Source: a virus (lineage: Duplodnaviria; Caudoviricetes). Taken from it: 64,000 bases of DNA. Both the position numbers and the translations under genes were made by a program. The DNA lies in the IMG/VR virus record IMGVR_UViG_3300042691_041259, positions 1-64,000 of that record. One strand, 5' to 3'. Shown here piece by piece: positions 1 through 64,000 of this stretch (positions are counted from its first letter, which is position 1; each line of letters opens with the position of its first letter). The notes beneath the pieces are model-generated. The model was not told the origin of the DNA. It saw only the letters and a list, made by a program, of their open reading frames with translations, and made no database searches.

Positions 1-327
1 GACTTGTGGAAAGTCAATACCTTCATTCTTTTTAGTTGCACGGTCACGGTTATCCTGTTTAGAGTAGTAGAAATCTACCAGCCACTTTGCACAGTCATAA
101 CCTGTTTTCTCTTTGATGTTTGCATAGTCCAACTTATAGTTAGGGCTAACATTGGTATGATATTCAGTCATAGCATCCACACCCAAGTCGTGGTCCAAAG
201 AAATGTTATCAATGTTTTCCAATCCAAGTTTTTGGACAGCTTCCACAAATTCTTCGTAAGTTCGAACAATTGTCCACGCATCCTCTACGGGAGTACGTAT
301 GTCATCTAAGTAAATGTTTGATTTCAT
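1..327 (-). CDS. Cyclic-phosphate-processing receiver-domain protein (cREC_REC-like), 3' end runs off the window; absent from the ORF track
   Basis: Manual translation from ATG at 327: MKSNIYLDDIRTPVEDAWTIVRTYEEF...ISLDHDLG...KTGYDCAKWL...FPQV. The LDDxR, SLDHDLG and TGYDxAKWL motifs match this family from memory. Confidence 0.75.
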   Translation of the reverse strand, partial: MKSNIYLDDIRTPVEDAWTIVRTYEEFVEAVQKLGLENIDNISLDHDLGVDAMTEYHTNVSPNYKLDYANIKEKTGYDCAKWLVDFYYSKQDNRDRATKKNEGIDFPQV

Positions 328-371
328 ATTAGTTTATATTACAAGTAAGAAAAAAGTTTTAGCGTATGTTA

Positions 372-950
372 TTACCATATTTGAAAACCTCCGCATTCTC
401 TTAAGAAACTGATGAACTTTTTGATGCGGCCTAGACTGGTAGAGTGCGCCGAGTATGCAATAGTTCCATCCTCGGTAATTACTGGGCGTGTTAACATTTG
501 CCCGTACTCAAATCCTTCGGTGATCTTATTGCCGATTGACGAGTGTATGAATGCGGAATTCTCATCAACCCAAGAACCCAAAACAATATAGATGCTATCA
601 TCGTCATCGGTAAGGTCAGGATTCTCAAGTATAAGCTGTGTGAGCTTTTCCGCCATCGCATCGGCAAGCGTATTGCAAGTCTCTTGGTCTTCAGGACCAG
701 CGCCATCATTGTAGCCAAAGCGGCTGGTGTCAATGCCAAGTCCTTTTTCCTCATTGACCGCTTCAATCAAAGAGGCAAGTGGACGCCAACCCCACCAACT
801 GTCCTGGTAGTAATCGCCTGGGTTTTCACGGTGCCAATTTCCACGATCTTTGAAGTAAGCATCGCGCTGTTCGTCTGTTGAGCTGTCCCAGTCAATCTCG
901 GGCTTTGTGCCACGCAATACTGGATTTCTTCCTGAGATATCTACTCCCAT
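372..950 (-). CDS. Hypothetical phage protein (192 aa)
   Basis: Long acidic ORF packed against its neighbours on the dominant strand; no motif recognised. Confidence 0.7.
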   Translation of the reverse strand: MGVDISGRNPVLRGTKPEIDWDSSTDEQRDAYFKDRGNWHRENPGDYYQDSWWGWRPLASLIEAVNEEKGLGIDTSRFGYNDGAGPEDQETCNTLADAMAEKLTQLILENPDLTDDDDSIYIVLGSWVDENSAFIHSSIGNKITEGFEYGQMLTRPVITEDGTIAYSAHSTSLGRIKKFISFLRECGGFQIW

Positions 951-951
951 G

Positions 952-1227
952 TTATTTAGATTTTTTGGTTGCTGGTGTAATTGCTACGACTTCTCCAAGA
1001 CTGTTCCATTCAATGGTAATTTCGTCAGTCAGCTGTGCGTCGCGTAGTTTGGCGCACAGTTCGTATTCTTCCAATTTGGCATGCTCTTCTTCCATCACTT
1101 TGAGCAACTGATTGAGCAGCTCGCCAAATTTTTCTGAGTGATTAGATTTTTTGATAGTCCTCTTCTCAGAGAGGCTAATTCCAAGGATTGCTTCTGGGGG
1201 CATGTTAGACAGTTTGTAATTGTTCAA
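952..1227 (-). CDS. Hypothetical protein with UvrB/UvrC (UVR)-like motif
   Basis: LLKVMEEEHAKLEEYELCAKLRD resembles the UVR pattern (A..E.YE.AA.LRD). Confidence 0.5.
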   Translation of the reverse strand: MNNYKLSNMPPEAILGISLSEKRTIKKSNHSEKFGELLNQLLKVMEEEHAKLEEYELCAKLRDAQLTDEITIEWNSLGEVVAITPATKKSK

Positions 1228-1432
1228 CTTCAGTTACTATTTTGTTGGTATGTAGATACCAAGTTCTACTAATAAAAGGCTTGCCATTGATGCGGCGGTC
1301 GCCTCCCCAAGAGCGGAAGATATCCGCGGAGGTTTCGCACCAAACGTTTTTACGTATTTGAACTTCAAGTTTTGCGGTTGGATCGAAATTGATTACCAAG
1401 CCGTCTTTTGATTTGAATGAACCTTGTACCAT
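1205..1432 (-). CDS. Hypothetical protein (75 aa)
   Basis: ATG lies just downstream of the class I promoter element at 1449-1507; overlaps the next gene. Confidence 0.6.
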   Translation of the reverse strand: MVQGSFKSKDGLVINFDPTAKLEVQIRKNVWCETSADIFRSWGGDRRINGKPFISRTWYLHTNKIVTEVEQLQTV

Positions 1433-1448
1433 ATCAGTTAATTGTATA

Positions 1449-1507
1449 GGATAAAAGTAATACTGTTGATTGTAAAGAGTTTACAATGATAAAGATAGTT
1501 ATTAACA
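1449..1507 (-). promoter_or_regulatory. Class I (putative early) bipartite promoter element
   Basis: Minus strand TGTTAATAACT, 33-nt spacer, then GTATTACTTTTATCC. Confidence 0.7.
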
Positions 1508-1510
1508 AAA

Positions 1511-1840
1511 TTACGCCAACTGCAGAAGAGTTGTAGTAGCACGAATTTTAGGAGTTGGAAGAGCCATACCGTTAGCCGAGTATGAACCTATTACATCCGC
1601 CTCGCGAAGTACAGCGCTTTTAGCAGAGAACTTTTCAATGATGTAAGTTTTACCTGCGCAGCGCGGATCATTGATTATTACGCGATCTCCAACCTTAACA
1701 GTGGAACGAACAGCATTGCGTTTCTGACGAACTCGATCGTTGATTTCATTTACCAAGAAAGAATTGAGTGATCGTAGATCGCTATCGCTAAGGGTTGAAA
1801 GGGATTTTGCTAAAGCTGATGTAAGTTCTGAATAATTCAT
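1511..1840 (-). CDS. Hypothetical protein (109 aa), possible SH3/KOW-like C-terminal half
   Basis: VKVGDRVIIND...YIIEKF segment; follows a class I promoter element. Confidence 0.6.
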   Translation of the reverse strand: MNYSELTSALAKSLSTLSDSDLRSLNSFLVNEINDRVRQKRNAVRSTVKVGDRVIINDPRCAGKTYIIEKFSAKSAVLREADVIGSYSANGMALPTPKIRATTTLLQLA

Positions 1841-1857
1841 ATTGTTTTAATTTGATA

Positions 1858-1916
1858 GTATAAAAATAATACAAAAAACCCAGAGATAAAAATCTCTGGG
1901 CCTAAAGTTATTAACA
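1858..1916 (-). promoter_or_regulatory. Class I bipartite promoter element with internal inverted repeat
   Basis: TGTTAATAACT-N33-GTATTATTTTTATAC; the spacer holds the cccagaga/tctctggg inverted repeat. Confidence 0.75.
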
Positions 1917-1925
1917 ATTTTACTG

Positions 1926-3869
1926 TTAATTGCCTTTTACAAATTCTCTCTTCTCCACTTTTCCATCCGCGGTTACAACTACCAAATATACACCATCAGG
2001 TAAATTGCTGATGTCAATACTTGATTGCGAGCTTGTATAATTGGTTGACAGAACATTGCTGCCTATTGAATTGTACACGCTTACAAATTTTTGTTCTCCA
2101 GCCATTTCATCTATAATGTTGATAAATGAGTTTGCCGGATTAGGAAAGATTGTGACTGCTTTGCTCTCTTCTATTTTTACTATAGGGCGAGTAATTTCTT
2201 CGGGTTTTGTATAAGCATTACGAAGAACCGCGCCTTGATTACTTACAACGCATTCATTCATCTCTTTAATAAAGATGTAACTTGCGCTACAGAAGTTTCC
2301 ACATGCCTGAGAAGTTCTCTTAATACGGTACCATGTAGAAATTAACAAAGTGGTATCAGTAAATGAGTCTCCACTCCCGGTTCTGATTAAGTTCCAGGAT
2401 TGTCCATCCGGAGATTCAAACAACTCCCATATTGAACAGCCCGAAACTGGCTGCTCATTTGTAGAATTAAATTGAAAAGTATAATCTCCTAATGTGGTTA
2501 ATTCATAATCAAAGCCTGGATTGATTACCGCGCTCATTCCTTGAAGACGTGCTATTAGTGGTCTTGGAGAACGTTGGTATCTGTCAGGCCATGCCATATA
2601 GTTTGTAAAAGCTCCACCCAAAAGGATTTCCCATTTGCCGTTTCCGTCTGGGCTATCCTGGATTGCCATGCATCGTCCTGCGCCCTGACCATAACTATTG
2701 ACTAGTACGCCATCCCAAGATACTAAGCCTCCAAGTCCTGCTCCAACATTATTGAGAATGAACTCGGGATTGATTATGCCATCATCAAAAGCAACTACTT
2801 TAGCAACAAATTTATCAACAGGGTTTGTTCCGATTGGTCGTTTAGAGCTTGCGCCCGCAAAGTTTCCGCAAGCTACCAATTGACAGTTGTAGTAACAGAG
2901 ATCTGCTATAGGCCCATTACAACCAGCATTGTATGTAGGATCAATTACCCATTCACCATTTGGTTGCACAGTAAATTTGGCGAGGCTCTTCAGCCCCTGC
3001 GCCGAACCGATAGAGGTGAAGGCCCCGCCAATGTATGCAATGTTTTCACCAGTTGAAATACCTGCGCAATCTTGTTCTGTTACAAATATTGCATCAAATA
3101 TTGTAGCGTTTGTAATTACATTGGTAAGTCCTACAATTGGTTTCAGAGTAAATGTACTCAAATCAACCGCAGCAAGACCTACGTAAGAATTACCGCCTAC
3201 TGTGTAGTTAATGTCGCCACCAATTAACAAGTTATTGGTGCCAGGGATGCGTCGGATAAATCGAATATCACCCACTGGCAGTGCTAGAGTTTGATAAGTT
3301 GCTCCAGTACTTCCGTTGCACGAAACCAATACTTGTGTTCCTGTTACGCCAAACGCGTAGTATAGTGTTCCTGTTGTTTCATCATAAAATCCCGCTTTTG
3401 AGACCTGAATCCAACTTGGGTAGGGGCAAAGAAAGTTTGGATCTATAGATCCATCAGCCTTTACCTTACTTACAAGTCGAATCCCAGCTTCGTTGGCGGT
3501 GCTACGTCCACCTACAAAGAAACATCCATTAGGCTTTCCATCAGGAGTTCTTTCAGGCTCAATATAGCATGTTGAATAATTTTTGCTCCAAGTTGACATA
3601 TGATTTGCCATGTATGTAGCATCTTCGTTTCCCAGCAAGTCAAACTTCCTAATTTTTGGAACGTTATTCATAGCGGAAAACCCAGCATAGACAGAGCCAT
3701 CGACTACTTCTATGCCAGCACAGTTGACATACCCTGCTGCCGAAAAGGGTATGCCGTTTAAATTTGGTTGGAATGTTGTATCCAACGAGGCAGCATACTG
3801 TGCGAACAGCTGGCTGCCGAGTAATAATAGCGCTGATATAAGAAGAGCGCCTTTTCTAAATAATTGCAT
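1926..3869 (-). CDS. Secreted beta-repeat protein with T9SS type A C-terminal sorting domain
   Basis: Signal peptide ending LFA-Q; delta-60-like turns (LDTTFQP, IDPNF, IDPTYN); C-terminus VTIFPNPANSFINI...VSVYNSIG...IDISNLPDGVYLVVV...REFVK is a typical type A CTD. Confidence 0.85.
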   Translation of the reverse strand: MQLFRKGALLISALLLLGSQLFAQYAASLDTTFQPNLNGIPFSAAGYVNCAGIEVVDGSVYAGFSAMNNVPKIRKFDLLGNEDATYMANHMSTWSKNYSTCYIEPERTPDGKPNGCFFVGGRSTANEAGIRLVSKVKADGSIDPNFLCPYPSWIQVSKAGFYDETTGTLYYAFGVTGTQVLVSCNGSTGATYQTLALPVGDIRFIRRIPGTNNLLIGGDINYTVGGNSYVGLAAVDLSTFTLKPIVGLTNVITNATIFDAIFVTEQDCAGISTGENIAYIGGAFTSIGSAQGLKSLAKFTVQPNGEWVIDPTYNAGCNGPIADLCYYNCQLVACGNFAGASSKRPIGTNPVDKFVAKVVAFDDGIINPEFILNNVGAGLGGLVSWDGVLVNSYGQGAGRCMAIQDSPDGNGKWEILLGGAFTNYMAWPDRYQRSPRPLIARLQGMSAVINPGFDYELTTLGDYTFQFNSTNEQPVSGCSIWELFESPDGQSWNLIRTGSGDSFTDTTLLISTWYRIKRTSQACGNFCSASYIFIKEMNECVVSNQGAVLRNAYTKPEEITRPIVKIEESKAVTIFPNPANSFINIIDEMAGEQKFVSVYNSIGSNVLSTNYTSSQSSIDISNLPDGVYLVVVTADGKVEKREFVKGN

Positions 3870-3889
3870 TTTGCTTTCTTTATTTTTGG

Positions 3890-4306
3890 TTATTGCATAT
3901 TTGTAGATATGCTAGTCGTTTGTTGCACTGAGTACATGTACGGAGAATTAGGAAAGGCCATCCAATCAAATAACTCAAAGAAACAGTAGAAGGATTTCGC
4001 CTCCTCAAAGTAAACAATGAAGTAATGAGGATCCATATTTAAGAGCTCTGATTTGTAAACTCCATCAAGTTTTTGATCAAAGAATAGTTCTGCGGATTCT
4101 TTACGTATTACAAAACGCAATGCCTCGTTCCAAACAAGCAAAGAATCTTCATAATTTTCCATTTGATAGTATTGATCCGTTCTAATTAAGTACTCACCAT
4201 CTGGAAATACATTAGTAAGATGCGGAGAAAGATAAAGCGTATACAGCTTTTGTGAATTCATCACGGATGACAATGTCATCAGTGCTAAAAGTAGCAATGT
4301 TCTCAT
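3890..4306 (-). CDS. Small secreted protein (138 aa)
   Basis: Signal peptide MRTLLLLALMTLSSVMNS-Q; sits between two T9SS-cargo genes. Confidence 0.65.
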   Translation of the reverse strand: MRTLLLLALMTLSSVMNSQKLYTLYLSPHLTNVFPDGEYLIRTDQYYQMENYEDSLLVWNEALRFVIRKESAELFFDQKLDGVYKSELLNMDPHYFIVYFEEAKSFYCFFELFDWMAFPNSPYMYSVQQTTSISTNMQ

Positions 4307-4323
4307 TCCTGGTTAAATTATTT

Positions 4324-6225
4324 TCAACGTACCAAACAAACACTTCCACGAAAAACGTGAATGAAATTAGTTTTGTCGGTCACATATATTAAGTACTCAT
4401 AAACATCAATTTGGCATTCAATTCCATCAATTGTACCATCCCATACAGGTGGTTCTTCAGAAGTTCTATCAAATATCTTAATTCCCCAACGGTCAAATAT
4501 CATCATTCTCACTTGTTTGTAGTGTGTGCCCATGCCTGCAAACAATCCATTTATTTGGTCTTCTGGATTTGGTGTAAAAGCATTTGGAACATAAAAACTA
4601 AATACCGGCTTTATTACAACTTCACCTTGAGAATATGCAACGCATCCATTTATATTTGTGGTTTGTAGAGTAATTGTATAGTTTCCCCACTGTCCATAGT
4701 TATGTACCGGGTTGGTTGCAGTACTGTAGTTTCCATCTCCAAAGTTCCATACATAATAGGTCCCTCCAGAAGAAAGATTTGTAAAAGTTACTTCAGGAGA
4801 TAGTTCATCAGTTTCCATTGGATCCAATATAAAACCTGAGGTAGGCGTAGGATACACCGTAATGACAGCCGACGCATTCTGGGTTGTTACACAGCCAGCC
4901 ACAGATGTTACAACTAGAGTTACAACATAAGTTCCTGGCGTTGCGTATGTATGGCTTGGATTCTGTTCCGCTGAATAAGTTCCATCACCAAAGTTCCAAT
5001 ACCATGAATAACCATTGGCTGAGGTGTTGTTAAAGTTTACTACCAGTGGCTGACATCCATTAGTGGCCGAAGGCTGAAATACTGATGTGGGCATTGGATT
5101 GACGCGAACCGTATGCACCACCATGTTTGAACATCCGCTTTCTGTTGTTACTGTCAAAACAACATTGTACAATCCAGGCATTGCATAGCTGTGAATGGGA
5201 TTGATTGCGGTTGATGATTGCCCATCGCCAAAGCTCCAATAATAACTTGCCACTATTGCATTTTGAACAGATACCGTGCTGGTAAATGTTACCGGGCTTC
5301 CATGGCAGACATCAAATGCGGTAAAATCCACATTAATGATTTCAGGAAGAAGCTCGGCAACTATTTCAGCCATGCATCCGCTGTAAGAAATAAGTTGACA
5401 AGTTACGTATTGGTTTGCTTGTGGATCTACAATAATACTTTGACCAGTATCGCCGGTACTCCAATTATAGTAGGCAAATCCAGGAGGTGCTGTTAGCGTA
5501 GCAAAATCATCGTCCACACAGTACTGAACATCAATTGTTAATGGCAAACATGATATACCATCAACGTAAGCATAACCATAGTGGCCTCCGAGAGCGCAAT
5601 CACCGGTCATGAATTCCAGAGTGATTGTTGTTCCTGCATAAAAAGACAGATCCACTCCTACAGTAGTCCAATTTTTGTAAGTGATATTGATAGTGTTTCC
5701 CTGAGAGTCAATTCCTGGGCAGGCCTGGAACCCAGGAAGATTTGACTCCGCAGTTACTCGATATTCTGTACATATCACAGTATCGCCATTTTCTAAAAGT
5801 ATGCGAGTTTGAAAGTTTGGCTGCTCCCAGTCTTCGTGACCAGGGTTTTCAAAAACAACCGCATATTCATAAAGCAATAAAGGGTTATCCGGATCTACAA
5901 AGAGATCAAAACGCAAGCCTTCTGCTTCTGCGCCAACATTAGAATTTCCTAAACGAGCTGAAAAGTTTCCACCGTTAGGTGAAACTACAGGGACTTGGCC
6001 ACAAGTATTAGGATCGGTTCCATTGCCCGACATAATTGTGTGCCTTCCTGGTATGATACCATTGTTTGGTAAGTCTATCGGGCAACACGTCCCGATGGTT
6101 CCTTGCCATCCTTGAAATGTTCCCGTTTCAAAATCGACATTTCCGCATTGAGCGGCTAACGGGTTGGATAGCAATAAGAAAACCGTATGCAAAATAATTG
6201 CAACGCACCACGAATAAATGTTCAT
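4324..6225 (-). CDS. PKD-domain protein with T9SS type B (gliding-motility-associated) C-terminal domain
   Basis: Signal peptide ending LAA-Q; three PKD repeats (WSFGDG, WNFGDG twice, HSY/HTY/HNY); C-terminal FYVPNAFTPN...IFDRWG..IF...WDG...Y.Y.I...G.V.LVR. Confidence 0.9.
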   Translation of the reverse strand: MNIYSWCVAIILHTVFLLLSNPLAAQCGNVDFETGTFQGWQGTIGTCCPIDLPNNGIIPGRHTIMSGNGTDPNTCGQVPVVSPNGGNFSARLGNSNVGAEAEGLRFDLFVDPDNPLLLYEYAVVFENPGHEDWEQPNFQTRILLENGDTVICTEYRVTAESNLPGFQACPGIDSQGNTINITYKNWTTVGVDLSFYAGTTITLEFMTGDCALGGHYGYAYVDGISCLPLTIDVQYCVDDDFATLTAPPGFAYYNWSTGDTGQSIIVDPQANQYVTCQLISYSGCMAEIVAELLPEIINVDFTAFDVCHGSPVTFTSTVSVQNAIVASYYWSFGDGQSSTAINPIHSYAMPGLYNVVLTVTTESGCSNMVVHTVRVNPMPTSVFQPSATNGCQPLVVNFNNTSANGYSWYWNFGDGTYSAEQNPSHTYATPGTYVVTLVVTSVAGCVTTQNASAVITVYPTPTSGFILDPMETDELSPEVTFTNLSSGGTYYVWNFGDGNYSTATNPVHNYGQWGNYTITLQTTNINGCVAYSQGEVVIKPVFSFYVPNAFTPNPEDQINGLFAGMGTHYKQVRMMIFDRWGIKIFDRTSEEPPVWDGTIDGIECQIDVYEYLIYVTDKTNFIHVFRGSVCLVR

Positions 6226-6291
6226 AGTTAAGCAAACTTCTTTTGAATAAGTAATTAAATATGAGTCTTATAGACTCTACAATGTTACAGT

Positions 6292-6300
6292 CTATATATC
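6292..6300 (-). promoter_or_regulatory. Class III (putative late) promoter GATATATAG
   Basis: Same 9-mer as upstream of the tape measure, sheath and neck genes; points toward 6225. Confidence 0.55.
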
Positions 6301-6337
6301 ACAGTGATTCTGGGCCGAGTGTGAATTTTACCCGTAG

Positions 6338-6346
6338 AATATATAG
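6338..6346 (+). promoter_or_regulatory. Class III (putative late) promoter AATATATAG, divergent copy
   Basis: Plus-strand variant upstream of the subtilase ATG at 6453. Confidence 0.5.
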
Positions 6347-6452
6347 AATGCGTAAACAAACCTCCACCCGAGGTTATACTTATATCTTTTTAATGCACTT
6401 TTATCTTGTGCAAAACCTACACTTTTTTCAACCTCAAAAAACAAAAAAACAA

Positions 6453-8717
6453 ATGAAAAAACTACTTGGCTTAGCCATTGCTTTGTTTGTCACATTCAGT
6501 TCCCTGGGACAGGACTATTCAAAGGAAGCAAATTATCACTATCTGCTTACGCCCAAACCGGGAAAGAAAGCAGATGACTTTAAATCCTTTATGGATCAAC
6601 CAGACGTAAAAATGCTCAAGCATCTAGACAAAGTAAATGTCTATATTGTAGAGCATAAAGGCGACCGTAAGAATTTTGAAAAGAGAGCAAAAGACTCTGG
6701 ACATTTTTCTATTGTTGAACGCGATAGCTTATACGAGGTTCAGCACGACTATATTCCAAATGATCCTCAATTTGCAGCGCAGTGGCATTGGAGAAGTTTA
6801 ACTGATAAAGATATTGATGCTGATGAGGCATGGGATCTTTTGCTACCATCAAACCAGCCAACAATAGTTGCTGTGTTGGATGGAGGAATTGAGCTTCTTC
6901 ACGAAGATCTCTTTTCTAACATTGTAACACCTTTTAACGCGGTAACTAATGCATATTCAAACGGTGAATTTGTAAATGCAGAAGACAAACATGGAACTGC
7001 TTGTAGCGGAGTTATTGCTGCAATTTCTAACAATTCAGTAGGCATCTCGGGTATTGGTAATAACAAAGTAAAAGTTATGCCTATCAATATCATGAGTGCT
7101 GTTAATGTAGGAGGATCGTTTTCAACTTCTTCACTGATACAAATAAACGCTGTTAACGCAGCAATTGCGCAAGGCTGTGCTGCTATTTCAATGTCATACG
7201 GAGGCAGCGGATATAGCGCAACTCTTGAGCAAGCATTTCAAACCGCAAAAACTCAAGCTCGTGGGGGAAAAGGTATGGTCATCTGCGCCTCTTCTGGTAA
7301 TGGGTCTTCAGGAACTGCACAACAATATCCTGCATGGTATTCTAACGTTTATGGGATTGGAGCTACTACATCAACAGACTTGAGATCATCTTTTAGCAAC
7401 TTTGGAAACATTGTTGATATCAGTGGTCCTGGTTCATCAATCCTTTCCACTGACAGAAATGGCGCAAACGGTTACAGCACGTCTTCAAACTACGCAAGCG
7501 TAAGCGGTACATCATTCAGTTGCCCATTGGTTGCTGGAGCAGCTGCATTGATTGCGTATCAAAATCCCAGTTTAACAGAAGCTCAAATTTGGCAAATACT
7601 TGCAACCACTGCTGAAAAGGTAGGTGGCTATACATATGCAAGTAATACAGCATGGCCTTTAAGTACGAGATGCCCAGAACTTGGATATGGCAGAGTTAAT
7701 TTAAAGTCTGCCATTCAAGCAGCGGGTGGAAGTACACCTCCACCCCCACCTCCGGTTGCTCATAATATCGTAATTACTAATTGCACTGTAAGCAATAATA
7801 CTCCTAACATTGGATCAACAGTTACTGTGTCAATTACTCAAGGAACCACGGCGCCAACTGCTTTGGCAGTTGCTCCAAAAGTTCAATATCGATTGTCAGT
7901 CGATAACTCATGGTCTAATGACGATATCATTCTAGGATCTGACACTTCTTTTATAGGTGGCGGAGTGACAAACCAAATTGAAACTCTTGCGTTCAATGTA
8001 GGAAATACAGCAGGAACACGTTACATTTTGTCAAGAGTTAATTTTGACGCCGCGGTTACAGAAACTTCATCAACCGACAATACTTGTTCCTTGATGATTA
8101 ACATTACAAATCCAGGAGCGAGCGGAACTGACGCGGAAGCTTTTTGGCTTCTACCATCGGTTACAACATGTAACAATTCAGTTAGTGTAGGCTACCGTTT
8201 TAAGAATGTTGGTTCAACTACAATTACTTCTATGACATGGAGATTGACTTGGGAAATTTGCCCTAACGGCGAACCAGGAATTCCTGCATATTACACTTGC
8301 ACAAACAATCTTAGTAGCTCAATGTTTGGAGGATTCAATATTGCGCCAGGCGCGCTTTCGCCTTCAACATACTATCAAGGTCTTTGCTTAATGAATTGCC
8401 CTGGAGCTACTAGCGGAACCACATATAATGTATTTCAAAATGGTCAAACCCGCTTAAGAAAGGTTGAAATTTTAACTGTCAATGGCGTGGCTGACGCTAA
8501 TGTGGCAAACAATTCTGATCTATTACCTATCACTAAAATTGCTTGTACTACTGCAAGCGTTGATGGAGTAGAACTCACAGAAGAACCGAAGATTAAGATC
8601 TTCACAATTACAGGAAGACCTTTGAGAGCAAAGACTATTGAAGAACTTCCAAGTGGAATGTATATCATTCACTTAATCTATAAAGATCGCACAGAAGTAA
8701 CAAAGTTTGCTAAGTAA
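6453..8717 (+). CDS. Secreted S8 (subtilisin-like) serine protease with a short T9SS-type-A-like C-terminus
   Basis: Start moved from 6261 to MKKLLGLAIALFVTFSSLG-Q. Catalytic triad motifs VAVLDGG, HGTACSG, GTSFSCP. CARDB/Ig-like tail. End IKIFTITGR...ELPSGMYIIHL...KFAK resembles a shortened CTD. The only convincing plus-strand gene in the window. Confidence 0.9.
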   Translation: MKKLLGLAIALFVTFSSLGQDYSKEANYHYLLTPKPGKKADDFKSFMDQPDVKMLKHLDKVNVYIVEHKGDRKNFEKRAKDSGHFSIVERDSLYEVQHDYIPNDPQFAAQWHWRSLTDKDIDADEAWDLLLPSNQPTIVAVLDGGIELLHEDLFSNIVTPFNAVTNAYSNGEFVNAEDKHGTACSGVIAAISNNSVGISGIGNNKVKVMPINIMSAVNVGGSFSTSSLIQINAVNAAIAQGCAAISMSYGGSGYSATLEQAFQTAKTQARGGKGMVICASSGNGSSGTAQQYPAWYSNVYGIGATTSTDLRSSFSNFGNIVDISGPGSSILSTDRNGANGYSTSSNYASVSGTSFSCPLVAGAAALIAYQNPSLTEAQIWQILATTAEKVGGYTYASNTAWPLSTRCPELGYGRVNLKSAIQAAGGSTPPPPPPVAHNIVITNCTVSNNTPNIGSTVTVSITQGTTAPTALAVAPKVQYRLSVDNSWSNDDIILGSDTSFIGGGVTNQIETLAFNVGNTAGTRYILSRVNFDAAVTETSSTDNTCSLMINITNPGASGTDAEAFWLLPSVTTCNNSVSVGYRFKNVGSTTITSMTWRLTWEICPNGEPGIPAYYTCTNNLSSSMFGGFNIAPGALSPSTYYQGLCLMNCPGATSGTTYNVFQNGQTRLRKVEILTVNGVADANVANNSDLLPITKIACTTASVDGVELTEEPKIKIFTITGRPLRAKTIEELPSGMYIIHLIYKDRTEVTKFAK

Positions 8718-8740
8718 GATTTTTATTTAAGAAAAGAAAG

Positions 8741-8762
8741 AGGGGGCGAAAGCCCCTTTTTA
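8741..8762. terminator. Intrinsic terminator between convergent genes
   Basis: ggggc-gaaa-gcccc hairpin followed by a T-tract, with an A-rich run on the other side. Confidence 0.8.
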
Positions 8763-9035
8763 TTGTGTAAACCAGTCGCTTAAAAAACTGTAAAGCCGAA
8801 GAGTGTTTGGCTTTGCTGCTTGATGCTGTTCGGTGTAAACCCAAGAGTTTTCACGGCTGTCCCTGACCGTTATTTCTCCATCAAGGAAAGAACAAAAGTC
8901 TTTAATACTAAAGACTTCCACGAGTTCATTCCACTGATCGTAGATTGCAATCCCGGTATCTTTGCTAACTGCCCACAGAACTGGGCCTTCAAAATTGAGC
9001 AGCGTTATGCTGTCGTTTGACTTTCTGTTGTTCAT
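8760..9035 (-). CDS. Hypothetical protein (91 aa)
   Basis: Starts 3 nt after the thyA stop. Confidence 0.6.
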   Translation of the reverse strand: MNNRKSNDSITLLNFEGPVLWAVSKDTGIAIYDQWNELVEVFSIKDFCSFLDGEITVRDSRENSWVYTEQHQAAKPNTLRLYSFLSDWFTQ

Positions 9036-9038
9036 ATT

Positions 9039-10208
9039 CTAGTTGCTAAGAGGAGCTTTAATGGCGGGATGCGACTGATAGTTTTCAATGATGAAATCAT
9101 CAATAGCAAATCCTCTAAGATTTGTTTTCAGTGGACCAATGCCACATTCACCGGATTCAGTTTGCCAAAATTCTGTATTGACGCTGAGCTTAGGCAATTC
9201 ATAAGGTTCTCTACCAATTTGTTCCTTTGCCTGTTCAATGTGGTTACTGTAGATGTGGACGTCGCCCAAATTTCCAATCAATTCATCAGGTACCATGTTG
9301 ATTTCTTTAGCAATGATTTCAAGTAGCAAACCATAACTCGCAATGTTGAATGGTAAACCTAAAAATGTATCTACTGATCTTTGATTCCACATTAGAGAGA
9401 TCGCTCTGGTTGGAGCATTAAATTTCTCAAGAACTTCAGCAACATTACCTTCCCATCCTAATCTATCAAAAAACTTAGGCATTTGTTGACTTCTATTTTT
9501 GATGACCCAATCTCTACGTTCACCGCTATTCAACTCTCTTGTATAAACTTGAAATCCATAATGACAAGGTGGAAGAACCATTTGGTCTAATTCACCTACA
9601 TTCCAAGCCGAAACCATTAGTCGTCTTGAGTCTGGATTTGTTTTGAGTTCAGAGATTAGGTTTGCGATTTGGTCTATATTATTACCAAAAGGCATATATT
9701 CACCATTAGCGGATATTTTATTTCTCCAACTTCTCCATTGCTTACCATAAATTGGACCTAATTCACCCCGCTTCTTAGCAAACTCAGAATCAATTTTAAT
9801 TCTATCTATAAAAGATTCTTTATCTAAATAGTCGAAACCCTCTAACCCATTTTCTTTGTGAGAAAGTATCACTGATTTTTGATAGTTCTTATACGCATCA
9901 CCATCCCAAATATGACAATTATTATCAACAAGGTATTTGATGTTAGTATCACCTCTCAAGAACCATAACAACTCAGTTACCATTGTTTTCCAAGCCATCT
10001 TTTTAGTTGTAAGCAATGGAAAGCCATCTTGCATATTATGTCTGATTTGTCTTCCAAATACTGATAATGTGCCTGTACCTGTTCGGTCTTTCTTTTCTAC
10101 TCCATTGTCTAGAATATCTTGTAGTAGGTCTTGGTAATCTAAATCTAATTGATTACCTACATGCTCATAAGCACCATTAGGTCCAATTTGAAAATCGTCT
10201 GATATCAT
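9039..10208 (-). CDS. thyA: Thymidylate synthase ThyA with insertions
   Basis: DRTGTGT, FPLLTTKK, ELLWFLRG, LGPIYGKQWR, SRRLMVSAWN, LPPCH, QRSVDTFLGLPFNIASY, GDVHIYSNH. Confidence 0.97.
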   Translation of the reverse strand: MISDDFQIGPNGAYEHVGNQLDLDYQDLLQDILDNGVEKKDRTGTGTLSVFGRQIRHNMQDGFPLLTTKKMAWKTMVTELLWFLRGDTNIKYLVDNNCHIWDGDAYKNYQKSVILSHKENGLEGFDYLDKESFIDRIKIDSEFAKKRGELGPIYGKQWRSWRNKISANGEYMPFGNNIDQIANLISELKTNPDSRRLMVSAWNVGELDQMVLPPCHYGFQVYTRELNSGERRDWVIKNRSQQMPKFFDRLGWEGNVAEVLEKFNAPTRAISLMWNQRSVDTFLGLPFNIASYGLLLEIIAKEINMVPDELIGNLGDVHIYSNHIEQAKEQIGREPYELPKLSVNTEFWQTESGECGIGPLKTNLRGFAIDDFIIENYQSHPAIKAPLSN

Positions 10209-10214
10209 AACTTT

Positions 10215-10475
10215 CTATTGTTTCGGTGTTATTGTTATTGGATTGTTTCTCCAAAATTCTTTACCCTCTGCGCTTTTATTAAAGAACATAAAAAATTCTC
10301 CATACTTGCTTTTTACTTTTTCCATTTTTTCAATGTTGATTTCATCACTATCTCTAAAACTTATAGCAATATTAGCAAATGGATGTAACACGCCATCAAA
10401 ATCTTTGTATGTATATGTTAATAGTGTGACAGGTAGTTCGCACTCACTCTTGATTTGTTGATAAAGTTCATTCAT
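10215..10475 (-). CDS. Hypothetical protein (86 aa) flanked by a 15-bp direct repeat
   Basis: tcataactttctatt occurs at 10205-10219 and 10472-10486. Confidence 0.6.
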   Translation of the reverse strand: MNELYQQIKSECELPVTLLTYTYKDFDGVLHPFANIAISFRDSDEINIEKMEKVKSKYGEFFMFFNKSAEGKEFWRNNPITITPKQ

Positions 10476-10502
10476 AACTTTCTATTATTTCGTTGTTGTA
10501 CG

Positions 10503-12311
10503 TTATCGTATTAGTGTTACTATTCCACTTTGTTCTTTGTTAAATCCATCACGGTCTCTATATTTTACAACCCAGTTGTATGTATCAGTGGGTGGGTAAT
10601 ATCCGGTTCCGGAATCGCCGGTCCAAATAAGATTTGAAGATTCGTATATTGGTGCACCCCAACGATTAAAAATTGTCATTTTTGGATAGTACGCAGATAA
10701 AGCCGTTATCCTAAAAACATCGTTAATTCCATCACCGTTTGGTGTAAAAGAGTTTGGAGCATAAAATCTTTCGCAAGAAGTTGTGCTTATACTTATTTCT
10801 TGTGTGCTGCTTTGACAGCCTATTTCATCAATTCCATAAACACCTATGACATAGGTATTTGTGGTATCATACCATTCTACTGTAAAAACATTTCCATCTG
10901 TACTTTGTAATGAATTGTCAATTGACCAATAATATGAAAAGCTTCTGATATCATCTGCAACATATCTTTGGCTTGGCGAGTCCAAGCAGAGATCCAGCTC
11001 TTGTTTTGTATAACTTATGTTAGGCGCCTGGTATAAAGGCTCTACCGTTACATCAATACTTTTGCTAACATCGCATCCGTAAATGTTGGTGAGATACTCA
11101 GGCCAATAAACTCCTGGCTGGGAGCCTACAAAAACGTTTCCGTTTACATAGTCTCCAGTCCAGATTCCGCCTATAGGAAGAGCGCTTAAATTGGCTGATT
11201 GATTATAGCAAATTCTATAGGAGCTGCTGATTTCAATTTCAGGAACAACCAGTTCCACGTCGCAAGTTTTAAGTGTGCTTTCGCATCCTTGCGGCGTAAT
11301 CTCTTGGACAGTGATTGTGTATGTTCCGGGAATCTCCCCCCAGAGTATTTCACAGTTTGATGTTTGATCCGTGGTAACTAGGCCTCCGCCTGACAGATGC
11401 CAATCGTAAATAGAGAACTGGCTTCCTGTGACTGCGTAACCAACCTCGGATCCTGTACAAGTAGTATCAGGACATGGTATTAGATTGTGAGTAATATCTC
11501 CCATACTAAAGTATCCGCAAGAGCCATCATCACAGCCTGCCAGTATATCAAAATTGCAAGCACCTGGATCTGTGCATCCACCATATGTACAACTGCCATC
11601 ATCGCAAAGAGCGGCTGGGTTAAAGTTGCATGCAATTGGATCTATGCAATCGGGAAAAGAGCAGCTTCCGTTATCACAGTCCGCTGCAGGATTGTAATTA
11701 CAAGCTGTGGCATCGGTGCAGCCCGCGGTAAGGCAGCCAATTGTTCCGCCAAAAATAGGAAACTCCGGATCGAAGCACATTTCAGTTCCCCAACTACCCA
11801 TACTACCATCAGCAAATGGTGTAACGCCAATTGTTAGATCAAGCGGAACACCAACATTTGCCACAGTCAAAGAAGCACAAAAATTCCAAATGCAATCACC
11901 CATCATACAGTAGTCTCCCCAGTCATTTCCGGGATTTCCATCGGTTGGACCGGTAGGGCCTTCAAAGAAATAACCAGGTCCTGCGGTAATTCCTGTTGCA
12001 TCGGAAGTAACGTTGTCTACCCATAGCCAAGTTCCACTAGCATCGCCATCAGCATCGGAAGGCGGACTAACTGGAACCACGGATTCCCAGCCTTCGCCAA
12101 GGGTTAAACCAAATCCTTCAAACCAATTGGATCCTTGAGCATTTCCATTCCACCCATCTTGGGTAACACAAAGTTCCACTACCGTACCTGGTGGGTACGT
12201 GTTATCAGGGTTTGGTGGAGTGTCGAGTACAAAGGACAGATTCCCTGAGCACTGTGCACAACTGACCAGGCAGGAAATTGTGAGTCCTACCAAAAGAATT
12301 AGTTTTTTCAT
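10503..12311 (-). CDS. Cys-rich repeat secreted protein with T9SS type B C-terminal domain
   Basis: Signal peptide ending SCA-Q; three GCTDxxACNYNPxAxCDxGSC repeats; C-terminal FYAPNSFTPNGDGINDVF...IFNRWG..IY...W.G...Y.W...G.VTLIR. Confidence 0.9.
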   Translation of the reverse strand: MKKLILLVGLTISCLVSCAQCSGNLSFVLDTPPNPDNTYPPGTVVELCVTQDGWNGNAQGSNWFEGFGLTLGEGWESVVPVSPPSDADGDASGTWLWVDNVTSDATGITAGPGYFFEGPTGPTDGNPGNDWGDYCMMGDCIWNFCASLTVANVGVPLDLTIGVTPFADGSMGSWGTEMCFDPEFPIFGGTIGCLTAGCTDATACNYNPAADCDNGSCSFPDCIDPIACNFNPAALCDDGSCTYGGCTDPGACNFDILAGCDDGSCGYFSMGDITHNLIPCPDTTCTGSEVGYAVTGSQFSIYDWHLSGGGLVTTDQTSNCEILWGEIPGTYTITVQEITPQGCESTLKTCDVELVVPEIEISSSYRICYNQSANLSALPIGGIWTGDYVNGNVFVGSQPGVYWPEYLTNIYGCDVSKSIDVTVEPLYQAPNISYTKQELDLCLDSPSQRYVADDIRSFSYYWSIDNSLQSTDGNVFTVEWYDTTNTYVIGVYGIDEIGCQSSTQEISISTTSCERFYAPNSFTPNGDGINDVFRITALSAYYPKMTIFNRWGAPIYESSNLIWTGDSGTGYYPPTDTYNWVVKYRDRDGFNKEQSGIVTLIR

Positions 12312-12316
12312 TCAAT

Positions 12317-12637
12317 TTAAAATTTGTGATTGAAAGGGACTGCGTTATAGAATTCTACGCTATCGCCTACATTGTAAGTTTTGTAGGAATAGAAAGGAAT
12401 TCCACAGTCGGATATGTACAATCTATGAAGTGGCGGATTAGTGTCGCATTCCTCAATTGATACTACACAACAATTAACGTAATTGTTGCTGTCGGGAATT
12501 GTAAGACTCCAATCTTGCTTAGGAGGATTTTCCTTAAAGACGGTTTTTTCATCAGGTTTCTTGCGGATTGCAATAGCTGATATCCAAATGGATGCAATTA
12601 AACCAGCCATGGCAATAATAGATCTTCTGCTACTCAT
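12317..12637 (-). CDS. Small protein with N-terminal membrane anchor
   Basis: Hydrophobic IIAMAGLIASIWISAIAI. Confidence 0.55.
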   Translation of the reverse strand: MSSRRSIIAMAGLIASIWISAIAIRKKPDEKTVFKENPPKQDWSLTIPDSNNYVNCCVVSIEECDTNPPLHRLYISDCGIPFYSYKTYNVGDSVEFYNAVPFNHKF

Positions 12638-12641
12638 TTTT

Positions 12642-13121
12642 TTATAGATATGAAGTTGACAATTGTTTTAACGTTTTTAGTAATTTTGGATCTTCCACAC
12701 GACCAATAATTTTCATGTACGATTGATTTCTTGGTATACAAACCATTTCACGGCCATTGGCAACAAATCTTCGATGGCACTTAAATTCTTGAGTACTGTC
12801 AAGTTCATATATGCAACCTTCATTTGGATCCTGATTCTTGGAAAGTGGCACTGCCAAAAAGTAAACCCGGTGGCTGTTGCAAATTTTCTTTAACTGTGAT
12901 GGACTGACTGCAAAAGAGTCTTCTACCAAAAAAGGAACTTGAGTCTTTACCTCAATTCTCAGTCCGTCCATTAGCATATCTTTCTCAGAATCAAAAGGAT
13001 CCAGAGACTCTTCCACTATATGGCCTTGCTTTCTAAGCAAATGAGCAACAATTCTTTCACCGGTCATACCAAGCATGACCTTCTTTACATCAACGGTCTG
13101 TTCTTTCTTTACAGTTGCCAT
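12642..13121 (-). CDS. PD-(D/E)xK-family nuclease-like protein
   Basis: G..GE..V helix, D-M-L-M-D and IEVKT pattern. Confidence 0.6.
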   Translation of the reverse strand: MATVKKEQTVDVKKVMLGMTGERIVAHLLRKQGHIVEESLDPFDSEKDMLMDGLRIEVKTQVPFLVEDSFAVSPSQLKKICNSHRVYFLAVPLSKNQDPNEGCIYELDSTQEFKCHRRFVANGREMVCIPRNQSYMKIIGRVEDPKLLKTLKQLSTSYL

Positions 13122-13324
13122 TATTTTGCAAAGTGGTTATACACACTTGAAATTCCTTTGAAGACGCCAACGGTAAGTCCAATAAACATGGAAACGGGCC
13201 AAATAATAGAAGATATAACCGCGGCAGGCATAGACATTTCTTCGCCTGGCTTAGAGTTATAGTTTAACATAATAAGCGACATAAAGGTCGCAAAAAAACC
13301 GAGAATGTAAGTTAGGAGGTACAT
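13121..13324 (-). CDS. Small two-TM membrane protein
   Basis: Two hydrophobic segments; IWPVS motif. Confidence 0.55.
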   Translation of the reverse strand: MYLLTYILGFFATFMSLIMLNYNSKPGEEMSMPAAVISSIIWPVSMFIGLTVGVFKGISSVYNHFAK

Positions 13325-13342
13325 AGTTTCTTTTATTTTTTG

Positions 13343-13351
13343 CTATTTATA
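13343..13351 (-). promoter_or_regulatory. Class III promoter TATAAATAG (contains the T4 late consensus TATAAATA)
   Basis: Heads the run 13324, 13121, 12637, 12311. Confidence 0.55.
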
Positions 13352-13354
13352 CGG

Positions 13355-13846
13355 CTAAGAAAAGTCAGTGCTTGAGCAGACTCTTAGTCCATCAATTTCA
13401 TTGTCATAATGACTATACGAAAGGCTATAATTAGGATGAGTCTCTTGCATTTTCCGAATATAGTCAGGCCCAACAAAATGTCCGTCAGGGCACCAGTTAA
13501 GAGCCATAGAGATAAATTCTTCGCAACCCATTTCTGCACCGTATTCGTCAACTATTCGTCCGGCTTTTATGAATTCAAAAAGTTCTTCACGGTTTGAGTA
13601 GTATTTGTTCTTATGAAAGTTCCAGAGAAACTGCCAGCCCATGCTGCGTTTTCCCAAGTGAATCAAGGACTCCTCAGTAAAACGATCCCAAGGATTAGAC
13701 ATATCCCAAGAATCCTTGTCCTGTGTTCCAAATCCGCTCATAACTTCTCGGCCTGATGCGCCCAACTGCTGGACTTCTTGGAGAAGGGTTTCCTTTCTTT
13801 GTAGAATTTCCACCTCCGTCGGTATACGGTAGTAGTTGGTTCCCAT
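13355..13846 (-). CDS. Hypothetical protein (start moved to MGTNYY)
   Basis: The ATG at 13846 overlaps the upstream stop as TAATG; MGTNYY...IHLGKRSMGWQF. Confidence 0.65.
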   Translation of the reverse strand: MGTNYYRIPTEVEILQRKETLLQEVQQLGASGREVMSGFGTQDKDSWDMSNPWDRFTEESLIHLGKRSMGWQFLWNFHKNKYYSNREELFEFIKAGRIVDEYGAEMGCEEFISMALNWCPDGHFVGPDYIRKMQETHPNYSLSYSHYDNEIDGLRVCSSTDFS

Positions 13847-14202
13847 TACGCCCTGTTGAAAATGGTTTGACGATATTTTGGAACTGCATTGATGAGAGTG
13901 ATAATCTGTTCGTCCATCCCCATTGGCCAAGTAGCAGGGTTTCCCCATAGCATGCCACTGTCGCGTTGATTAAGCTGATACGCTTTATATGAAGGTCTAT
14001 ACCAAGAGCCGCTTTGTACATGACGGCGAACATAGCCAGACTCATGAAGTGAATAGTAAACTGCTGCAACTGGATCCCATAAACGGATGGATCCGCGCTT
14101 ATGCATTATTTCTGTGGTAACGTCTACCAGGTTCATGGAAATGCAAAGTGATTCAATTGCTTTGCGGTGCTTCTTTTCAATAATAGTGTACTTGTAAGCC
14201 AT
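13846..14202 (-). CDS. Hypothetical protein (118 aa)
   Basis: Follows a class I promoter element. Confidence 0.6.
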   Translation of the reverse strand: MAYKYTIIEKKHRKAIESLCISMNLVDVTTEIMHKRGSIRLWDPVAAVYYSLHESGYVRRHVQSGSWYRPSYKAYQLNQRDSGMLWGNPATWPMGMDEQIITLINAVPKYRQTIFNRA

Positions 14203-14222
14203 AATTTTATTTTTTTGTTATA

Positions 14223-14270
14223 TGTAAAAATAATACAAAAGTTTCACATCTGAAAATTTAGTTGTTAACA
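14223..14270 (-). promoter_or_regulatory. Class I element, spacer 10 nt shorter than the others
   Basis: TGTTAACAACT-N23-GTATTATTTTTAC; the box overlaps the end of the upstream CDS. Confidence 0.55.
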
Positions 14271-14770
14271 TCATACGGAGGATATAGACACCGTTCAGCT
14301 TTTTCAATAAAGCCATTTTGACCAAACCCCATACGATAGTCTGTCTGGATAAACCGGCTTCCCAGTTCCGAGAGATCCGTATCATCTACTGCGCACCAGG
14401 TTGCAACTGTGTTTATGAGAAGCCACTCCCGGATTTCCCGAACTCGTATGCTTTCAGGGCTTTCGCCAAATCTTTCAGGTGGCAACTGTGGCGTAAACGA
14501 AATAGGAGATTTTGCCACCCCATTGATTTTGAATATGAGATCACATGTGTCTTGCGAAAAATGCTTACGCCAATCGGAAGAGAGAACAATATTCATCTCG
14601 GCATTCATCAGCAAAAAGCGATTGAAAGCAATAACGCATTTTTCATCAAACATATACGGAACGCCAAGACCATAAGCATGCCGATCACGCTTCCACAGAT
14701 TATCTCGGTTTGTATGAAATTGCTTAGGAAGAGCAAGCACACCATCTATGTCAAGGAATACAACTTTCAT
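14258..14770 (-). CDS. HAD-domain protein of the Swiss-Army-Knife RNA-repair type (HAD_SAK_2-like)
   Basis: MKVVFLDIDGVL, IVLSSDWR, R..EI.EWL, W.AVDD.DL. Confidence 0.85.
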   Translation of the reverse strand: MKVVFLDIDGVLALPKQFHTNRDNLWKRDRHAYGLGVPYMFDEKCVIAFNRFLLMNAEMNIVLSSDWRKHFSQDTCDLIFKINGVAKSPISFTPQLPPERFGESPESIRVREIREWLLINTVATWCAVDDTDLSELGSRFIQTDYRMGFGQNGFIEKAERCLYPPYDVNN

Positions 14771-15006
14771 TATTCAACTATTTTTCCATACCATTCGCAA
14801 TTTGTACAACTTTCTTTCATAGGATCAAATTCTTTTCCAAAAGGATTGCAGTAGGCAAGCCTAAAATCAATTTCTGCACCATCGCTCCAATTACTAGAGT
14901 CTTGATTATTTGCCATAGGAACTTCGGCAGGTATCGCCCAGCAATCCCAAGCGGTAGAGAATTCAACAAGCCATTCTCCATTTCTATTTGTGAGCGTTCC
15001 TTTCAT
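14770..15006 (-). CDS. Hypothetical protein (78 aa)
   Basis: Start/stop overlaps with both neighbours. Confidence 0.55.
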   Translation of the reverse strand: MKGTLTNRNGEWLVEFSTAWDCWAIPAEVPMANNQDSSNWSDGAEIDFRLAYCNPFGKEFDPMKESCTNCEWYGKIVE

Positions 15007-15887
15007 TTAGGCAGTAACGGAGTTAACGCAGAAAAAACCTCTTCAGGAGTAATTGTTGTTGTACATTCAAATTGTTTTGGTGTTCCTTTATTTACCGGGC
15101 ACCAAAACCAGTCTCCTGGATTGAACATGTATTTGATATCATTTATACAACCATGACAAACACTTTTATTGATCAATCGAATAGTGTCCTCGGAAAACTC
15201 GTTGTCTTCTGACGTTATTCCGGATATCATAACAACCGGCTTTCCGATTGCATGCGCAACCCAAGAAAGACCGCTGCTTAGACCAATAAAAAATTCCGAG
15301 TGATGAATATAATTGGTCATCTGTTTAAGGTTCATTCCATGCTTTTTTACGCATGATTTTGGAGCCTGATTCCAATTGCCTTCAGATCCAAAGCTTTCAT
15401 GAACATCAATACAAACCGGGGTCAAACCAGCATTTCTTAGCATTTTGCATAATTGATCCCAGCCGCCACCAAAATTCCAATGCTTTGCCTGAGCTGTTGA
15501 ATGCATAGAAAAGCAAACGTACTTTGCCTTTATAGGTCTTTCTTCTACAAACTTATCAATTTTTGGACGTTTCCAATCGGTTATTCCTAATTGCTTTGCA
15601 TACCCTGACATTAACGGTTTCTCAAACTTGTAAAAAATCTCTTTGTACTCATCATACACGGTAGAACCAAGAGACCACTTATTTGTATGCGGATCATGTA
15701 TCGGTTTTGCAACGTGAGGATAGATTTGAGAAATCATTGGATAACTCTTTTCAAAGTGTTCTGCCTCAAGATTGCAAATCGCATCAACTTCTTGATCGGT
15801 GATTAGCCTAAAAGCATCAATAACAGCCATTGCACCGATAGTATCTCCAAGAGAGGATGACGCTATTTTTATGAGTACCTTTGGCAT
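15003..15887 (-). CDS. GT9-fold glycosyltransferase, Aah/TibC (autotransporter O-heptosyltransferase)-like
   Basis: SLGDTI, STAQAKHWN...W, FFIGLSSGLSWVAHAIGKPVVMISG, and a four-Cys iron-finger-like CHGC...WCP...FECT. Confidence 0.8.
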   Translation of the reverse strand: MPKVLIKIASSSLGDTIGAMAVIDAFRLITDQEVDAICNLEAEHFEKSYPMISQIYPHVAKPIHDPHTNKWSLGSTVYDEYKEIFYKFEKPLMSGYAKQLGITDWKRPKIDKFVEERPIKAKYVCFSMHSTAQAKHWNFGGGWDQLCKMLRNAGLTPVCIDVHESFGSEGNWNQAPKSCVKKHGMNLKQMTNYIHHSEFFIGLSSGLSWVAHAIGKPVVMISGITSEDNEFSEDTIRLINKSVCHGCINDIKYMFNPGDWFWCPVNKGTPKQFECTTTITPEEVFSALTPLLPK

Positions 15888-15889
15888 GT

Positions 15890-16489
15890 TTATTTGTAGA
15901 TCTCAATAAGTTCTCGCAAATTGCTGTTGATAGCCATCATGTCGTGGTGGATCTTATCCAGCTTTTCATACAGCTTATTGTAAGAGGCTGACATCTTAGC
16001 GGACTTCTTTTTCTTCTTTTTCTTTGTATCAAAATGAACCGGGCCATCGTAATTGTCAATTTCTTTCTTCAGGCTTTCATACGATTCAGAAATAGAAGAG
16101 TTCCCAGCCAATCTGCCCCAGTCAATTGCTACAGGAACATCAACATACTCGAGTTCATTTGCAAGGTCATTCAGGATTTGACGGCGGTCTTCGTTAGTTC
16201 CAGCCCAGCCTGTAATGATTTGCGCATGACGAGTAGAGAACCACAATGGTATGTGCTTGAGAACCCGCCATTCTCCACGAGAAACATTCTCAATGAAGTT
16301 GCAATTCTTTAGCATAGTCTGATATGAGCGATTGCGGTAGAACGGATCGCGGTTCCATAGAGTCTTTTTGATTTTGCGAGCACCGGGTGATGTAGCATCG
16401 AGCATATCGGCTACTTTGTAGGTTTTACCTACGGGAACTGAGTTGATGTAGGAAACTACTTTGTCGAACAGGGAATTTTCTTTTCTCAT
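15890..16489 (-). CDS. Hypothetical protein (199 aa)
   Basis: Follows a class I promoter element. Confidence 0.6.
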   Translation of the reverse strand: MRKENSLFDKVVSYINSVPVGKTYKVADMLDATSPGARKIKKTLWNRDPFYRNRSYQTMLKNCNFIENVSRGEWRVLKHIPLWFSTRHAQIITGWAGTNEDRRQILNDLANELEYVDVPVAIDWGRLAGNSSISESYESLKKEIDNYDGPVHFDTKKKKKKKSAKMSASYNKLYEKLDKIHHDMMAINSNLRELIEIYK

Positions 16490-16507
16490 TTATATTTTAT
16501 TTAGATA

Positions 16508-16566
16508 GGATAAAAATAATACAAAAGTTTTACAAAGTAAAATGTTTTTGCCAAAAGTTATTAACA
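16508..16566 (-). promoter_or_regulatory. Class I bipartite promoter element
   Basis: TGTTAATAACT-N33-GTATTATTTTTATCC. Confidence 0.75.
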
Positions 16567-16776
16567 ATCTTCAAGCACGGTAAATTCTACGTCCATTACG
16601 GACTGGCAAAAAAGGAAATGCGTTGAGTTCTTGAGAACATGATCCGCTCCCAAATGCTCTTTCCAGCCATTAAATGCCTCGGCCACTATGCTTCCGTCTT
16701 TCCTCATAAAATTGTGATGAGGAACCGAGCGAATTACCAAGTAAAATTTGTCGCCGTTCTGATAGAGGGTCTTCAA
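16561..16776 (-). CDS. Hypothetical protein (71 aa, TTG start)
   Basis: Fits the minus-strand gene chain. Confidence 0.5.
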   Translation of the reverse strand: MKTLYQNGDKFYLVIRSVPHHNFMRKDGSIVAEAFNGWKEHLGADHVLKNSTHFLFCQSVMDVEFTVLEDC

Positions 16777-16788
16777 CAGTCTGACTTT

Positions 16789-16884
16789 TTAGACGGTACC
16801 TACGAATGAAAGTACCGTGAGTAATAACGCAAACCATGCAACAATAAGGCCTGCATACATTAGATTTTCTTTTGTCTTGCTCAT
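16789..16884 (-). CDS. 31-aa single-TM peptide (not in ORF track)
   Basis: MSKTKENLMYAGLIVAWFALLLTVLSFVGTV*; ATGA overlap with the upstream ORF. Confidence 0.5.
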   Translation of the reverse strand: MSKTKENLMYAGLIVAWFALLLTVLSFVGTV

Positions 16885-17045
16885 GAGTTAATTTTTAATT
16901 TTTTGTTATGTTTTCTTAAGTGAACAATATATGTGCTGTGTTCTCTCAGCAGCTTGGCTTGACTTATGAGTGAAGCCTCGAGCTTCTTGACGCGCTCTTC
17001 CATAAGAGCGAGCTTAATTTCTAATTCTGATCTCTCGTTTTTCAT
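16881..17045 (-). CDS. 54-aa coiled-coil peptide (not in ORF track)
   Basis: MKNERSELEIKLALMEERVKKLEASLISQAKLLREH...; ATGA overlaps at both ends. Confidence 0.5.
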   Translation of the reverse strand: MKNERSELEIKLALMEERVKKLEASLISQAKLLREHSTYIVHLRKHNKKLKINS

Positions 17046-17173
17046 GGCAATGGCCCAAGCGTTTTTGAGCGGCTTTTTTCCACGCCTGTTTCAACTTGCT
17101 TACAATAGTTGGTTAACATTTTCCAAACTTTTGGAAGGCAACTTTTGTAGGTGGATTTTTTTGGTTGTTTCAT
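17042..17173 (-). CDS. 43-aa peptide (not in ORF track)
   Basis: MKQPKKSTYKSCLPKVWKMLTNYCKQVETGVEKSRSKTLGPLP*; directly after a class II motif. Confidence 0.4.
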   Translation of the reverse strand: MKQPKKSTYKSCLPKVWKMLTNYCKQVETGVEKSRSKTLGPLP

Positions 17174-17179
17174 TAAATT

Positions 17180-17205
17180 TTATATTCAACAAGTGAAAAG
17201 AGTTT
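17180..17205 (-). promoter_or_regulatory. Class II promoter-like motif AAACT-N-AATATAA
   Basis: Same spacing as the copies at 334, 26586, 28512, 38071 and 51167. Confidence 0.5.
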
Positions 17206-17225
17206 CAGCTTTAATAACTTATGAT

Positions 17226-17256
17226 AAAAAAACCCAGAGGCTATAAGCCTCCAGGT
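17226..17256 (-). terminator. Intrinsic terminator
   Basis: Minus strand ACCTGGAGGCT-TAT-AGCCTCTGGGT followed by a T-run. Confidence 0.75.
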
Positions 17257-17266
17257 CATTTACAAA

Positions 17267-17509
17267 CTATGTTTTCTTACGCGTACCTTCTCTGTTCTCT
17301 CTCTTCAATAAAAAAAAGTATAAGCAGAAGAAGAGGATTGAGACGGAGTAAAAGATAAGATCTGTTACGAGAAATGAGTTGGTCAATTTCAGAACAAGAG
17401 CAAATAGTACGTCGAAACCAAGAGGGTTGAAGAACGTTGCTATTAGAAGTGCTATTGTTGAGGGTCGCGGACGGGGAAGGCTCAGTCTCTTGCGTGATTG
17501 TACTGTCAC
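17267..17509 (-). CDS. Small two-TM membrane protein (GTG start)
   Basis: TIALLIATFFNPLGFDVLFALVL...LIFYSVSILFFCLYFFLL; preferred over the overlapping 17277..17519 frame. Confidence 0.5.
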   Translation of the reverse strand: MTVQSRKRLSLPRPRPSTIALLIATFFNPLGFDVLFALVLKLTNSFLVTDLIFYSVSILFFCLYFFLLKRENREGTRKKT

Positions 17510-17576
17510 AGTTATCCATGTGGTATAATTTTTTAATTTGCCTAATTGCGGTTAACTTGGTTAATTAGACTATATA

Positions 17577-17891
17577 TCAAAAAACTTCACCGGACTGGAG
17601 ATAATTTAGCTCCCTGCGATACATACAAAGTCGGTAAGTCTGTTCACGAGTGAGTCGGCCCGCCTGAACTTTTATTTTAGCGCTTACCTCTTTTTTCAGA
17701 CCTTCAATGCTACTATAAACATTTTTCATCTTTTCTCGAGGAGTAAGATCATACAAATACTTTGATCCAATTTCAGCTGGATCAATGGCGTCTTCAACAA
17801 TTTCATTTTTGAGACTTGGAGTTTCATTATTGATGTAGTCCAAGAATTTTTGCAAAAGAGATTCTTTTTTTTCTACTGTTAGGTGTTTCAT
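17577..17891 (-). CDS. Hypothetical protein (104 aa)
   Basis: Directly downstream of the AAA ATPase gene. Confidence 0.55.
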   Translation of the reverse strand: MKHLTVEKKESLLQKFLDYINNETPSLKNEIVEDAIDPAEIGSKYLYDLTPREKMKNVYSSIEGLKKEVSAKIKVQAGRLTREQTYRLCMYRRELNYLQSGEVF

Positions 17892-17899
17892 ATAATTGA

Positions 17900-19300
17900 C
17901 TATTTGAATCCGATAGAATTACGTTTGCCTTCTTTATACTCGTGAGTGATTACGTTCTTGGCCTTGTTATTATTGTAAAACTCAGCCAGCGTAATAGGGT
18001 ATTTTCTTAGTTCAATGTCCGGAAGTTCCATACCTAAGGCGTTTGCCAGGTTTTCAGTCTGCAGCTCGTCCATTCTCTTAAATTCTTTTCGAGCAATCAA
18101 TCGGCCTGGGCGCAAGAGAGCGGGATCAATTTTGCTGATTTCAATGTTGAAAGTTGCAATTACCATCAGTCCAAGGATGTCATTAAGAATACCGTCGGTA
18201 ATGTTAAGCAAATTGCTAATACCAGTGCTTCGTCCATCAACACCACCACTACGGCTTTCAAGAAGTGGTTCGGCATCCTCAATCAGCAGAATACAATCCC
18301 GGTGTTCTCCCATAATCCAATCACTAATAAAGTTGATCATTGCAGGTTCTGCCAGAGATGCGGACACTGCGGGTGGCGAGTAGAGCACTGCCTTATCAGC
18401 TCCACAGAGTTCTTTTAACAAGTGACGTATGTACTGGGTCTTTCCCGTACCAGGATCTCCATGGAAAAGAACCAAGCCTTTGCTGTCCTCGTCCAAACGC
18501 TTCATTAGAGTATTATGGAATTCTTCAAATCCTTCTCCGTAATGAAGGTCAGGCAAAATAAAAGAAGTGTTAGCTTCTGATAGCGAAAACGATTTGATGT
18601 CGTAGCTTCCATTTCGTGTAACAATAATGCTTACTTCCGCGTCTTCATTTTTTCTGGGCTTTTCAATGCTTTCCAGAAATTTAATGAGATCCTCTATAGG
18701 TTCTGCATTCCAGAGTGGGCTGGTCCTGGCTGGTGTAAACATTGTGATGGAGTCAACTTTCATGGAGTCTCCTTCCGTCATTTTATAGTTTTTGTTAGGA
18801 GTTAACGAACCCGGAAAACTTTCAGTGTCAATCTTCTTGTAGTTCTTTTTTCTTTTTGAAGATTCCAAAGACCAGTCCGGCCACATTTCAATCATATACC
18901 CTGGAAGATCTTTATTGAGAAAAAAGATTTGAGTAAACCTCTCCATTTCTTTTGTTCTATAAGAGGAATTATTCCAGGCAATTGTCCAACCTTTGCTTGC
19001 AAGGTACTCAAAAACTTTTACATAGCTTGTTTCTCCTTCAGCAGTGACAATTTCCAATACCGATGGGTCTGGAAAATCTGGCCACATACCAAGGTAGCAT
19101 TGCATAGGATTTGCTGATTGCAGTGAACGCGGCTTACCGTATTCACGCAGCATACTTTTTTCTGATGAAATATGTCCATCATATATTAAGGGGTATTCTC
19201 CTTCCATCTCTTTTCTTAGATTAGCAAATTCGTTTTTTGAGTTAATGCCAAGTTCTTTGGCAAGCTCCTTTATTTCTTTTTCCTTTAATCTTTTTCCCAT
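17900..19300 (-). CDS. AAA-family ATPase
   Basis: Walker A FHGDPGTGKT, Walker B LLIEDAE, LLNITDG, and SRH IDPALLRPGRL. Confidence 0.9.
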   Translation of the reverse strand: MGKRLKEKEIKELAKELGINSKNEFANLRKEMEGEYPLIYDGHISSEKSMLREYGKPRSLQSANPMQCYLGMWPDFPDPSVLEIVTAEGETSYVKVFEYLASKGWTIAWNNSSYRTKEMERFTQIFFLNKDLPGYMIEMWPDWSLESSKRKKNYKKIDTESFPGSLTPNKNYKMTEGDSMKVDSITMFTPARTSPLWNAEPIEDLIKFLESIEKPRKNEDAEVSIIVTRNGSYDIKSFSLSEANTSFILPDLHYGEGFEEFHNTLMKRLDEDSKGLVLFHGDPGTGKTQYIRHLLKELCGADKAVLYSPPAVSASLAEPAMINFISDWIMGEHRDCILLIEDAEPLLESRSGGVDGRSTGISNLLNITDGILNDILGLMVIATFNIEISKIDPALLRPGRLIARKEFKRMDELQTENLANALGMELPDIELRKYPITLAEFYNNNKAKNVITHEYKEGKRNSIGFK

Positions 19301-19305
19301 GTTGT

Positions 19306-20280
19306 TTATATTCCGGCGCTTGTGATTGTTTTTTCCGTGTTAACAACAATTTGTGGTCGTGGTCCGCTCTTCCAGTATTCCAACACCGATTGTTCCTTGG
19401 CCTTTGATTCACACATAAACCAGCCGCCTGTGCCCCAGTCCTCTAGTTCATTGTAGATGTAGTCGGCATGCGCCACTGATTTAGCGCCTGAGTTTTCATA
19501 CAGCTTCATGGACGAAGACCAGTGAATGACAAGCGGAGCGTCCTTCCATGTAGAGGAGGCAAGGTTTGCTGCTTCATAAGCGCTAAGGCCACCGGTACAG
19601 AAAGTGTGGTGAAAGATATCAAAAGTAATAGGGACACCTACCTTACAGTGTACCCGATCATAGAGTTCTTTTACGCTGTACATGTTGGCCTTGTCGTCGT
19701 TTTCCACCACCACGCGCTTGCGGCAATTCTCCGATAGCTTAAGGAAGTTACTACACCAACGCTCGGTTGCTTGTTCTTTGTCTCCATATGCTCCACCAAT
19801 GTGAATGTTCAGCGGATTCCAATGGCTGGGTTCAAATCCCATTTCGTCAAAGATTCGGCTGTGCTGTTCAAGGTCACGGATGGACTTGACAACTGTGCTA
19901 GGGTTTGGCGACGCCAGAATTGTAAAGTGACTTGGATGAAATTCCAATCGTTGGCCAGTCCCGCCTGCTCGTGTGGCTGCTTTACCGATTCGTCGAAGAA
20001 CCACCTTAATTTCTTCCCAATCAGGTAGGTCTTCAAATTCATACTCAGTCATCCATGGAAAGAGTCCTGAGGAAATACGGTAGAATTTGAAACCGTTCTG
20101 TTCATTCCAATGGACAATCCGCTCCAGGTCCTGGACATTGGCAAGTGCCAGCTTGCTGATGTGAGCCAGGCCTTTAGTTTCATAGGTCCGTTTGATAGCA
20201 TCACGGTTGGTCATGATTCCCTGTGAAGCCAAGGATGTGTTGATGCAGGCATAGCCTATGCGCTGTTCGTATGGAATCAT
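19306..20280 (-). CDS. uvsE: UV-damage endonuclease UvsE/UVDE
   Basis: IGYACIN, FYRISS.LFP, HPSHFTILAS, LNIHIGGAYGDK, VVENDDK, FDIFHH, HADY, CESKAKE. Confidence 0.93.
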   Translation of the reverse strand: MIPYEQRIGYACINTSLASQGIMTNRDAIKRTYETKGLAHISKLALANVQDLERIVHWNEQNGFKFYRISSGLFPWMTEYEFEDLPDWEEIKVVLRRIGKAATRAGGTGQRLEFHPSHFTILASPNPSTVVKSIRDLEQHSRIFDEMGFEPSHWNPLNIHIGGAYGDKEQATERWCSNFLKLSENCRKRVVVENDDKANMYSVKELYDRVHCKVGVPITFDIFHHTFCTGGLSAYEAANLASSTWKDAPLVIHWSSSMKLYENSGAKSVAHADYIYNELEDWGTGGWFMCESKAKEQSVLEYWKSGPRPQIVVNTEKTITSAGI

Positions 20281-20585
20281 ATGAGCGTACAGATTGGAAT
20301 GTTTACAAAACCCGAGTTTACATATCGGTGAGGCTCCTGGACAATCCCGTTTTTTACCAGGAAGTCAAGCATTCCCACGTTCTCGGAATAGTCTTTGACA
20401 GCGACCTCGTTCTCCGCAAGTCCCTCAATCCAGGTAGTTGCTGTTGCAAACGGAAACCCGTCCTCAGCATCGTTAAGCTGGATGGCAGTACCGCCGTTTC
20501 GATATTCGGCTTTGGATACCGTAACTTGGTATTCCTTTTGAAATAATTTGTAGGTCATAGAGTGACCACTGGTGTTATCTGACAT
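20277..20585 (-). CDS. Hypothetical protein (102 aa)
   Basis: Follows a class I element; ATGA overlap with uvsE. Confidence 0.65.
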   Translation of the reverse strand: MSDNTSGHSMTYKLFQKEYQVTVSKAEYRNGGTAIQLNDAEDGFPFATATTWIEGLAENEVAVKDYSENVGMLDFLVKNGIVQEPHRYVNSGFVNIPICTLI

Positions 20586-20611
20586 TTTGTATATAGTTTA
20601 CTATTTAATAA

Positions 20612-20670
20612 GTATAAAAGTAATACAAAGAACCCAGAGAAAAAAATCTCTGGGCCTTTAGTTATTAACA
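20612..20670 (-). promoter_or_regulatory. Class I element with internal inverted repeat
   Basis: TGTTAATAACT-N33-GTATTACTTTTATAC; cccagaga/tctctggg in the spacer, as at 1858. Confidence 0.75.
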
Positions 20671-20674
20671 TTAT

Positions 20675-20974
20675 TTAATTTGGGCAAGGATCCCATGGTG
20701 GGTACCGATCCGTACCAGAATTTTCTACATATTGGATGCTAGTTCCAAACGGACTAACAAGTTCCACAAATGTAGGAGTTCCGGTATAAGTGCAAATTGA
20801 AATTTCTCGTGAAGCGGGTTTCATGTCAAGTAAGATCTGCCGGTTCTCTCCAAGCACTTTTAACTTTATGTCCTCAATTGAGAGGTCATCATTGATTTTT
20901 ACGATAACGCAATTCTTGGCAGTAGCTGTTGCGCTCCAGTCTGTTGATAGAGGTTTAACGTGCATTGCTTTCAT
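20675..20974 (-). CDS. Hypothetical protein (99 aa)
   Basis: Overlaps the 3' end of smpB. Confidence 0.5.
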   Translation of the reverse strand: MKAMHVKPLSTDWSATATAKNCVIVKINDDLSIEDIKLKVLGENRQILLDMKPASREISICTYTGTPTFVELVSPFGTSIQYVENSGTDRYPPWDPCPN

Positions 20975-21395
20975 ATCTTATTTCTCTTTGTGCTTCGCGT
21001 TTCTTAGCGTCTTCCCGTTTATCATAGTCTTTCTTTCCGCGGGCAAGCGCGATGCAGAATTTTATGCGGCCTTTTACTGATTTGATGTGTGTAACTATAA
21101 TGGTCGTACCGCTGACCAAGTTTTTCTGTAAGCTATTAAGCTGGTGCCGATGCAGTAAGAGTTTTCTTAGCCGCTGTGGCTCATGTACATAGTTTTGATC
21201 TACTGGGGTGACTGTCATGGACTTAAGCCAAAGCTCGCCTTTGTCAAAATAGCAATACGCGTCCACCAAAGACACTTTTCCTACTTTAATGCTTTTTACT
21301 TCGCTACCAAGGAGAGCTGCTCCAGCCTCATATTCTTCCAGGAAATGGTAGTCGTGACGAGCTTTTCGATTCTGTATGTTGACTGCTTTTTCCAT
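20955..21395 (-). CDS. smpB: SsrA-binding protein SmpB
   Basis: Start moved to MEKAVNIQNRKARHDY; YEAG..LLGSEVKS, RLRKLLLHR, ALARGKKDYDKR tail. Confidence 0.95.
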   Translation of the reverse strand: MEKAVNIQNRKARHDYHFLEEYEAGAALLGSEVKSIKVGKVSLVDAYCYFDKGELWLKSMTVTPVDQNYVHEPQRLRKLLLHRHQLNSLQKNLVSGTTIIVTHIKSVKGRIKFCIALARGKKDYDKREDAKKREAQREIRYESNAR

Positions 21396-21415
21396 AGACC
21401 GTATTAAAATTGTTA

Positions 21416-21474
21416 GTATAAAAATAATACAAAAAGTCCGCAAAAGAAAATTTTTTGCTAAAAAGTTGTTAACA
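21416..21474 (-). promoter_or_regulatory. Class I element upstream of smpB
   Basis: TGTTAACAACT-N33-GTATTATTTTTATAC. Confidence 0.75.
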
Positions 21475-21560
21475 TAGAAAACTTTTTTCCAGAGGTGTAT
21501 AAAAAGAGTATCAGAAGAGCGAGGAGTTAGACTTACTTAAGAGCACACTAGGCTTAAAGA

Positions 21561-22022
21561 TTACTCCGCCATGCGACGGCTTTCTGCCAGCCAGGTTTCA
21601 TAGCTCAGAACTCGCAGAGACTCATTGCTAATTTTAGGAACCACTTTGTTTACGTCAATTCCACCGGTGGCTTCAACCTCTTCGCCGTGCTCAATATATT
21701 TGAGAGCTGATGATGGATCGATTAGCACCTCTTCGCCTTCGTCAGTTAAGATCTTATAGGAGACAATTTCTCCATTCTGACGATTGATTTGTAAGACTTT
21801 CCCTTTCACAGACTTGTCGCTATTCACAACATCACCTTTAACAGCGTTACCAACTTTAATTGAGTTGATCTCTGCTGAGCCGTTCTTGGCAAAAGGCTTT
21901 TGTTCGAGCCTACCGTCTACCGGAAGAATCTGTACTTTAAATGCAGGATTGTTGGCAACCAATGGAGTCATTAGCGACCCGTTACCACTACCTACGTTTC
22001 TATTGGATATCGTTATTGGCAT
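21561..22022 (-). CDS. Hypothetical protein (153 aa)
   Basis: Preceded by GATAAATA at 22035-22042 (class III-like). Confidence 0.6.
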   Translation of the reverse strand: MPITISNRNVGSGNGSLMTPLVANNPAFKVQILPVDGRLEQKPFAKNGSAEINSIKVGNAVKGDVVNSDKSVKGKVLQINRQNGEIVSYKILTDEGEEVLIDPSSALKYIEHGEEVEATGGIDVNKVVPKISNESLRVLSYETWLAESRRMAE

Positions 22023-22446
22023 CTTTGTTCCTATTATTTATCTCATCCCGAAGTTGCGCAGCGTACTCATAGTTCTCACTTTGAAGAGCTTTTTCTAACG
22101 CAACTTTAAGTTCCTCACAAGAGGTTGTAATTTCGGTTGACTGGGAATCTTCAAAAGAAAAATCCGCCAACCTAAAAATAACTCGCACATCCCCGGTTGC
22201 TTCGCGATCCCAAAAGATCACCCAACTGCCATAAGAAATGTAGTCCAGATTTTCATCAACCATGTGCTGAAAAATTGAGCTCAACTCAGACTTCAGTTCC
22301 GGTATTGTAGGCGTTTTGTAAACGATTTCTTTGTCGACTTTGTATTCCCATCTTATTCCAAGCTTTGCATGGTAAGTTTTAATTTTTCTCCAGTCAATTG
22401 ACTCGAGAACTCTGCTAATGGCCTTGTTGCAATTTTTCATGGCCAA
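22000..22446 (-). CDS. Hypothetical protein with C-terminal UVR (UvrB/UvrC) motif
   Basis: LKVALEKALQSENYEYAAQLRDEIN. Confidence 0.7.
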   Translation of the reverse strand: MAMKNCNKAISRVLESIDWRKIKTYHAKLGIRWEYKVDKEIVYKTPTIPELKSELSSIFQHMVDENLDYISYGSWVIFWDREATGDVRVIFRLADFSFEDSQSTEITTSCEELKVALEKALQSENYEYAAQLRDEINNRNKDANNDIQ

Positions 22447-22464
22447 ACCGTTATTTTAAGTTGC

Positions 22465-22968
22465 TCAGTTGGGAGCGTATCCTAAGAAGGCACCAGATAC
22501 TACATTTGTAATCACACCAATTTGAAAGTAGTAAACTGCCCCAAGGACCAATACTCCATCGGGTATTGATACAAGAGTACCTGCTGTATCATAAAACTCC
22601 AGGGTTGTATCCGTTGCATCTACACAAACAATTGCCTGAATCGCCTGGTCTTGACCTGCACAAGGCTTTGCCTTGTCGTAGTACACAAAATTTGCTTTGG
22701 GAGAATTGTACGTTAGCGGAAACACACCTTCACCGGTTTGAAAATTGATAGTTCCCGCGGCTGCTGATGTTATGGTGTTTTCAGCAGCCACCCCGCCTCC
22801 AACCACCGCAGGGTTTGCAATTCCCGCAATTGCAGAAACCACGCTAGGCGCTACATTTACAATCGAATTATTTCCAATAACTAAATCTCCTATGAATGAG
22901 ATTGGTGGGTTTGATGAAGGCCGAAAGTCTCCGTTTACTAAAGGCCAAAATTTCTTTCCTATTACCAT
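22465..22968 (-). CDS. Putative virion/structural protein, paralogue of 22983..23690
   Basis: Shared N-terminus M.IG.KFWPL..GD.RPSSNPPISFIG and shared QDQAI / GAVYYFQIG C-terminus. Confidence 0.7.
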   Translation of the reverse strand: MVIGKKFWPLVNGDFRPSSNPPISFIGDLVIGNNSIVNVAPSVVSAIAGIANPAVVGGGVAAENTITSAAAGTINFQTGEGVFPLTYNSPKANFVYYDKAKPCAGQDQAIQAIVCVDATDTTLEFYDTAGTLVSIPDGVLVLGAVYYFQIGVITNVVSGAFLGYAPN

Positions 22969-22982
22969 GTGTTTTTTCGTTT

Positions 22983-23690
22983 TTAGTAAGGCGCATAACC
23001 TATGTAATCGCCAGGAGTCGCTACCGTTACATCACCAATTTGAAAATAGTAGACTGCTCCAGGTACAAGCGTGCTAGCCGGGAATACTACCGTGGTTCCT
23101 GAAACATCAATAAATTCAAGAGCCCCGCTATTGAGGCAAAGCACGGCCGCAATTGCCTGATCTTGCGCCGCGGCTGGAAACCTGCGATCATAATATATGA
23201 AATTTGCTTGAGGATTTACACCTGGCATAGGATCAGTAAGCGTTACGCTGCCACCTTCAACCTCAACTGTATAGCTGGATCCGGCAGCCGTTGCTGTTGC
23301 ATTGGCCGATAGAGTTACTGTAAGCAGAATAGGATCTATGGCTAAGATGGTAGTAGCCAACGGTATTCCCGGTCCTGTGATAGCGCTACCAATGCTTACA
23401 GATGTAGCAATACCACTAACATTGCTGATTGTATCGCTGCCATTATTGGAATCCCCGGTAAACGATGTAGTGTTTTGAGTCAGAGCAGTTACCAAGTTAT
23501 TTGCTGCAAATCCCGAGCCAACAACAGCTAAATTGATTGCGCCAATGGTATTCATATTGGCAAACGCACTTTGAGATATTCCGCTGATTGTGTCAGTTCC
23601 GTTTGTCGTTCCTATAAAGCTTATAGGTGGATTTGATGAAGGCCTATAGTCTCCTACCTCAAGTGGCCAGAATTTTCTTCCTATTATCAT
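22983..23690 (-). CDS. Putative virion/structural protein, paralogue with an inserted beta-repeat
   Basis: As above, plus the insert GSDTISNVS...GSAITGPGIPLATTILAI...VTLSANATAT. Confidence 0.7.
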   Translation of the reverse strand: MIIGRKFWPLEVGDYRPSSNPPISFIGTTNGTDTISGISQSAFANMNTIGAINLAVVGSGFAANNLVTALTQNTTSFTGDSNNGSDTISNVSGIATSVSIGSAITGPGIPLATTILAIDPILLTVTLSANATATAAGSSYTVEVEGGSVTLTDPMPGVNPQANFIYYDRRFPAAAQDQAIAAVLCLNSGALEFIDVSGTTVVFPASTLVPGAVYYFQIGDVTVATPGDYIGYAPY

Positions 23691-23707
23691 TGTGCTATAC
23701 TTTTGTT

Positions 23708-24868
23708 TTAACTAACAATAATCGCCACAAATGGGATATCATAGTTTTGTGTATTGTGAATCCACACAGTATCTGTGTAGAAATAGTCCGTATCATAAAC
23801 GTCTTGTCCTCCGCTAATAAAGAGCATTTCACCAGCGGTTTTCCAATCAATGGCAGCTGGCGCGTATTTCTTAATCAGCTGATCCGTTCCGGAGCCTGTT
23901 CCAACTCCTTGCTTATCCACTGTGATGTTATACCCATCAATTGCTGTTACGTATGTGTATGGGTTGTCAGTTACTGCATCGATAGTTACCATATCACCTA
24001 CTTCTAGATGGTAAGCTGCAGAATTGCCTGCTGTAAGCCACTGAAAAGTTTGTGTTCCATCAAGATTCTGTTGACCAGGATCTGCAGCATCCGCATTTAC
24101 TATTATGCCTGTGAGATTAGCTCCATCCTGCTTTTTTGTATAATCATTGTTCCATGCCCATTTGAAGTTCTTTACGTTTGATAGCAAATCTCCTGAAGGA
24201 TCGGTACAACAATTACAGCTACATGTTTTTGAATCCACTCTTGCATAGTCCGCATAGAGAAAAATTGCACGGACCCTGCCTTCTGGATATTTATAGTCTC
24301 CTTGCACCAAGTTTCCTGGATGCTCATACGGTCCAGTGGCTGCGCCTGTAGAATCGTATTCCAGAATGTATTTGTATTTTGTACCTTTGGTCTTTGCTGA
24401 TACTGTAACTTCGGAAAGCTCGTTATCGCTGTACTCCGCAGTAATTAAAGCAGCTAAATCCACGTTTGCTGTTAATTCAGTAGCAAACGCCGTAGGGAAA
24501 TCCGCGTATGCTTCAACCAAAGCGTCTACTGTAAATGTGATTTGCTCGAGTTGCACACCATCTTCATCATACATTGTAAAAATGTGTGATGTGCCATCAG
24601 TAACGCCGGCATCTGTGTAGATGAATTGGTACTGCTCGTTAAGTTCCCAGTAAGCTGCAATTCCAGCAATATCAAGTTTCTTTATCTTACCCGACTTTAC
24701 TGTGAATTTTACCTCGGAGTAATTTGTTAATGGAATGAAAAAATTGCTTAGGTCAAATGCAAACATTGTGGTAATACCTTTTACCACACCCAATTTTTTA
24801 CACTCGGTAAAACGGAGTGCAAGAATGCTATAATCAGGAGGACATACTAGTTTGGGTTTTACTGACAT
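23708..24868 (-). CDS. Hypothetical, probably virion-associated protein (386 aa)
   Basis: Acidic and beta-rich, typical of structural proteins; no family recognised. Confidence 0.6.
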   Translation of the reverse strand: MSVKPKLVCPPDYSILALRFTECKKLGVVKGITTMFAFDLSNFFIPLTNYSEVKFTVKSGKIKKLDIAGIAAYWELNEQYQFIYTDAGVTDGTSHIFTMYDEDGVQLEQITFTVDALVEAYADFPTAFATELTANVDLAALITAEYSDNELSEVTVSAKTKGTKYKYILEYDSTGAATGPYEHPGNLVQGDYKYPEGRVRAIFLYADYARVDSKTCSCNCCTDPSGDLLSNVKNFKWAWNNDYTKKQDGANLTGIIVNADAADPGQQNLDGTQTFQWLTAGNSAAYHLEVGDMVTIDAVTDNPYTYVTAIDGYNITVDKQGVGTGSGTDQLIKKYAPAAIDWKTAGEMLFISGGQDVYDTDYFYTDTVWIHNTQNYDIPFVAIIVS

Positions 24869-24878
24869 CTCGTATAAG

Positions 24879-25610
24879 TTAGTTTACACCAGGCATTACC
24901 TGGGGGTTGCCGGGTCTTCTTCTCGGCTTATTTTGAGGAGCTTCCACAATTGGCTCTATTTTTTCTACAGGCTTTATCTTAGGCTCTTTCTTTTTTCTTG
25001 GTTTCTTTTTTAGAGAATCCGTAGGATTTTTTAGAGGCTGCTGTATTTCTTCTGTCACCACTGGAAGATCTGGTTCTTCTAATGTAAAGACAATCTCAGG
25101 TTGCTTTTCTACCGCTTTCGGTTCTTCCGGTTTGGTTTCTATTACAACCTTTTGGGGAGTCTCCTCATTTTTTAATTCATTAGGACGTATGTAGTCCACC
25201 AATGACTTAATAAAGCCAAGAGCAATCAGAGGGAGAATTGCACCGCTAATAATTGATAGCACTCTCTTTTGGTAAATTAGCTCTTCCTCGTTTAAACCAA
25301 AAAGTTCAACCCACCCTTGGAAATCATGTAGATGCGTATATGCATAGAAAGTATTTCCCATCATCTGCATACATGCAAGAATAATAAAGACTCCCCATAC
25401 CATCCATTTTGACATTTTCTTTAGAGCAATCAAGGCTGCAAGTGAAGCAGCGGCTCCTATTTCAAAGGCAATAGCAAGAGATATTGCAAGCCAATCCGGA
25501 TTGCTTAGTTTAAAAAAGTCAATTACGTGAATTGTAGATATAAGACTAACTACAATGTATAGTGACACAAATGTACCTATTATGAATCCGTTTGTAATTT
25601 TGTTATTCAT
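24879..25610 (-). CDS. Multi-pass membrane protein with a low-complexity charged C-terminal tail
   Basis: About four hydrophobic segments followed by a P/E/K-rich tail; class III motif at 25637. Confidence 0.7.
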   Translation of the reverse strand: MNNKITNGFIIGTFVSLYIVVSLISTIHVIDFFKLSNPDWLAISLAIAFEIGAAASLAALIALKKMSKWMVWGVFIILACMQMMGNTFYAYTHLHDFQGWVELFGLNEEELIYQKRVLSIISGAILPLIALGFIKSLVDYIRPNELKNEETPQKVVIETKPEEPKAVEKQPEIVFTLEEPDLPVVTEEIQQPLKNPTDSLKKKPRKKKEPKIKPVEKIEPIVEAPQNKPRRRPGNPQVMPGVN

Positions 25611-25636
25611 CTAATCAAAAGTTTATTACATTCTAA

Positions 25637-25645
25637 CTATATATC
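25637..25645 (-). promoter_or_regulatory. Class III promoter GATATATAG
   Basis: Exact 9-mer just after a terminator. Confidence 0.6.
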
Positions 25646-25652
25646 CACACAT

Positions 25653-25680
25653 AAAAAAGGAGAGGACCTAAGTCCTCTCC
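25653..25680 (-). terminator. Intrinsic terminator
   Basis: ggagaggac-ctaa-gtcctctcc 9-bp stem with a minus-strand T-tract. Confidence 0.85.
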
Positions 25681-25709
25681 TGAGATGTCGCAAAAAGATG
25701 TGAGATGGC

Positions 25710-26021
25710 TTACTTTTCGAGCGACTTGATCTCTTGATCGTATTCATTCATACGATCGTCTGGCCGAACTGCAGTTCTCACTACAGCATTCCAATCATAA
25801 AGAGTTCTTTTTGAAGAACGAAGACCTTCTATTTTGGTAAGACGTTGAACATCCTCAGTTGTTGGTCTTTGCGAAACCACCACCTGTAGGCTGTCTACTT
25901 CGTTCTTTAGACGAGTAATTTTTTTGCTGGTTGAGCAGCTATTACAAGTACTCAGCGTTGTCATCAACAGGATAACAACCAACAAAATTATTGGAGCCTT
26001 TGGATTATTGAGCAGGTTCAT
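25710..26021 (-). CDS. Membrane-anchored or lipoprotein coiled-coil protein (spanin-like architecture)
   Basis: N-terminal hydrophobic helix, LSTCNSCS, then a coiled coil; function inferred only. Confidence 0.5.
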   Translation of the reverse strand: MNLLNNPKAPIILLVVILLMTTLSTCNSCSTSKKITRLKNEVDSLQVVVSQRPTTEDVQRLTKIEGLRSSKRTLYDWNAVVRTAVRPDDRMNEYDQEIKSLEK

Positions 26022-26565
26022 GTTCCATTTCCATTTTTTGGCCTACTGGCATTTCTTCAAAGTCAGCACCGGCTTCAAGTGAACCTTGGCGCATCATCAA
26101 ATCATTTACCTTTTCACGGTCAGCTTTTACTCGTGAAAGCGCTTCGCCAACTGGCTTGATTAAATGATCGTGGAAATATGTAGCCTTTTCCAAACCTACA
26201 CCTTCTACTTTGTTGATGAAAAACCACAGAGCTTCAAGAGGCAATACTTGCAAAAAGAGTTCTTTACCTTCTTGCGCTTTATCAATAGCCTTTTGAATTT
26301 CTTTTGTCATTTCAACAATACCTACCGCCTCGGTAAATTTCCACTGTGCTTCGTTCTTTACAAAGTCCAACAGTTTTTGGCCAGCTGCCGCGCCGCCTTG
26401 AACAATATAGTACTTGGTTTCAATTTCCTTGTGACGTGAGTCAATTTCTTTTTGGAGCTCAGCAGCCATTTGTGCACGCTCCTCTTTAGAAAGTTTTGAG
26501 ACTGGAGTTTGTCCGTCAGATTTCATTACTTTCATTGTGGGAATTTCGGTTTCTTTCTTTGACAT
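26005..26565 (-). CDS. Hypothetical helical protein (186 aa)
   Basis: Class II motif at 26586-26611 upstream. Confidence 0.6.
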   Translation of the reverse strand: MSKKETEIPTMKVMKSDGQTPVSKLSKEERAQMAAELQKEIDSRHKEIETKYYIVQGGAAAGQKLLDFVKNEAQWKFTEAVGIVEMTKEIQKAIDKAQEGKELFLQVLPLEALWFFINKVEGVGLEKATYFHDHLIKPVGEALSRVKADREKVNDLMMRQGSLEAGADFEEMPVGQKMEMEHEPAQ

Positions 26566-26585
26566 AATAGTTGTTATTTATGGTG

Positions 26586-26611
26586 TTATATTCTTGTGAT
26601 GTAAAAAGTTT
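26586..26611 (-). promoter_or_regulatory. Class II motif GAAACTTTTT-N-GAATATAA
   Basis: Recurrent fixed spacing. Confidence 0.55.
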
Positions 26612-27024
26612 CAAAAAAACAGAGACATTATTTCGTTCCAATATGCAGAGAGCAAAATTGTTCCAGTAATAATACAGAAAAGCCTACTGATGACTCTCCA
26701 AAGCGTAAACCATTTGAAAATTTGGTAATACACTACTAAATGAGAATCTGTATCGGGAATTTTTTCCACAGACACAGACATTACTTCAGCCAGCCCCATT
26801 GATGCTATGTATTTGTTAACCGGCCCTAGGCGATCCAACATTTTCATAGTGATCATTTGCTCATCATCACCCTTGTCGGCTGTTGTTGGATTAAGCACTG
26901 TATAGATTCTGTAGAGCCAATCATGACGCAGACCAAACCTCATCCAATCTGGGGAATTTCTACGTGCTTTTACCTCTTTGCGAATAAGATAGAAAGCTTT
27001 TACATCAAAAAAGAATTTTCTCAT
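26611..27024 (-). CDS. Hypothetical protein with C-terminal TM, translationally coupled to the ECF sigma gene
   Basis: ATGA overlap; LFCIITGTILLSAYW TM. Confidence 0.6.
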   Translation of the reverse strand: MRKFFFDVKAFYLIRKEVKARRNSPDWMRFGLRHDWLYRIYTVLNPTTADKGDDEQMITMKMLDRLGPVNKYIASMGLAEVMSVSVEKIPDTDSHLVVYYQIFKWFTLWRVISRLFCIITGTILLSAYWNEIMSLFF

Positions 27025-27644
27025 TCTCCAATTTTTTGTTGTTCATACGACTTAATCACTTCTGGATACTTTTCCAATAGAGACTTTCGAAGTAACTCGC
27101 GGCCTTTACGAATGCGAGTCCTAACAGTGTTTTGTTTCCACCCGAGTTCTACAGATATATCCTCGTATTTTTTCTTTTCAATTTCGCGTTTTTCCATAAC
27201 CACTCGGTAGGTTTCAGGAAGATTAGAAATTTCCTCAATTGCAAAATCATATAGAAGATCTGCTGCGTGAAGATTCTCAGGTTCAACCTCGTATCGAGGT
27301 ATTTGCAATCCGGTCTTAGAATCCATATTTACTCCGCGTTCTTCCATTGCTTGAATTGAATAGTTTCTGCGAGTATGACGAAGCATAAGTAAAGCCTCGT
27401 TACGAGCTATACGATAGATCCAAGTACTGAAATTCCAATACGGATCATACATATGTATTTTAGTCCATACCTTAGCAAATGTATTCGCCATGGCTTCTTC
27501 ACGATCATCGGAAGACGGCAATAATTCTCTGAGGTAATAATTGATACTTGGCTTCATTCGGTGATAAATTCGATTGAAGTCGCTTTCAGATCGGCTGTTA
27601 AAAAAAGCCATTCCTAATTCTTGCAGTGCAGATGTTTTATTCAT
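27021..27644 (-). CDS. ECF-type RNA polymerase sigma-70 factor
   Basis: Start moved to MNKTSALQ. Region 2 (EEAMANTFAKVW...FSTWIYRIARNEAL) and region 4 (ISNLPETYRVV...KYEDISVELG..NTVRTRIRKGR). Confidence 0.9.
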   Translation of the reverse strand: MNKTSALQELGMAFFNSRSESDFNRIYHRMKPSINYYLRELLPSSDDREEAMANTFAKVWTKIHMYDPYWNFSTWIYRIARNEALLMLRHTRRNYSIQAMEERGVNMDSKTGLQIPRYEVEPENLHAADLLYDFAIEEISNLPETYRVVMEKREIEKKKYEDISVELGWKQNTVRTRIRKGRELLRKSLLEKYPEVIKSYEQQKIGE

Positions 27645-27660
27645 TAGTATTTTTTTGTTA

Positions 27661-27719
27661 GGATAAAAATAATACAAAAAAACCCAAAAGTAAAATCTTT
27701 TGGCTGAAAGTTATTAACA
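27661..27719 (-). promoter_or_regulatory. Class I element upstream of the ECF sigma gene
   Basis: TGTTAATAACT-N33-GTATTATTTTTATCC. Confidence 0.75.
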
Positions 27720-27722
27720 AAA

Positions 27723-28187
27723 TTATTTTATCTGGTTGTAGTAGTCTTCGTAAAGCTTTTCAATGTTTCCTGACAAAACTCCGTAATTTTCTAACATTGA
27801 AAGATGAGAGGTCTCACGGTATTCTTTTATCCAATAGACCCATCTAAATCCTGCGTTGACTAATACCTTTGAACACACGCTACATGGTGAATGCGTAAGA
27901 ATTACAATATAGTTTTCGGGATCATGTTCCCGAAACTTTGCTATCATATTTACTTCAGCATGTATGAATCCTGAACCGCCAGGTTCAAGTGACTCTTCCT
28001 CTGTTCCGGTTCGAGGATTGACAGAAGCGCCAGGGTAAGAACCATTGTAGCCAAAGGAAGCAATTTTTTGAAATTTCCTATGGACTGCAATGGCTCCTAC
28101 CTTTAATGTGGACGCTGTCGAGAGTTCTGAAATGTGCTCCAATATAGAGACAAAAGTGTCTACTTTTTGTATAATTCTTGGAGTCAT
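27723..28187 (-). CDS. dCMP (deoxycytidylate) deaminase-like protein
   Basis: KVGAI, SFGYNG, HAEVN and THSPCSVC zinc motif. Confidence 0.9.
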   Translation of the reverse strand: MTPRIIQKVDTFVSILEHISELSTASTLKVGAIAVHRKFQKIASFGYNGSYPGASVNPRTGTEEESLEPGGSGFIHAEVNMIAKFREHDPENYIVILTHSPCSVCSKVLVNAGFRWVYWIKEYRETSHLSMLENYGVLSGNIEKLYEDYYNQIK

Positions 28188-28193
28188 TTAATC

Positions 28194-28493
28194 TTAGGCT
28201 GTTTGCTCTTCAGCCACCTGGGCTTTAGCCGGTTCTTCTGATTGTGGGCCTTCTGTTTCCGTTACTTCGTTTACCAATTTAGGCATTGCTTCAAAAATAT
28301 GAGCAACATCACGGTACGACATTTCGCCAAGGAAGCCAACAATGGCATTCGATTCGCTTTCGGTGTAAACATTGCCTTCACGCTTTACAAGCTTCATGAT
28401 TGCATGTACTTGTGAAAAACTTAATTTTGTCAACGCTTCGGTTGCCATAGCCTTAAACTCAGGCTTAAATTCAAATCTACGTTCTTTATTCAT
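28194..28493 (-). CDS. Hypothetical protein (99 aa)
   Basis: Class II motif at 28512-28537 upstream. Confidence 0.6.
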   Translation of the reverse strand: MNKERRFEFKPEFKAMATEALTKLSFSQVHAIMKLVKREGNVYTESESNAIVGFLGEMSYRDVAHIFEAMPKLVNEVTETEGPQSEEPAKAQVAEEQTA

Positions 28494-28511
28494 ATCGGTT
28501 TTTATTTATGT

Positions 28512-28537
28512 TTATATTCTAAACGTGCAAAAAGTTT
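28512..28537 (-). promoter_or_regulatory. Class II motif
   Basis: AAACTTTTTGCACGTTTAGAATATAA. Confidence 0.55.
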
Positions 28538-29052
28538 TCCTGTCGCATGAGAATTTTTATCAATTCTTCATATGATTCTTCAGTACCATCAATACAAAAG
28601 TCCCAGTCTTTGAAACCTTCAAAGTCTTTTTCATCTGCCACGAATCTTCTTAAGGATTCTGTTGGATCATCACCTCTCTTTTGGATTCGTTCATAGCGAA
28701 TCTCGAGAGGAGTGTCCACATATACTACAAATAGATGATCACGGCCTATGAGCTTTCGGTATTTCTGAAGACCGCGTGGAGTAACGATTGAAAGATTGGT
28801 TCTGTTATACTCCTCTTTTGTTATTCCATAATACCAGTCATTAAATACGTCGTACTCAAGCATACTATCGTCCTCAATACTTTTTTCAAATGCGCCTTCG
28901 GAAACAAAATAGTAGTCAACACCATTAACCTCATAGTTTCTTGGATCTCTTGATGTTGTAGTTATGGCTGACCGCGTAAGACCTTTTTCCTGTAGCATTT
29001 TTGAAAGGGTGCTTTTCCCTGAACAAGATTTACCAATTAAGATTACTCTCAT
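28519..29052 (-). CDS. gmk: Guanylate kinase-like protein
   Basis: GKSCSGKST, TTSRDPRNYEVNGVDYYFVS, WYYG. Confidence 0.88.
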   Translation of the reverse strand: MRVILIGKSCSGKSTLSKMLQEKGLTRSAITTTSRDPRNYEVNGVDYYFVSEGAFEKSIEDDSMLEYDVFNDWYYGITKEEYNRTNLSIVTPRGLQKYRKLIGRDHLFVVYVDTPLEIRYERIQKRGDDPTESLRRFVADEKDFEGFKDWDFCIDGTEESYEELIKILMRQENFLHV

Positions 29053-29363
29053 TTTTTTTCCTCCGGCTTCTTAATGTACGGATCCACTAGGAACATTGAT
29101 AACGAACGGATCCCTGCCAAGATGCCGGCAGTTTGCCAAAAACTAACGGTTGGAAATTGGAATGCCAAAACACAGCAATGCCAACCTAACCATATCAATC
29201 CGGCCAACGCCGCTAGTTTTAGTATTGCTAATGTGATAGTTCCCATAAGGCTGCCAAAAGCATATGCAGCATCAATGGTACCCACGCTTTTTTCTTTTTT
29301 CATTTCATCAATTTTATTTCTAACGCGATCTGTTAGAATGTTGTCTATATTATTGTAATCCAT
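29049..29363 (-). CDS. Small membrane protein (104 aa)
   Basis: Two hydrophobic segments; ATGA overlap with gmk. Confidence 0.6.
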   Translation of the reverse strand: MDYNNIDNILTDRVRNKIDEMKKEKSVGTIDAAYAFGSLMGTITLAILKLAALAGLIWLGWHCCVLAFQFPTVSFWQTAGILAGIRSLSMFLVDPYIKKPEEKK

Positions 29364-29528
29364 GATATTTATATTCTAATGGGTGAAAAAAGTTCTCCAA
29401 AAATATAAAACAAAAATAGGTTCTGACATGTATGCTCTATGATATAGAGTGATCATAGATCAACTTTAAATAGTGTGTAATATGAATCTTTAAACGGTAT
29501 TGCCAAATGTCACAGAATGACACCGGTG

Positions 29529-29723
29529 TTACTCATCTTCTGGGAGATCCAGACCGGCATCCTTAATGCCAGGTTTAAAGTGATTAGTCATATTATGAAA
29601 ATACGACTTTGTAAGCGCAAACCCTTTATCGCCTTTTGCAGGCTTTACCAGATATTTAGGAGGAGGCCAATTGTCCGTGCTGGATTTGTCAAACTCCTCA
29701 AATGTTTTTGTGTATTTACTCAT
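29529..29723 (-). CDS. Hypothetical protein (64 aa; trimmed from the track ORF 29529..29903)
   Basis: MSKYTKTFEEF start overlaps the end of the upstream gene. Confidence 0.55.
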   Translation of the reverse strand: MSKYTKTFEEFDKSSTDNWPPPKYLVKPAKGDKGFALTKSYFHNMTNHFKPGIKDAGLDLPEDE

Positions 29724-30045
29724 GATTATTTCGTGGAATTCTTTTCCTAGTTTCTGAAATACTCTTTGCAGCCTCCAATTCTTTTTTCTTAGCAAGCAGC
29801 TCGTTCTTCTGCATTTCAAGTTTTGCAACTCGAATGTCGAGATCATAGATCTGTCTGCCAATCCCGTCCTTTTCTCGGGAGGCGGTGTTTCTTTTTTCCG
29901 CAAGTTCTTCTATCAGAGCTAACAGCTCTGCGTTACCTGCTATTGTTTTGTCAGCCTGCTGCTTTTCGTTGTCAAGAGGCTTATCGGCTTCTTTAACCGC
30001 TTGCTTACCAGACTTCCAGTCTTTAAAATTAGTGAATCTTGCCAT
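29716..30045 (-). CDS. Coiled-coil hypothetical protein (109 aa)
   Basis: AATAAATAG (class III-like) at 30051-30059 upstream. Confidence 0.6.
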   Translation of the reverse strand: MARFTNFKDWKSGKQAVKEADKPLDNEKQQADKTIAGNAELLALIEELAEKRNTASREKDGIGRQIYDLDIRVAKLEMQKNELLAKKKELEAAKSISETRKRIPRNNHE

Positions 30046-30072
30046 TTGTTCTATTTATTCATTAAGTGTTTA

Positions 30073-33000
30073 TTACATTCGTGTACCCGGTTCAATGCTA
30101 GTAATATGAACATCCATACTTGTTGGGAATTTTATCGCGCTGGCGATAGCATTTGCAAGCTTTACATAATCAATTTGCGGCTGTGGAGGCGGAACATTTT
30201 TGCCTGCTGTTTGCTTTTCAATTGCTGTTTTCTTTTCAGCAAGAGAAGGGCCTTTTGCTGCGCCAACTGCCGTATTAACTACGCCCGTGTTATCTGCCGA
30301 ACCGTAGGCCGCATTGATTGCATTATTTGCTGTAGTGACATTTGCTGCAAAAGTTGTTGGATTTGCAGTGCTTAGAGTCAACAATGAAGTAGTCCATTCT
30401 TTAAATGCAAAAATACCGTCAGGCTGCATAAGGCTAAAGTTCTCCGCAAAGACTCTCATGTCTTTTGCCATCTTACCAAAAGAATTGGTAAACTTGGTAA
30501 ACGGATCTGCTGCTTCAGCAAGCCTTAAGATTTCATCAGTAAACTGTTTTAAGTGCGACCTCTTCTGCATGTCCTTTGGGTTCATGGTAGTAATAGTAAA
30601 CAGACCGTTGAACGCAGTTTTAGAATCTTCACCAAATTGCTTTGGGTTAGCGCTAAGGAACAATTTCATATAATCCGGGAACTTTAATAAGTTTTCCAGA
30701 GTTTGGTTCATTAAGGCAGAACCTGTAAGGGTTGATTGAATCTGCTCAGGAGTATTGTCACGTGTGTACGTTGAAACTATTGAAGTTACGCTATACTTTA
30801 AGTGTTCTCCTATACCCCAAAGAGCGCTGTTCTTATACTCGGAATACAGTCCTCCGCCTAAACTGTCAACGCTAAACAATTTAAAGAAAGCATTATAGAG
30901 ACCGTTGGCCGATTCCTCAAGAGCTAATGCAAATGTTTTTGCGGCATTTGCAGCATCGGTAATTTGTGAAGTGGTATTTACTACTCCAAAAGTTTGAACC
31001 AGACGGCCTACCAAGTTTTCTATGCTTGTGGTTACACCTATAAGTCCGCTGTTTACGCCATACGCCTCTTTATAGAAAGGCGCGCCTTCCATATCCACTT
31101 TAAACAGACTTTGATAACCAGAAGAAACATAATCAGCAAAACTTTTAAACGCTTCTCCAAATGTTTTGAAGACGTTAAAGTCGCCGATAAGCTTTAGGTT
31201 ATTTCCTATTGAAAGGCTTAGTCCCGCGGTTGCAGCATTGATTCTCCAGGTTAAAGTATCCAGATTCTTATCCTCTAGACCCGACTGGATTTCTGCAAAT
31301 TTCTTCATTGGATCTGTAAAGCCTCCCAAAAATTTGCCTATCAGCTCGGGATTTTCTCCCAATGATTCGTTTAAGCTTTCAATCTGACCCAGAACAGTTT
31401 CATTGGAAATTGCACCAAGAACTCGTGTAATTACTTGTCCGATTGTTGTAACAACATCATCAAGTCTTACAAAGTCATTTTCATAATAAATTGGCTTTCC
31501 ATCCTTGTCATACCCTTTAATCTTTTTGATCTTATCAGGGTTAGAAAAAATGCTAAGCGATTCTGCAACGCTTCCAAGTATGGATCCAATAACGTTGCCA
31601 ACTCCGGTCATCTGCTCAGGATCGCCCTCGTAATCTTCAAGTTTTACAGAGGCATCAGCAAATGCAAACATCAACTGCTGCATTGCACTTGCAAAGTTTC
31701 CAATAGACTTTGTTCCATCTATTGGCGTTCCATACAGCGGACGTCCTTGTTTATCATAACCTGTGATAACTGGAATAGCGGACAGATTAGCAAAAATACC
31801 AATGCCACTTGCAACCTTGGAAATTATTTCGCCAAGTTGCACTCCAAGAGCAATACCTTTTTCTACTGGTGAAGAACCCGTGTATTCACCAGTTAGCATT
31901 TTCATAACCGATCCTCCAATAGAGAACGGCTTGCTGTCGGTGATGTATTCACCAAGAGTTATGAATGGCTTAATTATTGAAAGTTCGCCGTCTGTTCCAA
32001 AAAGCTGCTGGAATTGTTTAACCGCTTCTGCTACGTTTGCTTGAGTAGCCTCATATAAAGGCTGCCCGTTTTGATCATAGCCAATAAGTTTTGGAATACT
32101 TTGAAGAGAAGCAAACGAACCAATTCCTTGAGCTACTGATGATAACACTGCACCAATTTGTCCCGCGGCTGAAATGCCTCGTTCAAATGGAGTAGCTCCT
32201 AAATTTACTCCAGTAATTAGAGAAAGTAGCGATGGAATGGATGAATTTTTCTCTGCTATTCTTAAGAACGGATCAATAATAGAGCTGTCGCCTTCGCCAA
32301 AAAGCATTTTGATATTTTCTAATGCCCTTTCAACATTGGCGGTTTCTGATTTAGAATAGATTGGCTGGCCTTTAGAATCATAGCCTATTACTTTTGGGAT
32401 ATTCTGTAAATTAGCAAATGCTCCAATTCCTTGTGCAATACTGGACAATACTTTTCCAATATCGCCAGCCGCAGAAATACCTCGTTGGAATGGGGTTCTG
32501 CCAAAGTCATTTCCAATCAAAATGCTTAGTAACGATCCTTGTCCGGCTCCAACCGCAGGATTATTTGCAAGATCTATAAACGGCGCAACTACACTGTATT
32601 CACCGGTAACGGATAGCGCTTTGTTAATGTTCTTTAAAGCACTGTCCAGATTAACCTTTTCAGTATCCGAAAACTTAGGATTCCCTTCCTTATCGTAACC
32701 GATAAGCTTTGGAATGTTTTCCAAATTAGCCCAAGCGCCTACGCCTTGTGCAACATTAGATAAAACCTTACCAATATCCGCTGCAGCAGAAATACCTCGC
32801 TGGAATGGAGTTCTTCCAAAGTCGTTTCCTACCAAAATACTCAGTACCGATCCTTGGCCTGTGCTAAGAACATCGGGATTTTTTCCAAGATCAATAAACG
32901 GTTGAATGATTCCTGGCATATATCTTATGATATTATCCAGTGCCTTTTCAACGTCAGCAGTTCGACCTTCATCAAATATCGGATTGCCGTCCTTATCGTA

Positions 33001-36000
33001 ACCTTTAAGTCTTGGTATGTTTTGTAAGTTAGCCCATGCACCTACGCCTTGTGCAACAGAAGAAAGCACCCTTCCAATTCCACCAGCAGCAGAAATACCA
33101 AGTTCAAATGGTGTTTTTGCAAGGTCAGTTCCTACCAAGAAAGAGAGAACCGATCCTTTAGAGGTTGATGTAAGATTTGCACGATTTGATAGATCAATAA
33201 ACGGATCAACCAATGAAGGCAAATACTCCTTGATATTTTCCAACGCTGTTTGCGCATCCACAGTTCGACCTTCATCAAATATCGGATTGCCATCTTTATC
33301 ATAACCTTTAATGGCTGGTATTTGGCTAAGGTTTGCCCATGCACCAACCCCTTGTGCTATGCTACTAAGAACTGGTCCAATCATTAAGGCGGTTGCCATT
33401 GCAAAAAACAATGTGGATCCAGTTACTGCACCGGTTGCTAGCGCTTTAACAGATCCAAAGAATCCGCCACTTGTATTTTCCGCTCCTATAAAGTTAAGGA
33501 AAGCGTCTTTAATTCCGCCTAACAAAGTATTAAGTTGGCCACCTACGTCTGATCCCGGTGGAACATTTTCCATAAATGTTTTCACACCCATTCCAATGCT
33601 GGTCAAGGCAAGTCCGGCAGTAGCCATAGCAACTGCTCCTAAAATAATTAGAGGAGAGGCCAAACCGGCCAGTGCAAAGATGCTTCCAAAACCAATAAGA
33701 TAACCAAGAGATCCTCCCATGATGGCAAGGCCACTAATAAACGAATTAGCAGTAATGGACAATCCTTTTTCCTTCTCGGTAACGCCTGAGTATTTTTGAA
33801 TTACCCCCAAGTACTTGTCAAGTCCCATTCCAAATACAGCAAGTCCTAAACCTACTGCCATGTAAGCAAGAGCACCGAGTGCTATGAAGACGGGTATTCC
33901 AAATTCAATTTGGCCGGCAAGAGCAAAGATGGTTCCATAAAGTATTAGTGACATTGCGCCAACTGCAATAAGTCCTAATCCAACAAGCATTGAGCCAACG
34001 GTTTCCCAAGGGCTTCCTTTAAGTTGTGTACCGCCCATAACACCTTGGCCACCAACTCCCATAACCTTTGCAATTCCTGAAAGATAAACGGTAAGACCTA
34101 AACCAAATACCGCAAGACCTAATCCAATTGCAGCGGCTGCTATAGCGCCGCCAATAATCTCAGTCTTAAACATACCAAGAATAAAGAAGGTGGCAGCCGA
34201 AACCGCAATAACTGACAAGGCAATAAGTCCGCCTTTTACAAGATCTCCACCCGATGCTATATCAGCAGCTTTTTTCAGCGAGAATACTAGAGCAAGTACT
34301 CCTAATCCTAGCGATGCCATGCCTAAAGCCATCCACATTGCAGCTTGTGAACCTTTTTTGATAGTGTTATCAAAGGCTCCTAACAGTGCAAACGCTGCTC
34401 CAAATGCTACCAATGATCCTACTATCTTAAGTAGGTCAGGCATTTTTACAAATGAAAAGACAAATGACGCTCCAAAGACGGCAAGCGTAAAGATGGCTAA
34501 TCCCATAGCCATATTTTTTACTACGCCTGTTCCTTTTTTGATCGGGTTTTCCATGACTCCTACTAGTGCAAATGCACCGGCAACTAGAGCCAGACTGATG
34601 GTTAATTTAAGTATTCCTTCAATCGGAACAATGGTCATTACAAAGGCGGATGCTGCCAGGGCTAGCGTAAATAACGCAAGCCCTTTTGCCATACCTCTAA
34701 TAGTATCAACTCCTTTATCAATTTGAGTTTGCGCTTTACCTATTAAAAAGAATGTCAGGCCGATGGCAGCCATTGTAATAGTAAGCTTTAAGATACCTTC
34801 TAATGGAATAATTGACATAACTGCAGCGGAAGCTGCCAATGCAAGTGTAAATATTGCAAGGCCTTTAGCCATTCCTCTGATTGATTCAGTTCCTTTGTCT
34901 ACGTCTTCTTTACGTTTACCAAGGAAGCTAAAGAACGCTCCCATTGCAAATGCCAAGATTGCAAGTTTTGCAATTCCAGCGAAGTCAACAAAATTCATCG
35001 CTATACCTGCAACTATTGCTGCAAGTGAGAAAAGCGCTAAACCTTTGGCCATTGCCTGAGTGTTTTCAGCACCTTTCTTAACGTCATCAGCAAACTGCGT
35101 TGATCCCAAAAACTTAAAGAAAACGCTAAACGCCAACAGAGTGCCAGCCATCATAGCAAGACCTGATACGCTAACAAATTTATCAAATGCAACGGATGCT
35201 GCTACTGCAGCAAGCGTAAATAATGCTATGGCTTTACCCATGCCCATTACATTTTGATGGCCTTTTTCTACGCTAGTTCCAAATTCACCCGAGCCAAGAT
35301 AACCCATTACCTTTCCCATTAGGAATACGCCTGCGGATAAAGCCAAGATTCCGGGTATTCCGAATGCTACCATTGCAGTGCCAGAAACTATAACCGATAA
35401 GGTAAACCAGGCAATTGCTTTGCCCATACCCTTTAAATTTGCGTTTCCTTTTTCTACCGCCTCACCAGTAGTAGCGCCTCCTAAGTTTTCATAAACTTTT
35501 GTAAGAGCCGATATTGAAAGAGCTATAGTTGCAACGCCTAAAAGAATAAGTGGAGCTAGCGGCGCAATAAGAGCAAACCCAAGAGTGCTTTTTGCTAGTC
35601 CTGCAATTTGTTTGAAATTCTCATTTCCATCCTTAATCTGCTTTTCTGTTTTTGGATTGGCTAATGAGTCATAGATCTTCATAAAGGTTACAACTGCAAG
35701 AGCGGTAAACGCTGCACCTATTACTGCTAATGGACCAAGTGGCGCCAGTAACGAAAGGTACAGCATGCCTTTTGCAATCTTTCCAATTTCTATAAAGTTG
35801 GAATTACCTTGCTTTATGTTTTCTGTAGTTTCTTTTGAACCCAGAACCGTGTATATCTTATTAAACGCTGTAACTGTTAGGTATATGCCAGCCACAGAAA
35901 TTGCCATAATTGGAATGAGCGGCGCTATGAGGGTAAGCCCAATAAGATTTTTAATTAACTTCTTAGTAGAAACTCCTAAGCCTTCCGCTACTGCTAATCG

Positions 36001-36777
36001 GTTCTTTTGTTCTTCTTCATCACCTAATTTTTGATAAATTGCATCAAGGCTACTAATGGAAAAGGCAATTACTCCAAAAGATAACAAAAGAAGTGGAGCA
36101 ACAGGAACAAGCAATAGCGTAAGCAGCAAGCCGCCTACTAAAGATGCAAGCCCGCCTCCTAAAGTTTTAAAAGATTCTCCAATCTGTCCGGCCTTTGCAA
36201 AAAACCCTGAGTTTGGAGATGTGCTACCACCGGCAGCTCCACCAGCAAGCTTTTTCTCAATCCTCTGTAGAGTTGCTGCTGATTGCATCATACTCTGCTC
36301 AATTGACTTAATGTTTGCGGATAAGTCTCCTAAATTAACAGACTTGGTGCGAATATCTTCCTGCTTTTTCTCAAGTTCCTCACGCTTTTTCTGGTCCTCT
36401 TCCAGAAACTTTAAAATGTCTTTGAGAACAATTACAGATTCGGCATTTCTAGCAGGTTCTTCTCTTTCTCTTTGAGGTTTTGAAGACTCTGTAAATTTAT
36501 CTAAAATAGCTTTTTGTATGGATACTTGATTTGCAGAGATTTTTGTCATCTCTTTCATTGCATCAAGTTTTTCCTTTGAAATCGCGTTTAAATTTTGAAG
36601 CTCTTTTTGCATTTCTGCAAAACCGGCAGTTTTTGAGTTTTCTCCAGTTTGCTCCTTTTCAGCAACGGCCTCTTTTTCTTTAAGCGACTCTGTTCTTTCG
36701 GATTCGATCATCCGAGAAAGAATTGCTTTCTGTACCGATAAAATTTCTCCTAATAGAGCGGTGTCCCGTGCTGCCAT
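30073..36777 (-). CDS. Tail tape-measure-like protein (2234 aa)
   Basis: Position after tube and chaperone genes; Ala/Gly/Leu-rich helical repeats of about 40 aa; seven GYDKxGxP repeats of about 100 aa. Confidence 0.75.
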   Translation of the reverse strand: MAARDTALLGEILSVQKAILSRMIESERTESLKEKEAVAEKEQTGENSKTAGFAEMQKELQNLNAISKEKLDAMKEMTKISANQVSIQKAILDKFTESSKPQREREEPARNAESVIVLKDILKFLEEDQKKREELEKKQEDIRTKSVNLGDLSANIKSIEQSMMQSAATLQRIEKKLAGGAAGGSTSPNSGFFAKAGQIGESFKTLGGGLASLVGGLLLTLLLVPVAPLLLLSFGVIAFSISSLDAIYQKLGDEEEQKNRLAVAEGLGVSTKKLIKNLIGLTLIAPLIPIMAISVAGIYLTVTAFNKIYTVLGSKETTENIKQGNSNFIEIGKIAKGMLYLSLLAPLGPLAVIGAAFTALAVVTFMKIYDSLANPKTEKQIKDGNENFKQIAGLAKSTLGFALIAPLAPLILLGVATIALSISALTKVYENLGGATTGEAVEKGNANLKGMGKAIAWFTLSVIVSGTAMVAFGIPGILALSAGVFLMGKVMGYLGSGEFGTSVEKGHQNVMGMGKAIALFTLAAVAASVAFDKFVSVSGLAMMAGTLLAFSVFFKFLGSTQFADDVKKGAENTQAMAKGLALFSLAAIVAGIAMNFVDFAGIAKLAILAFAMGAFFSFLGKRKEDVDKGTESIRGMAKGLAIFTLALAASAAVMSIIPLEGILKLTITMAAIGLTFFLIGKAQTQIDKGVDTIRGMAKGLALFTLALAASAFVMTIVPIEGILKLTISLALVAGAFALVGVMENPIKKGTGVVKNMAMGLAIFTLAVFGASFVFSFVKMPDLLKIVGSLVAFGAAFALLGAFDNTIKKGSQAAMWMALGMASLGLGVLALVFSLKKAADIASGGDLVKGGLIALSVIAVSAATFFILGMFKTEIIGGAIAAAAIGLGLAVFGLGLTVYLSGIAKVMGVGGQGVMGGTQLKGSPWETVGSMLVGLGLIAVGAMSLILYGTIFALAGQIEFGIPVFIALGALAYMAVGLGLAVFGMGLDKYLGVIQKYSGVTEKEKGLSITANSFISGLAIMGGSLGYLIGFGSIFALAGLASPLIILGAVAMATAGLALTSIGMGVKTFMENVPPGSDVGGQLNTLLGGIKDAFLNFIGAENTSGGFFGSVKALATGAVTGSTLFFAMATALMIGPVLSSIAQGVGAWANLSQIPAIKGYDKDGNPIFDEGRTVDAQTALENIKEYLPSLVDPFIDLSNRANLTSTSKGSVLSFLVGTDLAKTPFELGISAAGGIGRVLSSVAQGVGAWANLQNIPRLKGYDKDGNPIFDEGRTADVEKALDNIIRYMPGIIQPFIDLGKNPDVLSTGQGSVLSILVGNDFGRTPFQRGISAAADIGKVLSNVAQGVGAWANLENIPKLIGYDKEGNPKFSDTEKVNLDSALKNINKALSVTGEYSVVAPFIDLANNPAVGAGQGSLLSILIGNDFGRTPFQRGISAAGDIGKVLSSIAQGIGAFANLQNIPKVIGYDSKGQPIYSKSETANVERALENIKMLFGEGDSSIIDPFLRIAEKNSSIPSLLSLITGVNLGATPFERGISAAGQIGAVLSSVAQGIGSFASLQSIPKLIGYDQNGQPLYEATQANVAEAVKQFQQLFGTDGELSIIKPFITLGEYITDSKPFSIGGSVMKMLTGEYTGSSPVEKGIALGVQLGEIISKVASGIGIFANLSAIPVITGYDKQGRPLYGTPIDGTKSIGNFASAMQQLMFAFADASVKLEDYEGDPEQMTGVGNVIGSILGSVAESLSIFSNPDKIKKIKGYDKDGKPIYYENDFVRLDDVVTTIGQVITRVLGAISNETVLGQIESLNESLGENPELIGKFLGGFTDPMKKFAEIQSGLEDKNLDTLTWRINAATAGLSLSIGNNLKLIGDFNVFKTFGEAFKSFADYVSSGYQSLFKVDMEGAPFYKEAYGVNSGLIGVTTSIENLVGRLVQTFGVVNTTSQITDAANAAKTFALALEESANGLYNAFFKLFSVDSLGGGLYSEYKNSALWGIGEHLKYSVTSIVSTYTRDNTPEQIQSTLTGSALMNQTLENLLKFPDYMKLFLSANPKQFGEDSKTAFNGLFTITTMNPKDMQKRSHLKQFTDEILRLAEAADPFTKFTNSFGKMAKDMRVFAENFSLMQPDGIFAFKEWTTSLLTLSTANPTTFAANVTTANNAINAAYGSADNTGVVNTAVGAAKGPSLAEKKTAIEKQTAGKNVPPPQPQIDYVKLANAIASAIKFPTSMDVHITSIEPGTRM
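31420..33380 (-). repeat. Array of about 100-aa (about 300-bp) repeats in the tape-measure-like gene
   Basis: 31-bp identical copies at 32958-32988 and 33261-33291, 303 nt apart. Confidence 0.85.
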
Positions 36778-36797
36778 CCAGACTAATTATACTTTTT

Positions 36798-36808
36798 CTA
36801 TATATCAA
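36798..36808 (-). promoter_or_regulatory. Class III promoter TTGATATATAG
   Basis: About 20 nt upstream of the tape-measure ATG, just after a terminator. Confidence 0.7.
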
Positions 36809-36814
36809 TAGAAA

Positions 36815-36850
36815 CAAAAAAAGAACCTGGCATAAACCAGGTTCTTTTTT
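36815..36850. terminator. Intrinsic terminator
   Basis: aaaaaaagaacctgg-cataaa-ccaggttctttttt. Confidence 0.85.
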
Positions 36851-37115
36851 AAAATTTCATATTACCAAAGTTTGGCATTTTACCGCCAGATGAGAGCCCC
36901 TTAAACATGCTTTGCTGCTGATTCATCATGCTGCTCATGTTCGGCATACTGCCTTGGTTTTCTTCTTCTTTCTTCCTTCGTGTATTTTCTTCTTCTACTT
37001 TTTCTTTATGAATTTCAAGTAGGACTTCCGCCCTCCAAAAATCCATTCTGTCTAATTCACTTGGCTGAAGCCTGAGAGTCTTTAGTAAGACGTACTCAAC
37101 CTCACACCAATTCAT
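36849..37115 (-). CDS. Tail assembly chaperone-like short ORF (possibly a frameshift extension of the upstream gene)
   Basis: LRLQPSELDRMDFWRAE pattern; lies between the hub/chaperone and tape measure genes. The frame is open from at least 37187. Confidence 0.6.
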   Translation of the reverse strand: MNWCEVEYVLLKTLRLQPSELDRMDFWRAEVLLEIHKEKVEEENTRRKKEEENQGSMPNMSSMMNQQQSMFKGLSSGGKMPNFGNMKF

Positions 37116-38049
37116 CAAGGATATCTGGAATAAGGAAAATAGATTTGACCCCTCCGCGAAAGTTGAGAGGCACTGAGTCCTCCGCACCCCGCTCGTTTAC
37201 ATAACGTACTTCAGGATTGATAGAACTTGCCAGCATTGAAGTGATCTTTTCCATCAAAGAGATTTTTTGAATTGACCATGTAAGAGATTCTTGCAAAGTG
37301 GATTCATATTCTCTTTCAGTTAATCCTTTCCACTCGGGAAACAGGAACGGCGCATACTTTAAAAAAGCTTTGTCAAACTGTTGTTGTCTTTGAGCTTTAT
37401 TCTTTGCGTAATTCTTAATAAAAGTCATTACGCCAAGACTTGGGAAGTGAAGTTCAAATTTTTCGCCGTTCTTCATTTGGAAGATAAATGATCTGCTGTC
37501 CGGATTATAGTACTTCATCAGTGTTTCATCCGGGTTAAAGTAGTTAAGAACATCTTTTGTAATCTCAATTTTGTCCTCGGTGCCATCTTCATTTTGGAAA
37601 GTTGTATAGAGACGGTTTTCTCCATTCTTAAACGTGAAATCACGAATTGCAAAAAGAATGTAAAAACGGTCAATCTCTTTCAAATCTTTGAAATTGGCTG
37701 GACGGCCTGCCATACGAATACGGCAGCATCGCTCAATTACAAAGTTAAGCATGTCATCAATACCTAACGCATCATTTTCATCAATAGTAGACCAATGACG
37801 GATTTCTGCAACAGAAGCTGCGCGAATTGCAACCTCAGATCCTATTGGGTAAAATAGTCCTTGAGATGGCAGGTTCTCAAGCGGTAGGTTTTTCCAGCCG
37901 ATGTCTCCTGACAGTGGTGATTCTTCAGGCTGGGCAAACTTTTGAGCTTTACCTAGCGAAGTTAATTTTGCAACTGGCTCTGAACCTTCAGCCTGTTCCA
38001 CTAATTTACGTGCTTCCTCTTCGAAAGCATTATTTGTTTCTTCAGTCAT
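37102..38049 (-). CDS. Baseplate hub / tail assembly chaperone (T4 gp26-like)
   Basis: LPSQGLFYP...IRAASVAEI...DRFYILFAIRDFT pattern; position after the tail tube gene. Confidence 0.65.
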   Translation of the reverse strand: MTEETNNAFEEEARKLVEQAEGSEPVAKLTSLGKAQKFAQPEESPLSGDIGWKNLPLENLPSQGLFYPIGSEVAIRAASVAEIRHWSTIDENDALGIDDMLNFVIERCCRIRMAGRPANFKDLKEIDRFYILFAIRDFTFKNGENRLYTTFQNEDGTEDKIEITKDVLNYFNPDETLMKYYNPDSRSFIFQMKNGEKFELHFPSLGVMTFIKNYAKNKAQRQQQFDKAFLKYAPFLFPEWKGLTEREYESTLQESLTWSIQKISLMEKITSMLASSINPEVRYVNERGAEDSVPLNFRGGVKSIFLIPDILDELV

Positions 38050-38070
38050 GCTTTTTATATTTTTGTTTTC

Positions 38071-38096
38071 TTATATAACCGGGTTTAAAAAAGTTT
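38071..38096 (-). promoter_or_regulatory. Class II motif variant
   Basis: AAACTTTTTTAAACCCGGTTATATAA. Confidence 0.45.
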
Positions 38097-38106
38097 TGAT
38101 TTTTGC

Positions 38107-38135
38107 AAAAAAAAGGTCTCCGAAGAGACCTTTTT
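38107..38135. terminator. Intrinsic terminator after the tail tube gene
   Basis: aaaaggtctc-cgaa-gagacctttt (UUCG loop on the minus strand). Confidence 0.85.
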
Positions 38136-38154
38136 ATATGTTTTGACTTTCTGA

Positions 38155-38718
38155 TTAGAGAATAGTTTCTTCCCAGTAGTCTGCGCGAAGTTGGAATCCA
38201 GTGATACGGAAGATTTCGTTATCATTGAAGTCCGCGTTTGCTGGCATTGGTAATGCCACCATTGGGAACACCTGAGCGAAACGAACCTGACGGTAGATGT
38301 CACCTGCTTTGTTAAAGAAGTTGACGATCATTGGTCCACCCATGTAGTCTCTTTTCAGACCCATGCGGCCAGTCAGTGGATCGTAGATCAGATCACACCA
38401 TTTACGGAGTGCTTTGTAAACGTATGCCGAGTTGTTATCGTCAAGGTTGATTTCAAAGTCGAGCGTAAGATCGACTGAGGTATCACCTGCGATAGAACCA
38501 CCAGCGAATGAACGTCTTGCAGATTTATATTTCTGCTCAACCAATGCTGGCATCTTATTGATAGCGATTCCATCTACTTTTAACACTTGCTCCATTACCA
38601 AGTCCCAACCACCTACTGCGGGAGGGGGAGTAAGGAGTACCTCGAACTGGGCAATGTAGAGAGGCTCATACTTTGCCATAGAGGCTTTCGAATTTCTAAA
38701 ATGCGGTAGTCCTGCCAT
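38155..38718 (-). CDS. Tail tube protein (T4 gp19-like)
   Basis: Follows the sheath gene; W.DLIYDP..G...KRDY and VFPM...D.N..EI..ITGF.L..DYW. Confidence 0.8.
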   Translation of the reverse strand: MAGLPHFRNSKASMAKYEPLYIAQFEVLLTPPPAVGGWDLVMEQVLKVDGIAINKMPALVEQKYKSARRSFAGGSIAGDTSVDLTLDFEINLDDNNSAYVYKALRKWCDLIYDPLTGRMGLKRDYMGGPMIVNFFNKAGDIYRQVRFAQVFPMVALPMPANADFNDNEIFRITGFQLRADYWEETIL

Positions 38719-38759
38719 TGCTTTATTTTTTTATTTTTCTTTCTTTTGAATTATTTTGA

Positions 38760-41700
38760 TTAGCCAGCTACGAATCCACCTGAAGAAATTGTTCCAGTCT
38801 TCAAGATAGTGATTCTGTTGATGAATTTCTGCAGACCGCGTGATGGCTCGATTCCAACGTCGATGATACCGAAGTTTTGGTCGATCACAGCAGCGCTGTT
38901 GTTAGTTTCATCCATGATTACCTGGTAATCATAAATTCCTCCTGCATTTCTTACAGTGTCGAGGTAGTTTTCTACAATTGTACGAATCTCAAGACGGGTT
39001 GATGCGTCGTTAAATTCGAAGAGGTATTGAGCAAGTACGTCCTCAATAGCTTCAGATACAGTGATCAGAAGATCTCTAACGTGAAGGTTATTGAAAGCGG
39101 ACAGTGTTGTTTGATAAGCTGTCTGGTTAGCGAAGATCATTGGTCCAATTCCTTTCACAGTTACGATTGGGTTGATACCAAATGGCTCGAGGTATTCACG
39201 ATCCTGAAGCAAGTACTCAAACTCGAGACCTGCAAACTTTGGATTTGAGATAACCCCGCGACGTGGACCAGCAACGATTGAGTAAGGAAGACCTTGAATG
39301 AACTTTCTTACAAAGTTGTTAGATACGTCAGCCGCTGGTGGAATGCTCTTATTGGTGTTATCTTCACGAATAATGATATTCGGAGAGAATACGCCAATGA
39401 ACTTAGCACCATTTTCTTCATCAGGCAGAGAGAATCTAAAGCTTGGTCCAAGGCTAAGGTTACCACCTTCCGCGATATACGATGTATTCAAGGTTGGTCT
39501 TGGGTTACCCGCAGCTGGATCTGGAAGTTCGGTGAACCTTGGATCAGTGCTAGCAATGAACTGCTTGATTGATGGAGCGTTAAGAATTGCCATACATTTT
39601 TGACGATCTCTTGCAAGTCTTGCCAAGATAGATTTCGGTCCCATCTGTGGAGCGATACCACCATTAAAGGTATCAATCACATAACGGAAGGAAATAATAT
39701 CGCGGCTAGCGAGTGTCTTCGCAATGTTGGTATTCTCAAGTACACCATAGATTTTGTCAATCTGTGCGTCAGTGTTGTTTGGCAAATGGTAGTCGTTAAG
39801 GACGTAACCATTCAACAAAGTAAACTGCAGACGATCACAGAAAGTTTGGATCGGAGTGTACTTAGTAATAGTGTTTGTGGTAAAGTCAACCGCAGGTACA
39901 TCAAGTACAGTGTATTCGTATGTTACCACACCAGTTGAAGGATTTACCTTCTTGATTTTGTCAGTAATACGAGTCAATCTTGGAGTAGCCGAGTTATCTA
40001 CAATCAGATCGCCAACTGTAAGGTTAACAGAATCTGCTGCAGAAACCTGGAATTTCTTACCGCCAGATGAAAGGGTACCAATGATTGTAATGTTAGAACT
40101 GATGTTCTTTCCGGTTGCAGAGTAGAACGCCAAGTAGTTTTCCTCGGGAATTGCGTTATCAAACACGGTTCCATCAATGTAAGTTTCATCAAGAACTGCG
40201 TATGTAGCACTAGCACGTGTTACCAAATCGGTAGCGGTGTACTGTGTTACACGACAGCCGCTGAGACCGTACGCAATTTGCGAGTATACGTCCACAGAAC
40301 CTGTAGCCGCACCTTTGCTCCATCTTTTGGTAATACCAAGGTAGTTGAATTCCGAAGCACCGGTATCGTACTTTACGCTATCTCCATTAACAACCAAGTT
40401 TTGGTTAACGTTAATGTTCAGCTTAGAACCAGGATACGCTTCAACGTATTTCAAATCAAAAAGACCTGCGCCTTCTACATATTCGCCAGTAGCGTCGGAC
40501 TCCATGGTAAATGAAATACCGGATTGAACCAATTTTACCACAAAAGTATCTGCGCCCGCGCCAAGGTCACCGGTTCCAAGAGCCACTGTATTTGCGCCAA
40601 GTCCAGATACGAAAGCAACTTGTGCAACTCGAGCACCTGCCGCACTTCCAGTGTAAGTGATGTTTGTTATGTAAAACGGACCAGCACCGATAAGAACATT
40701 AGCCGATACAAAAGGTGTAATTGAGCCATTTTGATACAGTTCAACTTCTACTGAAGAGTAAATTTCACCAGTGCTATTGTCTGAAGGTACGCCAGCTGCA
40801 ACAAAAGTATTACCAATTCCGTCAAATGATTCCACGGTAGTGGTAGGATTGATTGCAAAAGTCAAGCTGTCTCCAAAGTCAACGCTGTCAAGAGTCAGAC
40901 CCAGGTTAGGAACCAGGCTATTTGCATTTACATCAGGAATTGCGGCAGGAACGTTTAAAAGATCTCCTTTAAAGAGAGTTACTTTGATATCGGTAGCCTG
41001 TACTACAGATTCAAAATCTGCAATGTCTAGACCGAGTGTTCCCCACTTATTGAAGTAATAAGGAGCGGCGTCATAGATGCCAGAAACTCCAGAGTCTTCA
41101 ACCGTGATAATGCCGCCGGCGTAAGAGGCTACTTGATAGTACTTTGCAAAGCCGGGAAACTGTACCAGGATAAAGTCTACATTTACGCCTGCAACAGGAG
41201 CGGCAGGTGTTAGCGTAGTGTCAGCTTCATCCTTAAATGTTCCTACTTCAATTTCGTTAGCTGTGCCAGGAATCAAAGTAGCTGTGGTAGTACCAATGAT
41301 GTTATCAAAGTAACCAACTTTCTTGTGAAGCGGTGAGCTCAATTGAATTTGCAATTCTGTGCCAGTGTCAATTACATTGTCAACTTTCACATAGTCATCA
41401 GGGCTTTCAGTAGCAAACGTGTTTACACCGTAAGTCTTGAATATAGTGTTATTTGAAATGTTATCTACCAAAAACTGGTATTGCGAAGGCAAGAACACTG
41501 CATCAGCTGGTTCAGGCTTAGGGATAACCAAAACGTTGTTAAAGTTACCGCTTCTGCCTCCAAATGGCTGTGATTTAACGTAGATCTGAACTGTTGAAGT
41601 TAACAGACCAGCACCTGCGCCATCATAGATAGTTACGCCATTATCTGGAGAATTTGCTGGATCCAAATCATCAGTTCCAACATATTCAAGAACATTTTTG

Positions 41701-42710
41701 ATTGGCGTGTTGTATGAAAGGAAGTCAATTACATCATCAGAAGTTCCAATCAGTTTATTACCGATTGTATCAATCTTGTGAATGCTGTTTAAGTAGTCTT
41801 CAATCTTTGTATTATTTACAGCAATGAAAACACCGGTAAGACCGATAGCAGCATTTACCAAGTTCTCAATGTATTGGTTAGTTCCTGCGTTGTCTACGAA
41901 GTCTGGGATGATACAACCAGTAAATGATCCTACCATTGTTACTCCGTCCAAAGAAAGGAACGCGTCCAATTTATCAGTACGAATACCGCGAAGGTCAAAG
42001 TACTTTGAGAATGTTGGGTCCTGAGTTAAAACTCCCAAGTTTGTCCAGTCGCCTTCAACGATAATCAAATCGAGGAAGAAGTCAGACAAGTAGTCATTTT
42101 CACCCATGTAGTCAGGAACATTACCAAGACCATAATAGTCTTTTGCTGGAATGTTGTACTGCGTAGCATTAACCGACTTGCGAACGATAATTGAAAGAGG
42201 AGCTTGTGAAAGGTTTACTACAGTGAACAGATAGTCTTTGTTGAGTGGAGTTGCATCCTGAGTTGCAATCACGTACTCTGTGTCTGGGAACCAGAAGCGC
42301 TCTTTGTTGTAGAACGATGTTACCAAAGCTCTGGTAACAGGTCCATTGCTTTCGTCGGAAGCAAGTGCAAAGCTGCGATAGTTAGTTGTGTCTCCGCCTT
42401 CGCTGATAGGTGTGCTCTTCAGCGGCATGAGATTCAGTGCAAAAATTGGACCTACTGATAAGCAGATTTCCATTGCACGGTGGAAGAAAGATCCACGCTT
42501 TTCTAGGTATGCATCAATTAAACCGAAGGTTCTGCGGCATGTGTTAACATCCCTTAAAAACACCGGTGCATTGATAGGACCTATTCGGGAGAATCCAACC
42601 ACCAAACGGATAGTTTGGGTAGTTACTACAATTCTCTCCGAGGAGTCGAATTCTACAGTGTAGACTCCTGACGCCTTAAATTTGTTTAGGTCAAGACTGA
42701 TTTTAGCCAT
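38760..42710 (-). CDS. Contractile tail sheath protein (gp18-like) with a large central insertion
   Basis: N-terminal ASGVYTVEFD...LVVGFSRIGPINAP; C-terminal PPAADVS...AGPRRG, INPI...GPMIFANQT...LHVRDLL...FEFND..TR, YQVIMDETNN. Confidence 0.92.
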   Translation of the reverse strand: MAKISLDLNKFKASGVYTVEFDSSERIVVTTQTIRLVVGFSRIGPINAPVFLRDVNTCRRTFGLIDAYLEKRGSFFHRAMEICLSVGPIFALNLMPLKSTPISEGGDTTNYRSFALASDESNGPVTRALVTSFYNKERFWFPDTEYVIATQDATPLNKDYLFTVVNLSQAPLSIIVRKSVNATQYNIPAKDYYGLGNVPDYMGENDYLSDFFLDLIIVEGDWTNLGVLTQDPTFSKYFDLRGIRTDKLDAFLSLDGVTMVGSFTGCIIPDFVDNAGTNQYIENLVNAAIGLTGVFIAVNNTKIEDYLNSIHKIDTIGNKLIGTSDDVIDFLSYNTPIKNVLEYVGTDDLDPANSPDNGVTIYDGAGAGLLTSTVQIYVKSQPFGGRSGNFNNVLVIPKPEPADAVFLPSQYQFLVDNISNNTIFKTYGVNTFATESPDDYVKVDNVIDTGTELQIQLSSPLHKKVGYFDNIIGTTTATLIPGTANEIEVGTFKDEADTTLTPAAPVAGVNVDFILVQFPGFAKYYQVASYAGGIITVEDSGVSGIYDAAPYYFNKWGTLGLDIADFESVVQATDIKVTLFKGDLLNVPAAIPDVNANSLVPNLGLTLDSVDFGDSLTFAINPTTTVESFDGIGNTFVAAGVPSDNSTGEIYSSVEVELYQNGSITPFVSANVLIGAGPFYITNITYTGSAAGARVAQVAFVSGLGANTVALGTGDLGAGADTFVVKLVQSGISFTMESDATGEYVEGAGLFDLKYVEAYPGSKLNINVNQNLVVNGDSVKYDTGASEFNYLGITKRWSKGAATGSVDVYSQIAYGLSGCRVTQYTATDLVTRASATYAVLDETYIDGTVFDNAIPEENYLAFYSATGKNISSNITIIGTLSSGGKKFQVSAADSVNLTVGDLIVDNSATPRLTRITDKIKKVNPSTGVVTYEYTVLDVPAVDFTTNTITKYTPIQTFCDRLQFTLLNGYVLNDYHLPNNTDAQIDKIYGVLENTNIAKTLASRDIISFRYVIDTFNGGIAPQMGPKSILARLARDRQKCMAILNAPSIKQFIASTDPRFTELPDPAAGNPRPTLNTSYIAEGGNLSLGPSFRFSLPDEENGAKFIGVFSPNIIIREDNTNKSIPPAADVSNNFVRKFIQGLPYSIVAGPRRGVISNPKFAGLEFEYLLQDREYLEPFGINPIVTVKGIGPMIFANQTAYQTTLSAFNNLHVRDLLITVSEAIEDVLAQYLFEFNDASTRLEIRTIVENYLDTVRNAGGIYDYQVIMDETNNSAAVIDQNFGIIDVGIEPSRGLQKFINRITILKTGTISSGGFVAG

Positions 42711-42746
42711 TCTTACTACTCTTTATTTTATATTGGTTCGGTTGAT

Positions 42747-42757
42747 CTATATATCAA
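42747..42757 (-). promoter_or_regulatory. Class III promoter TTGATATATAG
   Basis: Upstream of the sheath gene. Confidence 0.7.
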
Positions 42758-42767
42758 GGTGCCTTTA

Positions 42768-44633
42768 CTAAAAACCACCAAATCCACCGCCAACTGACTT
42801 AGTACCGCGTTTTATCTGTAGCTTCTGCTGTGCCTTTATCTGCTCAGCCATATCGCGAACGCTATCGGCCACGCTTGAATCCAAGTCTTTGAGTAGTTGA
42901 AAACCGTCAGGCATTTCGTCAGCCCCGCCGCCTGCCTCAATGGTTTTATCAATTTCCCGCTTAACTGTTTCGTCAATTCCATCATATATGTCTTCTACCA
43001 TATCATAAAAGTCGGTAGTATCAAAAAGACTTACCGTATTCACACATGACATTGCAACATCATCATTACCTATTTGCGAAGAGTAACTGCCAGTAGAATT
43101 GATACCAAAAGATGCAAGTTCTACTACTGTGCGCTCTTCGGTGATAAGTATTTTTTTCATAGATACAAGGCCTCGCAGCTCTCTGCAAAAGATTTCTTTA
43201 TTATCCTTTTGCATCTTTACGCCAGGCTTAAGTATTGGAGCATTAATGCTATGCTTTGTATGTAGGAATGTTTCAGGAAAGAAGTTGCGGTTTCGACCAA
43301 CTCGTTCAAATACCAGGTTTCCTTTAAAATTGATTTCCATTACGGTCTTTACGTCCTCGGATTCAAATACCTCAAACATTAAGGTCTCAAGCACTCTTGA
43401 CAAGTCTTCTACTGATACTGTGTTAGAGCGAAAAAGCCCAACTTGCCGCAGTCGAAAGAAGCCAGTTTCATCTCGCCAGTCCCTAACCTTTCTTATCATG
43501 GCTTTTGACTGTGGTTCCATTTTAAATATGTTAATGACACTAAAATCTCTTCCTACGCCATCCCCAATATCTACCGCTAACACAAATTTTTCTCCTTTTT
43601 CAACAGATGCCGGATCAAAATCAGGGTGCCAAGTAACGTCTTTGTAAAACTCAGGATCGCTGAAAAACGCGTCATGTTCTTTGTATACATACTTCTTTGA
43701 AATGCGATTAAGATACTCAAGAACACTTCCTGGAAGGAGCAATCTCGATGATGCCAAGAACTGATTTCCATATTCCTGATTAAAGAGCTCTTCGCTTCCA
43801 AGGTTTGCAATTTCTTGACGTTTCCAGTTGTCATCTCTTCCAGGTACCTGCCACCAGTCCACTCGTATCGGATGGTAGCTGTTCTTTCCTTCCAGCGCTC
43901 CGGTATACAACTCGTAAAAGAGGTTCATACCATTTGGTGTTGAAGATATAATGATTCGCGAGATCTTGGAAGATGATAGCGTTGGATAAATTGATCGATA
44001 GAATTGCGATAAGAAGTTTGGGTGAATATGTGCAAACTCATCCGCGTACAGCAAGTGAATGGTAAAACCGATAGCAGCAGTTTTGGTAGTTGCTTGTGAA
44101 TAGAGTCGACAGCCATTGTCAAACTTCATACCAGTAGCTCCGCTGGTACCAACGCCTGGCTTAATAAAGAATGGTAAGTTTTTAATGATCACTTTCACTT
44201 TGTCCACAATTTCAGTAGTGGTTGCCATTTTGTTAGCCACAATCATTACGTTTCGATCATAGTGAAAACACAAATACCAGGCAATAAAGATGGATGATGT
44301 AACAGTTTTACCAATCTGTCGAGAAGCGAGCATGATGACAAAACGATTGTCCTGAAAGTCTTCCAACATATCCTCTTGATAAGGACGCAGAGTAATCTGC
44401 TGAACCCCTTCATCCGTCATGGAGTAGCAGAATTTATTGGCAAAATACACTACATCATTTGCACACTTTGCCAAATCCTCAAGCTCTTCTTTGGTATATT
44501 CAAATACTATGTTGGCAGCCTTTAGTTCTGGGTTACCTTCATAAAAAGCCGAATTGTCTGTTGGTAGACCGTTCTCAAGTTTTCTTATTTCTTCATTGAT
44601 CCTTTTAGTCGACCATACCTTCCCCTTCGCCAT
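42768..44633 (-). CDS. terL: Terminase large subunit (T4 gp17-like)
   Basis: LRPYQ, ASRQIGKT (Walker A), LYADEFAH (Walker B), ISSTPNG, FNQEYGNQF, nuclease AVDIGDG and DDVAM. Start moved to MAKGKVW. Confidence 0.96.
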   Translation of the reverse strand: MAKGKVWSTKRINEEIRKLENGLPTDNSAFYEGNPELKAANIVFEYTKEELEDLAKCANDVVYFANKFCYSMTDEGVQQITLRPYQEDMLEDFQDNRFVIMLASRQIGKTVTSSIFIAWYLCFHYDRNVMIVANKMATTTEIVDKVKVIIKNLPFFIKPGVGTSGATGMKFDNGCRLYSQATTKTAAIGFTIHLLYADEFAHIHPNFLSQFYRSIYPTLSSSKISRIIISSTPNGMNLFYELYTGALEGKNSYHPIRVDWWQVPGRDDNWKRQEIANLGSEELFNQEYGNQFLASSRLLLPGSVLEYLNRISKKYVYKEHDAFFSDPEFYKDVTWHPDFDPASVEKGEKFVLAVDIGDGVGRDFSVINIFKMEPQSKAMIRKVRDWRDETGFFRLRQVGLFRSNTVSVEDLSRVLETLMFEVFESEDVKTVMEINFKGNLVFERVGRNRNFFPETFLHTKHSINAPILKPGVKMQKDNKEIFCRELRGLVSMKKILITEERTVVELASFGINSTGSYSSQIGNDDVAMSCVNTVSLFDTTDFYDMVEDIYDGIDETVKREIDKTIEAGGGADEMPDGFQLLKDLDSSVADSVRDMAEQIKAQQKLQIKRGTKSVGGGFGGF

Positions 44634-45276
44634 AAGTGTCATCCATATTTTCAAGTTTTCCAGTAGCCCGCTTTTCTGGGACTACTTGTCGAATAGATTC
44701 AATCAGACCGCGAGTACCACGAGTTTGCATTGGATTTGCTCCCGACACTTCTTCATGATCCGTGTCAGTAGTTTCTGCTGCTCTGAGTTGATAATCGTTC
44801 TTTAAGTTTTTATAGTTGTTTTCCATAATGATCATAAACTGTGCAAGATGCTTTACAATTTCCATTTTGGATCTCTGTAAAGAAGATAGCACTTCAAAAG
44901 TTCTCGGATGCAGATTGCCGTTATCAATCTCTTCCAGAAGTTTAATGATGGCATGCTCAGCAGTTCTCATCTGAAATAGTAGATTGGAAATTGTTATGTG
45001 ATCGACCGCAGTCTTTTGTTTCACATAAGGAATTGTTTCAATAATCTTTTCGTCTAAGTAAAAATTGGCTACTGAACTGACTATTTCTTCAGCAGAATCT
45101 TCGCATTCAATTTTTACATTATGGTAGTCAAGAGAAGAAATTGGTCGGCTTGGAAGAATATCGCTTGCCTGAGCCGTTAAAGACTGAATAGCTTGTGTGT
45201 CCTCCGAAATGAGCTTCTCCAACTCTTCTCGTAATAACATCTGTTCTTTTTTCTCGGGATCAATTTTTCTAGGCAT
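44605..45276 (-). CDS. Helical protein upstream of terL (candidate small terminase)
   Basis: Position and helical character only. Confidence 0.45.
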   Translation of the reverse strand: MPRKIDPEKKEQMLLREELEKLISEDTQAIQSLTAQASDILPSRPISSLDYHNVKIECEDSAEEIVSSVANFYLDEKIIETIPYVKQKTAVDHITISNLLFQMRTAEHAIIKLLEEIDNGNLHPRTFEVLSSLQRSKMEIVKHLAQFMIIMENNYKNLKNDYQLRAAETTDTDHEEVSGANPMQTRGTRGLIESIRQVVPEKRATGKLENMDDTYGEGEGMVD

Positions 45277-45277
45277 A

Positions 45278-47344
45278 TTACTTTGTTTTTGCAATCCATG
45301 GAAGTCTTAGGCGCGGTAAAGCGTTGTCGATTACGATTGCGAGTTGCGAATCCTCCACTATGTTTTGATTTAGCAGAGTCATTTGTTTTTCTGTGTCGTT
45401 TTCAATAGAATCAAATAACCTAATGTTTGTCATTACAAGAGGTGTTCCTAATAATCGATAGCTTCTCCATTTGTCGTCGGTTACTGTGTAATCGGCGGCC
45501 GGGACTTGAATGGCTGATGCATATATATTTTCTAAATCGGTAGTGTTGATTGGTGTTGGATCGTTGTCAATCCATTTCCGCGTCCACACATTCAGTGATA
45601 CTTGTCCAAATTCATTTGATATGTTAAGGAATATTGCGTACCATTGGTTTACTGCTAAATTTTGTGGCAGAATAAAGTATTTTTTTGTTTCATTCAAATA
45701 GAGCTTTATGTAGCGGCCTGCTATAAGTGAAAGGTGCCAACCCTTATTAACATCCGGATCAAACCCATAGAACAAACACTTTTCATATGTAAGTTCAGAT
45801 GTAAATGTTCCTACAGTTTGCCAACCAGAGTACTGTGCCTGGAGGAAGGTATAAATTTCAATTGGTATCAATACACGATGAACATATGTTGAAACAGTGG
45901 AATCCCAAGATCCATAGAAAGAAATTCCATTTGGCCTTGTGAATTTTATCAAATCATCTCCAGAAAACTTTCGAATAGCATTTATTGTAAACTGTACCAA
46001 TGCATGAGTTGCAGTAATGCTAACAACTGTAAACGGACCTTGTACCGGATCTCTTGGTATAACATATCCTGGATCAACATCTTTAAACCATGCAAGAAAC
46101 GCGCGGTTTTCCGTAATGCCAAAATCTACATTCGATTTGTAAAGAACTGCGGTTCGTGAAGCCGCGCCGCCACTAAAATAGTTAGGAATATACGTATTTG
46201 CAACATATGTATTAGAGGTTGGATCTACGTTTGTGGCTTGCCCACCAATAGTAGTTCTTAAGTCGTATTGCGAATTTGATACAAGAGTGTAGTAATTAAG
46301 GAACCTCTCCTCGGTAATAATCAAATCATCATTAATGTATGCTCGGATTGGATCGTAATCCTTTGATCCAATTTTAGGATCGTATTGCTGTGGCTTAGTC
46401 TTTTCTAATGCGTCAGCTAACAATTCTTCACCAAAAAGCTCCTCGGTGTTTCGAGAAATTGATTCCAAAAAGTCTTTATGATCTTGTGTTTCTGAACGGT
46501 TTGATTTTGGAGCGTATTTCATTAAAGCAACTTTCCAATAAACCGGCTTCTGCATAAAGTCACGAAATAGGTAAGAACTCTGAACTTCATAAATCCTATT
46601 AGTAAGAGGAAAGTATATGATGTCTCTTTTTTGTGGAGCAGACCCTACGCCAAAAATGTCTTCAAAATAGGCTTTATCAATGTGGACTTCAAATGGCATT
46701 TCAAAGTCCAATCCCATTGGACCAAAATTGATTTTGTTATCCGGAAACTCGTTGTTTGGAACTAGTACTTTAATACAGCACGGATCATCCACATCATAAA
46801 GAGTCCATTCTTTTAAAGTGACGTCTCTTCCATTTAGCAATGGAGTGGCCTTTGCGTATTCTACACTGTGGCCAAAGAGTTGATTGATAGTAAAACTTAA
46901 GCTCTTATAGAGAGAAACTGCCGGGTTAACTTGGTATGGTCTAAAGCTAAAGTTTTCAATCTTTGTAAGAGATGTAATGTTGCCACATTGGCAAGCTGAT
47001 GCAACTGGAACAAATCCCAAAAACTTATCTTGCGCAATAGGATCCTGTTCATATTTTACTGCAATGGAGTTTACCATCACTGGGCCTCCTGAAAGCAGAG
47101 TTATTCGAAAGTCAATCCAGAGCTCATTGTTTGGATCAAGAAGAATGTCCTGTAAATTTTCATCAGTAAGTTCAATCCAAGCAGTCTTAATTTGATTAGT
47201 CTTTGACCAACGAAATTCAAGCTTTACTGTACCGGCGCCGGAAGAATCATAAGTGTACCCGGTCAGCTTTGTGACATAATTGATAGATTGGTTGTAAGAG
47301 ATCTTTGCAAAATCACCTATCTGACTGAGAGTAGCTAATATCAT
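45278..47344 (-). CDS. Neck/head-closure protein (T4 gp14-like core) with extra domains
   Basis: FGPMGLDFEMPFEVHIDK..FE..FG....PQKRDIIYFPLTNRIYEV; LamG-like C-terminal region. Confidence 0.7.
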   Translation of the reverse strand: MILATLSQIGDFAKISYNQSINYVTKLTGYTYDSSGAGTVKLEFRWSKTNQIKTAWIELTDENLQDILLDPNNELWIDFRITLLSGGPVMVNSIAVKYEQDPIAQDKFLGFVPVASACQCGNITSLTKIENFSFRPYQVNPAVSLYKSLSFTINQLFGHSVEYAKATPLLNGRDVTLKEWTLYDVDDPCCIKVLVPNNEFPDNKINFGPMGLDFEMPFEVHIDKAYFEDIFGVGSAPQKRDIIYFPLTNRIYEVQSSYLFRDFMQKPVYWKVALMKYAPKSNRSETQDHKDFLESISRNTEELFGEELLADALEKTKPQQYDPKIGSKDYDPIRAYINDDLIITEERFLNYYTLVSNSQYDLRTTIGGQATNVDPTSNTYVANTYIPNYFSGGAASRTAVLYKSNVDFGITENRAFLAWFKDVDPGYVIPRDPVQGPFTVVSITATHALVQFTINAIRKFSGDDLIKFTRPNGISFYGSWDSTVSTYVHRVLIPIEIYTFLQAQYSGWQTVGTFTSELTYEKCLFYGFDPDVNKGWHLSLIAGRYIKLYLNETKKYFILPQNLAVNQWYAIFLNISNEFGQVSLNVWTRKWIDNDPTPINTTDLENIYASAIQVPAADYTVTDDKWRSYRLLGTPLVMTNIRLFDSIENDTEKQMTLLNQNIVEDSQLAIVIDNALPRLRLPWIAKTK

Positions 47345-47379
47345 CCGTTCTTTTCTTTTTGTGCTTTTATAGCATATAG

Positions 47380-47390
47380 CTATATATCAA
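47380..47390 (-). promoter_or_regulatory. Class III promoter TTGATATATAG
   Basis: Heads the neck-terminase run. Confidence 0.7.
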
Positions 47391-47408
47391 CCAAGAAAAG
47401 CTAGATGT

Positions 47409-47822
47409 TTAGTTCTTTTCAATAAGCTTTTGCAGCTGTGCGAGTTCTTGAATAAACGGTTCGCCAAACATTTTCATGGCCTCTTCTACATCGCGACGAG
47501 AACACATATTCTTTTGACAGTAATACCGAATGGTCGTGTCATTGACTGGCTGTGCAGCGGCTTTCTTTTCCTTTTCTTTCTTGGTCTTTACAAACATCCA
47601 GGAAGGAGTGCGGCTAAACATTTTGCCAACCGTGTCAGCCCAATATGTAACCGCATTCCCTGGATGTATTTTGGTATGGTTAAGAAACTGCGCCTGCACT
47701 GGATATTTGATAGCCATGAAACGATTCACCATAAAGTTATGTCTTCCACGTTCATGCAAAGAAGTCTTATTAAACTCGTCTCGCTTGGAGAACATTGAAT
47801 TAAGAAGGTCGAATAGTTCCAT
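47409..47822 (-). CDS. Clamp loader small subunit (T4 gp62-like)
   Basis: FMVNRF, W..VKTKK, IRYYCQK..CS..D..EA pattern; gp44-like gene nearby. Confidence 0.55.
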   Translation of the reverse strand: MELFDLLNSMFSKRDEFNKTSLHERGRHNFMVNRFMAIKYPVQAQFLNHTKIHPGNAVTYWADTVGKMFSRTPSWMFVKTKKEKEKKAAAQPVNDTTIRYYCQKNMCSRRDVEEAMKMFGEPFIQELAQLQKLIEKN

Positions 47823-47831
47823 AGTTATATT

Positions 47832-48044
47832 TTATTCAGTGTCTTTTGAAAGTTTCTTTACATCGGAAAATTTTGCCACCCATAGGTAAAAAACAAAAAG
47901 TCCAATCCACCAATCAAAATCTACCAAGTCTCTGATAGGTGTTTTTGTAAATAGTGAATAGCCCAGGACCAAGAATCCTGCTAACATAATTGCGATCTGA
48001 ATAACTATAATAGCCCAGATCAATGCTGCTTTTAATTTGCTCAT
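47832..48044 (-). CDS. Small two-TM membrane protein
   Basis: Two hydrophobic helices. Confidence 0.55.
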   Translation of the reverse strand: MSKLKAALIWAIIVIQIAIMLAGFLVLGYSLFTKTPIRDLVDFDWWIGLFVFYLWVAKFSDVKKLSKDTE

Positions 48045-48050
48045 AAGAAT

Positions 48051-48401
48051 CTATTTTTGATTGTAAATGTTTCTAAGTTCTAATACTTCTTCAGCGGTTT
48101 CGTATTCTTCAATGCTGGCAAAGTATTCCTCGCACTCTTCCAGGTTTCCCAAGATATCCTCGTCATGTATACTGATGATTGCAATAAGACTATTCATTTC
48201 ATCCAGAATAGGTGAGTCTTCGTGTATTTCTGCTACCACCACTTCTTCCAAGTCTGGTTCTTCAATAAGTTCTCGACAAGCAAGCATTGTGCATCTTAAA
48301 ACGGTATCTCTATTTGAGTCCATCCATTCTACTATATGTTCATCGATAGTTTCGGTGAGACTGATATAGATTTTTAACGGTATGCTTAGTTCGTTTTTCA
48401 T
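48051..48401 (-). CDS. Acidic hypothetical protein with a UVR-like C-terminus
   Basis: LEECEEYFASIEEYETAEEVLELRN. Confidence 0.55.
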   Translation of the reverse strand: MKNELSIPLKIYISLTETIDEHIVEWMDSNRDTVLRCTMLACRELIEEPDLEEVVVAEIHEDSPILDEMNSLIAIISIHDEDILGNLEECEEYFASIEEYETAEEVLELRNIYNQK

Positions 48402-49510
48402 TTGCCTCCTAATGCTTTAAATATATCTGCTTCAAATGTTTTTCCAGCGCTAATGAATTTTGATCCATCAAGTAGAGCATGCATATCATATGTTCGCGCA
48501 GATAGCGTCTTACGAGTAAGAAGCGATTGCAGATGCGGTTTAAATTCTTCCTGAATTGAAGCAGGAATTACGCGTTCATCCAGAAATACAAGCTGCGTAT
48601 TCCTTTCCAGGTTATGCTTGATCAAGTCGGGTGCAGGATTCTGCTTTACCACTGCGTTGATTGCATTGGCAATTTCTGCAGAACGGCTTGGAAGATCCAT
48701 GATATCTGTTAGCGGTTTAACGCTGGTAAGTATTTCCCAGATTCTAGCGCATTTGGCTGGAGTAATGCGGAATGTTTTGCCATCCTTTTGCCAAGTATAG
48801 ATTGGTGGAACTGCGTCGCCAGCATCTCCCATGATTACCTTTTCAAATACAATATAGAAAGGATCCACTTCCTCAATCTCAATAGAATTTAGTGCATCCT
48901 GTATAAGATCTTTGCCACGGTTCATATAGGTATCCGCATTAAAGATATCCACGCTATCAGCAGTAATCCACTTCTTGAAACCGTTAGGAGCGGTGATTTT
49001 GCGAGTCTTAGTATTTGGGTTATAGACTACGGAGAAGTTGCCGGATTCTTTCATAATTACCGTTTGGGTAAGGTCCCGGTCGCCTGTGATTACTACCACA
49101 TCCATTCCATTTTCCACGAGTGCTTTAGACCACAGAGCCATAAGATCATCGCCTTCCGCCTTTTCCTGACGGGAAACTACGAAACCACGTGACATGAGGA
49201 TCCGTGAGAACTCATTCATTACATTATAGAAGTTATCCCAATTGACTTTGCTCTCGTCCTTTTCGCGATGACCTTTGTAAGAGCCATCCTGAATTTCAAT
49301 GTCCTTTCTCCAGGAGCGAGAATCAATAGTAAAGATCACATGATCCGGATTTCCAAACTGTCGAATTGCATATGACATATCGGTAGCAATCTTACGTATG
49401 AACATTGCTTGATCCTTCTCGTCTTCCAACAGTTTGTCGCTGCTTCCATAAGATGAAAAAACGAATAGGGATTTGTAAAAGAGATAGTTTCCGTCGAAGA
49501 TTAGTACCAT
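48398..49510 (-). CDS. 5'-3' exonuclease / RNase H (T4 rnh or PolA N-terminal-like)
   Basis: LIFDGNY, YKGHR, EGDDLM, ITGDRDLTQ, VIMGDAGDAVP. Confidence 0.9.
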   Translation of the reverse strand: MVLIFDGNYLFYKSLFVFSSYGSSDKLLEDEKDQAMFIRKIATDMSYAIRQFGNPDHVIFTIDSRSWRKDIEIQDGSYKGHREKDESKVNWDNFYNVMNEFSRILMSRGFVVSRQEKAEGDDLMALWSKALVENGMDVVVITGDRDLTQTVIMKESGNFSVVYNPNTKTRKITAPNGFKKWITADSVDIFNADTYMNRGKDLIQDALNSIEIEEVDPFYIVFEKVIMGDAGDAVPPIYTWQKDGKTFRITPAKCARIWEILTSVKPLTDIMDLPSRSAEIANAINAVVKQNPAPDLIKHNLERNTQLVFLDERVIPASIQEEFKPHLQSLLTRKTLSARTYDMHALLDGSKFISAGKTFEADIFKALGGK

Positions 49511-49524
49511 ATATTATTTTGTTT

Positions 49525-49583
49525 TGATAAAAATAACCAAAAGAATTCAAATCTGAAAACATTTGGTCATTTAGTTGTTAACA
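49525..49583 (-). promoter_or_regulatory. Class I element
   Basis: TGTTAACAACT with the same 46-nt offset to TTATTTTTATC. Confidence 0.7.
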
Positions 49584-49831
49584 TTCTGTGGATTCCATTT
49601 TTTAACGGCTTCATCCACGCTTTTCTCTAGGTGTTCCCGTAATTTAGGTACGCCTTCGGTAGTTGGTAGGCAGCCTTTGAAAACTACTTGGCGGCTAAGG
49701 CTACCATCATTTGCTACATAATACATGTAGACTCGTGTGCCTACCTTAATGATTTCAAATTTCTTGGGATGCAAAAAGCTATACTTCTGTAGCATATACG
49801 CTTTAAGATCCTCAGTTCTCTTGATTGTCAT
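49571..49831 (-). CDS. Hypothetical protein (start moved to MTIKRTEDL)
   Basis: Trimming removes a long overlap with the KTSC gene. Confidence 0.5.
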   Translation of the reverse strand: MTIKRTEDLKAYMLQKYSFLHPKKFEIIKVGTRVYMYYVANDGSLSRQVVFKGCLPTTEGVPKLREHLEKSVDEAVKKWNPQNVNN

Positions 49832-50198
49832 CGACTTTTTGGAATTTTTTAGAATTACGAATGTTTGCCAGGAAATGCTTTCCTTGAGATTCTGCATCGC
49901 AAAACTCTTTGTAATCATTGAAACTTACTTCCTCGTACATGTACTCTTGGTGATTGTTAAATTCTACAGTCAGCACCTCCTTATCATAGTTGTAGGTGGT
50001 AGAATGTATTAAGGAAGAATCCCATTCACGCTTTTCAAGGGTTCCTTTTGTGGTAAGTTCTCCTACCACTTCGTTGTAGGCTTTTTCTGCTTTGTTTTTT
50101 TGTTCCATCATTAAATGTTTGTATTTGTCCATTCTTTCTAATACTTCTTTATGTATGCCACGATTGTGTGCATCAAAGAGAATTTTTTCTATGCTCAT
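49812..50198 (-). CDS. KTSC-domain protein
   Basis: SSLIHSTTYN...LTVEFNN...Y.YEEV......F..AESQGKHF.ANIR. Confidence 0.85.
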   Translation of the reverse strand: MSIEKILFDAHNRGIHKEVLERMDKYKHLMMEQKNKAEKAYNEVVGELTTKGTLEKREWDSSLIHSTTYNYDKEVLTVEFNNHQEYMYEEVSFNDYKEFCDAESQGKHFLANIRNSKKFQKVDDNQEN

Positions 50199-51145
50199 GA
50201 ATTAAAGATCATTTGACAGTTGAATACCGCGGAAAGCATGGTTACGCACGGATCAATTACATGAACTCTTTGCGCTTGGTGGTTTGCCACGGTAATGAGT
50301 ATTTGCGGAATTTTTGCAATCTTGGTAGGGTGGTTATCACGTATGTATTCCGGAAGTTCCGTACCTAGCGCAGAAAGAACCTCATCCACTTTGCTGCTGT
50401 AGTTGGTCATCAAAAACTTGTAATTTTCGTATGCATCAGCCGACTTGGTAACTAGTTCAAATACATCGCGAAACGAGTAGTTAAGTTTCTTTACGTCCTC
50501 TGCCTCAATCTGTGTTACGCCTTGTACCACAAAAGTTTGGATCTTATTAACGATGGAACGCATATCCGGAAAGTTGCGTTTTACAAATTCACCTAAGGCT
50601 TCCTTGCTGATAGTAATACCCGACTTTTGAAAGATTGCGTAAGCACGTTTTGCAAATTCCACCATTACTTCTTTTTCTTCCTCTTTGGAAATGGTATCAA
50701 AGTTAATGCAAGTGAAACGCGATTGTACTGGATCCGGAACTTTGTTGATGTAGTTACAGGTTCCAATGAAACGGGCAGTGCTTGCAAACTTTTCAATGGT
50801 AGCACGAAGGGCTTTATAGAATTGGTCAGAAGCGCCATCCATCTCATCAAGCAAAACTACTTTGAACTGCTCGGCTCCATCAAGAAGACTAATGGTAGAA
50901 CACCAATTAGTAATCTTTTCGCGAATTACGTCCACTGAACTTTCATCAGATACGTTAATGTATAAGGTCGGGTACTGCTTAGAAAGTACCTTTGCCAGGG
51001 TAGTTTTGCCTAATCCCGGAGGACCATAGAATAAGTAGTTCTGATGAAGGGTTCCATCGCCAATAGCCTTACGGATTCGCGAAGGTAAAATTGTTTGGTC
51101 CAAACTTTGCGGACGGTACTTCTCGGTAAAAAGTTCTTGAATCAT
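50195..51145 (-). CDS. Clamp loader large subunit (T4 gp44 / RFC-like AAA+)
   Basis: FTEKYRPQSL, GPPGLGKTT, INVSDE, LLDEMDG, PVQSRF. Confidence 0.93.
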   Translation of the reverse strand: MIQELFTEKYRPQSLDQTILPSRIRKAIGDGTLHQNYLFYGPPGLGKTTLAKVLSKQYPTLYINVSDESSVDVIREKITNWCSTISLLDGAEQFKVVLLDEMDGASDQFYKALRATIEKFASTARFIGTCNYINKVPDPVQSRFTCINFDTISKEEEKEVMVEFAKRAYAIFQKSGITISKEALGEFVKRNFPDMRSIVNKIQTFVVQGVTQIEAEDVKKLNYSFRDVFELVTKSADAYENYKFLMTNYSSKVDEVLSALGTELPEYIRDNHPTKIAKIPQILITVANHQAQRVHVIDPCVTMLSAVFNCQMIFNS

Positions 51146-51166
51146 TCGTGATTTGATTTATGATAT

Positions 51167-51192
51167 TTATATTCAATGAGTATACTTAGTTT
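51167..51192 (-). promoter_or_regulatory. Class II motif
   Basis: AAACTAAGTATACTCATTGAATATAA, upstream of the clamp loader gene. Confidence 0.45.
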
Positions 51193-51734
51193 TCTTCAAA
51201 AAACTCGGGGTGATCTTTCTTTTCTTGAGCGAGACCTTTTTTGTAGAATTCGTCTTCAATGCGGTCGGCCATGTCTTGGAGTCTCTTATCAGCATGAATG
51301 CTGATGCGCAAGTCGTACCAATTCCATTTGGTTTTCCAGTCTATGAAACGGTAGCCTTTGGTAAGTTCTCTGTGAAGATTGTGTAGCTTTCGATTACGAA
51401 CTCGCACAATTGATTTATCATTGCCAAAGACTTCTAGAAAGCGCAGGAACCACCTTGGGCACCAAGCCGGTTTTGCTTTTTTGTCCATTTCCAAAATCAG
51501 CGGGCGAATCACCTCAGAGCACTGCCCGTTGTCGGACGTGTATATGTTGCCAAGGTAACTGTACTTCTCGTTGAAGTTTTTTGGAAAAAAGATTTCGCGA
51601 AGGTCAGCCCACTGGATATCACGAGTGTGAATGATTCCTTTTTTGCGACCTTTCCAAAAAAGCAGGCTTTGTGCAAAATTGGTGGCCCTCTCTTTAAACG
51701 GCCGAGGCGTTGGTGTAAATTTAGATTTCTTCAT
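51186..51734 (-). CDS. Hypothetical protein (182 aa)
   Basis: Coherent ORF; no family recognised. Confidence 0.65.
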   Translation of the reverse strand: MKKSKFTPTPRPFKERATNFAQSLLFWKGRKKGIIHTRDIQWADLREIFFPKNFNEKYSYLGNIYTSDNGQCSEVIRPLILEMDKKAKPAWCPRWFLRFLEVFGNDKSIVRVRNRKLHNLHRELTKGYRFIDWKTKWNWYDLRISIHADKRLQDMADRIEDEFYKKGLAQEKKDHPEFFEEN

Positions 51735-51933
51735 TGATAGGAGAGTTTACGTCTTGCCAAAGACGGTTTAAGAATTCTTTTGGAACCTCGGGTCCGATCT
51801 CACCGGAAGAGGTAAGCATCATTAGTCTTCTGACGAAGCGAATGCGAGCAGCAGCCAGTTCCGGGTTGTGATTGATTTCGATCAGCGCATCAGAAAGATG
51901 CGAATTGATTACCATGCTGATTTTGACTTCCAT
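51721..51933 (-). CDS. Hypothetical protein (start moved to MEVKISMV)
   Basis: The longer start lies inside the class I promoter element. Confidence 0.6.
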   Translation of the reverse strand: MEVKISMVINSHLSDALIEINHNPELAAARIRFVRRLMMLTSSGEIGPEVPKEFLNRLWQDVNSPINEEI

Positions 51934-51949
51934 TTGTTTTAATTTGATA

Positions 51950-52008
51950 GTATAAAAATAATACAAAAAGGTGGAAGAAAAAAATCTAGAGGCTGATAGT
52001 TATTAACA
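51950..52008 (-). promoter_or_regulatory. Class I element
   Basis: TGTTAATAACT-N33-GTATTATTTTTATAC. Confidence 0.75.
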
Positions 52009-52012
52009 AAAA

Positions 52013-52705
52013 TTACACCACGCTACCAGTACCCATGTAGGTCCAGCTTGTGCCAGCAAGGTTACCTCTCCAAACTTTACTGGTTGTAGAAGCTGATTGC
52101 GCTACGGATGGGGAATCAAAAGGACCAGCACTATTTTGAAAATTGGTTTTTGCTCGAGTTTCAATCCATTGATACAGGTTGTCCCTGTAAAAGTTTAATA
52201 ACCATGTTGAAGGTAGAGTCTCACCAGACGGGCCGCTGTACGCATAGCCAGAAACTTGAATAATTTTTACAAAACTTTTGTTTCCGCTGCTACCGGTTTG
52301 GTAGTATATGTTATGCACATCTCCATCATCATTGGTCACCGGGCTGCCAATGGCAGAAGGCTTAAAAAATAGATCTCCTGGATTAGAGGTATAGTATTTT
52401 ACTACACCAGTTGCAGATCCTGGTGCTGATGGACCTGCTATAGAAAAATACACACCAGGGTTTGCTGGGTCTGTAAAATATATGAAACTGTTGGTTCCAA
52501 CATACAAATTTGTGGAAGATATATTTTCAATTGAAAAAGAAACTGGAAGCACTATAGCAGTAGTAGTAGAGTTGAATTCAGCGAAAGGAGTATCATAACT
52601 ACCGCTATATGTAGTGTATCCTGCATAAGAAGGCCAACCAAGCGTGGAAGCGCTAAAGTTCCACCCATCAGAGGAATTCATAAAAGATACTGGGTATACT
52701 ATCAT
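52013..52705 (-). CDS. Beta-rich protein downstream of the fibre gene (possible fibre-tip partner)
   Basis: S/T/G/Y-rich; starts 5 nt after the fibre stop codon. Confidence 0.55.
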   Translation of the reverse strand: MIVYPVSFMNSSDGWNFSASTLGWPSYAGYTTYSGSYDTPFAEFNSTTTAIVLPVSFSIENISSTNLYVGTNSFIYFTDPANPGVYFSIAGPSAPGSATGVVKYYTSNPGDLFFKPSAIGSPVTNDDGDVHNIYYQTGSSGNKSFVKIIQVSGYAYSGPSGETLPSTWLLNFYRDNLYQWIETRAKTNFQNSAGPFDSPSVAQSASTTSKVWRGNLAGTSWTYMGTGSVV

Positions 52706-52710
52706 ACAGC

Positions 52711-55700
52711 TTAATAATTTTGAACGTATGATCCATAGTAAGATGTTCCATCGTACACAAAGGTATAGATGTCAGTCTTATTGACAGTAGGTGTCATGGT
52801 AGGTGTTACGCCACCTGCCCAAATCACTGTTCCTGGCCATGTTACTGTGAAAGAAGAACTTGCGTTCTGCTTTATTATGAATATGTAGGTTCCGCCTGCA
52901 TTTGGATTTGTAAACGCAAATGTGGTTGAAGCGTTCAGCGTATATGATTGAACGTTTCCACTATCAAAGTCAACAGTGGTAGAGGCTGTAGTGTTTCCGT
53001 TGGCATCAATTACTACGTATGCTTGTCCTGTGACTGCCGCCTTTCCGGTAAGAGAAAGAACGTTTCCGTCAAATGTAAGGTTAGTTTCTGCATTAAGAAC
53101 TCCGGATGTTCCTGTTGCGGATAAGACTCTGTTATCCGCATCATTATTAACAGTTACCAAACCGCTGGTTCCAGAGCTTCCGCTTGAGCCAGATGTTCCA
53201 CTAGAGCCAGATGTTCCGTCAATTCCACTGGTCCCACTTGAGCCAGAGGTTCCGTCAATTCCACTGGTCCCACTTGAGCCAGATGTGCCTGATCCACTAG
53301 TGCCACTTGTTCCGCTTGAGCCAGAGGTTCCAGAGCTTCCGCTTGTGCCAGAGGTTCCTGAGCTTCCACTAGTTCCATTTATTCCAGAAGTTCCGCTTGA
53401 GCCAGAGGTTCCTGAACTACCGCTTGTTCCACGGGTTCCGCTTGAGCCGCTTGAGCCAGATGTTCCGCTTGAGCCAGATGTTCCGCGTGTTCCGCTAGTA
53501 CCGCTCGAGCCAGATGTTCCACTTGAACCATTTAATCCAGGAGTCCCTGGATCTCCTGGATTTCCAGAAACTCCGCTTGTCCCGCTTGAGCCAGAGGTTC
53601 CAGCCTGTCCCGTAGTTCCCGATGTTCCACTTGAGCCAGAGGTTCCGCTTGAGCCAGAGGTTCCGCTTGAGCCAGAGGTTCCTCGAGTACCGCTAGTTCC
53701 ACTTGATCCCGATGTTCCCGAAGATCCTGTTGTTCCACTAGTTCCTGAGCTTCCACGAGTTCCACTGGTTCCTGAACTTCCACTAGTTCCGGAAAAACCA
53801 GAAGTTCCCGAGCTACCGCTTGAGCCAGAAGTTCCGCTTGAGCCAGAGGTTCCTGAGCTTCCATTAGTACCGGATGTTCCCGAAGATCCTGTTGTTCCAC
53901 TAGTTCCCGAGCTACCGCTGGTCCCGCTTGAGCCACTGGTTCCTGAACTACCGCTTGTTCCGCTAGACCCGCTAGTACCATCTATGCCACTGGTTCCGCT
54001 AGTACCATCTATGCCACTGGTTCCACTAGAGCCGGATGTTCCAGAAGTTCCGCTTGAGCCAGAGGTTCCGCTTGAGCCAGAGGTTCCGCTTGAGCCAGAG
54101 GTTCCTGAACTTCCACTAGTTCCATTTATTCCAGAAGTTCCACTTGAACCAGATGTTCCTGAGCTTCCGCTCGAGCCCGATGTTCCGCTTGAGCCTCTAG
54201 TTCCAGAAGTTCCGCTTGAGCCAGATGTTCCGCTAGAACCAGATGTTCCAGAACTTCCACTAGTTCCATTTATTCCAGAAGTTCCACTTGAACCAGATGT
54301 TCCAGAACTTCCACTAGTTCCATTTATTCCAGAAGTTCCACTTGAACCAGATGTTCCGTCAATTCCGCTGGTTCCGCTGGAACCAGAGGTTCCATGTGTA
54401 CCAATACCGCTAGTGCCGCTTGATCCAGAGGTTCCGCTGCTTCCACTAGAACCTGAGGTTCCCGAGCTTCCGCTGGTTCCACGCGTTCCACTAGTTCCCG
54501 AACTTCCGCTAGTACCGCTACTTCCACTGGAACCGGAGGTTCCGCTTGAACCTCGGGTTCCCGAGGTGCCAGAACTACCACTAGTTCCGTGTGTACCAAT
54601 ACCACTAGTTCCGCTAGAGCCAGATGTTCCGCTAGAGCCAGATGTTCCGCGTGTTCCACTAGATCCAGAAGTACCACTAGTGCCACTTGATCCAGAGCTT
54701 CCGCTGGTTCCGCTTGATCCTCTTGTTCCTGATGTACCGCTGCTTCCGTTGGTTCCGCTTGAGCCAGAAGTACCGCTTGAGCCAGAAGTGCCGTGAGTTC
54801 CAATTCCGCTAGTTCCGCTTGAACCGCTCGAGCCAGAGGTTCCGCTCGTACTGCTACTTCCACTGGTACCGCTAGTTCCATCAATACCTGAAGTACCCGA
54901 TGTACCATCAATACCGCTAGTTCCGCTGGAACCTGAAGTTCCGTGAGTTCCAATTCCGCTTGTACCGCTGCTTCCGCTTGTTCCGCTTAAGCCAGATGTT
55001 CCTGAGCTTCCGCTTGTTCCGCTTGAGCCAGATGTTCCTGAGCTTCCACTAGTTCCACGTGTTCCACTAGTTCCTGAGCTTCCGCTAGTTCCCGAGCTTC
55101 CACGTGTACCGCTAGTTCCCGAACTTCCACTAGTTCCATGAGTACCGATACCACTAGTTCCACTAGATCCAGATGTTCCTCTAGTTCCGGAAGATCCACT
55201 AGTTCCTGAGCTTCCACTAGTTCCACGTGTTCCACTAGTTCCTGAGCTTCCGCTAGTTCCCGAGCTTCCACGTGTACCGCTAGTTCCCGAGCTCCCACTA
55301 GTTCCGCTTGAACCAGCTGTTCCGCTTGAGCCAGAAGTTCCGGAGCTTCCACTAGTACCGGATGAACCTGAAGTTCCGCTTGATCCAGACGTTCCTGAGC
55401 TTCCGCTGGTTCCATCAATACCGCTGGTTCCTGAAGACCCATCAATACCGGATGTTCCCGAGCTTCCGCTGGTTCCTTCGGTTCCGCTAGTTCCCGAGGA
55501 ACCGCTTGTTCCATCAGTTCCGCTTGTTCCATCAGTTCCCGAGGAACCGCTTGTTCCATCAGTTCCGCTTGTTCCATCAGTTCCACTAGTACCGTTAATT
55601 CCTGAGGTTCCGGAAGTTCCGTCAATTCCTGAGGTTCCACTGGTTCCGTCAATTCCTGATGTTCCGCTTGAACCGGAGGTTCCTTCAGTACCACTAGTTC

Positions 55701-57111
55701 CTGAAGATCCGCTTGTGCCATCTGTTCCTGAAGAACCACTAGTGCCATCTGTTCCTGAAGAACCACTAGTACCATCTATGCCGCTGGTTCCGGAAGTTCC
55801 ATCAATTCCTGAGGTTCCGCTGGTTCCATCAATTCCACTGGTTCCTGAAGACCCACTTGTTCCTTCAGTACCGCTAGTTCCGCTAGTTCCATCAGTTCCG
55901 CTGGTTCCGCTAGTTCCATCAGTTCCGCTGGTTCCATCAATACCTGAAGTTCCGCTAGTTCCGTCAATTCCTGAGGTTCCACTGGTTCCGTCAATCCCTG
56001 AGGTTCCGCTAGTTCCATCAATCCCTGAGGTTCCGCTAGTTCCATCAATACCGCTGGTTCCACTTGATCCGCTAGTTCCATCGGTTCCGGAGGTACCGTC
56101 AATACCGCTAGTTCCCGAAGTTCCATCTATTCCGCTGGTTCCCGAAGTTCCATCTATTCCGCTGGTTCCGGAGGTACCGTCAATACCGCTAGTTCCAGAG
56201 GTGCCATCAATACCGCTAGTTCCCGAAGTTCCATCTATTCCACTGGTTCCACTGGTGCCATCAGTTCCCGAACTACCGCTTGTTCCACTGGTGCCATCAG
56301 TTCCTGAACTGCCACTAGTACCATCGGTTCCAGAAGTTCCATCTATACCACTTGTTCCGCTAGTTCCGTCTATGCCACTAGTTCCAGAAGTCCCATCTAT
56401 CCCAGAGGTTCCCGAGCTTCCACTAGTGCCGCCGCCTGCCGCTCCAAATAAATTTACTTCCCAACTTGTATGACTGCCAATACCAGAAGATGATGTAACA
56501 TCCACGGAAAGGCTTCCTGTAAGCGGATTATATGTTGTTACAGATCCTTGCATATAAGATGAAGGAGTACCTGTAAGAGCAATTATGACAGACTGTGAAG
56601 TTGAATATGCTAATCCCGGATCAACTGTTAGAGAAATGATCCCGGTTCCTATAGTTAAAGGACTGGTTGAATTTGTTTTATATTTGTCTCCGCTTAAACC
56701 CGAGCTTCCGCTGGTTCCATCAATACCTGAAGTTCCACTAGAACCTGAAGTTCCACTGGTACCTTCAGTACCTGAAGTTCCACTAGAGCCACTGGTACCA
56801 GAAGATCCTGAACTACCCGAAGTTCCGGAGGTGCCATCAATTCCGCTTGTTCCGCTGGTTCCGTCTATACCTGAAGTTCCTGAAGAGCCTGAAGTTCCAT
56901 CAGTTCCCGATGTGCCTGAAGATCCTGAAGAGCCCGATGTCCCTGAGTTTCCTGAAGATCCTGAAGTTCCGCTGCTACCACTGCTTCCTGCGGTTCCAGA
57001 AGTACCTGCTTGTGCCAGCGCTTGAAGATAAAGAAGGTTATCATCCATCTCGCGGATGGTAAGCTTACTTCCTTTTGCGTTGGGACCGTATTCTCTTGTG
57101 ATTAATGGCAT
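52711..57111 (-). CDS. Collagen-like (Gly-X-Y)n Gly-Thr-Ser repeat fibre protein (1466 aa)
   Basis: About 1,200 residues of GTS/GSS/GID triplets in two blocks; N-terminal anchor-like KGSKLTIREMDDNL; C-terminal fibre-type domain (VDFDSGNVQSYTL...IIKQ...VTWP..VIWAGG..PT.T...DIYTF..DG..YYG). Confidence 0.85.
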   Translation of the reverse strand: MPLITREYGPNAKGSKLTIREMDDNLLYLQALAQAGTSGTAGSSGSSGTSGSSGNSGTSGSSGSSGTSGTDGTSGSSGTSGIDGTSGTSGIDGTSGTSGSSGSSGTSGSSGTSGTEGTSGTSGSSGTSGIDGTSGSSGLSGDKYKTNSTSPLTIGTGIISLTVDPGLAYSTSQSVIIALTGTPSSYMQGSVTTYNPLTGSLSVDVTSSSGIGSHTSWEVNLFGAAGGGTSGSSGTSGIDGTSGTSGIDGTSGTSGIDGTSGTDGTSGSSGTDGTSGTSGSSGTDGTSGTSGIDGTSGTSGIDGTSGTSGIDGTSGTSGIDGTSGTSGIDGTSGTSGIDGTSGTDGTSGSSGTSGIDGTSGTSGIDGTSGTSGIDGTSGTSGIDGTSGTSGIDGTSGTDGTSGTSGTDGTSGTSGTEGTSGSSGTSGIDGTSGTSGIDGTSGTSGIDGTSGSSGTDGTSGSSGTDGTSGSSGTSGTEGTSGSSGTSGIDGTSGTSGIDGTSGTSGINGTSGTDGTSGTDGTSGSSGTDGTSGTDGTSGSSGTSGTEGTSGSSGTSGIDGSSGTSGIDGTSGSSGTSGSSGTSGSSGTSGSSGTSGSSGTAGSSGTSGSSGTSGTRGSSGTSGSSGTSGTRGTSGSSGTSGSSGTRGTSGSSGTSGIGTHGTSGSSGTSGTRGSSGTSGSSGTSGTRGTSGSSGTSGSSGTSGSSGTSGLSGTSGSSGTSGIGTHGTSGSSGTSGIDGTSGTSGIDGTSGTSGSSSTSGTSGSSGSSGTSGIGTHGTSGSSGTSGSSGTNGSSGTSGTRGSSGTSGSSGSSGTSGTSGSSGTRGTSGSSGTSGSSGTSGIGTHGTSGSSGTSGTRGSSGTSGSSGSSGTSGSSGTSGTRGTSGSSGTSGSSGSSGTSGSSGTSGIGTHGTSGSSGTSGIDGTSGSSGTSGINGTSGSSGTSGSSGTSGINGTSGSSGTSGSSGTSGSSGTSGTRGSSGTSGSSGSSGTSGSSGTSGINGTSGSSGTSGSSGTSGSSGTSGSSGTSGTSGSSGTSGIDGTSGTSGIDGTSGSSGTSGSSGTSGSSGTSGSSGTSGTTGSSGTSGTNGSSGTSGSSGTSGSSGSSGTSGFSGTSGSSGTSGTRGSSGTSGTTGSSGTSGSSGTSGTRGTSGSSGTSGSSGTSGSSGTSGTTGQAGTSGSSGTSGVSGNPGDPGTPGLNGSSGTSGSSGTSGTRGTSGSSGTSGSSGSSGTRGTSGSSGTSGSSGTSGINGTSGSSGTSGTSGSSGTSGSSGTSGTSGSGTSGSSGTSGIDGTSGSSGTSGIDGTSGSSGTSGSSGSSGTSGLVTVNNDADNRVLSATGTSGVLNAETNLTFDGNVLSLTGKAAVTGQAYVVIDANGNTTASTTVDFDSGNVQSYTLNASTTFAFTNPNAGGTYIFIIKQNASSSFTVTWPGTVIWAGGVTPTMTPTVNKTDIYTFVYDGTSYYGSYVQNY
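53161..57010 (-). repeat. 9-nt-periodic Gly-X-Y coding repeat
   Basis: Continuous (GGN ACN AGY)-type periodicity, interrupted by an 87-aa domain and GIGTH inserts. Confidence 0.95.
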
Positions 57112-57120
57112 TTGTAGTCC

Positions 57121-57594
57121 TTATTTTCGAGCGTATATATCATTAAAGGTATCAGTTTTTTCTATCACGGACCACGTCATATCGGAAAGAAGTTTTACTG
57201 ATGCAATAAAAATAATATCTTGGCGGTTCCACGCCAAAGGCTCAATCATAGAAAGAAATGTTGTTCCGTTTTCTCTAGTATATAAGTAGTATGTGTGTCC
57301 ACATTCAGGTTTAAACCGCAGTTCTGCCTGGTAGATTATGATAGAAATAAGTGCTCTTTCTTCCAGCTCCATGTACTGCTTTTTAAGCAGTTCTACTTGT
57401 TGGAGTATTTGAGCCTTTTGTGCTTCCACTTGCTCACTCATAGCAGTCATAGACTTGCTAAGTATTGCACCCATTTCATTAGGTCTAAAAGAAGGAGCCC
57501 CTATGGTGTGGCCATAGGGGAGCAGTCCTGGAAATATCGGTAATTGATTTTCGTCTTTTTGAGTAGGATCCATTTCAAAAGAATTAGATTCCAC
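57121..57594 (-). CDS. DUF2452-like protein
   Basis: QI.QQ.E.LK.Q...L, IY.AE.RFKP..G.TYYLY.R..G..FLS.I.P..W pattern, recognised from Bacteroidota proteins. Confidence 0.7.
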   Translation of the reverse strand: MESNSFEMDPTQKDENQLPIFPGLLPYGHTIGAPSFRPNEMGAILSKSMTAMSEQVEAQKAQILQQVELLKKQYMELEERALISIIIYQAELRFKPECGHTYYLYTRENGTTFLSMIEPLAWNRQDIIFIASVKLLSDMTWSVIEKTDTFNDIYARK

Positions 57595-59188
57595 CCATGC
57601 CTGAAGCTTGTTGAGCCGCTTTCAAAATAGCGTCATTTTTGATTTGAGCTTCTTCTTTGTACGCTTCGTTACGATCCATTTCCAATTTGGTAAGTCCTAA
57701 GTATTTTTCAATCAAGAATCTTGGATCAAAGTATGGAACTTGCTGCATCATACCTGAAGGATCCGGCACATTCTCAGTAATTCCCATCATGGTTTGAATT
57801 ACGCTAGATCTCTTATCCATTACTTCCATTTCTTTCATTTCCTCAAACATATTGTCTGTACGGAATTTCAGAGCTAGGGCAGACTTAAATAATTCGTCCT
57901 CGGCCAGATCTGGATGATTAAGACCGATTTGTATGAATACCGGTTTGATAAGAATTTCTTGGAACATTGAACGTAAACGATTGATAAAGCGTGCAAACCT
58001 TATTTCGTCTCGAGCCATTCCGTCAGAACTAATGCTGAATGATCCGCCATCTTGAGTTCGGTCAAACCGCGAAAACGGAATTTTTGAGTCAACCTTCAAC
58101 TTATCTTCAAAGTATTTCAATGCGTCAGTATCACTTAGATCATAGCCGTCTCCACCGATAGTTTCAATCTCAGGCTGTTCGCCATTCTTGGATGGAAAGA
58201 GATAGTTTTTATAGAACTGCATTGCAGGCTTTCCGTTTACCGTCATCTCGCCAGAATCATAGTTAAGAGATACGTCTTCCTTATAGATGGCCATCATTTC
58301 TGCCAAGCTTTCTTTAGCCTTTTGAGGCGACTTGGTTCCGATAGGTACTACCATCTTTAATCGGAAACTTGAGTTCATAATGTTCCAAATAACACGGCTG
58401 TTCTCCATAATACGGAGAAGATTAAAGCTTCTTACCAATCTTTCTGTATACGATACGCGACCTGTGAAGTTACCTTTGGCATATGATATGTAAATGATCT
58501 GTGAATCGAGGAGGACTCGTTTCATAGCAGGAATGTCTTCGTACTGTACCCAGATCTTACGGTATACGTTGTCCCCAGATTTTTCCACGCCTGGACGAAG
58601 TGAAGTGGCATCAAGTTCTTTAAAACCAATAACGTTCTTTCCTTCAGGATCATAAATAATTTCAAATGCAAGGAATCCATCAATCAGCAATTGTCTGAAA
58701 TAACCCCAAGCATCGTGACCTTCATTAAAGTGAAAGTGAGCATAAATCTTTCTAAAGGCAGTTCCAATCTCATCCACAATTTCTTTGGAAGTATCAGGAT
58801 CCAGAATGCCTTTTAACAAAGAGGTGTCCACTTCCGCAAAATAGTTTGAATCATCAAATACAATTGCTTCATCAGCCACTGTATCAAGAATGAATTCAAT
58901 TTCAGGGTTCATTGAAAATTTTCTCAAATAGTCCCGACGAGACTTATAGTCTTTGTCAAAGAACGCAATGAATTTTTTCTGACCAACATCGGTCAGTGCT
59001 AGCGAGTAGAGAAACTCTTCAGGTAGATACCCTTGAAGTCCAAACTCAGCCTCGGTTACACCGACTGCTCTTGATTGCTTTACTACCATATCCTCGTACT
59101 TCATTCCGAGAGCTGATAGAGTTTTTAAGCTTTTTGATATTTGGCCAAATATAGGATTGACTCCTACTCTGTCAATAAAACCTGCCAT
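57584..59188 (-). CDS. Portal protein (T4 gp20-like)
   Basis: PEIEFILD...EAIV, FRQLLIDG...F, SY.ERL....N.LRIMEN, EIETIGG, L..D.KIPFSR, RDEIRF.RFINRLR. Confidence 0.92.
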   Translation of the reverse strand: MAGFIDRVGVNPIFGQISKSLKTLSALGMKYEDMVVKQSRAVGVTEAEFGLQGYLPEEFLYSLALTDVGQKKFIAFFDKDYKSRRDYLRKFSMNPEIEFILDTVADEAIVFDDSNYFAEVDTSLLKGILDPDTSKEIVDEIGTAFRKIYAHFHFNEGHDAWGYFRQLLIDGFLAFEIIYDPEGKNVIGFKELDATSLRPGVEKSGDNVYRKIWVQYEDIPAMKRVLLDSQIIYISYAKGNFTGRVSYTERLVRSFNLLRIMENSRVIWNIMNSSFRLKMVVPIGTKSPQKAKESLAEMMAIYKEDVSLNYDSGEMTVNGKPAMQFYKNYLFPSKNGEQPEIETIGGDGYDLSDTDALKYFEDKLKVDSKIPFSRFDRTQDGGSFSISSDGMARDEIRFARFINRLRSMFQEILIKPVFIQIGLNHPDLAEDELFKSALALKFRTDNMFEEMKEMEVMDKRSSVIQTMMGITENVPDPSGMMQQVPYFDPRFLIEKYLGLTKLEMDRNEAYKEEAQIKNDAILKAAQQASGMGGI

Positions 59189-59207
59189 GCTTTTTTTGTT
59201 TTGTTAT

Positions 59208-59936
59208 TTATCCTCTTCTATTGTTATACTTTCTCTTGTCTTCTGGTCTTAACAGCGGAGGCTGCTTTCGTATTAGATTTCTCCGCTCTAATAAGTACTC
59301 TTTATGTATCTCGCCAAGAGACTTTCCTACAATATCTTTTGTCTGTATGAAAGGGATCCATTCCCAATCATCATATTCCACAATAACATTTTGGCTCATA
59401 TTTTGGCCAACTATGTAATTGCGCATCGCAAACTGATAACCAATTTGTCCTACTTTATTAAAGATCTTAAAGGTCTGTACTATGTCTTGCAATACTATTA
59501 AGGCTCTTTTAATAAAGGTAACCTGGTCAGTTTCGCTGGTTTTTTTATACGCCTGATCCAGATCGCCTTTTACCGAATTGTAATAGTATTCTAAAGTATT
59601 TACTCTGGCTATTTCCGGTAAAAAGTTTAAATTGATGCCTGTCACAATTCGATTTCCAGTGCTTTCAGCCATCCACTCTCCACAGCAAAGTATGATAGGA
59701 CGCTTATCATAGTAGTCCAAAATTTCTTTGTATACCGGATCATATCGAAAGGTGTAAATCTTTCCAGGTATGAATTGTCTTAAAGACTTTCCTTTAAGAC
59801 GTTCTGTTGAATCAAGGAATCCCTTGTCAACAAAAGGATCTTTAAAGTACTTGTTAAAAAAGTATGGATAAGCTTCCTTTTTCATTTGAGGACGCTCTTT
59901 CATATTTTTTTGATACGCCTTTGCTGGACTAATCAT
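59208..59936 (-). CDS. DNA end protector protein (T4 gp2-like)
   Basis: PGKIYTFRYDP..K..L.YYDKRP and GINLNFLP. Confidence 0.75.
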   Translation of the reverse strand: MISPAKAYQKNMKERPQMKKEAYPYFFNKYFKDPFVDKGFLDSTERLKGKSLRQFIPGKIYTFRYDPVYKEILDYYDKRPIILCCGEWMAESTGNRIVTGINLNFLPEIARVNTLEYYYNSVKGDLDQAYKKTSETDQVTFIKRALIVLQDIVQTFKIFNKVGQIGYQFAMRNYIVGQNMSQNVIVEYDDWEWIPFIQTKDIVGKSLGEIHKEYLLERRNLIRKQPPLLRPEDKRKYNNRRG

Positions 59937-60439
59937 TAGGAATTAACTCTTTTGAACAGAAACTCCTCAGTAACAATGATGAAGTTCTTATTATTAAGCC
60001 GGGCAAACTCTTGCGCTGCTTTAAATTTTGCCCGGTTTACCAACCAATCTGCTGCCATTTTATTGTATTCCTTTAGTCTCTTTATAGTAGTCAGACCTTC
60101 TTTCATTGAAGGCTGCTTTAAAGATTTTGAAGGTTTGATTTCTACCAGGTATTCAACTGGGCCATCCGGCTTTTGCAACTTCATATAAAAGTCTACAAAA
60201 TAACTGTGTTCCCTATTGTCCAAAGGACTAATGTATGGGATCGGAACTGGCTCAGAAGACCAAGAAATAACTTCAGGGGTTGAGTCGCAATATTTGCAAA
60301 AACGATACTCCCAAGAAGAACGATAAATGATTTTTGATGGATCACCTATATACTTCTCAGGAATGTTAGGCACAAAATAACCCTGCCGAAAACGGCTTCT
60401 CTTATGAGGTGGATTTGTTTTGTTGGTTTTTGCTCTCAC
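59936..60439 (-). CDS. Head completion nuclease (T4 gp4-like)
   Basis: KYIGDPSKIIYRSSWE..F..YCD..P..I.WSSE...IPY..P.D...H.YFVDF, LVEIKP, N.AK..AA. Confidence 0.92.
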   Translation of the reverse strand: MRAKTNKTNPPHKRSRFRQGYFVPNIPEKYIGDPSKIIYRSSWEYRFCKYCDSTPEVISWSSEPVPIPYISPLDNREHSYFVDFYMKLQKPDGPVEYLVEIKPSKSLKQPSMKEGLTTIKRLKEYNKMAADWLVNRAKFKAAQEFARLNNKNFIIVTEEFLFKRVNS

Positions 60440-60873
60440 AGTGTAAACACATTATCGTGACTGAGCGATACTTTTTCTCCAGCAGACAGCGGATGCAATT
60501 TACGCCATCCTTTTGCAAAGCCGTTTTTGATCATTTGCGTAAAATATGCAAAAGGATCTTTTGATTTTTCTGGATTGTAACTTCTCCAGTAACGTACCAC
60601 GTCCATCATTGCAAAAGCAATACAGTCTTTTCGATCTTCTTCATCACGATATCTCAATTTTTTAGAAGCTTCGCGAGCCATAGTCTGAAACATCTCAATT
60701 GCTCGAGGAGTCAGCGCATCTTTTTCGCGAGACCTTAAAACTTCTTCTCGAAGTTCTTTGGGATCAACGTAATAGTTTGATGGATTCTTTTTTACGCGGC
60801 CGGTGTTGCTGCGTTGGATGTCTCCCTTTCCTTCTCCAGGGAGTTCTTGTAGGTTGTTAGTTCCGTTATGCAT
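60436..60873 (-). CDS. Late-transcription sigma factor (T4 gp55-like); start codon uncertain
   Basis: NYYVD.KEL...., D.KDCIA.A..D....W..YNPEKS.DPFAYFTQ...N.F. Confidence 0.8.
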   Translation of the reverse strand: MHNGTNNLQELPGEGKGDIQRSNTGRVKKNPSNYYVDPKELREEVLRSREKDALTPRAIEMFQTMAREASKKLRYRDEEDRKDCIAFAMMDVVRYWRSYNPEKSKDPFAYFTQMIKNGFAKGWRKLHPLSAGEKVSLSHDNVFTL

Positions 60874-61421
60874 GAGTCTATTGCTTCTGATGAGAATGAA
60901 GTTCCTTCATCAACGGTTATTTTAAGTTCTTGAAGTTGCGCAATAGCGTTTTCGACTTGAACCAACACGTTGTCCATTTTACCGGTTACTTCATCTGGTT
61001 TGTTTTCATCTGTTTTCGGATTGTTTTTTATATCCGTTTCAGAATTGTATACACCAGCTTCAAAAAGTTTTACGTCGGACTTCTTAACGCTTGCCAACTT
61101 CTTATTAGGCAATATGATATCCACATTTTCGTTGTCGGCTTTTGATGTGTAGTCAAGAGCTTTAATCTGGACTTCGGTTCCAGCTGGAACCCCTTGTACC
61201 GCAACGCTAAGTTTTGCTTTTACGTACCCCTCTTGTTTTTCCTCTTTAATAGCAACGGTCCCGCCATCCCCTTGTGAATTGATTTCAACAGGATTGCCGG
61301 ACTTTGCTCGATGCTTTTTGTCTAGGGGCTGAAGGAGTTTAGCCTCTACTTTAGAGGTATCTCCTTTATCATCGACTACAGTAATGATTCCACCAGCGGA
61401 GTCAACCGCGGTAATGTTCAC
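60792..61421 (-). CDS. -1 frame continuation of the 524-aa gene (GTG start in the track)
   Basis: Begins on the last base of an A_AAA_AAG heptamer; its first residues complete a beta-barrel begun in the upstream ORF. Confidence 0.65.
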   Translation of the reverse strand: MNITAVDSAGGIITVVDDKGDTSKVEAKLLQPLDKKHRAKSGNPVEINSQGDGGTVAIKEEKQEGYVKAKLSVAVQGVPAGTEVQIKALDYTSKADNENVDIILPNKKLASVKKSDVKLFEAGVYNSETDIKNNPKTDENKPDEVTGKMDNVLVQVENAIAQLQELKITVDEGTSFSSEAIDSCITELTTYKNSLEKERETSNAATPAA

Positions 61422-61431
61422 TTTTTTTTTC
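61385..61431 (-). promoter_or_regulatory. Candidate programmed -1 ribosomal frameshift signal
   Basis: GGA AAA AAA AAG TGA followed 6 nt later by the TTACCGCGG-TTGACT-CCGC(T)GGTGG hairpin. Confidence 0.7.
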
Positions 61432-62992
61432 CTAGCGTAGCGGTGTCGCCTACATTAAAACCAAGGCCTTCAGATACTGTGGTGGCTGCGGTTTCAGCGT
61501 TGGCAAGCTTAGCGTATTCAGACTTAAGAAAATTGATCTCTTCATCAATTGCAGAGATGAGATCTTTTACCTCAGCCTCTTCGCTCATTCCGTCAGGAAG
61601 ATTTTCAAGCTTTGAACGTTGCTCAGTAAGATGAGCTATTGACTGTACAAATTCTTCTTTAAGTGTAGACATCTTTTTCAATTCCTTTTCCTCCTCATTT
61701 AAGAGTTCGGCAAATGTAGAAGAAATGTCAGTCTTCATGAATTCCATTACAAGATTCTTGGTTTGAGTAGCATTGCAATCTGTGTAGAATACGCTTTCAT
61801 TCATCAATTTGTTTGACTTGTTGATGAAGATATTTTCTCCCAAGAAGAATAGTGTCATTGATTTGCCAGCGTCAGACTTTGATGTGATAGTCTTGGCAAA
61901 ATCCATTTCAAAAATATTGTTCCAGTTTTCAGAGATAGCAAAAATAGCATTAATGTTTTTGCTTTCAGTCATTCTGAATACTCCAGCATTAAGATATACT
62001 TTATGAATGTCTTCTTTATTTACAACCTTTCCATTGATCTTTACTTGAGACTCGCTGATTTCAATCACTTTGTCTCCTGAGTATAACTTAATCAAGCCTT
62101 CAGCCACAATTACGTTATCCCAGGTAAGAATATCAGCTACTGCTTTGAAAGATTCTGGAAGAGCTGTTATCTCATCGCTTGATGCAATGGCAATAGAATT
62201 ACCTTCTTTTTTGTATACTTGTGAACCTGCAAGGAAAAACTCGCTGGATTCTGCTATGAAAACTGGTGAATATACTCGGTTGATATTGCAGCTAGTATCG
62301 CTTGCTGCTATATGGAAAGCTCTTTCAGATTCAGAAAGAAACTTATGCAGATTTTTTACATTTGGATCAAATAAAAACTGTGAAGCCTTTTCCATGAGCT
62401 TTACTCTTGAAGAAGAATTGCGATTGTTCAAATACTCATCTAATTGAGCAGACATTGCTGGCATTAAATAGTTTGAAGTAGAACGCTTAATGTTTTCTAC
62501 AATTTTGTAGATTGTAATTTCTTCACGGAATTTCTCAGAATTCTCTGTCAATGATTTCAAACATTCATTAACAGTAGGATCCCAGTTAAATGGTGTGAGG
62601 GAAGCGATAACGCTTTCAATAATCATCCATTCTGGTTGTGCAGTCACAGCTTTAAGCTTTTCAAACATATATGAGAAAGCTGGATGCTTTGAGATCTCAG
62701 ACTCGCCAATAACAGCAAATGTCTTCTTTACTCCGAGATTGTTTAAGTTTTCGATTCTCTTTTCGATAACGTTCATTGAAATGAACTGCTTTGCAGACTC
62801 ATCCTCAATTTTTGACAGACCTTCAATAAGTGTGTTCAAAATATCTGCCTCAAGAACTGAGTTTTCTTCTGCAGAAATAGCATAGGCGTTATTGCTGTCG
62901 ATTCGACGGATAGCCTCGTTGCATGCATTAAGTACTGCGGTTGACGTTGTTTTGGTCTGCAGTGTTTCAATTCTATTTCTTAGTGTAGACAT
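61418..62992 (-). CDS. Hypothetical, largely helical protein (524 aa), head-gene cluster
   Basis: Follows a class III motif; ends in the A9 run. Confidence 0.75.
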   Translation of the reverse strand: MSTLRNRIETLQTKTTSTAVLNACNEAIRRIDSNNAYAISAEENSVLEADILNTLIEGLSKIEDESAKQFISMNVIEKRIENLNNLGVKKTFAVIGESEISKHPAFSYMFEKLKAVTAQPEWMIIESVIASLTPFNWDPTVNECLKSLTENSEKFREEITIYKIVENIKRSTSNYLMPAMSAQLDEYLNNRNSSSRVKLMEKASQFLFDPNVKNLHKFLSESERAFHIAASDTSCNINRVYSPVFIAESSEFFLAGSQVYKKEGNSIAIASSDEITALPESFKAVADILTWDNVIVAEGLIKLYSGDKVIEISESQVKINGKVVNKEDIHKVYLNAGVFRMTESKNINAIFAISENWNNIFEMDFAKTITSKSDAGKSMTLFFLGENIFINKSNKLMNESVFYTDCNATQTKNLVMEFMKTDISSTFAELLNEEEKELKKMSTLKEEFVQSIAHLTEQRSKLENLPDGMSEEAEVKDLISAIDEEINFLKSEYAKLANAETAATTVSEGLGFNVGDTATLGKKK

Positions 62993-63022
62993 GTGCCTTA
63001 TTTTGTTTTTATTTTCTTCTAA

Positions 63023-63031
63023 CTATATATC
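63023..63031 (-). promoter_or_regulatory. Class III promoter GATATATAG
   Basis: Heads the run 524-aa gene, sigma, gp4, gp2, portal, fibre. Confidence 0.65.
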
Positions 63032-63057
63032 TCTCCCTTTTAGCAATCTATGAAACA

Positions 63058-64000
63058 TTACTTGACAGTTATGTGACCATCGATAAGCCCGCCTTGTATT
63101 AAAGTCAAAGGCGAGGATAAGTTAGCGTTGTTTGTTATTTGTATTTCGTTAGTTGCTTCCATTATTTGCTCAACAGTACTACCGATAGGAATACCAGCTC
63201 CTACAACAGGCATACCTATATAGATACCAAGAGCGTCAAGGTTGCCCGCTATTGATATGTTTGGTATAAGATTTGTGAGCATATTTGACCCGTTAGTGGT
63301 CTGTGCCTGAAATTCTATAGGCTTTCTTAAAATTTGCGAGACGCTTTCATTATTTGCGTCCTCTATCAAAAGCTCAAATTTGTTTACCGGAGTAGGATCA
63401 AAATCTGCGCCAACCGCATATACGGTAGATCCTATTATCGTGCCAGCAACTACGTTTGGCGATATTGTTGGCGCTATAGTTGCATGAGACGTATCATTAA
63501 CTATAATGCTATCCGTTCCCAGGTATGTATAACCTCCATTAAGAACTATGATATTTTCTACGTTTCCAAGAGCATTGATGATTGCTCTTAACGAAGCGCC
63601 CTGTCCAGATTGCGTGCTTACAAAAGCTTTTGTTGTTTCTGGTTTGGTTTCCGCTCCACTTGTGTTAAAGAATGGGATGTTCCATGTATAAGACCCAGAG
63701 TTTTTTAGATTTTTGACAATTGGAATCCAATCTGGATTGCCCACTCTTCTATAGTATATGTTAACTCTGGTAATAGGGCCTGTGTTTGTCCATGAAATAA
63801 TCGATTGGCCGGAAGAAAAGTAAATTTCACCATGGCTTGGCGAAGTGATTTCAAATCTTGGAAGATTGTATTTTTCATCAGATTTCCACTCAATGTTTGG
63901 TCCGCCTGGGTAATTCATACGGTTTCCGCCAAATCTTTCCGTAGTTGGATCGGTAACTGGGAAGTATGTTTCCAATTGCAATGGAACGTTGAAAGCAATT
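63058..64000 (-). CDS. 5'-truncated structural protein (possible gp15-like C-terminus plus Ig-like and beta-repeat domains)
   Basis: The frame is open to the window edge (IAFNVPLQLETYFPV). It contains FEITSP...ISWTN...IYY...W..I...N.GSYTWNIP and the GAGIPIGSTV repeat also seen at 22983..23690. Confidence 0.55.
   Translation of the reverse strand, partial: IAFNVPLQLETYFPVTDPTTERFGGNRMNYPGGPNIEWKSDEKYNLPRFEITSPSHGEIYFSSGQSIISWTNTGPITRVNIYYRRVGNPDWIPIVKNLKNSGSYTWNIPFFNTSGAETKPETTKAFVSTQSGQGASLRAIINALGNVENIIVLNGGYTYLGTDSIIVNDTSHATIAPTISPNVVAGTIIGSTVYAVGADFDPTPVNKFELLIEDANNESVSQILRKPIEFQAQTTNGSNMLTNLIPNISIAGNLDALGIYIGMPVVGAGIPIGSTVEQIMEATNEIQITNNANLSSPLTLIQGGLIDGHITVK

Follow-up and report, generated by a model that had tools for sequence, protein, structure and literature searches.

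A conserved cluster of probable type IX secretion cargo genes in a jumbo phage

Gene content of the cluster

The window analyzed here is a stretch of 64,000 nucleotides from the virus contig IMGVR_UViG_3300042691_041259 (202,505 bp, CheckV completeness 66%). It encodes a tail sheath, a large terminase, a portal and a clamp loader as phage hallmarks. Since the contig exceeds 200 kb and carries these hallmark genes, the label "jumbo phage", given to this DNA in an earlier note based on the letters alone, is justified, and we estimate that the contig belongs to a jumbo myophage with a genome of about 300 kb. The large terminase was found to be nearest to those of uncultured phages of 635-642 kb (40% identity), and judged by its sequence it is closest to the "Mahaphage" huge phages. 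The following genes and elements were located at the start of the window:

1876-1903, minus strand: terminator-like hairpin, a 12-bp stem followed by a run of T, just downstream of P0001
1926-3869, minus strand: P0001, 647 aa, signal peptide (LFA-Q), probable beta-propeller of about 540 aa, type A sorting domain
3890-4306, minus strand: P0006, 138 aa, predicted to be exported (MNS-Q), flanked by P0002 and P0001 within one transcription unit
4324-6225, minus strand: P0002, 633 aa, signal peptide (LAA-Q), jelly-roll head, Ig-like domain, three PKD domains, type B sorting domain
6292-6300, minus strand: GATATATAG, a promoter-like motif placed 67 nt upstream of where P0002 starts
6338-6346, plus strand: degenerate copy of this motif, AATATATAG, facing the subtilase gene
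6453-8717, plus strand: S8 subtilase, 754 aa (ATG at 6453), signal peptide (SLG-Q), PF00082 with 127 bits
8741-8757, no strand assigned: GC-rich hairpin separating the subtilase gene from the convergent ThyA operon, terminator-like on the minus strand
8760-9035, minus strand: 91-aa ORF, no assigned function, kept at 78% in the related contig L034 (described below)
9039-10208, minus strand: ThyA, 389 aa, NF002496 with 343 bits and PF00303 with 331 bits
10215-10475, minus strand: 86-aa ORF, no signal peptide, missing from L034
10503-12311, minus strand: P0004, 602 aa, signal peptide (SCA-Q), beta-sandwich head, Cys-rich linker, three Ig-like domains, type B sorting domain

The interleaving of the putative cargo genes with thyA and small ORFs, as described in the earlier note, could be confirmed, and P0006 is the fifth small secreted protein that had been proposed to lie among them. 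P0006 carries no sorting domain and matched no family; compared with its L034 counterpart, it is 74% identical with a dN/dS of 0.10. The translations also bear out that a signal peptide followed directly by Gln is present in all five proteins (cleavage sites as listed above), with signal peptides judged by eye and by a crude hydrophobicity screen. This residue (Gln20) is invariant in 36 homologues of P0004 and in 14 homologues of the subtilase.

C-terminal domains (CTDs) for type IX secretion (T9SS) had been assigned to four proteins. P0001, P0002 and P0004 indeed exceed the cut-offs of the curated models (TIGR04183, 23 bits; PF18962, 27; TIGR04131, 35; PF13585, 27), whereas the subtilase tail is borderline and stays below the cut-off in the full-length scan. 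The type A domain of P0001 (residues 574-645, DNA 1935-2150) scored 49.5 bits with TIGR04183 and 50.9 bits with PF18962. Structures similar to P0001 in the ESM Atlas are DUF5122/delta-60 propellers (TM 0.62/0.69), and the central part of the protein is probably a beta-propeller, which we treat as a lead only.

The type B domain of P0002 (residues 546-631, DNA 4330-4590) scored 36.3 bits with TIGR04131 (40.9 bits in a six-frame scan) and 33.5 bits with PF13585, and PKD_4 was matched with 148 bits. An AlphaFold2 model of residues 26-300 reached a pLDDT of 93. The best matches to this head among solved structures are a porphyran-binding carbohydrate-binding module (CBM; Z 12.5) and CBM61 (Z 11.6), and in the model its fold resembles CBMs and MAM domains. 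Proteins with this head domain often have a head-PKD-CHU_C layout.

For P0004, the type B domain (residues 518-602, DNA 10506-10760) scored 39.0 bits with TIGR04131 (44.3 bits in the six-frame scan) and 54.6 bits with PF13585. The AlphaFold2 model (pLDDT 79) places the head at residues ~24-190, followed by the Cys-rich linker at ~200-266, which is modeled with low confidence. Among solved structures, the P0004 fold comes nearest to the Ig-domain arrays of GhpA, a grappling-hook protein related to the T9SS.

In the subtilase, the N-terminal pro-region and the catalytic domain are followed by a Pro-rich linker, a pair of beta-rich domains and a short diverged type A-like tail. Across 14 sequences, the catalytic residues Asp143, His180 and Ser354 and the oxyanion residue Asn283 never vary, as expected for a predicted peptidase of family S8, and the gene call in L034 begins at the same Met. 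The tail (DNA 8574-8714) matched TIGR04183 with 18.7 bits in the full-length protein and with 25.4 bits when the last 100 aa were scanned alone (cut-off 23), and the match spans model positions 17-71 only. A match at E<=0.05 was obtained for 10 of the 14 family members, while the homologue in the phage G001 (see below) gave no match to TIGR04183. The best solved structure found with a profile of the tail was a chain in entry 8GLK (E 0.002) that has 75 residues and is named Endonuclease I. We regard the tail as a borderline case of a diverged type A domain. Given the scores around the cut-off and the matches within the family, the wording "degenerate type-A-like" used previously is a fair description.

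Phage ownership and recurrence in large phages

An independent contig from JGI sample 3300032092 (L034, 39,392 bp) is collinear with positions 372-22446 of the window, carries every cargo gene in unchanged order, and reaches beyond the window's first base. The cargo genes of both contigs are 74-79% identical. Their dN/dS values range from 0.05 to 0.14, with flanking genes in the same range, and are approximate because dS is saturated; they indicate that the cargo genes are under purifying selection. The type B tails are 82-89% identical to those of L034, compared with 77-79% elsewhere in the same proteins.

Every sorting-domain gene of the contig falls within its first 12.3 kb, and a six-frame scan of the entire 202.5 kb identified no further sorting domains. 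A block at the end of a linear contig that holds all such genes could in principle be a piece of host chromosome joined to a phage contig during assembly. However, L034 originates from another sample and has phage genes on either side of the same gene order, the cargo region shows uniform GC content without a compositional break, conserved phage regulatory motifs lie inside the block, and homologues were found internally in the 322-kb contig of G001. Reads point in the same direction: in two DNA runs, fragments with 100% identity to the window covered the cluster and its flanks at a comparably low depth. Contigs from RNA libraries, possibly DNA-derived, cover several cargo genes and the flanks equally. 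We thus agree with the earlier note that the block does not look like a host-chromosome chimera, an origin to which we assign hardly any probability.

Homologues were also detected in more distant phages. G001, a 322-kb phage rated 100% complete with a terminase 29% identical to the one described here, encodes homologues of P0004 (62%), ThyA (62%), the P0002 head (42%) and the subtilase (44%). Two curated huge phages (635-642 kb), LR745206.1 and LR756502.1, each contain three type B ORFs above the curated cut-off, along with two type A ORFs in the former and one in the latter.

P0004 has at least 120 full-length homologues (those listed are 45-100% identical to it), and homologues of it were found in clearly phage-like contexts. 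A bacterial type B surface protein of ~1255 aa, which adjoins phosphofructokinase in two genomes inspected, has in common with P0004 a head (34-45% identity) that directly follows the signal peptide, Ig/PKD repeats and a CHU_C tail. P0004 differs by being half as long, by its Cys-rich linker and by forming its own tight family, so far seen in phage-like contexts. Based on this sequence comparison, P0004 appears to be related, in shortened form, to a conserved host surface protein.

Such relationships raise the question of whether the cargo genes are recent host-derived passengers, carried by the phage but not used. The domain families are overwhelmingly bacterial, with the P0002 head present in 5292 protein clusters and, within one Bacteroidota order, the P0004 head in 66 of 132 genomes. 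Additionally, P0001, whose family comprises only three known protein clusters, seems to be missing or diverged in close relatives (two RNA-library runs). Passengers of this kind would nevertheless be hard to reconcile with the low dN/dS values between phages with saturated synonymous divergence, with the gene order kept in L034, and with homologues in a phage as distant as G001. The ~600-aa form of P0004 was moreover seen only in phage-like contexts, and its full-length architecture was not found in the GTDB representative genomes scanned. We consider the passenger explanation improbable. The block at 1.9-12.3 kb is more likely an accessory module that truly belongs to a jumbo myophage, is conserved, and encodes T9SS-exported cargo.

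The host is inferred at the level of the phylum: the sorting domains, the likeness of thyA to Flavobacterium phages of the "immuto" group (~80% nucleotide identity) and the bacterial homologues in Flavobacteriales-labeled metagenome-assembled genomes suggest a T9SS-bearing member of the Bacteroidota.

Proposed export by the host T9SS and comparison with known systems

Because the genes belong to the phage, carry both export signals, are under purifying selection and recur in large phages, export by the host T9SS is the most economical reading. During infection, a timing that is itself assumed, the five proteins would cross the inner membrane via Sec, and their signal peptides would be cleaved just before Gln. 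The C-terminal domains would then be recognized by the host T9SS translocon, with type B proteins docking on host outer-membrane partners of the PorP/SprF type and type A proteins being released or attached to the surface. As a net result, the surface and the surroundings of the infected cell would bear phage-made binding proteins and a protease.

A known type B cargo is SprB of Flavobacterium johnsoniae with its PorP/SprF partner SprF; such cargos are long surface proteins with Ig-like repeats and a TIGR04131/CHU_C tail. The phage type B proteins likewise carry C-terminal TIGR04131/CHU_C and Ig-like domains. Bacterial type B genes often adjoin a porP/sprF-like gene. Unlike these, no PorP/SprF gene (TIGR03519) was detected in the phage records G000, G001, LR745206.1 and LR756502.1, while the bacterial control genome G028, of the candidate-host type, has 12. 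With none encoded in these four records, the type B cargo would need a PorP/SprF protein of the host.

The lack of a partner gene in these records would also fit export by Sec only, with the proteins remaining in the periplasm, the inner membrane or the outer membrane and the C-terminal domains being relics ignored by the T9SS. Two of the four tails score near or below the threshold (P0002 narrowly above 35, the subtilase below 23), and P0004 carries a lipobox-like LVSC. Yet within the type B proteins no part is better conserved than the tail, many positions of the P0004 tail are invariant in the family alignment, and the Pfam models are clearly passed, which makes export by Sec only very unlikely.

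Alternatively, the proteins could be virion components, namely decoration or fiber-like adhesins whose C-terminal beta-sandwiches are structural or receptor-binding. The motif GATATATAG precedes both the P0002-P0006-P0001 unit and the tail sheath gene (motif copy at 42747), P0002 has a weak match to a PHROG "tail protein" family via its PKD region, P0004 is predicted to fold as an Ig-like array, and Ig-like and PKD domains are frequent on virions. On the other hand, tailed-phage virions are assembled in the cytoplasm, whereas all five proteins have Sec signal peptides that look cleavable, with the +1 Gln invariant in the P0004 and subtilase families. In bacteria, the proteins related to P0002 and P0004 are surface proteins of the ordinary T9SS type B kind, and the cluster groups with ThyA and small ORFs, some 25 kb from the sheath, terminase and portal block. 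A role in the virion is in our view improbable.

Under the preferred reading, export by the host T9SS, the modeled folds and domain matches make the cargo look like adhesin-like surface proteins plus one S8 protease. Our best guess at the benefit to the phage is a change in adhesion or receptor occupancy, combined with proteolysis. We offer as a speculative and rather unlikely extension that large phages of Bacteroidota share a toolkit for hijacking the host surface, with the phage-specific P0004 family at its center: compact type B proteins that would mimic the head and tail of a conserved host adhesin, come without PorP/SprF, and thus take over host docking sites and replace or displace the host protein there. 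If true, such proteins, a protease routed through the T9SS and adhesins that bind glycans would jointly re-program adhesion of the infected cell or block its superinfection.

The lipoprotein Llp of phage T5 is an example of a phage-encoded envelope protein that masks or alters receptors. A shared logic is possible, with a phage product in the host envelope changing the surface. The two are unrelated in sequence and structure, however; export would here run via Sec and the T9SS, and exclusion is one possibility among several.

The earlier note was aware of no comparable phage system, which two studies contradict. The genome of "Cryophage" contains three T9SS type A cargo genes, for an endoglucanase, a GH39 protein and a PA14 protein, and its authors proposed hijacking of the host system (Bellas et al. 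2020, Nat Commun, PMC7468147). These are genes of hypervariable islands, with possible roles in competition or superinfection (PMC7468147). Cryophage and the phage described here both encode proteins with T9SS sorting domains (PMC7468147), and for both, the hijack is a proposal. In contrast to Cryophage (PMC7468147), two of the four proteins here are of type B, one is a protease, and the genes are clustered, under purifying selection and recurrent in jumbo and huge phages. In crAssphage-related gut phages, proteins with T9SS sorting domains are encoded beside BACON-repeat ORFs (de Jonge et al. 2019, Viruses, PMC6949934); the ORFs are located close to head genes, and a possible role as tail fibers was considered (PMC6949934). 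These, too, are phages of Bacteroidota with sorting-domain ORFs, but they are gut phages with smaller genomes, and type B domains, a protease or a cluster are not described there (PMC6949934). While phage T9SS cargo as such was already known, type B cargo without a partner gene, the clustering and the recurrence across huge phages are new here.

Regulatory elements

The hairpin at 1876-1903 belongs to a conserved element of ~60 nt with the structure TTGTTAATAACT-hairpin-TTTTGTATTATTTTT. The degenerate motif pattern, one copy of which faces the subtilase gene, was found 10 times against 3.7 expected, which is not significant alone. The motif GATATATAG itself occurs 7 times in the window, always on the minus strand (0.34 expected), and 20 times in the whole contig, with 18 of the copies on the minus strand.

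Sorting domains and export signals of the cargo cluster

Our ORF check of the window bore out the ORF positions of the earlier note, and its sorting-domain calls on P0001 (type A) and on P0002 and P0004 (type B) passed the curated models. The block comprises the following features:

1926-3869, minus strand: P0001, with a C-terminal type A domain (TIGR04183 49.5 bits, cut-off 23; PF18962 50.9 bits)
3890-4306, minus strand: P0006, an exported protein of 138 aa
4324-6225, minus strand: P0002, with three PKD domains and a type B domain (TIGR04131 36.3, cut-off 35; PF13585 33.5, cut-off 27)
start 6453, plus strand: S8 subtilase (PF00082 127 bits), the only plus-strand gene
9039-10208: ThyA, of unambiguous identity by profile match
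10503-12311, minus strand: P0004, with a C-terminal type B domain (TIGR04131 39.0, PF13585 54.6)

No further sorting domains turned up when the whole 202.5-kb contig was scanned in six frames. Translations and a hydrophobicity screen showed, in five of the five exported proteins, a hydrophobic core behind a positively charged N-terminus and then a small residue with Gln next to it, so that the Gln after the cleavage site described earlier was seen in each of them; in the family alignments of P0004 and the subtilase, Gln20 is unvarying. Beyond the window, Gln also follows the predicted cleavage site of two more exported proteins (G000:C1:75897-76535 and 196156-197187), neither of which gave a sorting-domain match. 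One of the two carries a HYR_4C domain, and homologues of this protein occur in the distant phage contig G001 and in the compared locus L031.

The subtilase start at 6453 is the same in the gene call of a relative and yields a typical signal peptide, and the catalytic residues Asp143, His180, Asn283 and Ser354 are retained. The degenerate type A-like end that the earlier note saw on this protein was upheld in part: TIGR04183 gave only 18.7 bits for the full-length protein, but 25.4 bits with the last 100 residues alone, and it matched 10 of 14 tails of full-length subtilase homologues at E<=0.05. The best solved chain for a profile of the tail was a 75-residue Endonuclease I chain (E 0.002) in entry 8GLK, which we take to stem from a study of the T9SS translocon. 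Therefore, we refer to the tail as a diverged, shortened type A-like domain, a putative member of type A. In locus L090, a tandem pair of S8 peptidase genes (3801-5984 and 6386-8509) adjoins a P0004 homologue; both products are without a signal peptide and share the N-terminal start M-x-S-x-x-N-Y-L-x-F-L-N.

No PorP/SprF partner (TIGR03519) was found in the whole contig, in G001 or in the huge-phage genomes LR745206.1 and LR756502.1. As a positive control, the same model found 12 genes in the bacterial genome that carries a 1255-aa relative of P0004.

Predicted folds and families of the cargo proteins

Residues 26-300 of P0002 were modeled with a pLDDT of 93 as a jelly-roll followed by an Ig-like domain. 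The nearest solved folds of this head are carbohydrate-binding modules (a porphyran-binding CBM, Z 12.5, CBM61 and CBM16), and the model also matches MAM domains and a gingipain adhesin domain. This head is present in 5292 protein clusters, almost always directly behind the signal peptide, and the relatives checked continue with PKD repeats and a CHU_C tail.

P0004 was modeled as a beta-sandwich head joined by a low-confidence Cys-rich linker to three Ig-like domains, after which comes the tail; among solved structures, the best matches are Ig-domain arrays of GhpA, a grappling-hook protein. Identity between the P0004 head and the N-terminus of the ~1255-aa bacterial protein, which likewise ends in CHU_C, is 34-45%, and of 132 genomes from a single Bacteroidota order, 66 had heads of this type. 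P0001 is a near-orphan, with three clusters in a large protein collection (two besides its own) and no relatives in IMG/VR by pattern scan. Its Atlas look-alikes offer a lead on function, a possible resemblance to DUF5122/delta-60 beta-propellers.

Contiguity of the locus and its recurrence in other phages

Phage genes in the window encode a tail sheath, a large terminase, a portal and a clamp loader. The IMG/VR contig to which the window belongs is 202,505 bp long (CheckV completeness 66%), and the window covers its first 64 kb. The nearest relatives of the terminase are the uncultured phages LR745206.1 and LR756502.1 (635-642 kb, ~40% identity), followed by phage PAU and the Lak phages. Al-Shayeb et al. 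2020 (PMC7162821) assigned every genome >634 kb in their study to the 'Mahaphage' clade, with Bacteroidetes as predicted hosts.

Since the cargo block is located at the end of the contig, a host-phage assembly chimera needed to be excluded. The contig L034 (39,392 bp, from a different sample) carries P0004, ThyA, a 91-aa ORF, the subtilase, P0002, P0006 and P0001 in matching order, flanked on both sides by phage genes that are also found in the window, and it extends beyond the window's first base. GC content is flat across the region (0.38-0.43). Collinearity and composition thus rule out the chimera, in agreement with the earlier note. Two DNA runs contained window-identical (100%) fragments at similar low depth on block and flanks, which is weak evidence, as contigs from the public runs are fragmentary and of low depth and are not real evidence on coverage or transcription. 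Two RNA-library runs yielded contigs from a ~95% relative that span the flanks as well as P0002, the subtilase, ThyA and P0004, but not the P0001 body (2401-3600). P0001 may therefore be a variable gene, given that these contigs also break at 1861-1924. One of these two runs also showed joints from 14237 to ~1904.

The cargo proteins of the window and of L034 share 74-80% identity, with saturated synonymous divergence; their dN/dS is 0.05-0.14, and the neighbouring AAA and UvdE genes fall in the same range. The type B tails are more conserved than the remainder of their proteins. G001 (322,372 bp, completeness rating 100%) has only 21 ORFs in common with the window phage, with terminase and sheath 29% identical, and it encodes homologues of P0004 (62%), ThyA (62%), the P0002 head (42%) and the subtilase (44%), the last lying ~60 kb away from the other three. 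The P0004 family is tight: the best 120 homologues listed are 45-100% identical to P0004 and mostly full length. Four of five inspected contexts of P0004 homologues are plainly phage-like (T4-type RNA ligase, Tad6, ThyA, holin, NAMPT and many small ORFs); the fifth, L031, is ambiguous and may be either a huge phage or a bacterium. There (ENA k141_2239007, 1-20310), the neighbours of the homologue (63% identical) are a TonB-dependent receptor, a beta-helix protein that carries a type A domain, and SLT, SPOR and HYR_4C genes; five of these ORFs have homologues in G001.

Published, curated huge-phage genomes hold T9SS sorting-domain genes as well: three type B ORFs exceed the curated cut-off in LR745206.1 and three in LR756502.1, and the type A ORFs number two in the former and one in the latter. 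The word 'secretion' is absent from the main text of their genome paper (PMC7162821). Among cultured or GenBank phages, P0004 gave partial domain matches only and the P0001 tail none. GTDB representative genomes likewise gave only partial matches to P0004 by exact short-peptide patterns, which full-length bacterial homologues could escape.

The arrangement of these genes varies. In G001 (62841-65173) and L092 (17526-19850), a P0002-like head/PKD protein (381-385 aa) lacks the tail, and a type B domain is found on a separate nearby ORF of 187-192 aa; this looks like a split form of the window's fused gene. A lipoprotein-like ORF of 84-85 aa overlaps the stop of the P0004 homologue in G001 (L010, 11815-12069) and in a related 162-kb contig (L090, 11809-12066), a position held by an unrelated 86-aa ORF in the window and by nothing in L034.

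Transcription signals and a proposed use of host secretion

Two recurrent elements were identified:

6292, 17570, 25637, 36798, 42747, 47380 and 63023, minus strand: GATATATAG (exact motif search)
1860-1920, 1450-1510, 16510-16570, 20615-20675, 27665-27725 and 51955-52015, minus strand: composite element TTGTTAATAACT-hairpin-TTTTGTATTATTTTT

The seven exact copies of GATATATAG in the window (0.34 expected) are all on the minus, that is the coding, strand, as are 18 of the 20 copies in the whole contig. They lie 25-70 nt upstream of starts, and the motif also precedes several genes beyond the window, whose products start MKHV.../MKSF.... We regard the motif as a probable phage promoter that may be late. 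Only the exact motif is significant; the degenerate pattern DATAWATAG is not, nor by itself is the degenerate copy that the subtilase gene faces. A sigma-70 promoter scan gave fewer matches than shuffles and is therefore not useful for this host type. The ~60-nt composite element occurs eight times in the contig, always intergenic and on the coding strand, and resembles a terminator fused to a promoter of a second type. Upstream of the gene at 14202 there is a partial copy; this gene is the head of a longer minus-strand unit that appears to include P0004 and ThyA and to end at a hairpin (8741-8757).

Because one copy of GATATATAG lies 67 nt upstream of P0002 and a strong hairpin 3' of P0001, P0002-P0006-P0001 look like one unit, possibly late. 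Another copy lies upstream of the tail sheath gene, and this motif common to cargo and structural genes would suit the main rival explanation, that the cargo are virion proteins, against which the signal peptides of the exported proteins argue. The reading that needs the fewest assumptions is that the phage supplies cargo to the Sec and T9SS pathways of its host, through which adhesin-like proteins and a protease would be placed on or around the infected cell; export, host, timing and benefit to the phage are all inferred.

Bacteroidota build their cell surface mainly through T9SS, which serves adhesins for gliding, enzymes that degrade polymers, and virulence proteases. Should phages regularly feed it cargo of their own, infection in lakes, sediments and guts would alter what a cell adheres to and digests, and phage resistance linked to T9SS or gliding mutations would gain a second side. 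With four tails of two types and no phage partner gene for any of them, the locus is also a small test set that could tell whether, and which, host PorP/SprF proteins serve foreign type B tails. While the earlier note knew of no described phage system of this kind, phage-encoded T9SS cargo had already been reported twice from annotation (Bellas 2020, PMC7468147; de Jonge 2019, PMC6949934). New are the phage type B tails without a partner gene, the short phage-borne relative of a host surface protein, the T9SS-type protease family (the subtilase, with its putative sorting domain), and the clustering of such cargo genes and their occurrence across jumbo and huge phages.

Elsewhere in the window, 52711-57111 (minus strand) encodes a collagen-repeat protein of 1466 aa (PF01391 514 bits), at which GC rises locally to 0.47-0.53. 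The ORF at 20955-21443 (minus strand) has a G001 relative of 37-39% identity and is 91% identical to an L034 gene with a precomputed SmpB match (PF01668), by which we assign it as a phage-encoded homologue of the tmRNA-binding protein.

Follow-up and report, generated by a model that had tools for sequence, protein, structure and literature searches.

The 227-bp gap at positions 6226-6452 of the window (the whole stretch of DNA analysed here, which is the first 64 kb of a single viral contig of 202,505 bp) contains two copies of a box that stands before the virion genes of the same phage, and the pair faces outward, toward genes for secreted proteins on either side. On the minus strand the gap holds the exact box GATATATAG, which is written CTATATATC on the strand shown, and on the plus strand it holds the variant AATATATAG (Table 1). 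Judging from the sequence, we consider it reasonably probable that these boxes are two late-class promoters which drive the operon of the PKD-repeat cargo and the subtilase gene together with the virion genes, by way of a gp55-like sigma factor. This reading draws on the statistics of the motif, its placement relative to genes, its association with one class of genes, the insulation of the two transcription units and its partial conservation in related phages, all of which are directly observed.

The phage and its predicted secreted proteins

The contig has 40% GC and a completeness of ~66% (CheckV), and a simple codon-usage gene call finds 210 genes, 205 on the minus strand and 5 on the plus strand. 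Profile searches identify genes like those of myoviruses of the T4 superfamily (terminase, tail sheath, Hc2-like neck and portal), with further matches to a gp4-like head closure protein, a gp2-like end protector, a gp15-like sheath stabiliser and a collagen-like fibre; the phage is a T4-like jumbo phage of Bacteroidota. In the databases the terminase is closest, at 33-40% identity, to those of distant T4-superfamily jumbo phages. For the terminase and the gp55-like protein together, the nearest relatives lie in uncultured megaphages, Prevotella Lak phages, Sphingomonas phage PAU and T4-like cyanophages, and the Lak megaphages, phage PAU and the Tenacibaculum jumbo phages are the closest database kin of the two proteins. 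A nucleotide search of a phage collection returned no match to the phage, and within the 64-kb window an Rfam scan found no family and no tRNA genes were found.

The preliminary description of this DNA had called several of its genes T9SS cargo, and the call holds for three of them, whose type A or type B CTDs match above the model cut-offs; the type A CTD of the subtilase is sub-threshold, at 19 bits compared with a cut-off of 23. Signal peptides were read from the sequence. The type-A cargo, which possibly adopts a beta-propeller-like fold, has no relative in IMG/VR, and the PKD cargo has only a distant PKD-domain match; an Atlas look-up offers the lead that PKD-associated domains are common to Bacteroidota and some viral proteins. 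The four signal-peptide proteins on either side of the gap are predicted to leave the cell by way of the host's Sec and type IX machinery.

Sorting-domain genes of this kind have precedents in phages of Bacteroidota. The relevant passages of earlier work place T9SS sorting-domain genes in variable islands of the "Cryophage" (Bellas et al. 2020, PMC7468147) and, in phage clusters, near crAss-BACON genes (de Jonge et al. 2019, PMC6949934), and as far as those passages go the present phage is similar, in that its sorting-domain genes too lie in a variable region of the genome. It differs from what they describe in that two of its three cargo units stand behind the promoter class of the virion genes, and in carrying a protease and type B domains as well. 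The passages of the two papers that treat T9SS or sorting domains do not describe the regulation of the cargo genes.

A box associated with virion genes, and two other promoter classes

Three promoter classes were recognised in the contig by k-mer enrichment upstream of genes combined with inspection of every gap. The boxes of the gap belong to class C, which is a -10-only box of the form GATA(T/A)ATA(G). Its exact form, GATATATAG, heads the sheath, neck, gp15-like and giant tail (2234-aa) genes, while GATAAATA heads the portal gene and GATATATAC the tail-fibre gene; a sister form, GGATAAATA, occurs before the portal gene and about nine others, and at four sites an A takes the place of the first-position G. 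Class C serves all the recognisable virion genes that have a promoter to themselves. The three promoters found on the plus strand (6338, 165664 and 197666) are also all of class C, and no other class is represented there.

The preliminary description had reported a degenerate motif at 6292, 6338, 13343, 36798, 42747, 47380 and 63023, and all of these coordinates are correct; the sites at 36798, 42747, 47380 and 63023 are all GATATATAG on the minus strand, and to them can be added exact boxes at 17570 and 25637, together with AATAAATAG at 30051. As to whether the motif exceeds its frequency in shuffled AT-rich intergenic DNA, the answer depends on how tightly it is defined. The degenerate form DATAWATAG is only mildly enriched (the window has 10 copies where 3.7 are expected, and 1 of 100 shuffles also attains 10), which places the real signal in the exact 9-mer GATATATAG. 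This 9-mer is present in 20 copies in the contig, seven of them in the 64-kb window, compared with an expectation of ~1.1 and a maximum of 4 in 100 dinucleotide shuffles. When the intergenic DNA, which is AT-rich and makes up 4.75% of the contig, is itself shuffled as the control, the 16 copies that are wholly intergenic stand against 0.11 expected, a number reached in 0 of 1000 shuffles.

The placement of the exact box is as uneven as its abundance. Eighteen of the copies lie on the minus strand, which is the coding strand, and two on the plus strand, and 19 of the 20 are in the sense orientation within 110 nt of a start codon, mostly 15-36 nt upstream of it, where uniform placement would put 5.7%. 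Several copies lie directly 3' of an intrinsic terminator. Alignment of 29 sites gives 8 invariant positions, no conserved upstream or -35 element, and an A-rich stretch at +3 to +10 after the box. Outside the window, two more exact boxes stand in divergent orientation at genome positions 165631 (minus) and 165664 (plus), 24 nt apart (L006:15631-15672), in a near-palindromic gap that heads a 736-aa gene and a 90-aa plus-strand gene.

The variant AATATATAG calls for separate treatment. Its count is not enriched genome-wide (4 found against 2.0 expected), and it is the placement that is informative: all four copies lie sense-upstream of genes, namely those for the subtilase, ribonucleotide reductase (RNR), a 2187-aa protein and a 949-aa protein, which has a probability of ~1e-5 under uniform placement and, as a rough estimate that allows for the AT-richness of the gaps, of 1e-4 to 1e-3. 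The copy at genome position 84572 on the minus strand (L002:6572) lies 54 nt before the ribonucleotide reductase gene, within the end of the upstream ORF; it may be a box of late type in front of a gene with an early-type function, or it may have arisen by chance.

The two other classes differ in structure and in the genes they precede. Class A is a ~75-nt repeat made up of TGTTAATAAC, a terminator hairpin and then TTGTATTATTTTTA; its 11 copies lie ~20 nt upstream of small ORFs (in the window at 1861-1935, 14225-14300, 16511, 20615, 21419, 27664 and 51953). The class shows no match to the Bacteroidota TTTG/TAnnTTTG consensus, and is presumably the early class. Class B is a two-element promoter, GAAAC-N14-GAATATAA, with ~20 sites (in the window at 17180, 19306, 26586, 28512, 29369 and 51167), and it precedes the genes for the clamp loader (gp44-like), a DnaB-like helicase, topoisomerase II, SSB, dUTPase and an ECF-type sigma factor. 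This sigma factor, a 205-aa protein with regions 2 and 4 encoded at L008:6179-6796 (genome 192179-192796), stands behind a class-B promoter itself, and the class-B genes probably form a middle regulon served by a sigma of their own. A promoter of two elements suits an ECF sigma with two domains, just as a box at -10 alone suits a gp55 that has region 2 only. The genes headed by class C are virion structural genes and not core replication genes, with the exception of the RNR gene behind AATATATAG, and it is this difference in gene content, between virion genes and differently promoted replication genes, that supports the label "late" for class C. The class is not purely structural, since boxes precede not only the RNR gene but also the genes for a homing endonuclease and an S1-domain protein (both with the exact box); a further one precedes an amidoligase gene.

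Table 1. Features of the window bearing on the divergent gap, in window coordinates
Feature	Position	Strand	Remarks
Exact class-C box GATATATAG	6292..6300	-	66 nt before ATG of PKD/type-B cargo
Variant box AATATATAG	6338..6346	+	~106-107 nt before subtilase ATG (6453); divergent from 6292
Predicted 5' leader of cargo operon	6226..6291	-	66 nt; 6-bp hairpin 6263-6277
Predicted long 5' leader of subtilase mRNA	6347..6452	+	106 nt; z = -3.9, small hairpins only
PKD-repeat protein with type B T9SS sorting domain	4324..6225	-	TIGR04131/PF13585 above cut-off; signal peptide; first gene of unit
138-aa protein with signal peptide	3890..4306	-	Second gene of unit
Protein with type A T9SS sorting domain	1926..3869	-	TIGR04183/PF18962 above cut-off; third gene of unit
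Intrinsic terminator closing cargo operon	1876..1903	-	12-bp stem and T run; then class-A promoter for next gene
Secreted S8 subtilase	6453..8717	+	Signal peptide MKKLLGLAIALF...; degenerate type A end; single-gene unit
Hairpin GGGGGCGAAAGCCCC, GC-rich, T runs on both strands	8741..8757	both	Bidirectional terminator between subtilase and thymidylate-synthase run
Cys-rich type B cargo, 31 Cys	10503..12311	-	TIGR04131/PF13585 above cut-off
TATAAATAG, claimed late box of Cys-rich run	13343..13351	-	18 nt before 67-aa ORF; not supported
Class-A promoter element TTGTATTATTTTTA	14225..14238	-	Heads run holding Cys-rich cargo
Reference late box before tail sheath gene	42747..42755	-	Exact GATATATAG
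Other exact boxes in window	17570, 25637, 36798, 47380, 63023		
gp55-like late sigma factor	60436..60873	-	phrog_234 "late sigma transcription factor", E 1.9e-13; presumed reader of box

The divergent gap and its transcription units

The minus-strand unit that begins in the gap consists of the PKD/type-B cargo, the 138-aa secreted protein, the type-A cargo and a terminator, in that order, and the plus-strand unit consists of a leader, the subtilase gene alone and a bidirectional terminator. Each unit is insulated from its surroundings. The subtilase is one of only five plus-strand genes among the 210; read-through cannot reach it, and its transcription therefore has to begin inside the gap. 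Transcription from upstream is kept out of the cargo operon by the bidirectional terminator at 8741-8757 and by 2.3 kb of antisense subtilase gene. No class-A element, class-B element or Bacteroidota TTTG-N-TAnnTTTG element is found in the gap, which leaves the box as the only recognisable promoter of each unit. Scaled from the intergenic shuffles, the number of chance copies expected in a gap of 227 nt is ~0.003 for the exact box and ~0.009 for the A variant.

Some features of the gap concern the leaders. Both of them are longer than the usual class-C spacing, and the fold of the cargo-operon leader is no better than that of shuffled sequences (z = 0). An ATG at 6348, one base past AATATATAG, is in frame with the subtilase with no intervening stop, and would add 35 residues before the signal peptide; this ATG is probably not used, because it lies at or before the predicted start site of transcription. 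The site at 6338 was also considered as a class-B promoter, since GAATATATAG at 6337 resembles the -10 element GAATATAA, and this was rejected because GAAAC is absent 14 nt upstream.

Under the favoured interpretation, the gap would act as two back-to-back, outward-facing late-class promoters, analogous to the T4 box TATAAATA; their reader would most likely be the core RNA polymerase of the host with the phage's gp55-like sigma factor bound to it. The minus-strand box would start a three-gene mRNA encoding the PKD/type-B cargo, the 138-aa protein and the type-A cargo and ending at the intrinsic terminator, while the variant box on the plus strand would start a single-gene subtilase mRNA with a leader of ~100 nt, ending at the bidirectional terminator. 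The four signal-peptide proteins would then be made together with the virion proteins and exported through Sec and the type IX machinery in the last part of infection.

Related phages conserve this arrangement in part. An 89.8-kb contig (G001; loci L009 and L013-L017) is syntenic with the window over the clamp loader, neck, terminase, sheath and giant tail genes, its proteins sharing 30-52% identity with those of the window, and its box takes the form RATATATA(G/C/A): the neck gene has AATATATAG in G001 and GATATATAG in the window, and the sheath gene has GATATATAA in G001 and GATATATAG in the window. The subtilase gene of G001 (locus L009) has AATATATAC 141 nt upstream, 13 nt past a tRNA-Met gene and a terminator, to be compared with AATATATAG ~106-107 nt upstream in the window; in a second relative (L011; 43% identity) TATAAATAG lies 178 nt before the subtilase gene, after a tRNA-Arg gene. 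A rough estimate puts the probability that a loose late-type box arises by chance at 0.1-0.3 for each of the long AT-rich gaps in L009 and L011, so these boxes are individually weak; taken with their post-terminator placement, they support what looks like a conserved late-type promoter with a long leader. In the closest subtilase relative (L010; 53% identity) the 100-nt gap lacks a box, and the gene may be part of a transcript that starts at a GATAAATAT box two genes further upstream. An alignment of the four subtilase upstream regions reveals no clearly shared motif. The subtilase orthologues of L009 (4154-5810, 8366-8452) and L011 (3-3602) are flanked by phage tRNA genes (Met, Arg, Leu). A homologue of the 138-aa protein in G001 (20303-20659; 30% identity) immediately follows the giant tail gene and precedes the subtilase by two genes.

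Relatives ~90-99% alike are also present, as assembled contigs, in four freshwater-sediment metatranscriptome runs. One of these RNA-library contigs (5804-6820) bridges the divergent gap, which makes DNA carry-over in the libraries likely; another ends at 6315, between the boxes. Contigs from two such runs (X14, depth 31; X9) join ~14235 to ~1904 (in window coordinates, endpoints 1901-1904 to 14234-14237), with ~30 other letters between and both ends in class-A repeats. The whole intervening 12.3-kb block, with the thymidylate synthase, the subtilase and all the T9SS cargo genes, may thus be absent from some related genomes; it is also possible that the join is a repeat-mediated assembly artefact.

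The third cargo unit must be considered separately. The preliminary description had held that the cargo genes in general are wired into the late programme of the phage, and this finds support in the case of the PKD operon and the subtilase, from the box, the insulation, the strand and the orthologues, and finds none in the case of the Cys-rich cargo, for which TATAAATAG at 13343 had been taken as the late box at the head of the run. Genome-wide, TATAAATAG is found once where 2.6 copies are expected, and its one intergenic copy compares with 0.35 expected, 29% of shuffles doing as well. The site at 13343 is the only stand-alone one with T in the first position, the other box copies near genes starting with G or A. 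The same run has a class-A element at its head (14225), and holds both the Cys-rich cargo and the thymidylate synthase (9039-10208). Homologues of the Cys-rich cargo at 62% identity occur in viral contigs of 66-322 kb from a separate lineage of ~34% GC with unrelated neighbours (L018-L021, match 6001-7815), and no late-type box is found in the 90 nt before the homologue or before either of its two upstream ORFs; the gene appears to move between phages. Because TATAAATAG is at chance frequency, the run has a class-A head and the homologues are boxless, the Cys-rich cargo is not counted in the late regulon.

Comparison with T4 late control and alternative readings

The T4 late promoter TATAAATA is read by gp55 together with gp33 and the gp45 sliding clamp. 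Class C resembles the T4 late promoters in several respects: both are TATA-type, -10-only boxes of 8-9 bp without a -35 element and with AT-rich DNA downstream, both are tightly adhered to and tolerate A in the first position, both head virion genes, both are present on the two strands, and a gp55 homologue is encoded in each phage. For T4, tight adherence to the late box has been reported, with A replacing T at the first position (-13) in 9 of 50 late promoters (PMC2988020). The present box differs from TATAAATA in its consensus, which is GATATATAG (or GATAAATA): the first position is G and not T, T is preferred at the fifth and G is conserved at the ninth. The exact T4 consensus is not that of the present phage; its only stand-alone copy (13343) is no more than chance would give, and most of the remaining TATAAATA strings are portions of the class-B element GAATATAAATA. 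A further difference is that the host belongs to Bacteroidota, whose own promoters are unlike those of E. coli. A literature text search for GATATATA as a phage promoter returned unrelated papers only, and the box system would seem to be a variant of T4-type late control not previously reported in the literature searched.

The gp55-like gene to which the preliminary description had pointed is indeed present in the window (Table 1). Its product has a weak match to sigma-70 region 2, and tblastn finds it in Lak megaphages at 45% identity and in more than 200 T4-like cyanophages; the single match in a search of PDB sequences was spurious, so that there is no direct PDB match. The Pfam models of the gp45 clamp (PF02916, PF09116) have no match in the contig as far as it is complete. 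The only element found at the head of the run that holds the gp55-like gene is the class-C box at 63023 (span 60436-63031), with neither class A nor class B represented before the gene, and a second, basal route to gp55 expression is therefore needed. Promoter activity, late timing and dependence on gp55 we infer from this likeness and from the observations on the box described above.

The timing of class C is the point at which another interpretation competes most directly with the late one. Class C might be a general phage-specific class active from middle times on, which would leave the cargo under phage control without timing it to lysis. The boxes before the RNR, homing endonuclease, S1-domain and amidoligase genes and before the run of the gp55 gene would suit such a class, but T4 late promoters likewise serve some non-structural genes, the core replication genes of the present phage use the two-element class and have an ECF sigma, and all recognisable virion genes with their own promoter use class C. 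The late reading is further favoured because class C is the sole class found on the plus strand, which matches the observation in T4 that only late transcripts run in both directions (PMC2988020). We regard a general class of this kind as unlikely. A lower probability attaches to the suggestion that the motifs in the gap are non-functional or secondary and that the cargo genes are early or constitutive morons transcribed from unrecognised promoters of host type that arrived along with them. Leaders of 66 and 106 nt could hide another promoter, there is a weak sigma-70-like match at 6353-6380 on the plus strand, and the subtilase of L010 has no box; against this, the exact 9-mer is so rarely expected by chance in a gap of this size, both boxes face their genes, and the GC content of the cargo block equals the genome mean. 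Nor does the gap contain a promoter of Bacteroidota type (12 of 252 copies of TAnnTTTG lie in the intergenic DNA of the phage, with no obvious concentration in a comparison made without shuffles), and the region has 39 matches of E. coli type, fewer than the 46.7 expected from shuffles. On balance we think this quite improbable.

It may also be asked whether the box acts in transcription initiation at all, since its fixed orientation and short distance to the start codon would suit an element of the 5'-UTR, and GATATATAG could in principle work at the level of RNA or bind a protein, for example as a processing site, translational operator or binding site of a regulator. However, the box resembles the T4 late box in a phage that has a gp55 homologue, it often lies just past intrinsic terminators, where transcription must restart, and it heads units on the minority strand for which no upstream transcription is possible (6338 and 165664), so that we give this explanation very little credence. 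The reading in which the two boxes of the gap are late-class promoters is the one that we retain.

If the two units are indeed transcribed with the virion genes, the presence of most of the secreted set in the virion-gene regulon argues that these proteins are of use to the phage in the final stage of infection, and against their being silent leftovers from a host. As to their purpose, we advance only as a speculation, and a rather doubtful one, that the late secreted set (the subtilase, the adhesin-like PKD protein, the propeller-like protein and the small protein) is an "exit kit" delivered by the phage through the type IX machinery before lysis. Such a kit, if it exists, would strip or remodel the cell surface. 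It could destroy receptors or gliding adhesins and so keep progeny from being trapped on debris or on cells already infected, or it could loosen the surrounding matrix; it would be a secretion-system-dependent counterpart of receptor-destroying enzymes. The new point is a modest one, that most of the secreted set of this phage would be wired to late control of the T4 type. A 9-bp box with a candidate sigma factor provides a concrete handle for testing, and the proposed programme of three classes (A; B with the ECF sigma; C with gp55) would apply to an uncultured group of Bacteroidota jumbo phages, in which the promoter classes could be used to sort many of the unknown genes by their expected timing.

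Follow-up and report, generated by a model that had tools for sequence, protein, structure and literature searches.

Conserved A9G slip site and probable programmed recoding of a split small-barrel gene in a T4-like jumbo phage

A -1 ribosomal shift at the heptamer A_AAA_AAG is known from Escherichia coli dnaX, which yields tau and gamma, and from orfAB of IS911/IS3, and these genes give two products with a common N-terminus. In Thermus thermophilus dnaX and in IS630-type transposase genes, it is RNA polymerase that slips, on a run of A9/T9. Phages provide further examples: lambda G/GT (the tail assembly chaperone frameshift) and T7 10A/10B are late genes that produce a major short form and a minor extended one. 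To our knowledge, no -1 frameshift has been described in the T4-like lineage. The known recoding event of T4 is the bypass in gene 60 (PMC5009743). Here we analyse a gene, called X below, of an uncultured T4-like freshwater jumbo phage with a genome of 202.5 kb. The gene lies in a window of 64,000 nucleotides, by which we mean the whole stretch of DNA that was analysed, and its features are collected in the table.

Features of gene X and its surroundings (positions are those of the window)
Feature	Position	Strand	Remarks
ORF-A	61418-62992	(-)	524 aa, P0001, ATG start; predicted short isoform
ORF-B	60792-61421	(-)	209 codons, -1 frame; probably expressed only as the C-terminal part of a 733-aa form
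Slip site A9G	61421-61430	(-)	A9 = 61430-61422, G = 61421
0-frame stop TGA	61418-61420	(-)	directly 3' of the slip site
3' hairpin	61392-61412	(-)	5' arm 61412-61406, 3' arm 61399-61392
Barrel 1 coding region (predicted)	61320-61456	(-)	fusion residues ~513-558; frame change in first loop
gp15-like tail sheath stabiliser	63058-64000, on to 64590 of the genome	(-)	510 aa; PF16724
gp55-like late sigma factor gene	60436-60873	(-)	ATG 82 nt inside the 3' end of ORF-B
Promoter-like motif GATATATAG	63023-63031	(-)	~38 nt upstream of the ORF-A ATG

ORF-A ends in CTA GGA AAA AAA AAG TGA. An earlier note on this DNA had reported this ending, with a heptamer before the stop codon, and a following frame in -1 with GTG as its only start; the sequence confirms both, the GTG that opens ORF-B overlapping AAG TGA at the end of ORF-A. 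The A_AAA_AAG heptamer spans 61427-61421 and has the X_XXY_YYZ phase relative to the ORF-A frame. As the 0 frame runs ..A AAA AAA AAG, the slip site consists of two overlapping heptamers, A_AAA_AAA and A_AAA_AAG. Fusion across the junction would read ...GFNVGDTATLGKKK|VNITAVDSAGG..., in agreement with the earlier note, and the predicted junction peptide, ..LGKKKVNITAVD.., is identical under ribosomal and polymerase slippage. We rejected a reading of TGA as Trp: the 0 frame would then reach a TAG after only 13 more codons, and under table 11 every neighbouring gene is uninterrupted. In 202.5 kb of sequence a single A9 run would attract no notice by itself. Runs of nine A or T number two in this genome, against about 6.7 expected from its base composition; the one at the slip site is the sole 9-nt A/T run in coding sequence, and the other is intergenic, within a terminator-like hairpin.

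What sets the run apart is its conservation. The earlier note had proposed looking for the A run in homologues, and A9G or A10G stands in the same phase at 41 distinct homologous junctions with 35-89% amino acid identity, drawn from IMG/VR, JGI, ENA and Logan and hence from many independent assemblies. Each of these junctions is followed by a -1 ORF of 154-217 aa. Chance falls far short of explaining a run that stays so constant in about 40 diverged homologues. The residue before the run varies (L, E, G, S), as does its 5' end (A9 or A10), and the codon before it ends in A in every case (TTA, GAA, GGA, TCA or CTA). The lysine codons at the site are always AAA, AAA and AAG, against a background AAA usage of 74%, and 39 of 39 homologues have AAG as the last of them, where the background use of AAG is 26%. 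In the same 39 of 39 the 0-frame stop falls 0-2 codons past AAG, for which the background probability is 0.21. The 28 homologues of ORF-A are 481-534 aa long, most of them 514-534 aa, and their C-terminal KKK is invariant or nearly so.

ORF-B, for its part, behaves as a coding sequence that has no start of its own. Its dN/dS of 0.05-0.25 indicates purifying selection, and in the closest pair dS is already 0.68 with the A run unchanged. In 18 of the first 22 loci checked, no ATG, GTG or TTG for the -1 ORF lies near the junction, and the -1 frame is open for just 3-11 codons upstream of the slip site. We found no homologue with an independent, ATG-started ORF-B lacking the run, an arrangement that the earlier note had named as evidence against frameshifting, and most are without any -1 start codon. 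Database entries for ORF-B consist only of truncated gene calls of 55-196 aa.

The frame change also falls inside a predicted domain. ORF-A comprises a helical N-domain, a beta-rich middle domain, a coiled-coil hairpin, the first strand of barrel 1 and the loop G-K-K-K; ORF-B continues with strands 2-5 of barrel 1, a disordered linker, barrel 2, the conserved motif GVYNSE..NPKT.EN.PD and a C-terminal helical hairpin. AlphaFold gave two models that run across the junction, and in the domain model the strands of barrel 1 are 517-520 | 527-531, 536-540, 546-550 and 554-558, with a pLDDT of 79-87, and the top Foldseek matches are tandem KOW (5ohq, 4ytl), Tudor (SETDB1), Agenet and SH3 folds (probability 0.9-1.0, E ~1e-3 to 3e-2). 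According to these models the split domain is a small barrel of the SH3/KOW/Tudor type, an assignment of fold class only. The view that a split beta-barrel is joined here thus holds up in the predicted fused structure, in the KOW/Tudor/SH3 matches and in the single-ORF orthologues described below. Neither ORF-A, ORF-B, the members of the alignments nor the orthologues gave anything above threshold in Pfam or PHROGs. The N-terminal 420 residues had no informative match in Foldseek PDB, VIA-align wide, AFDB clusters or ESM Atlas, where only generic helical hairpins and tandem small barrels were matched, and the matches in BFVD are uncharacterised phage proteins, including one of Tenacibaculum phage PTm1.

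In distant phages gene X is one ORF of 752-1006 aa. P0096 (859 aa), P0073 (762 aa) and P0088 (986 aa) share the N-terminal domains of X at 26-33% identity (E 1e-35 to 1e-77) and carry an ORF-A-like N-terminus and ORF-B-like small barrels in a single frame; P0003 (617 aa; LR756500.1), likewise a single ORF with the small barrels, matches the N-terminal domains at 27% identity (E 4e-22). The C-terminal helices of X recur in P0096 and P0088, and P0051, P0056, P0072 and P0076 have the same continuous architecture by sequence. The order gp15-like gene, X, gp55, gp4, gp2, portal is kept around P0096, P0073 and P0088 as far as their contigs reach. Where the split clade has GKKK encoded by A9G, the single-ORF orthologues have KNG or NDTGD in the barrel loop and no A run; their frame is continuous and they would therefore make one product only. 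Using the ORF-B region, a word-based search of a 5.8-billion-protein set brought up no fusion of 403-1283 aa, and an exhaustive profile search did recover the distant fused orthologues; the word-based negative thus reflects low sensitivity to distant forms and a real absence among close relatives. The locus had no blastn match among 50,697 phage records, and tblastn of the single-ORF orthologues against phage records retrieved Lak phages and LR756500.1 only, with no cultured phage that carries the family. The Lak megaphage homologue (TAG=Q) was discarded as junction evidence, as it runs into a low-complexity acidic region and is uninformative there.

Taken together, ORF-A and ORF-B are very likely one gene decoded two ways, which we regard as the best explanation of the locus. 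Programmed recoding, of whichever kind, is strongly indicated because the signal is conserved, ORF-B is under selection, start codons are absent, orthologues are continuous and a predicted barrel spans the junction. For the kind of recoding we lean, with little more than even confidence, towards -1 ribosomal frameshifting. Most ribosomes would read ..GGA AAA AAA AAG and stop at the adjacent TGA, leaving a 524-aa protein that would end after the first strand of barrel 1. A minority, as we infer it to be, would slip back one nucleotide on the A tract, the peptidyl- and aminoacyl-tRNA-Lys re-pairing from AAA-AAG, or from AAA-AAA one codon earlier, into the -1 frame. These ribosomes would go on with GTG AAC ATT.. 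to a 733-aa protein with a completed barrel 1, a second barrel of the same type and the C-terminal helical hairpin, and either slip position would give the identical junction ..LGKKK-VNITAVD...

A candidate stimulator of such a shift lies downstream. The 3' hairpin has 7 bp and one bulged T (8 bp with a terminal G-U), a 6-nt loop (TTGACT) and an energy of about -11 to -14 kcal/mol, which ranks among the lowest 3% when the gene is scanned in 40-nt windows. It begins 7-8 nt after AAG. The hairpin announced by the earlier note therefore exists, but it starts at 7-8 nt rather than 6 and has 7-8 bp rather than 9. It is present in the window and in L005-L008, L063, L066 and L067 (with a shifted register in the last two), and is missing in L029, L030 and every member at or below 42% identity, which confines it to the window's clade (at least 50% identity). 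Within this clade 83% of cells are paired, two pairs are compensatory, and 9-15 of 500 shuffles were as good. The hairpin, whose conservation had been suggested as a check, is thus seen in the window's clade, and no consensus 3' RNA structure was found in the rest of the family. Nor did the 48 nt upstream of the site contain a conserved purine-rich (Shine-Dalgarno-like) element or structure. Slipping in the window's clade would probably be made more frequent by this hairpin, which lies 8 nt downstream, and by the stop codon next to the site. If the host belongs to the Bacteroidota and has a tRNA-Lys(CUU), AAG should be less prone to shifting than it is in E. coli, which would count against a ribosomal shift.

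Explanations at the DNA level, or with two genes, fare poorly. It is highly improbable that the gene is truly continuous, with A9 arising from a miscall during sequencing or assembly, from a recent mutation that inactivated the gene, or from a tract that toggles in phase within the phage population. Homopolymers are prone to error, one contig (L050) has A8, and another of 1.3 kb (L062, protein P0038) has A10 and an in-frame fusion; however, L062 also has an additional A in a further A-run, 500 nt downstream, which breaks ORF-B, and therefore looks like a homopolymer-miscalling data set, so we rejected P0038 as a natural fusion. Across many samples and assemblers the run has an out-of-frame length at all 41 independent junctions, even at divergences where synonymous sites are saturated, and an in-frame run occurs in no long assembly. 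Since ORF-B is under purifying selection, it is no pseudogene. The earlier note had asked for a homopolymer indel to be sought as a sign of assembly error, and a 1407-nt DNA contig from a different study crosses the run without gap or indel. Less probable still is a pair of separate genes, with ORF-B made by termination-reinitiation at the overlapping GTGA (stop TGA, start GTG). The window, L005, L007, L008 and L029 do have AAG TGA with GTG in the -1 frame, a classical coupling arrangement, but the junction codon is GTA in L006, L030, L040, L055 and L058, and GCA, GCT, GGC or GGT at the other 29 of 39 junctions, with no start codon within 30 codons where this was tested. The junction lies within a predicted folded barrel, so that a separately made ORF-B would begin with an incomplete domain, and orthologues of X are continuous.

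Slippage of RNA polymerase is the alternative that we take seriously, because the family-wide invariant is a run of at least nine A's and not the heptamer alone; of the canonical A_AAA_AAG -1 signal reported earlier, the heptamer stands, and the label canonical is less certain. Here the host RNA polymerase, directed by the phage gp55 sigma, would slip on the T9 template and add one A to a fraction of the transcripts, alone or together with ribosomal slippage. Standard translation of A10 transcripts would then give the 733-aa fusion, and A9, A8, A11 or A12 transcripts would give the short form, in some cases lengthened by a few residues. Except for A8 in L050 the run is never 7 or 8 long, and its preceding codon always ends in A even though the residue varies. 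Nine is the run length of efficient bacterial RNA polymerase slippage (Atkins et al. 2016, PMC5009743), and slippage at such a run is productive in T. thermophilus dnaX (PMC5009743, PMC3711429). A family-wide stimulatory RNA structure is not conserved, and both unproductive frames close fast, although the closeness of the +1-frame stop does not exceed chance. The A8 variant of L050 puts ORF-B in the +1 frame, which a -1 ribosomal shift cannot rescue and a one-A deletion could. At about a quarter of the loci a stable hairpin lies immediately 5' of the run, a position at which a nascent-RNA hairpin promotes slippage in a Roseiflexus IS element (PMC5009743), but its covariation is weak (73% of cells paired, tested by hand, against 71% in shuffles). 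Against polymerase slippage stands the direction of the shift, which is -1 at 41 of the 42 split junctions: families with transcriptional realignment mix directions (PMC3711429), and a conserved direction is a mark of ribosomal frameshifting (Antonov et al. 2013, PMC3711429). Nor would polymerase slippage give any role to the compensatory changes and the 3' hairpin of the window's clade. Ribosomal frameshifting is thus favoured by the near-uniform direction, by the well-spaced hairpin, which has two compensatory pairs and an energy in the lowest 3-4% of windows, and by the contig that crosses the run without an indel; it is weakened because most of the family lacks the hairpin, because no upstream stimulator is conserved and because the three A's beyond the heptamer are invariant. 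A simple heptamer model does not call for these three A's, though two overlapping heptamers would profit from them. Slippage by polymerase as the explanation is possible but, in our judgement, somewhat doubtful, and it may act on the A tract alongside the ribosomal shift. One contig from an RNA library ends at the run (61431), and DNA contigs break there too; in consensus contigs such as these a minor A10 species would be invisible.

Gene X lies between a gp15-like gene, with gp46 and gp47 farther upstream, and gp55, gp4, gp2 and portal. The earlier note had placed it in the head cluster, just upstream of the late sigma factor; the gp55-like gene does adjoin it, but the cluster is not simply one of head genes. 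The gp15-like assignment is based on PF16724 (E 8.8e-7, 28.8 bits against a cut-off of 25), and the same neighbour occurs in the orthologous loci. The T4 neck-protein family PF11649 has a sub-threshold match elsewhere in the genome only, and none at X. The motif GATATATAG occurs 20 times on the minus strand of the genome and twice on the plus strand, and further genes that it precedes are those of the collagen-like fibre and the gp15-like protein; this distribution suggests that it is a probable late-type promoter of the phage. X itself is probably a late protein related to the virion or its assembly. The 82-nt overlap of ORF-B with gp55 is kept in the clade of at least 53% identity. In other loci of the frameshift clade the gp55 ATG lies 0-13 nt past the ORF-B stop, and in single-ORF relatives the gap between X and gp55 is 22-145 nt. 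We consider it unlikely that the slip site doubles as a valve on the synthesis of the late sigma factor. In such a scheme only shifted ribosomes or transcripts would traverse the 627 nt of ORF-B toward the gp55 start, and gp55 translation could be coupled to these ribosomes or occluded by them. If true, the amount of late sigma factor would be tied to slip frequency, closing a feedback loop through mRNA from the apparent late-type promoter.

The locus adds a well-supported, deeply conserved recoding event to the T4-like phages. Because of the way gene callers treat X, about 40 metagenomic phage genomes carry wrong annotations here: the 524-aa protein is listed by itself, next to a truncated piece of 55-196 aa or, if a GTG stands at the junction, a call of 209 aa. 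With KNG/NDTGD loops in some members and GKKK from A9G in others, the family offers a natural comparison for the origin of a recoding site, and A9G members with and without the hairpin form a test bed for ribosomal and polymerase slippage on the same tract. The type of mechanism is already known, and the gene family is new and absent from Pfam and PHROGs. With E. coli dnaX and IS911/IS3 orfAB, X shares the heptamer, its phase and the common N-terminus of two predicted products, in the window's clade also a 3' stem-loop at 7-8 nt, and with IS3-type elements a 0-frame stop adjoining the site. Unlike them, it has no conserved Shine-Dalgarno-like stimulator, its hairpin is mostly missing and its tract always has at least nine A's (with the exception of L050); moreover, the shifted product of dnaX is the short form, whereas that of X would be the long one. 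In common with T. thermophilus dnaX and IS630-type transposase genes, X has a conserved homopolymer of at least nine, alternative frames that close fast and no need of a conserved downstream structure, but it differs from them in its near-uniform direction and in the covarying 3' hairpin of one clade. As in lambda G/GT and T7 10A/10B, the -1 shift falls near the end of the upstream frame, at a site kept over wide divergence. X belongs to an unrelated and much larger family (524/733 aa), however, and it is neither placed before a tape-measure gene, nor a capsid protein, sitting instead in the order gp15-like, X, gp55.

As the earlier note had described, the upstream reading frame (ORF-A) ends in an A_AAA_AAG heptamer set directly before its TGA stop, and an overlapping ORF with a GTG start lies in the -1 frame (ORF-B). 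A -1 slip on the A9 tract would yield a fusion of 733 aa with the junction ..GFNVGDTATLGKKK-VNITAVDSAGG.. in place of the short form. By our own reading of the sequence, A9G comprises two overlapping heptamers, both leading to the same product, which speaks for a ribosomal shift. A hairpin is indeed present downstream, and its energy is within the lowest 3% among 40-nt windows of the same gene; it has 7 bp and one bulged T and begins 8 nt after the AAG, and not the roughly 9 bp at 6 nt first proposed. The tract is the sole 9-mer A/T run in coding sequence of the whole 202,505-bp genome. The only other 9-mer homopolymer, at genome positions 195147-195155 outside the window, makes up the A-arm of a hairpin between genes (A9, TCCGC..GCGGA, T4) that looks like a bidirectional terminator and adjoins the single tRNA gene of the genome, Arg-TCT.

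Features of the split gene, its predicted protein and its neighbourhood (window coordinates, unless given as fusion residues)
Feature	Position	Strand	Description
ORF-A (P0001)	61418-62992	minus	524 aa; 3' end CTA GGA AAA AAA AAG TGA
A9 run	61430-61422	minus	next base G at 61421
3' hairpin	arms 61412-61406 and 61399-61392	minus	loop TTGACT
ORF-B (P0002)	60792-61421	minus	209 codons, -1 frame; first codon GTG overlaps AAG TGA
Overlap of ORF-B with gp55-like late sigma gene	60792-60873	minus	gp55-like ATG 82 nt within ORF-B 3' end
GATATATAG promoter-like motif	63023-63031	minus	about 38 nt 5' of ORF-A ATG
GATATATA(G) motif site	57134-57141	minus	
Next upstream neighbour	63058-64000, on to genome 64590	minus	510-aa gp15-like tail sheath stabiliser; Pfam PF16724, E 8.8e-7, above cut-off
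Far upstream, transcription order			DNA polymerase fragment, UvsX, gp41 helicase, gp47, gp46
Downstream of ORF-A/ORF-B, in order			gp55-like late sigma, gp4 head closure, gp2, gp20 portal, 1466-aa collagen-like fibre
Helical domain	residues 1-221		AlphaFold2
Beta-rich domain	residues 235-406		AlphaFold2
Coiled-coil hairpin	residues 424-504		AlphaFold2
Barrel 1, five-stranded	residues 517-520, 527-531, 536-540, 546-550, 554-558		AlphaFold2; junction 524/525
Disordered linker	residues 558-588		AlphaFold2
Barrel 2	residues 590-643		AlphaFold2
Helical hairpin	residues 668-728		AlphaFold2
Contigs of P0096 and P0088			gp15_tss, X, ~116-aa gene, gp4 (TnsA-like N), gp2-sized gene, Portal_T4
P0088 contig, further upstream			gp46-like gene
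P0073 contig (shorter)			X, 120-aa gene, gp4

The split is conserved well beyond the window. We retrieved 28 homologous proteins at 38-89% identity (481-534 aa, mostly 514-534), all of which span only the ORF-A portion of the fusion and share the C-terminal consensus GFNVGDEAELxKKK. Homologous DNA was gathered from IMG/VR (22 loci), JGI metagenomes (34 loci) and an exact look-up, and removal of identical junctions left 41 distinct sequences, the window included. Each carries A9G, or in seven cases A10G with the extra A at the 5' side, in the common phase ..A AAA AAA AAG, with a 0-frame stop 0-2 codons past the AAG and a -1 ORF of 154-217 codons. The A-run is identical in the window and its closest relative, at a dS of already 0.68. 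An assembly error is rejected in view of the 41 concordant junctions and of a DNA contig of 1407 nt that comes from another study and aligns to 60861-62198 without gaps, at 60 substitutions. Independent initiation of ORF-B is rejected as well: among the first 22 loci, the -1 frame is open merely 3-11 codons 5' of the junction, and 18 have no ATG, GTG or TTG in that frame within 30 codons of it, so the GTG of the window is incidental. A pseudogene is rejected from the dN/dS of ORF-B (0.05-0.25) and its 27 invariant alignment columns; judged from these sequences, ORF-B is clearly coding. In a sub-clade of four loci (L016, L017, L019 and L045), barrel 2 has been lost through a deletion of ~45 residues (ORF-B of 162-166 aa), whereas A10G at the slip site is kept, as are barrel 1 and the C-terminal helices.

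A profile of ORF-B was then compared with 1.84 billion representative proteins. The close matches were fragments of 55-196 aa beginning at internal codons, as a gene caller produces from a frame without a start, and a word-based search for proteins of 403-1283 aa that carry a recognisable close ORF-B found none; the split state is hence the rule within the close family. Among the distant matches are single ORFs with lengths of 752-1006 aa (P0051, P0056, P0072, P0073, P0076, P0088 and P0096). They match ORF-A over their first 450-650 residues (26-33% identity, E 1e-35 to 1e-77) and bear the ORF-B barrels at their C-termini, together with the C-terminal helices in P0096 and P0088. The three that we located on contigs (P0096, P0073 and P0088) occupy the same slot as the split gene, X. 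These orthologues show that ORF-A and ORF-B are one gene. In the uncultured huge phage LR756500.1, a 617-aa protein also has a single barrel of this kind at its end, and a gp55-like gene comes next. In two Prevotella Lak megaphage loci (L001 and L003, 2158 onward, TAG read as Gln), an ORF-A-like region is N-terminal in a protein of >1670 aa and precedes a long acidic low-complexity stretch.

The fusion as modelled by AlphaFold2 from a 33-row alignment (mean pLDDT 77.8) agrees with the earlier proposal that the junction splits an SH3/KOW-like barrel. In a domain model whose alignment included the continuous orthologues, predicted barrel 1 spans the junction with pLDDT 79-87. In the sequence alignment, the loop G-K-K-K of the window corresponds to K-N-G or N-D-T-G-D of the continuous proteins. 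Among solved structures, tandem KOW (Spt5), Tudor (SETDB1), Agenet and SH3 domains match the two barrels best, so that the predicted barrels are of the KOW/Tudor/SH3 kind, an agreement in fold class only. No Pfam family matched the barrels above threshold, structure searches with the N-terminal domains of X gave nothing informative, and BFVD matches were limited to uncharacterised phage proteins, one of them from Tenacibaculum phage PTm1. The barrel-1 module also forms tandem arrays in large unannotated proteins (P0043, P0052, P0061, P0055, P0067 and P0092), with up to 23 copies in one protein of 2200 aa, and is a widespread repeat domain without a Pfam family.

Programmed recoding at the A9G site is very probable, and it could take place on the ribosome or during transcription, two mechanisms that are mutually compatible. 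For this window we lean slightly towards ribosomal -1 frameshifting. The heptamer sits in phase with ORF-A, its last Lys codon is AAG in 39/39 cases (26% background use), and the 0-frame stop falls within 0-2 codons in 39/39 (background probability 0.21). The direction of the shift is almost uniform among split homologues, a property by which Antonov et al. 2013 (PMC3711429) recognise ribosomal frameshifting. In the clade of the window (at least 50% identity), the 3' hairpin stands at the right spacing, with 83% of cells paired, two compensatory pairs (C-G/U-A/A-U at one, G-C/A-U at the other) and only 9-15 of 500 shuffles equally good. Conservation of the hairpin, unlike that of the A-run, ends there: it is missing from loci L029 and L030 and from all members with an identity of 42% or less, which favours slippage of RNA polymerase on the same tract, a serious alternative that we hold somewhat less likely for this window. 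The tract is at least 9 long everywhere except in L050, and 9 is the length of efficient slippage by bacterial polymerase, as used in T. thermophilus dnaX (PMC5009743). Moreover, the base 5' of AAA AAA AAG is always A (TTA 23, GAA 7, GGA 5, TCA 2, CTA 2), for amino acids whose A-ending codon use is 23-79%. A hairpin abuts the 5' side of the A-run in about a quarter of loci; across loci it shows neither a consensus nor convincing covariation.

L050 (3576-3660) is a divergent homologue with an insertion in its ORF-A (751 aa), where A8 replaces A9 and so places ORF-B in the +1 frame. The A8 is a miscall, or else this homologue requires a different shift; such a variant, rescuable only by deletion of one A, counts for the polymerase. 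On the 1.3-kb JGI contig L062 (protein P0038), A10 at 681-690 puts ORF-A and ORF-B in frame. It looks like a homopolymer-miscall data set, since a second extra A, in the other A-run of the gene (1188-1196), breaks ORF-B; the extra bases may stem from sequencing chemistry or may be RNA-derived. In run X12, an RNA library, a related strain has a metatranscriptome contig whose first base, window position 61431, directly follows the A-run. DNA contigs of run X1 break near 61431 too, and this end may be only a graph break at the homopolymer.

The window makes up the opening 64 kb of an IMG/VR viral record that is estimated to be 66% complete and has 40% G+C and T4-like core genes; related DNA is found in freshwater, riverine and lake metagenomes. 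Genome-wide, the GATATATAG motif has 20 copies on the minus strand and 2 on the plus. The GATATATA(G) motif, strongly biased in the same way (20 minus, 2 plus) and probably a late-type promoter of this phage, lies 20-60 nt 5' of several gene starts, and as ORF-A shares it with the collagen-like fibre and gp15-like genes, ORF-A is probably of the late class. As a working inference, position and promoter motif suggest that X is made late and is connected with the virion or its assembly. In the gp15-like neighbour the PF16724 (T4 gp15) match is confined to about the first 160 residues, and its orthologues on related contigs are between 279 and 513 aa long, so that a large C-terminal addition is present in this clade. 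The overlap of 82 nt between ORF-B and the gp55-like gene is kept in the window, L005-L008 and L030 (at least 53% identity); at all other loci of the frameshift clade the gp55 ATG lies 0-13 nt past the ORF-B stop, and in continuous orthologues the gap is 22-145 nt. Because only shifted ribosomes reach the end of ORF-B, gp55 translation could depend on the frameshift, an idea that is speculative and that we consider improbable.

The gene family of X is new, being absent from Pfam and PHROGs, as is its lineage of T4-like jumbo phages, known only from metagenomes and without a hit in cultured phages. New too are the placing of the slip site within a small barrel, at its predicted first loop, and the availability of continuous orthologues for comparison with the split gene. 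The recoding mechanism is of a known kind. If the shift is ribosomal, the closest case is E. coli dnaX or IS911, and if it occurs by polymerase slippage, T. thermophilus dnaX; lambda G/GT and T7 10A/10B follow the same logic, with two isoforms differing at the C-terminus.
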